From NCBI RefSeq assembly GCF_964030845.1, contig NZ_OZ034983.1, forward strand, positions 1,650,737-1,682,736: 32,000 nt of DNA, in the 5' to 3' direction. Shown in pieces: positions 1 to 32,000 of the stretch. The notes beneath the pieces were generated by a model, which saw only the letters and a program-made list of their open reading frames with translations, had not been told where the DNA came from and made no database searches. Both the position numbers and the translations under genes were made by a program. This DNA comes from Candidatus Fukatsuia endosymbiont of Tuberolachnus salignus (lineage in GTDB: Bacteria; Pseudomonadota; Gammaproteobacteria; Enterobacterales; Enterobacteriaceae). The number at the start of each line of letters is the position of its first letter. Position 1 is the first letter of the stretch.

Positions 1-320
1 GCGTCAGTGTTCACGTCAATATGCAGCAGTAATACAGCGCGCTTTTCTGTGGGATCGAGGGCGATGATACCGCATTTGTTGTACGCTAGATTGGCGCACA
101 GTAGTTCTGCTAGGATCAGGGCACGTTCTGTATCAGGTATTGCGCCCAGATCGGCATAACAGTGTAAATAATCGGAATCGGGTATTGTTTCTATTAAAAC
201 CGTAGTTTCTCCGATTTCGAGTAAACATTGACCGTCGTCGTCAAATTTCAGCGTAGGAATACCCATACGCTTACCTAAACACTGTAATTGATATGATGCG
301 GGATCAAAATAGTCATTCAT
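1..320 (-). CDS. Type III secretion class I chaperone (CesT/SycE/SigE-like). The 3' end is cut by the window edge.
   Basis: Own translation of the minus strand from ATG at 318-320 gives MNDYFDPASYQLQCLGKRMGIPTLKFDDDGQCLLEIGETTVLIETIPDSDYLHCYADLGAIPDTERALILAELLCANLAYNKCGIIALDP... This is small, acidic, and has the 'L.FDDDG.C.L.I......I' then 'L..LL..N' pattern typical of T3SS effector chaperones. The ORF runs off the window start, so it is absent from the ORF track. Confidence 0.55.
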   Translation of the reverse strand, partial: MNDYFDPASYQLQCLGKRMGIPTLKFDDDGQCLLEIGETTVLIETIPDSDYLHCYADLGAIPDTERALILAELLCANLAYNKCGIIALDPTEKRAVLLLHIDVNTD

Positions 321-424
321 TATTGTTTCCTACTGTCTCGTCTATTTACTCGCTCAGTTTATTTAGACATAAAAATAAATAGCCATCTACTACTACAACT
401 GCGCGGTATCCATCAAAAAATTCA

Positions 425-447
425 AGCCACCGGCCAAGCCGGTGGCT
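425..447 (-). terminator. Rho-independent terminator downstream of the small minus-strand ORF
   Basis: Perfect 10-bp stem AGCCACCGGC (425-434) / GCCGGTGGCT (438-447) with a 3-nt loop. On the minus strand it is followed by TGAATTTTTTGATGG, which includes a T6 run. Confidence 0.6.
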
Positions 448-464
448 GTTGAGTTGTGCGGTTA

Positions 465-707
465 TTACCTTGTTACTAAGAAGGGGCTGCTTGGTGCCCA
501 TTTATTCTCTCTTCTTGTTGGCTTAGTATCTTTTAGCTGGTTAGCTGCATCAGAAGAGGAAGTTGCTTTTTCTTTAACACATACTTTTTTTTCGGTCATC
601 ATAAAAGGTTGATTTCCCCACCAAAGCTTGCAGTTACTAGCAGTCCAGGCAGAGCCTGACAACAATAGAAGCGGTAACATTTTCCAAAGGATCTTTATCT
701 TTTTCAT
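465..707 (-). CDS. Hypothetical small secreted or lipoprotein-like protein
   Basis: The internal start MKKIKILWKMLPLLLLSGSAWTASNC... gives a basic N-terminus and hydrophobic core like a signal peptide. The rest is Lys/Ser-rich. No recognisable family. A terminator lies directly downstream. Confidence 0.4.
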   Translation of the reverse strand: MKKIKILWKMLPLLLLSGSAWTASNCKLWWGNQPFMMTEKKVCVKEKATSSSDAANQLKDTKPTRRENKWAPSSPFLVTR

Positions 708-913
708 GTTATGTTTCTCTTTCTCTGTGAGTTCCAAAACCTGGTTTGATCTGTGCCCAGGCCACCCGTTTAAGAGTAGTCATAATAAAAACGGCGGGCT
801 AGTCTATTTATTATGGAAGATATATCACTATGTGGAGGAGTAACCGCGTTTGCAACGCCTGTAACAAAACATGACGCACGGTAGGTTTTTCGCTTGAGAA
901 CCAGTCAATGTGA

Positions 914-940
914 AATCGAGATAGAGGGTATATCTCGATT
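914..940. terminator. Hairpin just downstream of the ychF stop (possible terminator)
   Basis: 10-bp stem AATCGAGATA (914-923) / TATCTCGATT (931-940) with a 7-nt loop. A T-run is present only on the + strand side (945-950), so its function as the ychF terminator is uncertain. Confidence 0.3.
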
Positions 941-950
941 GACAGCTTTT

Positions 951-2042
951 TTACACATTAAACAAAAAATTTATTACATCACCATCTTTAACGACGTAAT
1001 CTTTTCCTTCGGCACGCATTTTACCCGCTTCTTTTGCACCTTGCTCACCTTGGTAGTGGATAAAATCGCCAAAGGCAATCGTTTGAGCACGGATAAAACC
1101 TTTCTCAAAATCGGTATGAATTTTAGCGGCGGCTTGTGGGGCTGTTGCACCCGCCGGAATTGTCCAGGCCCTGACTTCTTTGACTCCAGCAGTAAAATAG
1201 GTTTGCAAATTCAGCAAGTGATAACCCGCACGGATCACGCGGTTTAAACCTGCCTCTTCTAGACCGAAGTCTGCCATAAATTCGGCTCGCTCTTCATCCG
1301 CTAACTCGGCAATATCGGATTCTATCGCCGCGCAGACAACAACCACAGTCGCACCTTCTTGCTCTGCTATGTGACGTACCTGCTCCAAATAAGGATTATC
1401 TTCAAAACCGTCTTCGTCCACATTGGCGATATACATGGTTGGCTTTAACGTTAGAAAACTTAGGTAACGAATAGCGGCTTTATCTTCGTCGGTCAGTACC
1501 AGGGTGCGTAACATCTTTGATTTTGCTAGGTGTAACTGACATTTTTTTAACGCTGCTAATTCAATTTGCGCATCTTTATCACACCCCTTAGCTTTTTTCT
1601 CTACCCGTAGGATAGCACGTTCACAGGTCTCCAGATCAGACAACGCTAGTTCAATATTAATGGTATCAATATCTTCAGCTGGATCAATTTTACCTGCTAC
1701 ATGAACAATATTATCATTGGCAAAACACCGTACCACATGACCAATGGCATCGGTTTCACGAATATTAGTCAGAAATTTATTACCTAGGCCTTCGCCTTTG
1801 GACGCTCCCTTTACTAAGCCCGCAATATCAACAAATTCCATCGTGGTTGGTACAATACGTTCAGGTTTCACAACCTTGGCAAGCTGATCCAAACGTGGAT
1901 CGGGCATCGGTACCACGCCAGTGTTTGGCTCAATGGTACAAAATGGAAAGTTAGCCGCTTCAATACCTGCTTGTGTCAAGGCATTAAACAACGTGGATTT
2001 ACCCACGTTAGGTAGCCCGACAATACCGCATTTGAATCCCAT
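951..2042 (-). CDS. ychF: Ribosome-binding ATPase YchF
   Basis: [23 protein letters not shown]... contains the P-loop. Full-length 363 aa with end-to-end similarity to enterobacterial YchF. Conserved position next to pth. Confidence 0.97.
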
Positions 2043-2142
2043 GTTTTATATTACCTTAAAATTTATTGAGACAAACTTCTTATTAACCTTTTGAACGAAA
2101 TAACCCTCTGGATGAAGAGCAAAATAAAAGTTTCATGATAAT

Positions 2143-2736
2143 TCACCCATTGACTTTAAATGAATGCAAATGTTGTATCGCGCGATCCATACTTTCTTTG
2201 AAACACAGCTCAATACAATGGATAGCTGCACCAATAGCTTCATCAATCCGCTCTTTTTCACTGATTGGCGGTTTCCCTAAAACAAATCCAAGCACTTTAT
2301 TACGATCACCAGGATGACCGATACCGATGCGTAAACGATGAAAATTGGCAGTGTTACCCGTTAGTTTGCTTTGAATATCTTTTAAACCATTGTGCCCGCC
2401 GTTACCGCCACCGAATTTAAATCTTGCCACACCGGGCAAGAAATCCAGTTCATCATGAGCAACTAAAATTTCCTCCGGTGAAATACGATAGAAATTAGCC
2501 ATTGAGGCTACTGCCTTGCCACTCAAATTCATAAAAGTAGTGGGTACAAGCAGCCGTACCTCATGATTAGCAAGATTTATTCGAGCGGTATGTCCGTAAA
2601 ATTTACGTTCTTCCTGTAAGGATTGATGAGACTGTTCTGCCAGGCATTGCAAGAACCAGGCGCCGGCATTATGACGTGTTTGCGCGTATTCAATGCCAGG
2701 ATTTGCGAGTCCAACGATTAATTTTATCTGCGTCAT
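2143..2736 (-). CDS. pth: Peptidyl-tRNA hydrolase
   Basis: [28 protein letters not shown]...HDELD...GGHNGLKDI is near-collinear with E. coli Pth. Confidence 0.97.
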
Positions 2737-2769
2737 CTTGATGTTCGTTATGGATTAATAGGCTAGCGC

Positions 2770-3720
2770 TTAATGTTCAAACATGGCAGAAATAGATTCT
2801 TCATTACTGATACGACGAATGGCTTCCGCGAGCATACTCGATAACGTCAGTGTATATACGTTTTCTAGTGCACTGATCTCATCTGATAATGGAATGCTGT
2901 CACAAACAATGATTTGGTCGATAACGGAATGTTTGATGTTGTCAACAGCACTACCAGAGAAAACCGGATGACTTGCATAGGCCAATACGCGTTTTGCGCC
3001 CCGTTTTTTTAATGCTTCTGCCGCCTTACATAATGTGCCTGCAGTATCGATCATATCGTCAATCAGCACACAATCACGGCCAGCCACATCACCAATGATA
3101 TGCATGACCTCAGACTCATTAGCACGAGGGCGACGCTTATCAATAATGGCCATGTCGGTGTCTCGTAATAATTTAGCAATAGCACGTGCACGGACCACAC
3201 CACCTATGTCTGGAGAAACAACGATAGGATTATCCAGATTTTGTCGTCGCATATCCTCCAGTAACACTGGGCTACCAAAGACGTTATCAACAGGAACATC
3301 AAAAAAACCCTGGATTTGTTCCGCATGCAGATCTACCGTCAATATGCGGTCAACACCCACATTTGACAAGAAATCAGCAACCACTTTAGCGGTGATCGGC
3401 ACTCGAGCAGAACGAACACGGCGATCTTGACGAGAATAACCAAAGTAAGGGATCACCGCAGTAATACGCCCAGCAGAAGCACGACGTAATGCGTCGATCA
3501 TAACCAGTAACTCCATCAAGTTATCGTTAGTAGGCGCACAGGTAGATTGGATGATGAAAATATCACCGCCACGTACATTCTCCTTGATTTCCACACTGAC
3601 TTCACCATCGCTAAAACGACCTACAGTGGCATTACCAAGGTTGATATGCAAACGGTTGGCAATTCGTTCTGCTAATCGAGGGACGGAGTTACCAGCAAAA
3701 AGCTTCACATTATCAGACAT
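2770..3720 (-). CDS. prs: Ribose-phosphate pyrophosphokinase
   Basis: 316 aa, highly similar to E. coli Prs along its whole length (...[21 protein letters not shown]...[13 protein letters not shown]). Confidence 0.97.
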
Positions 3721-3731
3721 TAATAAAAACC

Positions 3732-4640
3732 TCAGGTATGCGTCGAGACAAGATATTCGGAGAGAGTACGTCGCATCGACGAGACATTAGCCCCCTTTGC
3801 AACAAAGCCATGTAACCACTCCGGAGCGATATTTAACACCTCACGAGCCGATGACTCGGTGTCGAACTCAGCAAACACACAAGAGCCGGTTCCTGTAAGG
3901 CGTGACGGTGCGTATTCTAACAGCCATGAAAGAAGCTGTTCAACCTCGTGAAACCGTTTTCTCACGATTGGTTCACAGTCATTGGTAAAAGGAGCCGCTA
4001 AAAGCGTTGTCAATGAGCGAGTTGGTGTATTTCTTACCAGTTCACTATCAGAAAAAATCAGAGATGTTGCAATACTGATACCGGGGTGAGCGACCAAATA
4101 CCATTTTTCAGCAGGTGTTACCGGTTGCAATTTTTCGCCAACCCCTTCGGCAAATGCGGCTTGTCCGTGGATAAATACTGGAATATCAGCACCTAAGGTT
4201 AATCCCAGGGTAGCCAATTGCTTATCAGTAAAACCACATTGCCATAGATGATTCAAAGCAACCAGAACAGTAGCCGCATTTGACGAACCACCTCCTAATC
4301 CTCCTCCCATAGGTAAACACTTTACAACGCTAATATCAGCACCATAATTTTCGTTACAGGGTAACTTTTTTTGTGGTTGAGCTCCTTGTAACTGATCTTG
4401 TCGTAATACCTGTTTTTGTAACAAGCGTGCTGCTCGTACGATCAGATTTTGCTCTTGGTCAACCCCTGCCAAGGGAGTTAACAGACGAATTTGTTGATCA
4501 CGACGGGGTGTAATGATTAATTCATCGCCATAATCAAGAAATTGAAACAGGGTTTGTAATTGATGATAGCCGTCAGCATGTTGGCCAGTAACATAAAGAA
4601 ATAAATTAAGTTTTGCTGGGGAAGGCCATATCTGTATCAT
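3732..4640 (-). CDS. ispE: 4-diphosphocytidyl-2-C-methyl-D-erythritol kinase
   Basis: [39 protein letters not shown]... and the GHMP kinase motif [15 protein letters not shown] prefer the ATG at 4640 because it makes an ATGA overlap with the lolB stop. The ORF track start at 4652 is a TTG. Confidence 0.93.
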
Positions 4641-5260
4641 TTTAGCGTCCAATTATCCATTTTTAATTTGATACGTTTTTCTCCTTCTCCCGATTTAACC
4701 TGTCTCAATTCGATGCGGCTGGGTAACTGTAGGGTAGGGCCTGTATTATAGTTCTGATAACTCACCAACCATGTTTGATCGTCTTGCTGATAATTGATCT
4801 GTTTTAAGCGATATTGATTATCTAACGTAAAATCATGGCTATCACCGGGCAAGCCGACGATCCATTGGCGCAGATTGTCCAGCGGGAGTGACATCCCAGT
4901 GAGTTTCTGCATCATCTCTTGCGGATTTTCACTAAAATAACGTTTTCCCTGATTATCGATCAACAAAGTCACTGTGGGTTCTACGCGTAATTCAAATTCG
5001 GTCGTGCCTAAAGGGCTAGTAAGCACTAAACGGTAGCGTTCTTTTGAATATTGTTGCCAGAAAAAGCGGGTGTAGACCTTTTGTTGATCAGAAAAATAAG
5101 CCAAAGCGCCGCTTATCTGGAATTGGTCAACCTGCTGTAACTGCTGCTCATGTTGGCGCCATTGAGATGAGTTTGGATCCGTTGTCGTAGAAACGGGTTG
5201 TAATGTAGTACAGGCCGTCAATATCAAGCTGATCAGGGGAAGTGTGCGATATTTATGCAT
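4637..5260 (-). CDS. lolB: Outer-membrane lipoprotein LolB
   Basis: [17 protein letters not shown] has the lipobox LTAC. The conserved order lolB-ispE-prs is kept. AAGAGG sits 4 nt upstream of the ATG at 5260. Confidence 0.9.
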
Positions 5261-5426
5261 GAAACCTCTTGTAAAACCCACGTTCGTTATATGAAATTAA
5301 CGTGATCAGAGAAACAGAATTAATCGGGATACGCATGGTACTGATACTCCGGTGTGACTTCTATTGGTGCACTGTATTAAGTAGAATAATAACAAACCTT
5401 ACAAACATCAGTACTAAATCATTCTC

Positions 5427-6698
5427 ATGACACTGCTTACATTAGGCATCAACCATAAGACCGCCCCGATATCATTACGTGAACGGGTAAATTTTTCACC
5501 TGAATCTCTTAACCACGCGCTAAACAGTTTGCTTAAGCAACCCTTGGTGCGTGGGGGAGTATTGCTGTCTACTTGTAACCGCACTGAATTGTATCTTAGC
5601 GTAGAGTGGCGAGATAGTCTGTATCAACAGCTGATTGCCTGGTTATGTCATTATCAACGACTGAGTCCAAATGAAGTGGTCACTAGTCTGTATTGGCATC
5701 ATAACAACGATGCTGTCAGCCATTTAATACGTGTTGCCAGTGGGTTGGATTCAATGGTACTGGGAGAACCACAAATATTAGGTCAGGTTAAAAAAGCGTT
5801 TGCTGCCTCTCAGCGTGTTCAGCCTTTACCTGGTGAATTAGAGCGTTTATTTCAGAAAGCTTTCTCAGTAGCTAAACGAGTACGTACAGAGACCGATATT
5901 GGTGCCAGTGCGGTTTCTGTGGCTTTTGCTGCCTGTACGTTGGCCAGGCAAATTTTCGAGTCATTGCCCGAGCTAAGTATTCTTCTGATCGGGGCAGGTG
6001 AAACCATTGAACTGGTTGCTCGTCATTTAAGTGAACATAAGATTAAACGGATGGTAATCGCTAATCGTACGCAGGAGAGGGCGTTGTCTTTAGCCAGTAA
6101 AGTGGGCGCAAAGGCCATTACCCTAGGTCAGATAGAACATTGTCTGGCTGACACAGACATTGTCATTAGCTCTACCGCCAGTTCATTGCCTATTATTGGT
6201 AAAAGTATGGTTGAATATGCATTGAAAATCCGTCGTAATAATCAACCAATGTTATTTGTTGATCTTTCTGTACCACGTGATATCGAGCCGGAAATTGCCA
6301 AATTGGCCAACGCTTATCTGTACAGTGTCGATGACTTACAAGCTATTATCCAGCATAATTTGCTCCAGCGTAAAACGGCAGCTATTCAGGCTGAATCGAT
6401 AGTACAACAGGAAAGCGTTAATTTTATGATTTGGCTGCAATCGCAAGGCGCTATGGAGACAATTCGTAACTATCGTATTCAAGCCCATCAGCTACGCACT
6501 GATATGACAGCTAGAGCCTTGGCAGCTGTTGAACGTGGTGAAAATGTGGAGCAGGTTATTACGCAATTAGCGTATAAACTGACAAATCGTCTTCTCCACA
6601 TGCCAACCAAATCCCTCCAGCAAGCTGCCAATGAAGGGGATACGGCGCGTTTACAATTATTATGCGAAAGCCTGGGGCTAGATCAACAGGTTGAGTAA
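5427..6698 (+). CDS. hemA: Glutamyl-tRNA reductase
   Basis: [21 protein letters not shown]...STCNRTELY...: collinear with E. coli HemA and divergent from lolB as in E. coli. Confidence 0.97.
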
Positions 6699-6766
6699 AC
6701 AAAAAATTTTAATAACTTGTTCCAAATTAACTCTTTTAATTTTTTAATTAAGGTCAAAAATCATCG

Positions 6767-7849
6767 ATGAAGCCTTCTATTATTGCCAAATTGCAAGCGT
6801 TACAAGAGCGTTATGAAGAGCTGGAAGTACATCTTAGCGATGCACAACTGATTGCCAATCAGGATCGTTTTCGTGCTTTATCACGTGAATATGCACAACT
6901 AGGTGATGTAACTCGCTGCTTTAAACAATGGTGTTGTGTTCAGGATGATATTGAAACAGCAAAAACGATATTAGAAGATCCTGAAATGCATGAAATGGCG
7001 CAAGATGAGTTGAAAGCTGCCAATATCCAAAATGAAGAATTAGCACGACAGTTACAATTGCTGTTATTACCGCGAGATCCTGATGATGAACGTGGCTGTT
7101 TTTTAGAAATACGTGCCGGGACCGGCGGTGATGAAGCGGCTATTTTTGCCGGCGATATGTTTCGTATGTATAGCCGATACGCAGAAGCGCGCCGTTGGAA
7201 AATTGAAGTGATGAACCTCAGTGAAGGAGAGCAGGGCGGTTATAAAGAAGTGATCGCTAAAGTCTCTGGAGAGGGCGTCTATGGTCAATTAAAGTTTGAA
7301 TCCGGTGGACATCGGGTACAGCGCGTGCCGAAAACGGAATCACAAGGGCGTATTCATACATCAGCCTGTACCGTGGCAGTCATGCCAGTGATCCCCGAAG
7401 CTGAGTTGCCCGAAATTAACGCCGGTGATTTACGTATTGACACTTTTCGTTCTTCTGGTGCGGGTGGGCAACACGTCAATACTACTGACTCCGCCATTCG
7501 TATTACGCATTTACCGAGTGGCATTGTCGTGGAATGTCAGGATGAACGTTCACAACATAAAAACAAGGCCAAAGCCATGTCAGTTTTAGCCGCACGTATC
7601 CGCGCGGCAGAAATGCAAAAAAGACAGCAAGCAGAAGCCTCCGAGCGGCGTAATCTCCTGGGTTCAGGAGATCGCTCAGATCGTAATCGTACTTATAATT
7701 TTCCACAGGGGCGGGTAACTGATCATCGTATCAACCTAACACTGTACCGTTTAGATGAAGTGATGGAAGGTAAACTAGAGATATTAATTGAGCCGATTGT
7801 GCAAGAGTATCAGGCTGATCAGCTTTCAGCTTTATCCGGACAAGAATGA
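6767..7849 (+). CDS. prfA: Peptide chain release factor 1
   Basis: 360 aa with the GGQ motif ([14 protein letters not shown]) and the PxT-type domain. hemA-prfA-prmC operon order is kept. Confidence 0.97.
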
Positions 7850-8685
7850 TGGATTATCAACACTGGTTGGCAATGGCGGCTAGCCGGTTTATCGACAGTG
7901 AGAGTCCGAAACGCGACGCTGAAATTCTACTGGGTTTTATCACAGGTCGATCACGCAGCTTTATATTGGCCTTTGGTGAAACTCTTTTGACAGCAGAACA
8001 GCTAGCACTATTGACCCCTTTAGTTCATCGTCGGCAGCAAGGTGAACCCATTGCCTATTTAATCGGCCAACGCGAATTTTGGTCGTTACCATTAACCCTG
8101 TCTGCTACTACCCTGATCCCACGTCCAGATACAGAATGTTTGGTTGAGCAAGCACTGTCTCATTTGCCGCGCGCCGCTTGCAGTATTCTGGATTTAGGAA
8201 GCGGTAGCGGGGCGATCGCATTGGCTTTGGCGAGTGAGCGCCCTGATTGTACAGTGATAGGTGTTGATATTAACGCCGATGCTGTCGCCCTGGCGTGTCA
8301 TAATGCGACAAAACTGGCACTGAATAACCTGAGTTTTATTCAAGGAAACTGGTTTGCGCCACTAGACCAACGTTTTATGTTAATCGTCAGTAATCCGCCC
8401 TACATCGATGCCAACGACCCGCATCTTGCTAAGGGCGATGTACGTTATGAACCCCCTCAGGCGCTGATCGCGGAAGCAAATGGCATGGCAGATTTGATCA
8501 CTATCGTACAGCAAGCACCTTACTATATCGCTGCTTCTGGCTGGTTGCTAGTGGAACATGGTTGGAAACAGGCCAAGCAAGTACAAGCTTTATTCTGTAA
8601 AACCGGATTTAATTCAGTAGTCACTCATAAAGATTACGCTGGTCATGACAGGATCACGCTTGGTCAATGGAATTTAAGTCAATAG
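7846..8685 (+). CDS. prmC: Release factor glutamine N5-methyltransferase (HemK)
   Basis: SAM motif [13 protein letters not shown] and catalytic NPPY. ATGA overlap with prfA. Confidence 0.93.
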
Positions 8686-8778
8686 TATTTTGGCAGTAAA
8701 TAAATCAACACTGTGTAGTGATGATACATTAAACTGACAGCGACGAAACTACCACTCTGAACTACGAATGAGATATCT

Positions 8779-9588
8779 ATGAGTACCATTGCTGATTTTG
8801 AATTCAACACTGCGCCCCTGAGTGAGGGAGTGCTATTGGTTACCAAACAAATTCGTCAGAATTTTCCGCTGACTGATGTCTATAGACGCCTGCAACAATT
8901 GGTTGAGGATGCACGCTTAGCAATGCCCAAAAAACTCAATCAAGATCAGCAATTAGAAGTTCTTATCGACCTGTTTTATAACAAATGGAAATTTGAAGGC
9001 GCTGGGGGTGTTTACCGTCTGTCAGATGCCTTGTGGCTGGATAATGTATTGGATCAACGTCAAGGAACTCCCCTCTCATTGGGTGTCATTTTCTTGCATA
9101 TCGCACATCAGCTGGATTTGCCATTAATGCCGGTTATTTTTCCAACTCAATTAATTCTCCGTGCGGATTGGTTAGATGAAGAGATGTGGCTGATTAACCC
9201 GTTAAATGGTGAAACACTGAATGAACATGTGTTAAACGTATGGATTAAAGGCAATTTAGGCGAATACGCTGAACTAGAAGATCAAGATCTGGATGAAGCT
9301 GAAAACACGATAATTGTGCGTAAAATGCTCTACACACTGAAAATTGCATTGATGGAAGAAAAACAGATGGAATTAGCCTTACGTGCCAGTGAAGCAGTAT
9401 TGACTTTCGACCAAGATGATCCTTATGAAATTCGTGACCGTGGTTTGATCTACGCCCATCTTGACTGTAATCACATTGCCATCTCTGATTTAAGCTATTT
9501 TGTTGAACGGTGTCCGGAAGATCCTATTGCTGAGATGATAAAAATGCAAATTTACTCGATTGAACGGCAGCGCGTTATCTTACACTGA
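8779..9588 (+). CDS. sirB1: SirB1 (YchA) family protein, transglutaminase-like/TPR
   Basis: 269 aa, the same length and position (between prmC and kdsA) as E. coli SirB1/YchA. No sirB2 (ychQ) ORF is present in the 93-bp gap upstream. Confidence 0.75.
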   Translation: MSTIADFEFNTAPLSEGVLLVTKQIRQNFPLTDVYRRLQQLVEDARLAMPKKLNQDQQLEVLIDLFYNKWKFEGAGGVYRLSDALWLDNVLDQRQGTPLSLGVIFLHIAHQLDLPLMPVIFPTQLILRADWLDEEMWLINPLNGETLNEHVLNVWIKGNLGEYAELEDQDLDEAENTIIVRKMLYTLKIALMEEKQMELALRASEAVLTFDQDDPYEIRDRGLIYAHLDCNHIAISDLSYFVERCPEDPIAEMIKMQIYSIERQRVILH

Positions 9589-9649
9589 ACCCGCTAACGC
9601 AATAGGTTTTGAATAGGCTCTTAAGAGGTTTATTCTGATTCATCTTTAA

Positions 9650-10544
<895 letters not shown>

Positions 10545-10562
10545 TGCCTTAAATATTAAATA

Positions 10563-10652
10563 TGGCGGTGAGAGAGGGGTTCGAACCCTCGATACGCTTT
10601 CACGTATACACACTTTCCAGGCGTGCTCCTTCAACCACTCAGACACCTCACC
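10563..10652 (-). tRNA. serW/serX-like: tRNA-Ser (anticodon GGA)
   Basis: The reverse complement reads GGTGAGGTGTCTGAGTGGTTGAAGGAGCACGCCTGGAAAGTGTGTATACGTGAAAGCGTATCGAGGGTTCGAACCCCTCTCTCACCGCCA. It has class II features (long variable arm), anticodon loop CUGGAAA, T-loop GGTTCGAA and an encoded CCA. It is near-identical to E. coli tRNA-Ser(GGA) as I remember it. Confidence 0.93.
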
Positions 10653-10700
10653 GTTCTTTCTCATTATTCATAACTGTGTTGTGTGTTACAACGCGGCGCT

Positions 10701-10729
10701 ACTATAGGGATCAAGACGCTTGGGGTCAA
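10701..10729 (-). promoter_or_regulatory. Sigma70 promoter for tRNA-Ser
   Basis: On the minus strand: TTGACC (10724-10729), a 17-bp spacer, then TATAGT (10701-10706). A GC-rich discriminator AGCGCCGCG follows, typical of stringently controlled stable-RNA promoters. It lies about 45 nt upstream of the mature 5' end. Confidence 0.55.
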
Positions 10730-10839
10730 GTTGAATTTGCTGGTCATTGTGATATAGGCTATTCATATATTTTAACAATAATTAAATATAAGTTATTATT
10801 AATAATGATATAAGGTTGCAGTTTTACTATGGAGATTTT

Positions 10840-11283
10840 ATGAAAGTCACATCAAATCCAAGTTTTACTGTTACTCCCACCCGCATAGAGCCTATCGATG
10901 CTGAGGTCGCCCTCTTAAGAATTGCTCAAGAATTTATGACTGAGCATAGCTTATCTCCGGAGAATCCGGAAAATCAGGAAGATAGATCGCACATTATCCA
11001 TCGGTATATGTGCTTTTTGGCTGATGATCACTTATTAACAGAAGACGCAAAAATCACACCTCAACAGCAAGGGCAAGTTCGAGGGTGGTTTATTAATATT
11101 ATAAAAGGGTCATTTCCTAAGGCCGAAAATAACACAGAACGGGCAGGTATTCTGTTTAATTCCCTGTGTCTAAAAAGTATAGCATTTGCTGAAAGTCCAT
11201 CATCTTTTCATGAAGAAAGCTTCGAACAAACAAGGGATCAAACAAGAAAAACTTTCCGGGAAAACTTTTCTTCAGTAGATTAA
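10840..11283 (+). CDS. Hypothetical protein (orphan)
   Basis: ORF with GGAG 5 nt upstream of the ATG at 10840 (MKVTSNPSFTVTPTRIEP...). I recognise no family. It is preceded by a very AT-rich region next to the tRNA gene. Confidence 0.5.
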   Translation: MKVTSNPSFTVTPTRIEPIDAEVALLRIAQEFMTEHSLSPENPENQEDRSHIIHRYMCFLADDHLLTEDAKITPQQQGQVRGWFINIIKGSFPKAENNTERAGILFNSLCLKSIAFAESPSSFHEESFEQTRDQTRKTFRENFSSVD

Positions 11284-11307
11284 CTTTCTAAAATATCAGA
11301 GACCTTG

Positions 11308-11341
11308 CCGTTCAATAGTCAAAAACCAAGCTATTGAACGG
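11308..11341. terminator. Hairpin between convergent genes
   Basis: 11-bp perfect stem CCGTTCAATAG (11308-11318) / CTATTGAACGG (11331-11341) with a 12-nt loop. There is no clear T tract on either side, so terminator function is tentative. Confidence 0.35.
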
Positions 11342-11361
11342 ATCCTGTGTGCCTGTCTAGG

Positions 11362-12585
11362 TTATTTAGCCGTAATACGAACGGACACGCGTCGATTCTG
11401 ATTACGTCCTTCGGCGGTATCGTGACTTGCTACTGGATGGTTTTCACCGTATCCCTCCGCACTTAAGCGCTCAGCAGAGACACCTTTAGCAATCAATGCA
11501 TTCATGACCTCTTGTGCTTGAGCCTGTGAAAACTCTCTATTTTTCTCCGCATCGCCAGTATTATCAGCATCGCCACCGATTTTAAGCTTTACATTGGGGT
11601 AGGCGACCAAAATGGCAGAGATATTATCAAGTTGAGTTTGTCCTTGCGCTTTTAACGCGGTATCTGTGCTATTACTAAAAACCAGATTATCGAAATCAAA
11701 CCAAACTTCTTTGTCTGGCTGTTCCGCTGGATCTTTAATAAAGTTTAACAAACGCGCTTCCGTACTATTTTCTGGTAGGGTCAGCACTCTCCCTCCAGGC
11801 AACATTTGTCTTATCACACCTTTAGAAAGCGAAGGGTCGGGCGTTGACTGAGATTCATGTTTCGTGGGAGTAGCAATCTTATGGATTTCTTCATCATCCG
11901 GCAGTGCGCTTGAAACAGAATGATCAAGTACCGGTGCAGGGCGTGTTGAATACCAATAGATCGCCGCTGCTAAAATACACAACGGTAATAACCACCACCA
12001 GATCGACCCCGATCGCTTTTGTTCCGAGTATTGAGAGAGGGGCGGATCTACTGACGCGGGATTTCCTGAAAAAAAGTTCTTTGCTATCCTGTCGGGCAAG
12101 TTAGAAAGATAGCCATTGTCTTGCTGAGCAACAATACTCGCAAGAGACGAATTGGTTTCTCTACGTTGTACTTCGAGAGTCTCCAGCACACTGCCAGCAG
12201 CAAGGTTCATTAAAGGTGCCACGTTAGCTATTTTCAGTCCTGTGGTTTGAGCCAATGTGGTATATAATTTTTCTAGACTCTCGGGGAATAGCAACGATAA
12301 TAAATTTTTACCCTCGAGCACACGGCTGTTTTTGGGATCAAGAAGCTCCTGAGCAGAGGGTGTCGCAGCACCTAACTGCTTAACATTTGCTGCCAAATCG
12401 GTAATATTGTCTTCGAGATCAGGCGAATGTTTTAAGCGACTGGATAACGCCTTGACAACCGATGCAGTTGCCTGGCTGAATCCCTTATTGATGCTCTCCG
12501 TTTTTTCACCTAACTGCTCAGCAATATTGCTGGCGTCAAGTGCCTGTAACGGTGCAAGAGCGGCTCGGAAAATTCCTTTTGGCAT
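11362..12585 (-). CDS. OmpA-family peptidoglycan-binding membrane protein with an N-terminal DUF937-like domain
   Basis: The C-terminus ...GDADNTGDAEKNREFSQAQAQEVMNALIAKGVSAERLSAEGYGENHPVASHDTAEGRNQNRRVSVRI is a classical OmpA_C/MotB-like domain. A single central TM is present (IWWWLLPLCILAAAIYWY). The N-terminal helical domain resembles DUF937/YidB-like proteins. Confidence 0.8.
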   Translation of the reverse strand: MPKGIFRAALAPLQALDASNIAEQLGEKTESINKGFSQATASVVKALSSRLKHSPDLEDNITDLAANVKQLGAATPSAQELLDPKNSRVLEGKNLLSLLFPESLEKLYTTLAQTTGLKIANVAPLMNLAAGSVLETLEVQRRETNSSLASIVAQQDNGYLSNLPDRIAKNFFSGNPASVDPPLSQYSEQKRSGSIWWWLLPLCILAAAIYWYSTRPAPVLDHSVSSALPDDEEIHKIATPTKHESQSTPDPSLSKGVIRQMLPGGRVLTLPENSTEARLLNFIKDPAEQPDKEVWFDFDNLVFSNSTDTALKAQGQTQLDNISAILVAYPNVKLKIGGDADNTGDAEKNREFSQAQAQEVMNALIAKGVSAERLSAEGYGENHPVASHDTAEGRNQNRRVSVRITAK

Positions 12586-12724
12586 AGAAGACCTCCAACA
12601 GTGGTATTATTGACCAGTTAACTCTAGTACAAATATAAAAAATTTGGTATTAAACCGATTAAAATATAGACTCCAGCGCATCAGCCACGAGTGTATCGAC
12701 AATAAATAGCAAAATGACACTTCG

Positions 12725-13846
12725 ATGATCACAACAAAAAAAATCGCAACGAAAGAATGGCAGATCGCCAGTTCGCCTTTTACTCATCAGCAGCAGAATA
12801 CCAGCAATATTATGAAATGGGTGATGCTGGCCTGTATTCCAGGCATTTTTGCCCTGACTTATTTTTTTGGTTACGGCAGTCTGATCCAGGTACTACTCGC
12901 TATGCTTACAGCATGGTTAACGGAAGGTGTCGTACTTCATTTGCGAAAACCCAATTTACGAAAACGGCACTTACAACAACAAAATGGGCACAAACAACCG
13001 GTGATGGCCTGCTTAAAAGATAATTCAGCTCTATTGACCGGTTTATTACTGGGCGTTAGTCTGCCGCCTTTGGCACCTTGGTGGGTAGTGGTACTAGGTA
13101 CTCTGTTCGCTATTATCATTGCTAAACAATTGTACGGAGGCTTAGGACAAAATCTTTTTAACCCTGCGATGGTCGGTTATGTCGTGTTGCTGATTTCATT
13201 CCCTGTTCAAATGACAAATTGGCTGCCCTCTGTCGAATTGCAGGCCTCACCGATTAATTTTGTCGAGAACCTACAAGTTATTTTTACCGGTCAGACAAGT
13301 GAAAACAAAAATAGCCATCAACTGCGGCAGAGCTTTGACGGCGTCAGTCAAGCAACTCCGTTAGATACACTCAAAACTGAATTACGTAATCAACCGTTAG
13401 CCAGTGTACTACAACACCCTCTATTTGGCGGTATTCTCGCCGGTCTTGGCTGGCAATGGGTAAATTTGGGTTTTTTAGTCGGCGGTATATTTTTATTGTG
13501 GCGTAGAATTATTTATTGGCATATTCCGTTTAGTTTCCTGCTGGCACTGTGTCTTTGTGCTACTTATAGTCACTTTATTGCACCGGAGAAATTTGCCTCT
13601 GCCACTTTTCACCTATTTTCCGGTGCTACCATGCTAGGAGCATTCTTTATTGCTACCGATCCGGTCAGTGCTGCAACAACACCTCGTGGTCGTCTAATTT
13701 TTGGTGCGTTAACCGGTGTACTCGTCTGGCTAATTCGTGTCTTTGGTGGCTATCCTGATGGCGTCGCTTTTGCCGTATTACTGGCCAATATTACAGTGCC
13801 ACTTATCGATCACTATACTCAACCACGAGTTTATGGTCATCAGTAG
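12725..13846 (+). CDS. rsxD: Electron transport complex (Rsx/Rnf) subunit D
   Basis: ...[17 protein letters not shown]...[23 protein letters not shown]...[32 protein letters not shown]...[31 protein letters not shown] is collinear with E. coli RsxD. It has about a 15-aa insertion after the first TM region. Confidence 0.93.
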
Positions 13847-13874
13847 ATTTTTTTCGTAACTCATTACTTTTAGG

Positions 13875-14023
13875 AGCCTATTCCAGTTCCAAATCTTTCT
13901 CGCTGTGCTCAGAAGAGGAAAAAATGGGCGGAAAAATGCGGTTTACTTTTTAAGTACAAAAAAGGGAGTAAATGAGTATTTTGATCAGCGAGCACAAGAG
14001 ATTTCGAACAGGTTCTAAGGAAG
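13875..14023. repeat. ERIC/MITE-like imperfect palindromic intergenic repeat, copy A (inside the rsxD-rsxG spacer)
   Basis: Shares ...AAAAGGGAGTAAATGAG(T/C)ATTTTGA...ATCAGCGAGCACAAGAGATTTCGAACAG(G/A)TT... with copy B (28905-29033). Its left arm CCAGTTCCAAATCTTTCTCGCTGTGCTCAGA matches copy C (CCTGTTCCAAATCTTCTTGAGCGACGCTCAGA). The left and right arms are imperfect inverted repeats. Confidence 0.7.
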
Positions 14024-14027
14024 CCAG

Positions 14028-14675
14028 ATGCAAGCACCACTGACCATGCTAAGCACTATAAAAAGTTACGGCGTCACTTTAGCGGTATTTGCCGCCTTAA
14101 CAACGGGTCTGACCGCCATTATCAATACCCTGACGGAAACGACTATCACCAAACAGACAATGTTGCAACAAAAAATGTTATTGGATGAGGTCATCCCTAT
14201 CAATAATTATAATAATAATATGCAAGAGGAATGTTACGTTGTCACTGATTCTGCTTTAGGTGATCTCACTCCACATCGCCTCTATCTAGCGCGTAATAAT
14301 CATGGACAACCTGTCGCGGCTGCTATCGAGACCACAGCGCCTGATGGGTATTCTGGGGCAATTCATTTATTGGTTGGTGCAGATTTTCACGGTAAGGTGC
14401 TAGGTAGCAGGGTGATCGAACACCACGAAACCCCAGGATTAGGCGATAAAATTGATATTCGTATCTCTGACTGGATCACGCATTTTAGTGGTCAGCAGGT
14501 TATAGGAGAAAAGGATAGTCACTGGGCAATAAAAAAAGACGGCGGTATATTCGATCAATTTACAGGGGCAAGTATTACGCCGAGAGCGGTGGTGCGAGCG
14601 GTAAAAAATACGGTGCTTTATCTGAAAACGATACCCGCCAAACTGTCCAGGTTGACACCTTGTGGAAATAACTAA
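14028..14675 (+). CDS. rsxG: Electron transport complex (Rsx/Rnf) subunit G
   Basis: N-terminal TM, FMN-attachment region ...[14 protein letters not shown]..., and position between rsxD and rsxE. Confidence 0.9.
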
Positions 14676-14690
14676 TTTGTGGGTCACTCG

Positions 14691-15392
14691 ATGAGTAATA
14701 TTAGAGATTTGCTGGTTCAGGGGTTATGGAAAAATAACTCGGCGTTGGTGCAACTGCTTGGACTATGTCCGTTACTGGCGGTTTCATCCACTGCCACCAA
14801 TGCATTGGGGCTGGGTTTAGCAACAACCTTGGTTTTGTTTTGTACTAATACCATGGTCTCGGCTCTACGCCGTTGGATCCCTAACGAAATTCGTATCCCT
14901 ATTTATGTGATGATTATCGCTTCAGTCGTCAGCACAGTACAGATGCTAATTAACGCTTATACTTTTGAACTTTATCAATCGCTGGGGATATTTATTCCCC
15001 TGATCGTCACTAACTGTATTGTCATCGGCCGTGCGGAAGCCTATGCTTCAAAAAATCCGGTAGCACTTGCTGCCTTTGATGGTATATCGATGGGGTCGGG
15101 TGCAACGATGGTGCTATTGGCTTTAGGCGCATTGCGTGAAATTCTTGGCAACGGTACATTGTTTGATGGTGCAGATAGGCTACTAGGTGATTGGGCTAAA
15201 ATATTACGCATCGAAGTTATTCATCTGGATAGTCCCTTTTTATTAGCGATGCTGCCACCAGGTGCCTTTATTGGGCTTGGCTTGCTGCTGGCCGGCAAAT
15301 ATCTGATTGATGAAAAAATAAAAATACGTCAAACCAGAGCACGAATCATCACATCGCCTTTACAGAATGAACTCAGCGAAAAAATTTTATGA
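14691..15392 (+). CDS. rsxE: Electron transport complex (Rsx/Rnf) subunit E
   Basis: [49 protein letters not shown]... is nearly identical in pattern to E. coli RsxE. I prefer the ATG at 14691 to the GTG at 14679. Confidence 0.93.
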
Positions 15393-16030
15393 ATCAAAGA
15401 AAACGTATTGCGATCTTTACTCGTCTGCGCGACAACAATCCGCATCCAGCTACTGAATTAGCCTATGGTACAGTGTTTGAATTGTTGATTGCAGTACTAC
15501 TTTCAGCACAGGCAACCGATATTGGCGTCAACAAAGCCACGGCTAAGCTTTATCCGGTGGCCAATACACCGCAAGGTTTATTGACACTGGGTGTCGAAGG
15601 CGTGAAGAAATATATTAAAACCATTGGCTTATTCAATGTTAAAGCAGAAAATATTATAAAAACTTGTCGTTTATTACTGGAAAAACACCAGGGAGAAGTG
15701 CCAGAAGATCGGGAGGCACTGGAAGCATTACCGGGGGTAGGGCGCAAAACGGCAAACGTCGTGCTCAATACTGCTTTTGGCTGGTCGACTATCGCTGTTG
15801 ATACGCATATTTTTCGAGTATCTAACCGTACGGGATTGGCACCTGGGGCTAATGTCGATCAAGTCGAAGAAAAATTACTTAAAGTCGTGCCCACAGAATT
15901 TAAGCAAAACTGTCACCATTGGTTAATTCTGCATGGTCGCTACAGTTGTATTGCACGCAAACCCCGTTGTGGCTCCTGTCTTATCGAAGATTTATGCGAA
16001 TTTAAAGAAAAAAATTATCCTGCCAGTTAA
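15389..16030 (+). CDS. nth: Endonuclease III
   Basis: HhH-GPD motif [13 protein letters not shown] and the C-terminal 4Fe-4S cluster CX6CX2CX5C ([17 protein letters not shown]). ATGA overlap with rsxE as in E. coli. Confidence 0.96.
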
Positions 16031-16034
16031 GTTC

Positions 16035-17132
16035 TATACCCAAGTGAAATCAAGATGCAGGATTTAGCGCCTGGCAATTATCGTTTAAGCGAGATACCAG
16101 AGAACTTGCCATTTGTGGTAGCTTCACTTCAAAGAAGTTTAAGATATCGTTCTTAAAACTCTGTTTAGATGGGTAATATCTATTGTTTCGTGTTTGCTCA
16201 TTCATCACCTTCCACAATCGCTCTATCGGGTTTAGATTCGGGCTATACGGCGGAAGGTAATGAAGCTGGATATTCAACGTAAGCGCGGCGTCTTGCACAA
16301 GCTGTGAACGGTGATAGCCTGCACCCTCGAGGATCACATGTGCCGTTGTCGTGATGGGATAATGCGCGCGAATGGCAGACAGGAAGTGAACCACATTTTC
16401 GCTGTTAATCGTCTCATCATCACGGATTATGGGGTTAGCCACATTCTGGATGTTCAAGGCTCCCATGATATTCAACCGCGTTCTGCTCCCGGTGGTCTCT
16501 ATCGTTTTATCCTGGCCTTTTCGTATCCAGCCGTAGCTTATTTTGGTGGCTTGTGTCGGATGAACGGCATCAATAAACAGTATGGGGTCATTACCCGCGG
16601 CGTCTTTCAATTCGCTGTAGGTCTTTATAAATTGCTGCTGTTTCTCAACGGCAAATTTATGCGGAACACCTTTCGGCTTTTTATAGCTAAAGCCATGCTG
16701 CTTCAACCCTTTATACAGACCTGATACGGTAAAGGTGATGTTCCAGCGTCCAGCGATATACGCCACAATTTGGTGATTGTGGTGGTAGAGCGGCTGGGTG
16801 AGATGTTCAACCAGCGACGTGGTCTGTTCCGCATTGAGATAGCCATCGGAGCCGCCATTTTCAGGCTTGAGCTTGTTGAGTTTATGATAGTCTGTAAGGT
16901 GGCGCCGCACCGTGGTTTCATTAATGAGCTGTGAGTGAGCAATCATAGGGGGAGTCCAGCCGTCTGCGGACAACAAAACACACCGGATCCTGTCACAGAC
17001 ACGGCGGTCATGGCTTTGACGATGTTGGGCTTCGAGGGTAATTTTCTGGTCAGCAGTCAGCTCTATTTTCATGGCTATGAGCATGATCCTTATCGACTTC
17101 AAAATCAAGCATCTTCATTGATCACGGGTATA
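16035..17132 (-). mobile_element. IS630-family insertion sequence (about 1.1 kb) with terminal inverted repeats and TA flanks
   Basis: Left end TATACCCAAGTGAAATCAAGATGCAGGATTT versus the reverse complement of the right end TATACCCGTGATCAATGAAGATGCTTGATTT. That is about 23 of 31 matches, including the first 7 nt. TA dinucleotides at both junctions are consistent with IS630/Tc1 TA target duplication. It carries a single DDE transposase ORF. Confidence 0.85.
16050..17072 (-). CDS. IS630-family DDE transposase
   Basis: MKIELTADQKITLEAQHRQSHDRRVCDRIRCVLL... gives an N-terminal HTH. ...LFIDAVHP..., ...LPPYSPNLNPIERLW... are hallmark IS630/Tc1-mariner catalytic motifs. The likely start is the ATG at 17072. 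Confidence 0.9.
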   Translation of the reverse strand: MKIELTADQKITLEAQHRQSHDRRVCDRIRCVLLSADGWTPPMIAHSQLINETTVRRHLTDYHKLNKLKPENGGSDGYLNAEQTTSLVEHLTQPLYHHNHQIVAYIAGRWNITFTVSGLYKGLKQHGFSYKKPKGVPHKFAVEKQQQFIKTYSELKDAAGNDPILFIDAVHPTQATKISYGWIRKGQDKTIETTGSRTRLNIMGALNIQNVANPIIRDDETINSENVVHFLSAIRAHYPITTTAHVILEGAGYHRSQLVQDAALTLNIQLHYLPPYSPNLNPIERLWKVMNEQTRNNRYYPSKQSFKNDILNFFEVKLPQMASSLVSRLNDNCQALNPAS

Positions 17133-17476
17133 TACGGAAAAATCTATCATTAAACCATCCGTATCCACAGCCGAGATCGACAACATTCGGTCCTTCCACC
17201 GTAGCGGGTCACATATCAACGATTGTCTGCCACTCCGGTGCGCCATATTGATATTTATAACAGGAACATGACAAGAAATGAACAACTTATTGCCACGATA
17301 GTATAACATCACGGAGTTGTACATTAGTATGTGTTATATAATAATCTGCCAGATATCACTATGGAGAATATTATGGCATTTTAAACAAAACGGACATGAC
17401 ACTTGCTCGACGCTATTGATTCGCGTAAAACTATTGGCAGTAAATTCCCTAACTCAACAGATTTTCACTGGACACT

Positions 17477-18945
17477 ATGTTTCAAAATAACCCGCTGCTG
17501 GCGCAGCTTAAAAAGCAATTACATATTCAAACCCCCCGCATTGAAGGGGTGGTTAAAGGTACGGAAAAAAGCTTTGGCTTCCTTGAAGTTGATGGGCAGA
17601 AAAGTTATTTCATCCCTCCACCACAGATGAAAAAAGTTATGCACGGTGACCGCGTGCTTGCCGTTTTACGTACCGATAAAAATCGTGAAATTGTTGAGCC
17701 AGAAAGCTTGGTAGAACCATTTTTATCTCGCTTTGTAGGGCGAATACAAAAAACAGACCAGTGCTTATTTATTATCCCTGATCATCCACTGTTAAGAGAT
17801 GCGATACCTTGTAGCAAAGCACCTGAACTCACTCACAATTTCCAGAACGGTGACTGGGCAGTAGCTGAATGACGATTACAGCAAGTGGCGCTTTGGGTGA
17901 TGACATCCAATTTTCTGTTGCTTGGATAGAATCAAAAGCCAAACTAGTTTATGACCAGATTTCTGATTGGTTGGAAAATCGGGGTGACTGGCAACCACAA
18001 AATAGCGAAATTACAGCACAGATCACACTGTTACAACGCGTCTGTAATGCACGTGATAAGTGGCGTCGACAACATGCTTTGGTGTTTAAAGATCACCCTG
18101 ACTACCGTTTTTCACTGGGTGAAAAAGGTGAGGTATTGGACATCATCGTTGAGCAACGTCGTATTGCCAACCGCATTGTTGAAGAGTGCATGATTGCTGC
18201 CAACATTTGTGCAGCAATCATGCTCCGCGCCGAGCTTGGTTTTGGTATCTATAATGTGCATGCTGGCTTTGATCCAGTCATGGTTGAACAAGTAAGCAAT
18301 GTACTTAAAACTTACGACATTGATACTGATCCCAAAGCTCTATTGACCCTGGAAGGTTTCTGCCAATTACGTCGTCATCTAGATACCTTACCGACACCGT
18401 TCCTTGATGGTCGTATCCGCCGTTTTCAGACCTTCGCAGAAATTAGTACTCAACTCAGCCCACATTTCGGATTAGGTCTGGAAGCTTATGCAACCTGGAC
18501 TTCGCCAATCCGTAAATATGGTGATATGGTTAATCATCGTCTGTTAAAAGCGATTATCAATCGTCAGCAGGTAAATAAGCCACAAGATGAGATCGGTATT
18601 CAATTGGCAGAACGCCGTCGTTTGAACCGAATGGCGGAACGTGATGTAGGAGATTGGCTGTATGCTCGTTATTTGCAACCACTGGCCGGTACTGATAGAC
18701 GGTTTTCTGCTGAGATTATTGACGTCACACGTGGGGGGGTGCGGGTACGTTTATTGGAAAACGGAGCAATGGCTTTTATTCCAGGATCATTCATTCATGC
18801 GGTACGCGACGAGTTGACTTGTAGCCAAGAAGCCGGAAGCGTCCAAATCAAAGGAAAAACGATTTTCCGCCAAAATGATAATATTGAAGTACAGCTTGTT
18901 GAAGTACGAATGGGAAGCCGTAATGTGATTGCACGTCCTATTTAA
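17477..18945 (+). pseudogene. rnb: Exoribonuclease II (rnb) pseudogene with an internal deletion and frame disruption
   Basis: ORF 17477-17872 matches RNase II residues about 1-131 ([59 protein letters not shown]...GDWAVAE) and then hits TGA. ORF 17869-18945, in another frame, resumes at ...[34 protein letters not shown]..., which aligns to E. coli ...[35 protein letters not shown].... About 150 aa are missing, including the start of the RNB domain. Confidence 0.85.
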
Positions 18946-19038
18946 ATTATCTGAAAAGTAAGGCACAGTCGCTGAGTTTTATGGAAATTGGTAATAGCGG
19001 TCAGCAGGTTGCCAATTTCTTGATTATTCCTGGTACAA

Positions 19039-19066
19039 TTTAACATAATATACATTATACGAATTA
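19039..19066 (-). other. dif: dif-type XerC/XerD recombination site, the candidate functional chromosomal dif and prophage end
   Basis: The + strand ATTTAACATAATATACATTATACGAATT has the reverse complement AATTCGTATAA-TGTATA-TTATGTTAAAT. E. coli dif is GGTGCGCATAA-TGTATA-TTATGTTAAAT. The XerD arm is 11/11, the central region 6/6 and the XerC arm 7/11, giving 21 contiguous identical nt. Confidence 0.8.
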
Positions 19067-19132
19067 ACGGAGTTTTGGTGTATTCTAGTGTCTGTCCTTG
19101 TCTGTATGTATAATCGAAAGTATGGGGAAATT

Positions 19133-19357
19133 ATGTTAGCTATCCAACTGCCTATTGAAATCGAAGACCGATTAGACCACCTTGCCGAAATGACTGGCAA
19201 AACAAAGAGATTTTACGTAGAAGAAGCTGTTCTGACTCATCTTGAAGATCTCGAAGATTATTATCAAGCTGCGGAAGTATCAGCACGAGTAAAACAAGGT
19301 AAAGAACAAGTTTATAGCGTCCAAGATGTAAGGAATGCACTTGGTCTGGAAGATTAA
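19133..19357 (+). CDS. Type II antitoxin, ribbon-helix-helix RelB/ParD-like
   Basis: MLAIQLPIEIEDRLDHLAEMTGKTKRFYVEEAVLTHLEDLEDYY... has the typical RHH antitoxin N-terminus. GGGGA RBS sits upstream of the ATG at 19133. It overlaps the downstream RelE-like gene. Confidence 0.8.
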   Translation: MLAIQLPIEIEDRLDHLAEMTGKTKRFYVEEAVLTHLEDLEDYYQAAEVSARVKQGKEQVYSVQDVRNALGLED

Positions 19358-19622
19358 TTATACCGAAAAAGCGCTCAGATCCTTGCGTAAAATGGATAAG
19401 CACAATGCCCGCCGCATCGTTGATTACCTCAATAAGCGCATAGCTCCACATGAAAATCCGAGGCTATTAGGTAAACAGCTTAAAGGTTCCCTTGGAGATT
19501 TTTGGCGTTATCGAATGGGTGATTATCGTATATTATGCGAAATCCATGATGATGAATTGGTGATCCTCGCGGCAACCATAGGTCATCGCCGAGAAGTTTA
19601 TGACTTAATATCCCCCAAATAA
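19335..19622 (+). CDS. Type II toxin, RelE/ParE family
   Basis: ...WKINYTEKALRSLRKMDKHNARRIVDYLNKRI...NPRLLGKQLKGSLGDFWRYRMGDYRILCEIHDDELVILAATIGHRREVY is the canonical RelE/ParE fold signature. It overlaps the antitoxin 3' end by 23 nt. The exact start codon is uncertain. Confidence 0.85.
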   Translation: MHLVWKINYTEKALRSLRKMDKHNARRIVDYLNKRIAPHENPRLLGKQLKGSLGDFWRYRMGDYRILCEIHDDELVILAATIGHRREVYDLISPK

Positions 19623-19674
19623 TCGTATGAAAGTTCTGCCCTGACGCGCCTAACGGCTTGTCCAACCCTTTACA

Positions 19675-19694
19675 CCAACAAGAAACCTTGTTGG
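19675..19694. terminator. Small hairpin between convergent relE-like and LuxR-like genes
   Basis: CCAACAAG-AAAC-CTTGTTGG has an 8-bp stem. Weak T-rich sequence follows on the + strand (GCGTTTTCATTTT). Confidence 0.35.
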
Positions 19695-19758
19695 CGCTCA
19701 GCGTTTTCATTTTGCTACCAAGTGCTGGCAATTTTTTCGTGTTCAAAATCTGTCATTA

Positions 19759-20055
19759 TTATGCTCCGTCGCCATTAAAACACCTTCGTTGTCTGCCTCC
19801 TTTCAATACAAACAACACCAGGCGAACATGAAATACGGTCAGCAACCCCGTCAATGAACAGGATTCAAATTTAATCTTGGCTTCCGCTATCGTCTGTTTA
19901 ACGACTTTATACGAAATTGAACGTAACACCGCGATCTCTTTTTGGGACACGCCGAGAGAAAAAAGCATCGCAGTTTCAAACTGAACCGGCGTTAACTCAG
20001 GAAACAAGTTGCGTAATTCAGGATATTGGGTAGGATCAAAAACAGCCATAATCAA
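19759..20055 (-). CDS. Small LuxR/GerE-type HTH transcriptional regulator (solo DNA-binding domain)
   Basis: ...LTPVQFETAMLFSLGVSQKEIAVLRSISYKVVKQTIAEAKIKF... matches the LuxR C-terminal HTH pattern (LTxRExEvL.L...G.S.KEIA..L.IS..TVK.H). There is no receiver or ligand domain. It is on the same strand as the phage morphogenesis genes. Confidence 0.6.
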   Translation of the reverse strand: MIMAVFDPTQYPELRNLFPELTPVQFETAMLFSLGVSQKEIAVLRSISYKVVKQTIAEAKIKFESCSLTGLLTVFHVRLVLFVLKGGRQRRCFNGDGA

Positions 20056-20117
20056 AGCCTCATTTTGGTTGCGGTCAGCTGCATGATCGGATTCACAGTC
20101 CGGTTATGCAGCGCTCA

Positions 20118-20145
20118 ATTGTACATAATACATAACATGATTTCA
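20118..20145 (-). other. Weak dif-like site (XerD-arm-like half) in the phage intergenic region
   Basis: The minus strand reads TGAAATCATGT-TATGTA-TTATGTACAAT. The XerD arm is 9/11 versus TTATGTTAAAT and the XerC arm only 4/11. It has the same orientation as the 19039-19066 site. Confidence 0.3.
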
Positions 20146-20149
20146 CATT

Positions 20150-20228
20150 GCCTTACTACTTGCATGCCTGCCGATCTTTCACGGCGGGCGTGCTCCTCGC
20201 CACGCTGCGGGGCCTGCCCGCCGCGCAG
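20150..20228 (-). other. GC-rich structured non-coding region downstream of the secretin gene (candidate packaging signal or origin)
   Basis: A strikingly GC-rich patch (CGGCGGGCGTGCTCCTCGCCACGCTGCGGGGCCTGCCCGCCGCGCAG) with complementary segments: CGGCGGGC 20182-20189 / GCCCGCCG 20216-20223, and alternatively GCCTGCCG 20166-20173. In Ff-type phages the region after gene IV holds the packaging hairpin and origins. Confidence 0.35.
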
Positions 20229-21326
20229 TTATCGTCTGACCTTTCTGATCTGTAACACTACCAGAATATCGGTCTTGTTCTGTTCACTGGAGACACCGGT
20301 TAACCAGCCTTGCGGTAAAAAACTGAATCCGGTATCTGCCCTGGTCGATTTTGATTCCGCCAACCCACCCAGCAAAATAATATCGCCATCAGCCACGGAA
20401 ACCTGGGTTGTCACTTGACGTTTAGTTAATGTCGGGCTGTTATTGACACCGGTAGCGGTTTTCACAAAATCAGAGAGTTGCTGATCAATGGCAAGATCGA
20501 TCACATCGGCACGAATAGCCGGTTTGACCTGCAATATCACCCCACTGGAACGGTACTCCACCGATTGTACTGGACGATTATCAGCATAGCTGACCTTACC
20601 GAGTACTGGAACATCTGCACCCACAGAAAATGAAGCCTGTGCACCATTTTTCACCCGTAATCGGGGTGAACTGACCACATGAAAACGGCTGTCAGTACGA
20701 AACAGCTCATACAGCGCATCGAGTGAACCGGTATTGATACGAATAAAATTATCAAAGCCCGCTGCCTGCCCTACCTGAAGATCCAGTTTACCGGACAGTA
20801 ATTTTGCCGCCAGTGCCAAACCTGACCCGTTACGCTCACGGGTTTGCACCTCAAACACATAGGCGGCGACAGTCACTTCTTCCGCAGCGGTGTCAGTTAA
20901 CGGCAGGACTGCCTGTAAACGACGCACATCCGCTTGAGTACCGTAATAAACCAGTACATCACCACTGCGGTTGATAAAATCAGAGGCCGTCCCTGCAATC
21001 GCGGTGTCCTCCGCCCGGTTTCCAGACGGCAACAGCGCATGACGCGCATTGAATTTTCCTGAATGTACAGCAATATTCATGTTTTTTAGATAACGCAGAA
21101 TAAAAGCACGTTCATCACTGTCCGGCGTGATACGGAACGTCACCACCCTTTTATCTTCCGCCAGTTCAGGCGATAGCATAAACGGTTTATCAAAGACATG
21201 AACATACAATAAATTTAATGCCTGTGATAACGGTACCGCATTGAGTTCAAAGGCAATGCCTTTTGCCTGCCCCGGCGTTGTACTCAGACACAACAGTAAA
21301 AGCAACCCTGCCGCTGCATTTTTCAT
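20229..21326 (-). CDS. Phage pIV-type secretin (outer-membrane export channel)
   Basis: Signal peptide MKNAAAGLLLLLCLSTTPGQA. The secretin C-domain motifs are ...VSSPRLRVKNGAQASFSVGADVPV... and ...NSPTLTKRQVTTQVSVADGDIILLGGL.... ATGA overlap with the upstream Zot/pI gene. Confidence 0.9.
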   Translation of the reverse strand: MKNAAAGLLLLLCLSTTPGQAKGIAFELNAVPLSQALNLLYVHVFDKPFMLSPELAEDKRVVTFRITPDSDERAFILRYLKNMNIAVHSGKFNARHALLPSGNRAEDTAIAGTASDFINRSGDVLVYYGTQADVRRLQAVLPLTDTAAEEVTVAAYVFEVQTRERNGSGLALAAKLLSGKLDLQVGQAAGFDNFIRINTGSLDALYELFRTDSRFHVVSSPRLRVKNGAQASFSVGADVPVLGKVSYADNRPVQSVEYRSSGVILQVKPAIRADVIDLAIDQQLSDFVKTATGVNNSPTLTKRQVTTQVSVADGDIILLGGLAESKSTRADTGFSFLPQGWLTGVSSEQNKTDILVVLQIRKVRR

Positions 21327-22384
21327 TTTATCCCTCCTGACCAGACCGTTACCCGCTCACCGTCAATCGTTCCGGTCATCATGACCCCCTCAAAAGCAAA
21401 CTGAGAGACAGGTTCGGCGCGTAAACGTCCGGCGTTATCAGCCAGTACTACCCAGATCTGCCCTTTTTTTGCCAGCTTGCCTGCCACGCGCCAACGAGCA
21501 GAAATAGCGGGTTTTTCAGGCGACGCAGGTACAACATGAAGTGACGTTGTCACTATGGGTGACGGGTTAACCGGTACTGACCGCATGGCCGGTTTATCTG
21601 AGGAAGCCTCTGAAGAAGCATACTGCGTGAAGAAATACACCAAAAACGTGACTGACACTCCTGCCAGTAACAGCATACCGATGACCACCCACCCTAGCCG
21701 TGCAGATGAAAACACATTCTGACGCTTATCCACGGTCAGTTCAGTGCCCTTCCCTCCTTCATAGGAGTGATAAAGCGCAAATATCGCCTTATCATAAGCA
21801 CACTGATAAGACGTAGTACGGGTCGACTTGAACAGCCTGATACCGGTAAACACATCGACACGGTAACGGGTTCTCAGCCCCAATGCCAGCAATTTTTGCA
21901 TACGGTACGTGGTTTCAATGCGATCTTTAATAAAACGGGGTAAATTCGTTACCGACTGATTGATCACTACCAAATCACAGCAAACCCCGGTTCTTTCATT
22001 GGTAAAATGCCGATGTTCAGCAATAAAAGACTGATGCTGCACCGGGATTTTTTTCTCCGTCGGCCAGATACGCCAAGCTTCATCAATACAAATCAAATCG
22101 CCTGACTGGCAAAATGTGTTACCACAGAGTGCGGCTTGTGCTGTTTTATAAGGAAAAAATGTCTCCTGCTGAACCTGTTCATTTTCAACGTAAATAATGT
22201 GACCCAGCGACGTCCGATCCGCTTTTTTAACACTGACACAATAATCAGCAATTTTATCGACACTGATACCGTAAATATTGGTCACTACCCGTCGTCCCGC
22301 CAGACAGGCGGGAATGATCACGCTGGCAACCACTTCATAAGATTTACCGCTACCCGGTACCCCGACATACGCTGAAATCGCCAT
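21323..22384 (-). CDS. Zot / pI-family phage assembly ATPase
   Basis: N-terminal Walker A MAISAYVGVPGSGKSYE, Walker B-like LICIDEAW, and a central TM (LGWVVIGMLLLAGVSVTFLVYFF). Typical of gene I/Zot proteins. Confidence 0.9.
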   Translation of the reverse strand: MAISAYVGVPGSGKSYEVVASVIIPACLAGRRVVTNIYGISVDKIADYCVSVKKADRTSLGHIIYVENEQVQQETFFPYKTAQAALCGNTFCQSGDLICIDEAWRIWPTEKKIPVQHQSFIAEHRHFTNERTGVCCDLVVINQSVTNLPRFIKDRIETTYRMQKLLALGLRTRYRVDVFTGIRLFKSTRTTSYQCAYDKAIFALYHSYEGGKGTELTVDKRQNVFSSARLGWVVIGMLLLAGVSVTFLVYFFTQYASSEASSDKPAMRSVPVNPSPIVTTSLHVVPASPEKPAISARWRVAGKLAKKGQIWVVLADNAGRLRAEPVSQFAFEGVMMTGTIDGERVTVWSGGIK

Positions 22385-22387
22385 AAC

Positions 22388-22675
22388 TTAGCCAATCACC
22401 GGAATACGGCGAATAATAAAACGCGTCAACATGGCAGACAGCACCATACCCATTCCTTGCGGCACCAGAAATAAATTAAGAAAATACCAGGCGCTATCCG
22501 GAAGTGCAGTAAACAACGACGGCAACTCGGTCGATTGCGGCAACCACTGCGCCATTTCCTTTACCAGTTCCTGTACCACAAAAAACAGGGCAAAAAAGAC
22601 GATAAATTTAATGACCAGGGTACGAAAAATAAACCCTAATAGCGCATTCAATGCTGACGTGACTAAACCAAACAT
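22388..22675 (-). CDS. pVI-like minor coat protein (DUF2523-like)
   Basis: 95-aa polytopic hydrophobic protein ending ...RFIIRRIPVIG. It lies between the pIII-like and pI genes, which is the canonical gene VI slot. Confidence 0.6.
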   Translation of the reverse strand: MFGLVTSALNALLGFIFRTLVIKFIVFFALFFVVQELVKEMAQWLPQSTELPSLFTALPDSAWYFLNLFLVPQGMGMVLSAMLTRFIIRRIPVIG

Positions 22676-22685
22676 ACCGTTTCTC

Positions 22686-24383
22686 CTAGGCGCTCAACAC
22701 CAACCGCAACGATAAAAATGCCCAGATAATCCCCGCGAATAAAGCAAAAAGCGCCCTGTTCTTCTCCAGTAATTCACAATGGCTGTTCATCACATGATGG
22801 CGTTCAAAAGCATCAAATTCAGCGACAGGACAAGCCACATTGCGGACAGGCAAGGTGAAATTTTTGATAAAAGGAAACAGCGTCAATAAAGGGGCAAGGA
22901 TCTGTTTACCATCAGGCGGGTTATCCAGTGAGGGTGAATCGATGCCAGGATGTGCCGTATCACTATGCTGTGCCGGTGAAACCGGCGGCGCATAAGGTTC
23001 AATTGCATGATCGGGTTGCGGAAAAAAATCAGGGTCTTCTGAAGGAAATGGCCTGACATCGCCACTCAAAGAAGGGTGTGAAGCAGGCGGCGGAAAATAA
23101 TTGATCTGCTGATAAAGCATCCCTTTGGTCAGTGGTACAGCCGCTTCATTCGCTGCCTGCTGAATTTCTTCAGCCGTCACAGGGTTTGAGGTTGAAAAAG
23201 GAATACCCTGATAATCGGCGCTGGAAGCCGCCTGTATTAAGGTATTATTCACCATATTGGCCGCAAGAGACGGGGCTAAAGGTTCCTGAATTTTATCAGG
23301 ATCTATCTGATGTACATAATCAAGCAAAACACGAGGAGCAATAGATTTTTCATAATTCGGTGTCAGGGATAAATTTCCAATTATATGATTACTTTGACTT
23401 ACACGCTTTTCAAATTTATCAGACTGCTCATTATAATAGATTTCATAATACTTATAGGCCACGTTAACACGGGGAAGAGAAGGATAACCAGAAAAAGACA
23501 CCCCTTCATCATCATAATTCGTCACAGAAAAAGAGATAATATCTTTAGATGCATAAGAGATCTTGTCCTGTTTTACTCTGTTATAAAAAACACAGGCGGC
23601 CAATGCGGTCAAATCATTACTTGAAAATTGAAAATCTGCGGTAAATTTATAATTATTAGTATCGGAATAATTGCGGCCAATATGAATATCAGCAGTACAA
23701 GGAGAATGATTAATATCATAAACTGGAGAAGGTAAAAACTTAAAGGGTTCTACTTTATCAGGAACAATAACAAATAAAGGTTTATGGGGTACAGCATTAA
23801 GGGTAACAATAGAGCCCTTATGATCAATAACAGAAGAACCATCAGGCATCTTTAAATAAAAATAACCATTATCGGCAAACTGACCCGAAGTAGTCGTCTG
23901 GATTTTTTCATTTTCCCCTTCCAGTTTCACTGCCAAATCAGAAGTATTCAGCAATCCCTTATTTAAAGCGAGTTCACCCCATGTACGATTGTGCAGACTT
24001 TCATTCAACCCCTGATTGACTACGGCATCAGGCGCTGATCCCTCTTCTGATAAAAACGCGGAAAGAGTAGCCTCAAGGGCTAAGCCTACCGCCATTGCCT
24101 GCGGTGTTCCACGCAAACCGGCAGTCAGGGCTCTTTTACTGAAAATACGTGACATTATTTTACCGAACCCAGACTGCTCCGCCGCCGCCGTTGCCGCATT
24201 AACCCGAAAATGGGTGTCATTAGCCGCCTGAACCGGTTTGCCAAAATGCGGGTCATTCGCGGCATGGACAGGTGGAACCGGTACCGGCCTCGATGCCGGT
24301 AATGCCTGAGCGGATAGCGTCAATGGAAAAAACAGAACCAACAGTATTACCCCTGCAAACCCTGAATCACTGCCCATGCGCAT
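22686..24383 (-). CDS. pIII-like adsorption / minor coat protein
   Basis: Signal peptide (..GFAGVILLVLFFPLTLSAQA), a Pro-rich linker (PPPASHPS...FPSEDPDFFPQPDH..PYAPPVSPA) and a C-terminal membrane anchor (ALFALFAGIIWAFLSLRLVLSA). It lies after the coat gene. The start could be 24395 (GTG), 24383 or 24377. Confidence 0.65.
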   Translation of the reverse strand: MRMGSDSGFAGVILLVLFFPLTLSAQALPASRPVPVPPVHAANDPHFGKPVQAANDTHFRVNAATAAAEQSGFGKIMSRIFSKRALTAGLRGTPQAMAVGLALEATLSAFLSEEGSAPDAVVNQGLNESLHNRTWGELALNKGLLNTSDLAVKLEGENEKIQTTTSGQFADNGYFYLKMPDGSSVIDHKGSIVTLNAVPHKPLFVIVPDKVEPFKFLPSPVYDINHSPCTADIHIGRNYSDTNNYKFTADFQFSSNDLTALAACVFYNRVKQDKISYASKDIISFSVTNYDDEGVSFSGYPSLPRVNVAYKYYEIYYNEQSDKFEKRVSQSNHIIGNLSLTPNYEKSIAPRVLLDYVHQIDPDKIQEPLAPSLAANMVNNTLIQAASSADYQGIPFSTSNPVTAEEIQQAANEAAVPLTKGMLYQQINYFPPPASHPSLSGDVRPFPSEDPDFFPQPDHAIEPYAPPVSPAQHSDTAHPGIDSPSLDNPPDGKQILAPLLTLFPFIKNFTLPVRNVACPVAEFDAFERHHVMNSHCELLEKNRALFALFAGIIWAFLSLRLVLSA

Positions 24384-24433
24384 AGCAGACCCCACATAAA
24401 AAACACTAAATTCCAGTATTCACTCATAGCCAC

Positions 24434-24453
24434 AAAAAGGGGCATGGTGCCCC
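24434..24453 (-). terminator. Rho-independent terminator immediately after the major coat gene
   Basis: The minus strand reads GGGGCA-CCA-TGCCCC followed by TTTTT. It starts 8 nt after the coat stop codon. This is analogous to the strong terminator after gene VIII in Ff phages. Confidence 0.7.
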
Positions 24454-24461
24454 TCCTCCTG

Positions 24462-24686
24462 TTAGGCACTGCGTACCATGCGCAATATCCACTTCACCCC
24501 CGCAAAACCGGCATATAGGGTGATCAAAGTGGCAGCTACCGCCATAATACCGGTCAATACTTTGGAAAAATCGACCGCATTAGTGAGTGTGGTTAAATCC
24601 GCCGCATCAGCCAGTGCCAGCGAACTGAACAGGCACAGAGTGAACAAAACGAGCATTTTGGTATAAAGTGATTTCATTAATTGCAT
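24462..24686 (-). CDS. Major coat protein (pVIII-like)
   Basis: MQLMKSLYTKMLVLFTLCLFSSLALA|DAADLTTLTNAVDFSKVLTGIMAVAATLITLYAGFAGVKWILRMVRSA. This gives a signal peptide, then about 48 aa of mature protein with an acidic N-terminus, hydrophobic core and basic C-terminus. GGAGAGG sits 5 nt upstream of the ATG at 24686. Confidence 0.8.
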   Translation of the reverse strand: MQLMKSLYTKMLVLFTLCLFSSLALADAADLTTLTNAVDFSKVLTGIMAVAATLITLYAGFAGVKWILRMVRSA

Positions 24687-24747
24687 GATTACCTCTCCAT
24701 TAAATAAAACGTTATTAAATAAGTTAAAAGCTTCACAGGTTAATTTA

Positions 24748-24972
24748 TTAAGCATTTTTTACCATATTTAAAATCAGCCCGATTCCTTTAGAAAATAAAT
24801 AAAGAAAAATGACTGAGGTAAAAGCCAGCCCCCAAAATAGCCCTGCTTTGGCGTAATCCATTTCAGAGACTGGCTGATAGGGCGACTCAATAGACAAGGT
24901 GATTGCCTGACAATTTTTCTCCGATGGAACATCACAAATTTGTCCCGTAATAACCCCTGGCTGAATGGCCAT
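24748..24972 (-). CDS. Small phage membrane protein (unassigned, possibly a minor coat or assembly protein)
   Basis: 74 aa with one C-terminal TM (GLFWGLAFTSVIFLYLFSKGIGLIL). It sits between the ssb-like and coat genes. Confidence 0.45.
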   Translation of the reverse strand: MAIQPGVITGQICDVPSEKNCQAITLSIESPYQPVSEMDYAKAGLFWGLAFTSVIFLYLFSKGIGLILNMVKNA

Positions 24973-24978
24973 AGCGTA

Positions 24979-25308
24979 TTACCCTTTAGCAACTTCTTGC
25001 ACAGAAAGCACTTCCTGTGTTTCACCCGAGCGTCCGTTGAAATCCCATTTATTAATCCGGAATTTAATTTCAACCTGTTTTGATTTCAGCGACTTTAATT
25101 GATTATGAAGACCGGTTAAAACGAGAGCAGGAGGAACAATAAATTTGTCCGTACGGGTATCCGTTCCGCCAAAATCATTCATCACTTCAGATTGCAGCCC
25201 TAAAATATATTTTATTTTGTCCTGTTTTTTCCCTTCCTTATCCATAAATGATGAAGGTTGTGCATTAACACCTAGCAAGGTACCACGATAAAGATAACCG
25301 GTAAGCAT
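24979..25308 (-). CDS. Putative ssDNA-binding protein (gene V / RstB positional analogue)
   Basis: 109 aa, beta-rich and Lys-rich, directly downstream of the replication gene. The assignment rests on position and size only. Confidence 0.4.
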   Translation of the reverse strand: MLTGYLYRGTLLGVNAQPSSFMDKEGKKQDKIKYILGLQSEVMNDFGGTDTRTDKFIVPPALVLTGLHNQLKSLKSKQVEIKFRINKWDFNGRSGETQEVLSVQEVAKG

Positions 25309-25327
25309 GTAATCTCCTTGAAATAAA

Positions 25328-26608
25328 TTAAGCGACTTTTATGGTATTCATCTGTTTTTCAAATAAGCTGACGGGCTCGACATACCAGTCTGGGCGCTGA
25401 TTGGAAAAATCGACCTGAATAATTTGCATTAACGGAACAATATTATTTTTATCCGCGGTTAGATTTTGTAATTGTGCTTTACTGAACCCAACAGCAAGCA
25501 AATCACTGACATGCCGCCAAAAAGTGGCTCTATCCATATTTTGTAAGACGCCGTCATACCCTTCATTGACTAATCGGCGGTAGAAACCAAATAACCGTTG
25601 GGCTTTGGCGTAAGTCACATTGCCTTTTGGCGTGATTCTAAAATAACGATTTTTCAATATTTCATAAATGTTATCATCGGAATAAATATTCATATTCTTA
25701 CCTTCAAGAGCAGAAAGCACGTCTTTAAACGACGCATGCCATAAATCGGCTATTAATGACTTTTCATCAGATTCATAACTCAGTTGGTAATTTACCGCCT
25801 GAAAAAAATTAAGAGGCATCCCAAAATTATTGATAAAACGCTGTTTTAACCGGCCTTCAAAACGGACAAGTCCTTTGCTAAATTTCTGTAATTTTGGATC
25901 TTCCATCACCTGTAATTGATTACGTAATGAAAGGTTACGTGGATTTCGTGCTATCGCGCTTTTTATCAATTGGCACTGACGCATCAGCTCAGGATGTTTT
26001 AAATAAGCAATGAGTATGCGGTGGCGGCTGCCTTCATTCCACATGCAGGTTGTCTCCCACTCTTGAGCACGGGTGCATTTAGTTTGTCCATTGCTAACAT
26101 TACGCAAGGCAGAGATCACTTGTTCCGCCTGTTTTTCTGTGGGAATACGTGCAGAATAAGTAACATCAATGCGATCAATCACGGTCGCGCTAATGTTCAG
26201 CATTTCATACAGCTTTGATGCGGAAACCGCAAGATTAACCAACAATTCCATACCACATAATGCTAAATCAGTACTGCCAAACACATTATGACCTTGCAAC
26301 AGTTTGGCAGGAGAGGCTTTTATTTCCACACAAGGATGACGATTGCAGGTACCGCAATAAATTTTCATCGCCAGGCCGCTGTAATGAGTCGGTAAAGAAT
26401 CAAACGGATGATTTAACCCTTTCACGGTCAAATCGCCATCAATATCGAATTCTACGGAACGGGCAGAAAGTATTAAGCCTGATTTTTTAGCCACTGCTTC
26501 AAGATCAATATAGATCCCTCCTTGTTCATCGGCAGATTTAGTTATGATCAGATGCTCTTCTTTAAATGGGATAGAAAATTTGATTAAATCAATCATCCTT
26601 GGTGCCAT
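25328..26608 (-). CDS. Rolling-circle replication initiation protein, phage gene II/X (CRI) family
   Basis: ...VEIKASPAKLLQGHNVFGS...DRIDVTY... are motifs characteristic of filamentous-phage gpII/RstA-type initiators. It is the first gene of the phage operon and divergent from the repressor. The start could instead be the ATG at 26596. Confidence 0.85.
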   Translation of the reverse strand: MAPRMIDLIKFSIPFKEEHLIITKSADEQGGIYIDLEAVAKKSGLILSARSVEFDIDGDLTVKGLNHPFDSLPTHYSGLAMKIYCGTCNRHPCVEIKASPAKLLQGHNVFGSTDLALCGMELLVNLAVSASKLYEMLNISATVIDRIDVTYSARIPTEKQAEQVISALRNVSNGQTKCTRAQEWETTCMWNEGSRHRILIAYLKHPELMRQCQLIKSAIARNPRNLSLRNQLQVMEDPKLQKFSKGLVRFEGRLKQRFINNFGMPLNFFQAVNYQLSYESDEKSLIADLWHASFKDVLSALEGKNMNIYSDDNIYEILKNRYFRITPKGNVTYAKAQRLFGFYRRLVNEGYDGVLQNMDRATFWRHVSDLLAVGFSKAQLQNLTADKNNIVPLMQIIQVDFSNQRPDWYVEPVSLFEKQMNTIKVA

Positions 26609-26612
26609 ATAA

Positions 26613-26687
26613 GTATCAATATGAAATCAAATATACAACCTAAAAATCATATATGCAACAAATCACTGTAAAATAATCATATATGAA
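26613..26687. promoter_or_regulatory. Divergent promoter/operator region with three phased repeats
   Basis: ATCAATATGAAA (26614-26625), ATCATATATGCAA (26645-26657) and ATCATATATGAAA (26675-26687). Centre-to-centre spacing is 31 and 30 bp. The last two contain the 8-bp palindrome CATATATG. The region lies between rep and the XRE repressor. Confidence 0.5.
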
Positions 26688-26702
26688 ATAGGAGTAATAA
26701 AT

Positions 26703-27032
26703 ATGAGACATATAGGCGACAATATAAAGCGCATAAGAGAGGCAATGAAAATCAGTCAACAAGAACTTGCTGAAAGAAGTGAAGTATCTAAGGCACAAAT
26801 TTCAAGATTAGAAACTGGTTCGCAAAATAATCCACAAATACAAACACTTGTGGCAATTTCAACGGCTCTTGGGATTACTTTAGAAGAAACGGTCTTCGGT
26901 GAAGAATCTGCAAGCAATGCTTACCTGTCAGAAGCCCTGACATCTCTGCCAAAACAGGACCAAATGGCGATTAAGAAGCTGATAAAAATGTGGGTATTAA
27001 CGTCACAAGCAGAGAAAATGTCATGCGAGTGA
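26703..27032 (+). CDS. XRE-family HTH repressor (RstR/cI-like phage regulator)
   Basis: IGDNIKRIREAMKISQQELAERSEVSKAQISRLETGSQNNPQIQTLVAISTALGITLEE is a canonical HTH_XRE domain. GGAG RBS is present. It is divergent from the rep gene. Confidence 0.85.
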   Translation: MRHIGDNIKRIREAMKISQQELAERSEVSKAQISRLETGSQNNPQIQTLVAISTALGITLEETVFGEESASNAYLSEALTSLPKQDQMAIKKLIKMWVLTSQAEKMSCE

Positions 27033-27050
27033 GGTTTCAATTTGAAACAA

Positions 27051-27077
27051 GAGTCCACTATTAAAGATAGTGGACTC
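27051..27077. terminator. Hairpin downstream of the XRE gene
   Basis: GAGTCCACTAT-TAAAG-ATAGTGGACTC has a perfect 11-bp stem. No T tract follows on the + strand, so termination efficiency is uncertain. Confidence 0.4.
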
Positions 27078-27186
27078 ACCCCTCCACCCTAACCATTACA
27101 CAACGCGTGACCAATACGGAGCACAAGAAAAATGCGGTATAGTCATGTCACCTGTTTGAATGAAACTGATAAAGGTAAGTCAGGGT

Positions 27187-27429
27187 ATGCCAGTCATCTT
27201 GCGATTTAAGGGCTATACGTTTTTTTTCTATTCGAATGAAGGCAACCCACGGGAATCCCTCCATATTCACGTTAGAAATGCGGGAAATGAAGCCAAATTC
27301 TGGTTGATGCCAATGGTACAACTCGCCCGTAACGACGGCTTTAACGCTCGCGAGCTTAAAGAACTCAACGATGTGATAGAACAACATAAAAAATTATTTG
27401 AGGAGACTTGGAATGAATATTTCAGCTAA
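27187..27429 (+). CDS. DUF4160 family protein
   Basis: MPVILRFKGYTFFFYSNEGNPRESLHIHVRNAGNEAKFWL... is the hallmark DUF4160 N-terminus (M.....G..F.FYS.E...P.H.HV). I take the start at the ATG at 27187. Confidence 0.8.
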   Translation: MPVILRFKGYTFFFYSNEGNPRESLHIHVRNAGNEAKFWLMPMVQLARNDGFNARELKELNDVIEQHKKLFEETWNEYFS

Positions 27430-27661
27430 GAAAGTACGATTTGATGAATTTAATCTGTGGGTTGAGTTGAATGATGCCCGTATATTAGGCGTGCCTTTAG
27501 CCTGGTTTCCCAAGTTATTACATGCCAGCGAAGCAGAACGCAATCAGTTTGAATTGAGTGCCAGAGGCATACACTGGGATAGCCTGGATGAAGATATTTC
27601 CATTGAAGGGCTACTAAATGGAAGAAGAGATGTGACTCATCGCCCTCACCATGCTGCCTGA
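27413..27661 (+). CDS. DUF2442 family protein
   Basis: MNISAKKVRFDEFNLWVELNDARILGVPLAWFPKLLHASEAERNQFELSARGIHWDSLDEDISIEGLL is the typical DUF2442 pattern (..W.P.L..A....R......G.G..W..LDEDIS.E.LL). AGGAG sits 7 nt upstream. It overlaps the DUF4160 gene by 17 nt. Confidence 0.8.
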   Translation: MNISAKKVRFDEFNLWVELNDARILGVPLAWFPKLLHASEAERNQFELSARGIHWDSLDEDISIEGLLNGRRDVTHRPHHAA

Positions 27662-27665
27662 TTTT

Positions 27666-27693
27666 GATGCGCATAATGCACGTTATGCTAAAG
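27666..27693 (+). other. dif-like XerC/XerD site (inverted partner of the attP hairpin)
   Basis: GATGCGCATAA-TGCACG-TTATGCTAAAG versus E. coli dif. The XerC arm is 10/11, the XerD arm 9/11 and the central region 3/6. Its orientation is opposite to the sites at 19039 and 27728. Confidence 0.7.
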
Positions 27694-27727
27694 AAGCCGC
27701 TGCGACCTGCGATTTTCGCAGCGGCTT
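27694..27727 (+). terminator. Perfect 11-bp stem-loop with T tract, serving as the DUF4160/DUF2442 terminator and the apical stem of the putative attP hairpin
   Basis: AAGCCGCTGCG (27694-27704) / CGCAGCGGCTT (27717-27727) with a 12-nt loop. T residues at 27726-27730 form the tail. Confidence 0.7.
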
Positions 27728-27758
27728 TTTCAACATAACGTTATACCTTATACGCATT
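27728..27758 (-). other. dif-like site with a 9-nt central region, the putative hybrid junction (chromosomal XerC arm plus phage core)
   Basis: The minus strand reads AATGCGTATAA-GGTATAACG-TTATGTTGAAA. The XerC arm is 8/11 versus E. coli, and 10/11 versus the arm at 19056-19066. The XerD arm is 9/11. It has the same orientation as the 19039-19066 site. Confidence 0.55.
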
Positions 27759-27905
27759 AACATGGCGCCAACTGAGACTGGCTTGCGTACGGGCTTGTCA
27801 GGCCTGATCGTCACTGTTGTTCTCTGCGCTTAATAGCTCATAAATTCCCACTCCTTTCGATTCGAGCAGTGGTTTTTTAATGCTTCACAACTTTCTATTT
27901 TTAGA

Positions 27906-27928
27906 CTAATGTATGTTGTAACTAAAAA
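27906..27928 (+). promoter_or_regulatory. terB: Ter (Tus-binding replication terminator) site in the tus promoter, TerB-like
   Basis: CTAATGTATGTTGTAACTAAAAA versus E. coli TerB AATAAGTATGTTGTAACTAAAGT. The 16-nt core GTATGTTGTAACTAAA is identical, including the G6 position. It ends 23 bp upstream of the tus ATG, matching the E. coli TerB-tus autoregulatory arrangement. Confidence 0.8.
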
Positions 27929-27951
27929 GTTAAGATTATTAAGGGATAAAT

Positions 27952-28881
27952 ATGGATAAATATGCTTTGATTGATAAAATGGATACTCTGTTTGCTGAAC
28001 TTGAATTTGCGCTGGATAATATTCAACAACAATTGGCAAAGCTAACTCTTCTTTCCGCTCGTATTTTTATTTTACCTGATATAGAAAAAGGAACCGAACA
28101 CGATCCCATAGAGCAAATATCTGTGACACCAATAGAAGGCCAAGAGGCTTGTTATCTAGGTTTACAACATTTTCGACGTTTGTTTATTCATCATAATAAC
28201 CAAAATATTAGTAGTAAAGCAGCCGTTCGCTTACCGGGAGTTATGTGTTTTTCCGTTAATAATAATGAATATCTCTCCTGCCTAACTCAGATTTCTAAGA
28301 TAAATACCTTAAAATCTGAGTTAGAGCATATTATTACCGTCGAATCTGGTTTGCCAAGTGAGCAACGTTTTGAATTTGTTCATACACATTTACGCGGGTT
28401 AATAACACTCAATACATACCGTACACTGATACCTTTGATTAATCCAAGCTCAGTGCGTTTTGGTTGGGCAAATAAACATGTTATAAAAAATATTACCCGT
28501 AAAGATTTGCTAACTCGACTTGAGAAAAGTTTGAATGCCGGGCGAGCAATTCCTCCTTTTACCCGTGAGCAACGCGTGGCATGGATTAGTAAAGAAATTG
28601 ACGAAGTACAACAACTGCCAGAAAAAGCACGGCTTTTGATTAAGCGACCAGTGAAAGTACAACCTATTTCACGCGTATGGTATCAGGAACAACAGAAACA
28701 GGTACAACATCCCTGCTCTATGCCATTAATTGCATTATGCGAAAATCGTCATGGCGTTAATTTACCCAAAATGGGGGAACTAAAAAATTATGATGTCACT
28801 CAGGTGAAACATAAATATAAACCTAATGCTCGCCCACTGCGTTTGCTTCTCCCTCGATTACATCTCTATACATATGATTAG
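27952..28881 (+). CDS. tus: DNA replication terminus site-binding protein Tus
   Basis: ...SSKAAVRLPGVMCF...HIITVESGLPSEQRFEFVHTHLRGLITLNTYRTL...VRFGWANKHVIKN...IKRPVKVQPISRVWYQEQQKQVQH...YKPNARPLRLLLPRLHLY is collinear with E. coli Tus (309 aa). Confidence 0.95.
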   Translation: MDKYALIDKMDTLFAELEFALDNIQQQLAKLTLLSARIFILPDIEKGTEHDPIEQISVTPIEGQEACYLGLQHFRRLFIHHNNQNISSKAAVRLPGVMCFSVNNNEYLSCLTQISKINTLKSELEHIITVESGLPSEQRFEFVHTHLRGLITLNTYRTLIPLINPSSVRFGWANKHVIKNITRKDLLTRLEKSLNAGRAIPPFTREQRVAWISKEIDEVQQLPEKARLLIKRPVKVQPISRVWYQEQQKQVQHPCSMPLIALCENRHGVNLPKMGELKNYDVTQVKHKYKPNARPLRLLLPRLHLYTYD

Positions 28882-28904
28882 ATTTTTTGTTTTAAATCGT
28901 CATA

Positions 28905-29033
28905 GACAAAGAAAAAATGAGCGAAAAAGCGTAGTTTATTCTTTGTCTACAACAAAAAGGGAGTAAATGAGCATTTTGAGCTCTTTTTTGACGAAGTATC
29001 AGCGAGCACAAGAGATTTCGAACAGATTATTAG
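28905..29033. repeat. ERIC/MITE-like intergenic repeat, copy B (downstream of tus, left arm missing or replaced)
   Basis: GAAAAAATGAGCGAAAAAGCGTAGTTTA...AAAAGGGAGTAAATGAGCATTTTGAGCTCTTTTTTGACGAAGTATCAGCGAGCACAAGAGATTTCGAACAGATTATTAGAAG aligns with copies A and C. Confidence 0.65.
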
Positions 29034-29087
29034 AAGATAAGATGCCTAAAAACGCTGGGTACAACAGCTCCCCAGCGTGAGTTTTTT

Positions 29088-30497
29088 CTATTCGTTATTG
29101 TTTTTATTGACTGCGCTGCCTACCATATCTGCTGGTCGTACCCATTGATCAAATTCTTCCTCAGTTAATCCTAACGTCAGAGCAGAAGCCTTCAACGTCG
29201 TTCCTGTTTCATGCGCATTTTTGGCAATTTTGGCCGCTTTGTCATAACCAATGTGTGGGTTCAGCGCCGTTACCAGCATCAAAGAGTCATTAAGTAGTTG
29301 AGTAATACGTTTTTTATTGGGTTTAATACCTATTGCACAAAACTGGTCAAAACCACGAATACCATCAGCTAATAACCGGATAGATTGTAAATAGTTATGA
29401 ATGATCATCGGACGGAACACATTTAATTCAAAATTTCCGGAGGCACCACCGATGCTGATCGCGACGTCGTTACCCATCACTTGAGCACAAAGCATTGTCA
29501 TTGCTTCACATTGTGTCGGATTAACTTTGCCTGGCATGATGGAGCTACCTGGTTCATTTTCCGGAATGGATATTTCACCAATACCGCAGCGTGGACCCGA
29601 TGATAACCAACGGACATCATTGGCTATTTTCATTAATGAGGCAGCCAAACCTTTTAACGCACCATGACCATGAACCAACGCATCACAAGTTGCTAATGCT
29701 TCAAATTTATTAGGAGCAGTAACAAAAGGTTGTTTCGTGTACTTTGCAATTTCTTGTGCAACCTGTCCTGCATAGTCAGGATGTGTATTTAATCCAGTAC
29801 CAACTGCAGTGCCTCCCAAAGCCAGCTCGCACAAATGTGGGATTGTCGCTTCAATGTGTGTTTTGCTGTGTGCTAACATTGCCGCCCAACCAGATATCTC
29901 TTGCCCCAATGTCAGTGGTGTCGCATCCTGTAGATGAGTGCGCCCAATTTTAACAATGTCTTTGAAAGAGAGCTCTTTGTCTACCAGTGTCTGGTGTAAT
30001 TTTTCCAACGCTGGCAATAAATCTTTATGCATGCCCATCACCGCTGCAATATGCATCGCCGTAGGGAATACGTCGTTAGAACTTTGACTTTTGTTCACAT
30101 CATCGTTCGGATGAACTGGACTACCTTGACCACGTTGACCCTTCAAAATTTCGCTCGCACGATTCCCCAACACTTCATTCATATTCATATTGGTTTGTGT
30201 GCCGGATCCCGTTTGCCAGACAGAAAGTGGGAATTCGTCTGGATGCTTACCCTCAAGTACCTCGTCAGCAGCCTTAATAATGGCCTGCGCTTTTTTTTCG
30301 TCCAAAAGTTTTAAATTCATATTAACTTCCGCTGCAGCACGCTTGGTCACAGCTAACGCATAAATCAGTGCCTCAGGCATTTTTTCCTGCGAAATATCAA
30401 AATGCTTTAGTGAACGCTCAGTTTGCGCTCCCCATAAACGGTCATTAGCTACTTCAATGGGTCCCATTGAGTCTTTTTCTATGCGAGTAGCGGTCAT
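29088..30497 (-). CDS. fumC: Class II fumarate hydratase
   Basis: [29 protein letters not shown]... and the signature [25 protein letters not shown] sits before the ATG at 30497. The 32-codon upstream extension in the ORF track is unlikely to be translated. Confidence 0.96.
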
Positions 30498-30691
30498 TAC
30501 TTTCTCCTCTAACAAATTAAATAGATTTCTTGCAAAACCGTCGTTCAAAACACCTGCATTATCCAGCATGATGATGTACAGAATCGGTACCATGTCATAT
30601 TAAAACAATTTATTTTGCGATTAATATAATAACTTGCGAGAATCTCTTGCAAAAGTTACAAAGGAGCAAAAAATTATAATGGAACAAAATT

Positions 30692-31879
30692 ATGCAAAAA
30701 ATGATCAACAGTGTGCAAAATTATTCCTGGGGCAGTACTGATGCTTTAACTCACTTGTATGGTATTGCCAATCCACAGAAAAAGCCCATGGCGGAACTGT
30801 GGATGGGTGCACATGCAAAGAATAGCTCTTACGTCATCGGTGCTAATGGGCAACCTTGTTCATTGCTCGAGCTAATCGCAAAGGATGTACAAGGCTGTCT
30901 GGGTAATGCCGCTGATTACGGTGAATTGCCTTTTTTGTTTAAGGTATTGTGTGCTGCACAACCATTATCGATTCAAGTTCATCCTAGTAAAAGAGCCGCT
31001 GAAATCGGGTTCGCTAAGGAAAATGCCGCAGATATTCCGCTCGATGCGCCAAATCGCAATTACAAGGATGCTAATCATAAACCCGAACTGGTCTATGCAC
31101 TAACACCCTTTCATGCGATGAATGGCTTTCGTACTATGGAAGATATGAACACCCTACTGCAACCGGTGTCGACAGCTCACCCTGATGTTGCTGTATTTTT
31201 GCAGAATCAAAACACAGCGAATCTAGCCAAATTATTCGCCAGTTTACTCGATATGACAGGTCAGACAAAAAACCGAGCATTGACGGTGTTAAAATCAGCG
31301 TTAAATCATCAACAAGGTGAACCTTGGGACACAGTTCGCAATATTGCTCAATTCTATCCAGAAGACAGCGGTTTATTCTCGCCATTACTACTCAACGTCG
31401 TTATGCTACAGCCTGGTGAAGCGATGTTTTTATCTGCTCAAACACCACACGCATACCTCAATGGAGTAGCATTAGAGGTAATGGCTAATTCAGATAACGT
31501 ATTACGCGCCGGTCTAACCGAAAAATTTATCGATATCCCTGAGTTAATGGCAAACCTGAAATTTATTGCCAAGCCGGTCAAAGATTTGCTAACAACACCA
31601 TTACACCAGGAAAATGAGTTAATCTTTCCTATCCCTGTGCGAGATTTTTCGTTTTCTATTCATGATCTCAGCGTTACGTCGCAGGTAATAACACAAAAAA
31701 GCGCCGCCATTATATTTTGTATCGAGGGCGAGGCCATTCTCGAAAAATTAAGCACACGAGAAAAATCTGCTCAAAAACTACATTTACAACCAGGTGAGTC
31801 TTGCTTTATCGTCGCTGATGAGTCTCCCATCAATGTCTACGGCTACGGACGGATTGCCAGAGTTTTTAATCGCTCATAA
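30692..31879 (+). CDS. manA: Mannose-6-phosphate isomerase, class I
   Basis: MQKMINSVQNYSWGS...MAELWMGAH...LPFLFKVLCAAQPLSIQVHP...NHKPELVYALTPF...PHAYLNGVALEVMANSDNVLRAGLT is collinear with E. coli ManA. Confidence 0.95.
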   Translation: MQKMINSVQNYSWGSTDALTHLYGIANPQKKPMAELWMGAHAKNSSYVIGANGQPCSLLELIAKDVQGCLGNAADYGELPFLFKVLCAAQPLSIQVHPSKRAAEIGFAKENAADIPLDAPNRNYKDANHKPELVYALTPFHAMNGFRTMEDMNTLLQPVSTAHPDVAVFLQNQNTANLAKLFASLLDMTGQTKNRALTVLKSALNHQQGEPWDTVRNIAQFYPEDSGLFSPLLLNVVMLQPGEAMFLSAQTPHAYLNGVALEVMANSDNVLRAGLTEKFIDIPELMANLKFIAKPVKDLLTTPLHQENELIFPIPVRDFSFSIHDLSVTSQVITQKSAAIIFCIEGEAILEKLSTREKSAQKLHLQPGESCFIVADESPINVYGYGRIARVFNRS

Positions 31880-31883
31880 TCGG

Positions 31884-32000
31884 CTCTAAGAACCTGTTCC
31901 AAATCTTCTTGAGCGACGCTCAGACGAAGAAGAAACTCACGAAAAAACGCAGTTTACAGAGAGTCACTGAGCATTTTGAGCGCGTTTTTGACGAATTACT
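31884..32000. repeat. ERIC/MITE-like intergenic repeat, copy C (downstream of manA, cut by the window end)
   Basis: GCTCTAAGAACCTGTTCCAAATCTTCTTGAGCGACGCTCAGACGAAGAAGAAACTCACGAAAAAACGCAGTTTACAGAGAGTCACTGAGCATTTTGAGCGCGTTTTTGACGAA. Its left arm is the inverted complement of the right arm seen in copies A and B (CTTAGAACCTGTTCGAAATCTCTTGTGCTCGCTGAT...). Confidence 0.65.

Follow-up and report, generated by a model that had tools for sequence, protein, structure and literature searches.

A filamentous prophage with CTX-type dif-like ends and a shortened secretin in the chromosome of an aphid symbiont

What kind of element occupies the dif locus of 'Candidatus Fukatsuia endosymbiont of Tuberolachnus', an aphid symbiont, how did it enter the chromosome, and in what state is it now? 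The window, by which we mean the whole 32,000-nucleotide stretch of DNA that was analysed, carries an 8.7-kb inovirus prophage at positions 19038–27758, between an rnb pseudogene and an intact tus gene (Table 1). An initial annotation had described a complete-looking filamentous prophage at this locus. Its genes, their order and their common strand are supported by our analysis: the core phage genes all lie on the minus strand in Ff order, and homology searches back every core assignment, including those of coat, pIII and replication initiator. The ends placed at 19039 and 27758 coincide with dif-like sites. The decay noted for rnb is also real, since this gene is broken into two ORFs, one with the OB domain and one that begins at position 98 of the RNB profile. 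An IS630-family element and the rnb pseudogene adjoin the prophage. By G+C content the prophage is foreign and mosaic: zot and the pIV gene have values of 0.49–0.50, the initiator and XRE genes 0.38–0.39, and the host flanks mostly 0.41–0.45. We consider it quite probable that the element is a single-copy temperate filamentous phage that entered by a CTX-type route and is probably immobilised and starting to decay.

Table 1. Features of the prophage, in window coordinates
Feature	Position	Strand	Evidence
attL, 3'-end dif, AATTCGTATAA-TGTATA-TTATGTTAAAT	19038–19065	-	dif comparison
relB/relE type II toxin-antitoxin (relB about 19133–19357, relE 19335–19622)	19133–19622	+	profile matches
Small helix-turn-helix protein, 98 aa, downstream of secretin gene	19759–20055	-	position, homology
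G+C-rich hairpin directly 3' of secretin stop codon	20180–20225	-	DNA fold -17.5 kcal/mol, z -1.9
pIV-type secretin, 365 aa	21326–20229	-	Pfam Secretin 8.7e-25; phrog_1012 'protein IV of M13' 1e-108
pI/Zot assembly ATPase, 353 aa	22384–21323	-	Pfam Zot 7e-25, phrog_197 2.8e-80
pVI-like minor coat protein, 95 aa	22675–22388	-	Pfam DUF2523 1.1e-17, phrog_974 4e-24
pIII-like adsorption protein, up to 569 aa	24395–22686	-	phrog_3942 5e-48, residues 361–569 only
Intrinsic terminator, coat gene/gene III gap	24396–24461	-	GGGGCA-CCA-UGCCCC then U5
pVIII-like major coat	24755–24462 (ORF)	-	phrog_2186 8e-20
Membrane protein, 74 aa, at Ff genes VII/IX position	24972–24748	-	phrog_3679 1.2e-16
g5-like single-stranded DNA binding protein, 109 aa	25308–24979	-	Pfam Putative_G5P 3.3e-10
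gpII-type rolling-circle replication initiator, 426 aa	26608–25328	-	Pfam Phage_CRI 7e-63, G2P_X_C 5e-28
Divergent control region, operator-like repeats	26609–26702	.	94-bp rep-XRE spacer
XRE/cI-type repressor, 109 aa, divergent from initiator	26703–27032	+	Pfam HTH_3 5e-16, Phage_CI_repr 2.4e-7
Ff/IKe-type plus-strand origin core with nick-site hairpin GAGTCCACTATCTTTAATAGTGGACTCTTGTT	27033–27088	-	alignment
DUF4160/DUF2442 two-gene cassette	27160–27661	+	Pfam DUF4160 1.9e-20, DUF2442 4.4e-21
attP site B, GATGCGCATAA-TGCACG-TTATGCTAAAG, second strand of hairpin	27666–27693	+	
G+C-rich terminal stem-loop of attP hairpin	27694–27727	-	fold
attR, hybrid site A, AATGCGTATAA-GGTATAACG-TTATGTTGAAA	27728–27758	-	

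The replication initiator is 53–54% identical to gpII of IKe and the Ff phages over 96–97% of its length, with 79 of 80 highly conserved positions unchanged. The plus-strand origin core is near-identical to those of f1 and IKe (36 invariant columns in the alignment); an identical origin 21-mer occurs in the metagenome phage L086, with near-matches in L088, L089 and L090. The divergent XRE repressor with operator repeats that had been proposed is borne out by a helix-turn-helix match and by the 10-mer ATCATATATG, which occurs twice in the spacer, at 26646 and 26676, 30 bp apart. Two exact copies in the whole window compare with 0.07 expected, and degenerate copies lie at 26628 and 26709. Judging from the sequence, these repeats may act as operators. 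The repressor is 43% identical to the XRE protein at the same position in the Arsenophonus prophage.

The coat ORF is open from 24755, with the true start probably at one of two ATG codons (24686 or 24677). Its product has a signal peptide that ends in ALA; the N-terminus is acidic, the core hydrophobic and the C-terminus basic. With the coats of L082 and L086 it shares 76% identity, and against Pfam Phage_Coat_B it scores 22.2 bits, just below the cut-off of 23.5. The strong terminator announced for the region after the coat gene was found there. The 74-aa membrane protein is 49–58% identical to its counterparts in relatives. The pIII-like protein has a conserved C-terminal anchor domain, and only this C-terminal part aligns with relatives (32–51% identity); its N-terminal, receptor-binding part is divergent and found no match in homology searches. 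Compared with relatives from E. coli, L086 and Arsenophonus, identities are 57–63% for pI/Zot (full length), 57–64% for pVI and 63–74% for the secretin, with the highest value for the secretins of the E. coli prophages. The 98-aa helix-turn-helix ORF is a phage gene with 77% identity to the ORF at the same position in the Arsenophonus nilaparvatae prophage; its profile matches are restricted to weak ones to sigma-70 region 4 and phrog_3282. Profile searches found no integrase or recombinase among the ORFs of the element.

Two variable slots adjoining the att sites hold cargo, in both cases antisense to the phage genes. The relBE pair, which lies inside the att boundaries, matches an NCBIfam RelB-like antitoxin (3.8e-28), a RelE/StbE toxin (2.1e-10) and Pfam ParE_toxin (1.6e-15). 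Neither this pair nor DUF4160/DUF2442 occurs in any of the relatives compared (0 of those from E. coli, L086/L087 and Arsenophonus), where the slot of the latter pair holds other ORFs.

The claim that all ORFs are intact holds for the other genes, which do look intact, but not for the secretin gene. A clean 129-bp deletion leaves this ORF open and removes 43 aa in frame after residue 88 (DNA about 21062). This deletion is unique among 120 homologue clusters and takes out 8 near-invariant residues; according to a structure model, the last N0 strand and N3 beta1/alpha1, all confidently modelled, are lost. Full-length secretins of 404–424 aa are found in the relatives from E. coli, L086/L087 and Arsenophonus. 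Outside the deletion, all 64 of 64 conserved positions are kept. The model suggests that the secretin is probably damaged by loss of its N0/N3 junction, although an in-frame deletion is no proof of lost function. A short variant that still works, or a lesion that arose very recently, would also be consistent with the conserved remainder, and the role of the shortened pIV could be taken over by a host secretin or by a helper phage. The hairpin that follows the stop codon has same-position counterparts in L086 and Arsenophonus L093 (z -4.1), and the IKe annotation records a 'morphogenetic signal' stem-loop at the position after gene IV; the hairpin is a candidate packaging signal or terminator.

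Both ends of the prophage consist of dif-like sites in a CTX-type arrangement. At the 3' end, the dif differs from E. coli dif at 4 positions, every one in the XerC arm AATTCGTATAA; the central region and the XerD arm match the consensus perfectly. Its orientation relative to tus is that of dif in ten Rahnella loci, and in the E. coli relatives the equivalent 3' end carries a perfect dif. At the opposite end, sites A and B form an inverted pair, and the virion strand folds here with -31.4 kcal/mol (z -6.1). The same inverted pair recurs, its XerD-like arms unchanged and site A with a central region of 9–12 nt, in L086, a free 8-kb metagenome phage, and between tandem copies in E. coli (L082, L083) and Arsenophonus (L091). 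This central region measures 9 nt here and 10–11 nt in L082, L083 and L086. The site A arm TTATGTTGAAA is identical in these same three loci, and the XerD-like arm of site B, TTATGCTAAAG, in L082 and L086. Relatives retain the terminal stem-loop, in which one A-T pair is exchanged for G-C in a compensatory change.

From this anatomy we infer how the phage may have integrated. The circular single-stranded DNA of the virion would correspond to the minus strand of the window. On this strand, sites A and B would pair into a forked hairpin that imitates a XerC/XerD site whose central region is left unpaired. The XerC of the host would then swap one strand pair with chromosomal dif, and the insertion would be fixed by replication. 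This would leave the hybrid site A together with site B at the 5' end (27666–27758), and at the 3' end a rebuilt dif, which most likely now serves chromosome dimer resolution. The XerC arm of attL would be phage-derived and its central region and XerD arm host-derived; in attR the host would have supplied the XerC arm, and the phage the central region of 9 nt together with the XerD-like arm, with candidate host and phage XerC arms that differ by one base only. The predicted empty site, AATGCGTATAATGTATATTATGTTAAAT, matches one Rahnella dif at 27 of 28 positions; the protein collection contains no Tus closer than 73%. On the virion strand, the junction of tandem copies or of a replicative form is predicted to read AATTCGTATAA followed directly by GGTATAACGTTATGTTGAAA (19055–19065 joined to 27747 downward). 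A folded single-stranded attP, XerC-only strand exchange, irreversible integration and a need for tandem copies to produce phage are documented for CTX-type elements (PMC4246890, PMC4266046), and YpfPhi and CUS-1 have been classed among these Xer-exploiting elements (PMC4246890).

Could the phage instead have integrated like VGJ, by recombination between a double-stranded attP and dif that XerCD can reverse? Phages of this type are common (PMC4246890), and site B by itself resembles a dif-like site of 28 bp whose central region spans 6 bp. However, the two sites are inverted, and their pairing, an asymmetric bulge and the terminal stem are kept across relatives. Furthermore, a site A central region of 9–12 nt is unfit for a double-stranded Xer substrate, and site B is opposite in orientation to the flanking dif, so that it is not a simple product of double-strand exchange with attL. 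We regard VGJ-type integration as very improbable. After CTX-type entry, sites A and B, once double-stranded, would no longer pair, and the element would be unable to excise. The prophage is present as a single copy in the window with host genes directly at both flanks. The assembly might have collapsed a tandem array into this one copy. Starting from one copy, rolling-circle replication would continue into host DNA, as no second origin is there to terminate it. Because excision is not expected, the copy is single and the N0/N3 junction of the secretin is lost, the prophage is most likely immobilised and at the onset of decay.

The suggestion that the element may be active is weakened by the deletion of conserved secretin structure and by the single copy between host genes. 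A fully active prophage would replicate, leave through its own shortened secretin or that of the host, and spread between symbiont cells. In line with such activity, 10 of 11 core features look intact, the conserved positions of the initiator (but for one) and of the secretin outside its deletion are preserved, origin, repressor, operator-like repeats and terminator are all present, and the deletion is in frame. Yet this deletion, seen in no other homologue cluster, hits a conserved structure, and phage genomes arise from CTX-type prophages only where tandem copies or a helper element are present (PMC4246890), which renders full activity unlikely. The same conserved positions keep the suggestion of a recent acquisition reasonable; judging from the sequence, the prophage may have arrived recently enough for all genes but the secretin to look intact. 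That it is instead a domesticated remnant, no longer a phage and kept for its toxin-antitoxin cargo or for host interaction through Zot and secretin, would agree with a single immobilised copy in an otherwise decaying genome (the rnb pseudogene, the adjoining IS630-family element) and with cargo genes that could stabilise it. But replication, coat and repressor genes are preserved as well as zot, the sole damaged gene is that of the secretin, and no relative has been pared down to a conserved subset; in Symbiopectobacterium the copy is simply degraded. We consider domestication extremely improbable.

An M13-like prophage at dif belongs to an already known, widespread kind. According to the initial annotation, CTXphi of Vibrio cholerae lacks a secretin of its own and uses that of the host. 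Its integration logic matches that of the element described here: the attP is folded from single-stranded DNA and consists of two inverted dif-like sites, the phage encodes no integrase, and insertion is irreversible. A repressor resembling rstR is likewise transcribed divergently from the replication gene; the initiator family of CTXphi and its cargo (cholera toxin) differ. The initial annotation had found it noteworthy that a phage-encoded secretin is paired with a CTX-like integration module. Both modules are indeed present, but their combination is not new, because it has been published for YpfPhi/CUS-1 and UPphi and the layout recurs in every still-complete relative fetched, including those from E. 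coli, Arsenophonus and metagenomes.

YpfPhi of Yersinia pestis and CUS-1 of E. coli K1 share with this prophage a size of about 8.7 kb, integration at dif with dif rebuilt 3', an inverted XerC/XerD site pair, a repressor divergent from the replication gene, and accessory ORFs at either end of the element. Zot and a secretin are likewise phage-encoded in YpfPhi (PMC10354491). Identities to a YpfPhi fragment in Y. pestis locus L002 are 33–44% across the coat, the membrane protein of 74 aa (40%) and the g5-like protein (33%). The cargo differs, and so does the initiator, which here is of the gpII/Phage_CRI type and comes with an Ff-like origin; YpfPhi usually forms 2–4 tandem copies, in contrast to the single copy here. 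The dif-integrated E. coli prophages (CP082080, CP122712), the prophage of Arsenophonus nilaparvatae (CP158507) and the 8-kb metagenome phage L086/L087 have the same gene order, attP hairpin with identical XerD-like arms, and 3' dif. The gpII-type initiator is common to the present phage, L086 (68% identity) and Arsenophonus (52%), which also shares the divergent XRE and small helix-turn-helix genes, whereas the E. coli copies carry other initiator families. Unlike this one, the prophages in E. coli and Arsenophonus occur as tandem arrays.

The Ff phages (f1/M13/fd; Inovirus) and IKe (Lineavirus) resemble the prophage in initiator and origin core, gene order, the terminator after gene VIII and the hairpin after gene IV, but they are episomal and have neither att site nor repressor. 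The coat, pIII, pVI and pI found no tblastn match in IKe or f1, and the secretin is 28–30% identical to theirs in its C-terminal two-thirds only. The coat and assembly modules, including pI/Zot and pIV, are of the YpfPhi/E. coli dif-prophage type. UPphi are dif-integrated enterobacterial inoviruses with a full Ff core set and accessory genes adjoining dif (PMC7307601; Shapiro & Putonti 2020); UPphi gene II is >85% identical to that of YpfPhi and <15% similar to those of IKe and M13 (PMC7307601). Their mosaic is the reverse of the present one: UPphi combines IKe-like structural genes with YpfPhi-like genes II and V, whereas the Fukatsuia prophage combines an IKe/Ff-like gene II and origin with structural genes of the YpfPhi lineage.

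The initial annotation had placed a complete filamentous prophage beside rnb and tus, and both its position and its gene list are borne out by an ORF map and profile searches (see the table). The core genes are all encoded on the minus strand, and their order is that known from the Ff phages (f1, M13 and fd). Homology searches returned matches for the coat, pIII and initiator assignments, which for pIII cover the C-terminal part only. The translated coat ORF contains a signal peptide, a hydrophobic core and a basic C-terminus. With a rolling-circle initiator and its cognate plus-strand origin, a coat protein, a pI/Zot ATPase, and pVI- and pIII-like proteins in Ff order, the gene content is of Inoviridae type (Tubulavirales). 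A canonical terminator follows the coat gene, as proposed, and the repeats of the putative XRE operator region are two exact copies of ATCATATATG, 30 bp apart within the 94-bp initiator-XRE spacer; by chance, 0.07 copies would be expected across the whole window.

Features of the prophage in window coordinates, with the matches or sequences that define them
Feature	Position	Strand	Match or sequence
attL, dif-like site at 3' end	19038-19065	minus	AATTCGTATAA-TGTATA-TTATGTTAAAT
relBE	19133-19622		profile matches
small HTH gene	19759-20055		ORF after secretin gene
pIV-type secretin	21326-20229	minus	phrog_1012 1e-108
Zot/pI assembly ATPase	22384-21323	minus	Pfam Zot 7e-25
pVI-like protein	22675-22388	minus	DUF2523 1e-17
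pIII-like protein	24395-22686	minus	phrog_3942 5e-48, C-terminal 200 residues only
coat protein	within 24755-24462	minus	phrog_2186 8e-20; Pfam Phage_Coat_B 22.2 bits, just below cut-off 23.5
74-aa membrane protein	24972-24748	minus	phrog_3679
g5-like DNA-binding protein	25308-24979	minus	Putative_G5P 3e-10
gpII-type initiator	26608-25328	minus	Phage_CRI 7e-63, G2P_X_C 5e-28
divergent XRE repressor	26703-27032	plus	Pfam HTH_3 5e-16
DUF4160/DUF2442 pair	27160-27661		profile matches
site B	27666-27693	plus	GATGCGCATAA-TGCACG-TTATGCTAAAG
site A	27728-27758	minus	AATGCGTATAA-GGTATAACG-TTATGTTGAAA

Of the two flanking genes, tus is intact and rnb (17477-18945, plus strand) is decayed, as originally noted: the gene is split, and the first 97 positions of the RNB domain profile are absent from it. 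It persists as an OB-domain ORF and an ORF that starts at RNB profile position 98; the damage thus comprises a frame break and the loss of about 100 residues. This pseudogene adjoins a transposase gene of the IS630 family (DDE_3; 16050-17108, minus strand). The host sequence further out shows a short intergenic repeat at three places (13918-14014, 28911-29028 and 31958-31998), one copy of which lies between tus and fumC. Its identities are 71% (about 100-118 bp) and 85% (41 bp), and it could represent a miniature element or a small dispersed repeat of the Fukatsuia genome. At 11362-13846, an OmpA-family gene on the opposite strand precedes rsxD in place of rsxA, rsxB and rsxC, and the rsx operon seems to be truncated or rearranged there.

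The ends of the prophage agree with the proposed CTX-like integration module, in which host XerC exchanges a strand of a folded single-stranded attP with the chromosomal dif. The element carries a dif-like site (attL) at its 3' end and an inverted pair of dif-like sites (A and B) at its 5' end, and it lacks an integrase, since profile searches matched none of its ORFs to a recombinase or integrase family. Compared with E. coli dif, attL is perfect in the central region and the XerD arm, and its four mismatches all fall within the XerC arm. By our own arithmetic, a match of this quality is expected about 1e-6 times per 64 kb of random sequence. Ten Rahnella loci have their dif a few kb upstream of tus, in the orientation that attL has relative to tus, and a Y. 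pestis locus contains, about 9.5 kb upstream of tus, a fragment of YpfPhi, a phage published as dif-integrated (PMC4266046). Given these positions, attL sits in the expected place and orientation of the host dif, and the prophage would mark the dif site and terminus of this chromosome. The predicted empty site (attB, AATGCGTATAATGTATATTATGTTAAAT) is identical to a Rahnella dif at 27 of 28 positions, and would lie between the rnb 3' flank (...TTCCTGGTACA) and the 5' flank of tus. KOPS motifs, with three present and 1.3 expected, were too few for a test of polarity. A palindromic stretch at 20107-20140 was also considered as a dif site and discarded because its sequence does not fit.

On the virion strand, the A/B pair is predicted to fold into a hairpin whose XerC-arm and XerD-arm stems flank an asymmetric unpaired centre and whose terminal stem is G+C-rich (-31.4 kcal/mol, z -6.1; none of 200 shuffles folds as well). 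This pair is kept in four homologous loci. Both sites have a conserved XerD-like arm: TTATGTTGAAA of site A is unchanged in the window, in two E. coli dif prophages (L082 and L083) and in an 8-kb metagenome phage, and TTATGCTAAAG of site B is unchanged in the window, L082 and the metagenome phage. An RNAalifold consensus retains the whole hairpin and includes a compensatory A-T to G-C change within the terminal stem.

As read from the sequence, this anatomy matches that described for CTXphi, YpfPhi and CUS-1, the latter two of which are listed as CTX-type members (PMC4246890; PMC4266046). In the CTX-type route, XerC catalyses a single strand exchange with single-stranded DNA and replication completes the product; the integration is irreversible (PMC4246890). 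On this model, the XerC arm at 27748-27758 would come from the host and that at 19055-19065 from the phage. A tandem or replicative-form junction on the minus strand would read AATTCGTATAA followed directly by GGTATAACGTTATGTTGAAA. The end sites have the make-up, orientation and location next to tus that are to be expected if the element inserted at the host dif by this route, which would leave a hybrid site at each end and a usable dif at one of them. A search of the genome and protein collections for sister strains found no Tus closer than 73% identity, and hence no empty site. The host gene for endonuclease III, nth (15389-16030, plus strand), lies 3 kb from the dif/prophage site, downstream of rsxD, rsxG and rsxE. 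EndoIII is a host cofactor that promotes CTXphi integration (PMC3442271, PMC4266046). The closeness of nth to the prophage most probably reflects nothing more than a conserved rsx-nth gene order in the terminus region.

Relatives of the prophage were drawn from E. coli genomes, the protein collection and GenBank phages, and all fetched relatives that are still complete have the same core gene order. The metagenome phage shares the initiator type (68%), the origin 21-mer, Zot (62%) and the secretin (67-74%, local/global alignment); its site A, loop and site B sit between gene IV and reversed accessory ORFs. Both E. coli prophages occur as tandem arrays; a perfect dif lies at their gene-IV end, and the A/B pair is found where two copies meet. 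The prophage of Arsenophonus nilaparvatae is tandem as well and has this pair; it is related to the window element in the divergent XRE (43%), the initiator (52%) and the small HTH gene behind the secretin gene (77%). Two free circular genomes, Dulem virus 52 and Inovirus D_HF5_61 (saliva), have the module set in common with the prophage, with initiators at 49-50% and secretins at 50-55%. They also contain an inverted dif-like pair with XerC arms ATTTCGCATAA or AATTCGCATAA. We take these arms to resemble the dif of Pasteurellaceae, which would suggest that att arms track the dif of the host. None of 50,697 phage records matched the whole element in a megablast search, and IMG/VR scans with the initiator and with pIII gave no close relative. 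Exact look-up of the pIII ORF and the annotated initiator returned no contig, and that of Tus only a 1.3-kb read-assembly contig.

Between 19066 and 27665 we found no further dif-like site beyond two chance-level matches, one in the operator region and one in the coat gene. This led us to drop the idea of a nested or second Xer element that would separate relBE or the DUF4160/DUF2442 pair from the phage. These genes and the small HTH gene are thus part of the phage genome, where they fill two variable slots beside the att sites, as accessory ORFs do in YpfPhi, CUS-1 and UPphi. PADLOC assigned none of the cargo genes to a defence system and gave only generic HTH matches for the XRE gene. A G+C-rich hairpin directly 3' of the secretin stop codon keeps its position in the window, the metagenome phage and Arsenophonus. 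IKe has an annotated morphogenetic signal at the equivalent position, and the hairpin is a candidate packaging signal or terminator.

The suggestion that all ORFs are intact, and the element therefore possibly active, agrees only in part with the sequence. In the initiator, 79 of 80 positions with at least 95% conservation in a set of 119 homologues are retained. The sole deviation from a highly conserved position is residue 127 of the initiator, a serine where 98% of the homologues have proline. The secretin is shortened: it has 365 aa, and its closest full-length relatives have 404-424 aa. Alignments locate a clean in-frame deletion of 43 aa (129 bp) between NIAVH and SGKFN. Among 120 homologue clusters, this segment is missing only from the window secretin and one 277-aa fragment. 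Its loss takes out eight near-invariant residues. Natural length variation does not account for it: the shorter secretins of Dulem virus 52 and Inovirus D_HF5_61 are without another linker, which is poorly conserved, and retain the stretch deleted here. Since a search of solved structures aligned the secretin to that of phage f1 (7ofh) over the C-terminal half only, the deletion was mapped on the AlphaFold model of the closest homologue (80% identical; block-mean pLDDT 82-93 over the stretch). In this model, the deleted residues 89-131 comprise the end of strand 85-90 and strand 93-98, the last of N0, as well as strand 109-113 and helix 120-128 at the start of N3. A functional pIV has complete N0, N3 and secretin domains; here the secretin domain is intact, and the missing 43 aa span the last strand of N0 together with beta1 and alpha1 of N3. 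Every conserved position outside the deletion is kept, and we therefore regard the lesion as recent.

Given this deletion and the single copy in the window, with rnb and tus directly on either side, we judge the prophage to be immobilised and probably export-defective. Tandem arrays, which are needed for phage production (PMC4246890), are a usual rather than an obligatory state of CTX-type prophages; an array collapsed during assembly, or a helper, is conceivable but less likely. We consider it improbable that the prophage belongs, or until recently belonged, to an inovirus that is transmitted among insect endosymbionts. This reading could draw on the tandem prophage of Arsenophonus nilaparvatae, with its accessory regulator of 77% identity, and on the chance that the shortened secretin is a working variant. 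If it were true, aphid symbionts would have their first active filamentous phage, which might serve as a natural DNA-delivery vehicle for hard-to-grow bacteria. As an immobilised element, the single copy with its secretin deletion offers a datable snapshot of prophage trapping and early decay in a shrinking genome.

Relatives in two other insect symbionts show signs of decay. The Arsenophonus nilaparvatae tandem pair (CP158507, 827933-857547) lacks gene calls over the zot stretch in both copies and over the initiator in the second copy, while the first copy has a split pIII; in another assembly, Zot is shortened to 285 aa. Decay seems to be under way in this prophage too. In Candidatus Symbiopectobacterium endolongispinus (JAFJYB010000008, 9100-13600), a degraded relative retains an initiator with 65% identity, a near-matching origin core, a site-B-like dif site and fragments of the 74-aa protein, the coat and pIII, with zot, pVI and the secretin gone. 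It may represent a later stage of the same fate.

The initial annotation had singled out that the phage brings its own secretin alongside a CTX-like integration module. Both parts are present, the secretin not in intact form, but the pairing is not new: it is known from YpfPhi, a CTX-type phage that encodes Zot and a secretin, and from UPphi phages, which are dif-integrated and have all Ff core genes (PMC7307601). Secretin homologues of this lineage are annotated in Serratia, Klebsiella, Salmonella, Xenorhabdus, Arsenophonus, Yersinia, Citrobacter, Providencia, Hafnia and Pasteurella. The prophage leaves the known mechanism unchanged and adds a cleanly bounded example of an inovirus, probably of CTX type and dif-integrated, from an aphid endosymbiont. 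Our literature search found no paper on Fukatsuia and filamentous phages and no report of filamentous phages in aphid endosymbionts. What is modestly new is the host, the cargo and the joining of an Ff/IKe replication module to structural modules of the YpfPhi lineage.

Across 96-97% of its length, the initiator shares 53-54% identity with gpII of the Ff phages and IKe (54% with IKe gpII). On the minus strand, directly after the XRE stop codon, GAGTCCACTATCTTTAATAGTGGACTCTTGTT aligns to the f1 and IKe plus-strand origin core at almost every base. Since this origin core sits on the minus strand, the virion strand corresponds to the minus strand of the window. Otherwise the match to Ff/IKe (Inovirus/Lineavirus) is limited to the C-terminal two-thirds of the secretin (28-30%), and tblastn of the coat, pIII, pVI and pI against IKe and f1 gave no match. 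The G+C content, 0.49-0.50 over zot and pIV and 0.38-0.39 over the initiator and XRE genes, agrees with a mosaic of Ff/IKe replication and YpfPhi-lineage structural modules. In contrast to this integrated element with dif-like ends, the Ff/IKe genera are strictly episomal and have no attachment site, and we found no convincing dif-like pair in IKe or f1. UPphi combines IKe-like structural genes (~70% amino acid identity) with YpfPhi-like genes II and V, which is the reverse of the mosaic described here. The prophage shows that the Ff/IKe replication module (gpII and origin) also circulates in integrating phages, coupled to YpfPhi-lineage coat and export modules, and this fits the proposal that IKe and I2-2 descend from integrating ancestors (PMC7307601).

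Follow-up and report, generated by a model that had tools for sequence, protein, structure and literature searches.

Does a pair of inverted dif-like sites in the chromosome of an aphid symbiont mark a phage that enters its host as folded single-stranded DNA, as CTXphi does? We investigated positions 27666–27758 of a 32,000-nucleotide stretch from the Candidatus Fukatsuia endosymbiont of Tuberolachnus salignus, referred to here, in its whole length, as the window. A first-pass annotation had described this region as a perfect stem flanked by two inverted XerC/XerD-type sites, and had interpreted it as a CTXphi-style folded (+) ssDNA attP in an inovirus prophage. Direct reading bears out both sites, and we put the probability at about 0.75 that 27666–27758 is the attL end of an Ff/IKe-like prophage that sits at the host dif, where chromosome dimers are resolved, and preserves a CTXphi-type attachment region. 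The proposed folded attP is likewise supported, by the topology of the locus and by homologous, uninterrupted cassettes found elsewhere, and, judged from sequence homology and topology, a CTX-type mechanism has the strongest support of the readings considered, at about the same probability.

The internal, inverted site at 27666–27693 reads GATGCGCATAA-TGCACG-TTATGCTAAAG on the plus strand, has a 6-nt centre, and is intact. Adjacent to it, a 34-nt spacer (27694–27727) forms a perfect stem of 12 bp, pairing 27694–27705 with 27716–27727 around a 10-nt loop. The separation and the perfect stem were as first annotated, but the stem had been given as 11 bp. The forward site, which we take as the crossover site, spans 27728–27758 on the minus strand and reads AATGCGTATAA-GGTATAACG-TTATGTTGAAA. 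It combines an XerC arm of probable host origin (27748–27758) with a 9-nt centre (27739–27747) and an XerD arm (27728–27738) that belong to the phage. At the far end, sequence reading and site scans placed a regenerated dif-type site, attR, at 19038–19065 on the minus strand (AATTCGTATAA-TGTATA-TTATGTTAAAT), a direct repeat of the forward site. Its XerC arm (19055–19065) probably came from the phage, and its centre (19049–19054) and XerD arm (19038–19048) are host sequence. The centre and XerD arm match dif perfectly, as annotated previously, although that annotation had placed the site at 19039–19066. A scan of the window, allowing up to two mismatches over 17 core positions, found these three sites and no others, where 0.10 would be expected by chance. 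Neither three or more sites nor an inverted pair within 150 nt arose in any of 300 first-order Markov simulations.

An Ff/IKe-like inovirus prophage of 8.7 kb (19.04–27.76 kb) is bounded by the three sites; it lies between rnb and tus, in the terminus region of the aphid symbiont chromosome. The tus gene (27952–28881; Pfam Ter family), whose product is up to 73% identical to Yersinia Tus, is the host flank on one side and a split rnb is the host flank on the other; neither xerC nor xerD is present in the 32-kb window. The inovirus gene set between the sites is complete. Encoded on the minus strand are the pII/pX rolling-circle replication initiator (25328–26608; Pfam Phage_CRI 7e-63, G2P_X_C 5e-28), the pV ssDNA-binding protein (24979–25308; Pfam Putative_G5P 3.3e-10), the pVIII major coat protein precursor (24462–24755; Pfam Phage_Coat_B 1.5e-4, phrog_2186 virion structural protein 8e-20), a 569-aa pIII-like attachment protein assigned by position and size (22686–24395; phrog_3942 5e-48, no Pfam match), a pVI-like minor coat protein (22388–22675; Pfam DUF2523 1.1e-17), the pI/Zot-type assembly ATPase (21323–22384; Pfam Zot 7.1e-25), and a 365-aa pIV secretin (20229–21326; Pfam Secretin 8.7e-25). 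A small ORF is located between pV and pVIII. Divergent from pII, on the plus strand, is an HTH repressor of the XRE/cI type (26703–27032; Pfam HTH_3 5e-16, Phage_CI_repr 2.4e-7). Between the repressor and the attachment region, on the same strand, lie a DUF4160 gene (27160–27429; Pfam 1.9e-20) and, paired with it and adjoining the attachment region, a DUF2442 gene (27398–27661; Pfam 4.4e-21). Downstream of pIV, a 98-aa accessory ORF on the minus strand (19759–20055) has a weak resemblance to a sigma-70 region-4-type HTH (Sigma70_r4_2 0.0074, below the cut-off; phrog_3282 4e-4). The right end of the prophage carries, on the plus strand, an 89-aa antitoxin-like ORF with a weak TraY match (19088–19357), which pairs with a 95-aa ParE/RelE-type toxin (19335–19622; Pfam ParE_toxin 1.6e-15, phrog_4085 4e-16).

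The pII sequence has a 100% identical entry in NCBI, a protein of "Candidatus Fukatsuia endosymbiont of Tuberolachnus salignus". It is also 54% identical to the pII of Ff-like phages and of IKe/PEar and, as the phage encodes its own secretin as well, we regard it as Ff/IKe-like in replication and secretion. The order pII-pV-pVIII-pIII-pVI-pI-pIV, with the secretin included, is shared with Ff (M13/f1/fd) and IKe. Ff and IKe are non-integrating phages without a dif-like site, a repressor module, or accessory genes. An alignment of pIV with its counterpart in a related phage contig (L082, 67% identical) shows a 43-residue gap after residue 88, which is an in-frame internal deletion. The prophage is present in a single copy, with no tandem array in the window, and this together with the loss of ~43 aa from pIV suggests that it may no longer be active or mobile.

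The arrangement of the junctions locates the crossover. In gene sense, the host flank is followed by AATGCGTATAA / GGTATAACG-TTATGTTGAAA, the stem-loop, the reverse complement of the second site, the regulators, and then pII through pIV. After pIV come the accessory genes, AATTCGTATAA / TGTATA-TTATGTTAAAT, and the opposite host flank. The exchange point falls at the boundary between the XerC arm and the centre of the forward site, giving AATGCGTATAA|GGTATAACG at attL and AATTCGTATAA|TGTATA-TTATGTTAAAT at attR. Host DNA abuts the forward site, whose 9-nt centre is non-canonical as a duplex, and the canonical-looking site with the 6-nt centre is left internal and intact. All of the replication and morphogenesis genes are on the minus strand, and it is on this strand that attL and attR read from XerC to XerD. 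The genes run in the same sense as the dif top strand, meaning that the inserted strand is the gene-sense strand. Inoviruses package the gene-sense (+) strand. The topology proposed earlier (hybrid site, loop, inverted site, phage genome, and single site, with the inserted strand being the packaged one) matches what the window contains. We favor a hairpin substrate over a simple duplex site because the site with the 9-nt centre was used while the one with the 6-nt centre stayed intact, and because the inserted strand is the packaged strand.

Next to these junctions, the ssDNA fold of 27660–27765 was consistent with such a substrate. The minus, phage-sense strand folded to -30.5 kcal/mol (z -7.3), a value that none of 200 shuffles equaled, and the plus strand folded to -25.4 kcal/mol (z -5.8). 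On the minus strand, the XerC arms pair with 9 Watson-Crick pairs, 1 G.T, and 1 A.C, and the XerD arms with 8 Watson-Crick pairs, 2 G.T, and 1 A.C; the Watson-Crick and wobble counts made by hand in the first-pass annotation were the same on recount. The predicted (+)-strand structure is the forked hairpin that had been anticipated: the XerC arms pair, the XerD arms pair, and the centre is unpaired and asymmetric, with the inverted site at 27666–27693 contributing the bottom strand. The two centres had been described as non-complementary and open as a bubble; the fold of minimum energy pairs ACG from the 9-nt centre with CGT from the 6-nt one and leaves an asymmetric internal loop that consists mainly of GGTATA on the 5' side. 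The segment folded here is the prophage (hybrid) sequence, and the phage attP(+) carries the XerC arm AATTCGTATAA that is now at 19055–19065. When attP(+) was reconstructed with this arm, the forked hairpin was kept at -26.1 kcal/mol. Arm complementarity alone does not discriminate between explanations, as inverted dif-like half-sites must pair whatever their function.

Under a CTX-type mechanism, the host dif before insertion would have read AATGCGTATAA-TGTATA-TTATGTTAAAT. The packaged (+) strand of the free phage, equivalent to the window minus strand, would carry AATTCGTATAA-GGTATAACG-TTATGTTGAAA, the 34-nt stem-loop, and the reverse complement of the second site. Its circular junction would join 19066 onwards to 27747 downwards (...AATTCGTATAA|GGTATAACGTTATG...). 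As ssDNA, this strand would adopt the forked hairpin, with two short arm duplexes (XerC and XerD) flanking the asymmetric unpaired centre. Host XerC and XerD would bind this pseudo-duplex and synapse the hairpin with dif, XerC would swap one strand pair at the XerC-arm/centre boundary, and the resulting pseudo-Holliday junction would be converted to a prophage via replication. One side of the product would then have the host XerC arm, the phage centre, the loop, and the intact inverted site, and the other side would have the phage XerC arm joined to the host centre and XerD arm, which is a working dif. The layout of the window is exactly this predicted product, as expected if XerC exchanged the top strands of the forward phage site and the host dif. 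By analogy with CTXphi, whose ssDNA mechanism (Val et al. 2005) is summarized in PMC3089051 and PMC4246890, the hairpin would be bound by XerCD, used as ssDNA, and exchanged through catalysis by XerC only. The published rule is that bases beside the XerC cleavage point can pair after strand exchange, either as Watson-Crick or as wobble pairs (PMC3089051). For the Fukatsuia prophage, host TGT would pair with the hairpin bottom strand at all three positions (T-A, G-C, and T.G, the last a wobble), and phage GGT would pair with host ACA at two of three, which agrees with the rule in part. The first base of the phage centre, a G, mismatches the T of the host centre; the other versions that retain the forward-site centre all have TGT.

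An alternative is that the double-stranded replicative form recombined with dif through the forward site alone, as in VGJphi-type integration. The stem-loop would then be a terminator only, and the inverted site would serve in resolution of replicative-form dimers or as a decoy. XerC-first exchange on a duplex forward site would leave the same attL and attR junctions, and the inverted site does have a canonical 6-bp centre. Furthermore, the spacer stem-loop is plausibly an intrinsic terminator of the plus-strand regulatory operon (repressor/DUF4160/DUF2442), as TTTTTC comes next on the plus strand and gives a terminator-like match there; in Rfam, the stem-loop gave just sub-threshold chance matches, to the model of a mycobacterial sRNA. 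Characterized duplex Xer sites have centres of 6–8 bp. However, the crossover site has a centre of 9 nt in the window and of 9–13 nt in all relatives, and in the intact prophages that are readable at both ends (those of the window, E. coli UM146, and Xenorhabdus) the crossover never falls in the canonical-looking site. A spacing of ~30–60 nt between the paired sites is also kept, although the spacer stem sequences are unrelated, and the geometry of the pairing is conserved. The asymmetry of a long forward centre and a short inverted one mirrors CTXphi attP1 and attP2, with centres of 12 and 7 nt (PMC3089051), and the enterobacterial relatives have been published as CTX type rather than VGJ type (PMC4246890). 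In contrast to a VGJ-type phage with a single short-centre duplex site, the window has two sites, and its crossover site is the one with the 9-nt centre. We therefore regard duplex integration as unlikely and retain the hairpin reading.

We then compared the cassette with its counterparts in related elements. Two circularly permuted phage contigs of ~8 kb from different samples (L082 and L083), with pII 68% identical to that of the window, carry it between pIV and the reverse regulators as GGTGCGCATAA-TGTCAACGCG-TTATGTTGAAA, the stem-loop, and the inverted site AGTGCGCACAA-TGACG-TTATGCTAAAG. Both XerD arms and the GAAAATC start of the loop are identical in these contigs and the window, and the stem of L082 departs from that of the window through one compensatory change, A-T to G-C, and a single T.G wobble. 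The same architecture with an unrelated stem sequence is found in a triple-tandem prophage of Xenorhabdus sp. SF857, which ends in GGTTCGCATAA-TCTATA-TTATGTTAAAT, and with unrelated spacer stems in a remnant in E. coli M605 and in another locus, L124. The identification of the M605 remnant as CUS-1 was considered and rejected; the remnant occurs in no complete E. coli genome. The closest chromosomal relative by pII (65%) is in Ca. Symbiopectobacterium, a mealybug symbiont, where the architecture is degraded, the forward XerC arm is unrecognizable, and the remnant folds partly. All versions in which both sites are complete form the forked hairpin, typically with 17 Watson-Crick, 3–4 G.T, and 1 A.C arm pairs on the (+) strand, and in seven of the eight versions folded it is the (+) strand, not its complement, that has the more stable structure. 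Since the cassettes are homologous, the polarity and G.T bias that they share are for the most part inherited and not independent. The crossover at the forward XerC-arm/centre boundary was also seen in E. coli UM146 and Xenorhabdus. Tandem copies occur in Xenorhabdus (three), in L104 and L107, and on a Klebsiella plasmid (two). Such arrays permit new (+) strands to be made by rolling-circle replication, and they bear on how phage is produced, not on how it integrates.

An exact-protein look-up also retrieved a 1.3-kb contig from another sample (L081) whose Tus is identical to that of the window. The forward site is retained there, as is a variant stem in which two changes make G.T wobbles on the phage strand and A.C mismatches on the other, and the contig diverges at the position expected for the inverted site. 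The 30 nt unique to this contig have no second occurrence in the window, in the loci compared, or in IMG/VR. As the segment is homologous to the phage cassette, the L081 strain also carries phage-derived DNA.

These relatives bear on a further explanation, in which the inverted pair is not a phage unit but a native chromosomal dif beside a terminator, or the leftovers of successive unrelated integrations. L081 could be cited in its favor, having a forward site and stem-loop without the inverted site where one is expected, but, as noted above, its segment and the phage cassette are homologous. The 9-nt centre is not that of a native dif. Additionally, the cassette is present at tandem-copy junctions, and it neighbors inovirus genes both in E. 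coli and on the Klebsiella plasmid, where it is in tandem. Most directly, the whole cassette is uninterrupted in L082 and L083, which are extrachromosomal-type phage contigs. For this reason, we rejected the native dif and terminator, and we consider it highly improbable that the pair is anything other than part of the phage.

The cassette is also widespread. A pattern scan of IMG/VR found a near-identical version in 34 inovirus-sized contigs, and the XerD arm of 27666–27693 is identical in these contigs and in the L082 cassette. A 97-nt cassette is present in 176 of 5,426 complete E. coli genomes, and the cassette was found in 440 plasmids. In E. coli UM146, it adjoins hipBA and marks the left end of an inovirus prophage of 8.4 kb, which is probably of the UPphi type, as judged from gene order; the right end is a perfect dif. 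The UM146 cassette is homologous to that of the window, with both XerD arms identical and a nearly identical stem, but the window centre starts with GGT rather than TGT, and its stem has AAGCC in place of AGGCC. The replication modules of the 34 IMG/VR contigs are diverse, indicating that the cassette is mosaic. In a tblastn comparison (E <= 1e-5), the window pII did not match the replication genes of most IMG/VR phages with the cassette; the Rep of these phages is only ~24% identical to a related E. coli/Salmonella pII. The cholera-phage-style hairpin design is common among enterobacterial filamentous phages, and the Fukatsuia prophage is a new example of it.

In general, the Fukatsuia prophage resembles CTXphi in its organization and differs from it in its genes. 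Shared with CTXphi are the inverted dif-like pair with a long-centre forward site (12 nt in CTXphi, 9 nt in the window) and a shorter partner (7 and 6 nt, respectively), a (+)-strand forked hairpin, here predicted from sequence, and the order of hybrid site, spacer, inverted site, divergent repressor, replication, morphogenesis, and regenerated dif. The HTH repressor occupies the position of rstR, and tandem arrays occur in relatives of the Fukatsuia prophage. Unlike CTXphi, with a spacer of ~90 nt, the window has a 34-nt spacer with its own perfect stem. Its pII is of the Ff/IKe type, it encodes its own pIV secretin, it is without toxin genes of the CTXphi kind, and its host is an aphid symbiont belonging to the Yersiniaceae.

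Closer comparisons are provided by the enterobacterial dif-integrating inoviruses. Ypfphi of Yersinia pestis and CUS-1phi of E. coli K1 are likewise 8.7-kb phages that have a regulator in reverse orientation, with accessory ORFs at both ends, and according to published descriptions they resemble the window in their inverted XerC/XerD pair. The first-pass annotation had placed these phages in the double-stranded attP class and had accordingly thought a hairpin attP unusual in this lineage. The literature contradicts this classification. One review says of the ssDNA model that it "is not restricted to CTXphi" and attributes features of direct ssDNA integration to the CUS-1 and Ypf attP sites (PMC3089051). 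Ypfphi and CUS-1phi are listed as related CTXphi-type members and not as VGJ type (PMC4246890), the Ypfphi genome contains a XerC/XerD site pair in inverted orientation (PMC4266046), and the CUS-1 and Ypf phages are described as enterobacterial IMEXs related to CTXphi (PMC3442271). A hairpin had thus already been proposed for enterobacterial phages, and the IMG/VR and E. coli counts above show that such an attP is not rare there. UPphi is the name given to dif-integrating IKe-like phages (Shapiro and Putonti 2020, PMC7307601), with which the Fukatsuia prophage shares an IKe/I2-2-like gene order with pIV, dif integration, reverse ORFs beside the site and, among relatives, tandem copies. That paper speaks only of "a copy of the dif site", with neither an inverted pair nor a hairpin. 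Genes II and V of Ypfphi and UPphi are >85% identical among themselves (PMC7307601), whereas the window pII is at most 50–55% identical to its E. coli, Salmonella, and Xenorhabdus homologs, and only ~50% to the nearest pII of E. coli/Salmonella. A megablast search of the prophage against a phage collection that does not include Ypfphi gave no match, a megablast of 15000–32000 against complete E. coli genomes, which should include CUS-1 carriers, gave weak host-gene matches only, and a scan of viral contigs with pII gave no match. Our literature search found nothing connecting Fukatsuia with inoviruses and no experiment on the enterobacterial members, for which the ssDNA route is an analogy with CTXphi.

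We also searched for the uninterrupted host site. A Tus scan of genome contigs for an empty dif gave a best match of 73% (Yersinia nurmii), the host species not being among those contigs, and dif lay close to tus only in Rahnella among the genomes scanned in this way. Exact-protein look-ups of the rnb fragment, the DUF4160 protein, and P0001 returned no record. In metagenome scans, the attL junction had no matches, and the predicted ancestral dif was found in 66 contigs, none of which had the flanks of the window.

The Fukatsuia attP opens no new mechanism, and the ssDNA route would apply in the Enterobacterales by analogy. What the locus does provide is a divergent case, with well-defined limits, of a phage exploiting Xer in the CTX manner outside Vibrio, in the genome of an insect symbiont. 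More speculatively, the phage might be essentially intact and a recent arrival at the dif of the aphid symbiont, with inoviruses acting as a vehicle of gene transfer that is active and turns over among insect endosymbionts; as part of the same tentative picture, the attP cassette would be portable and swapped between unrelated replication modules, and in L081 the same forward site would be followed by another element. We hold this combined view as a possibility that is less probable than not. The hairpin cassette, which had been proposed for Ypfphi and CUS-1phi, proves to be widespread and travels with different replication modules. The UPphi literature had just "a dif site"; with the cassette, enterobacterial inovirus prophages could be delimited and oriented.

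Near-identical copies of the attP cassette, composed of a forward Xer site, a stem-loop, and an inverted Xer site, are joined to inoviruses with unrelated replication modules in 34 IMG/VR contigs (L089-L122). The window-type pII is absent from these contigs, and their Rep and the related E. coli/Salmonella pII share only ~24% identity. Sequences flanking the cassette differ as well. The centre of the forward site starts with TGT in all of them and is hypervariable in its remainder; the window, where this centre begins GGT, is the exception.

The cassette also has matches in 440 plasmids, most of them conjugative (393/440) and from Escherichia (347/440). These matches are mostly a 72-nt remnant comprising the XerD arm, stem-loop, and inverted site at ~93% identity, as seen in one inspected IncF example, an E. 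coli plasmid (L127; NZ_OW967976.1, 15644-15714). A K. pneumoniae IncFIB/IncHI1B plasmid (L128; NZ_CP132684.1) carries two complete inovirus prophages in tandem.

Tandem copies were likewise observed in Xenorhabdus sp. SF857 (L087/L088; CP119194.1, ~0.99-1.02 Mb), where an Ff-like prophage occupies dif in three copies with an 8.52-kb period and a pVI-like gene is split in one copy. The site architecture is the same as in the window, but the spacer stem is completely different. A degraded relative of the window prophage, with pII at 65%, is present in Ca. Symbiopectobacterium endolongispinus (L084:9026-9132). This locus retains the XerD arm, stem-loop, and inverted site, and the XerC arm of its forward site is not recognisable. 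The cassette adjoins ankyrin-repeat genes, with no obvious dif at that location.

The predicted pre-integration dif, AATGCGTATAATGTATATTATGTTAAAT, has an exact match in 66 metagenome contigs (L129-L194), which indicates that the inferred Fukatsuia host site is a naturally occurring dif variant. The window flanks are shared by none of the 66, and an empty Fukatsuia site was not found.

A 1.3-kb contig from another sample (L081; Logan ERR13868243) encodes a Tus 100% identical to that of the window. Its positions 1-110 align with window 27664-27770, retaining the forward site together with a stem-loop variant whose two stem changes read as G.T wobbles in the phage-sense strand and as A.C mismatches in its complement. 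The expected inverted site is replaced by 30 unrelated nt peculiar to this contig, with no match in the window, the collected loci, or IMG/VR. In L081, the same dif may hold a different element or one that has decayed.

The window prophage has one small two-gene module just inside each end, both encoded opposite to the phage genes: a ParE-type toxin paired with an antitoxin-like ORF (19088-19622) and DUF4160 with DUF2442 (27160-27661). Both may be addiction or defence cargo. Relative to pIV of a related, circularly permuted phage contig (L082; 67% identical), the pIV secretin of the prophage (20229-21326) has an in-frame gap of ~43 residues following residue 88. The phage may be export-defective.

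On the host side, nth (endonuclease III; 15389-16030) lies ~3 kb from the dif and prophage. PMC3442271 reports Endo III as the host cofactor for integration of CTXphi; its closeness here is probably a coincidence of where the rsx-nth operon sits. Between nth and rnb is an IS630-type DDE_3 transposase (16050-17108, minus strand). The RNase II gene rnb is broken into two ORFs, at 17477-17872 and 17869-18945 (within 16050-18945), apparently as a pseudogene resulting from a frameshift. The split rnb and the IS630-type insertion are consistent with symbiont genome decay.
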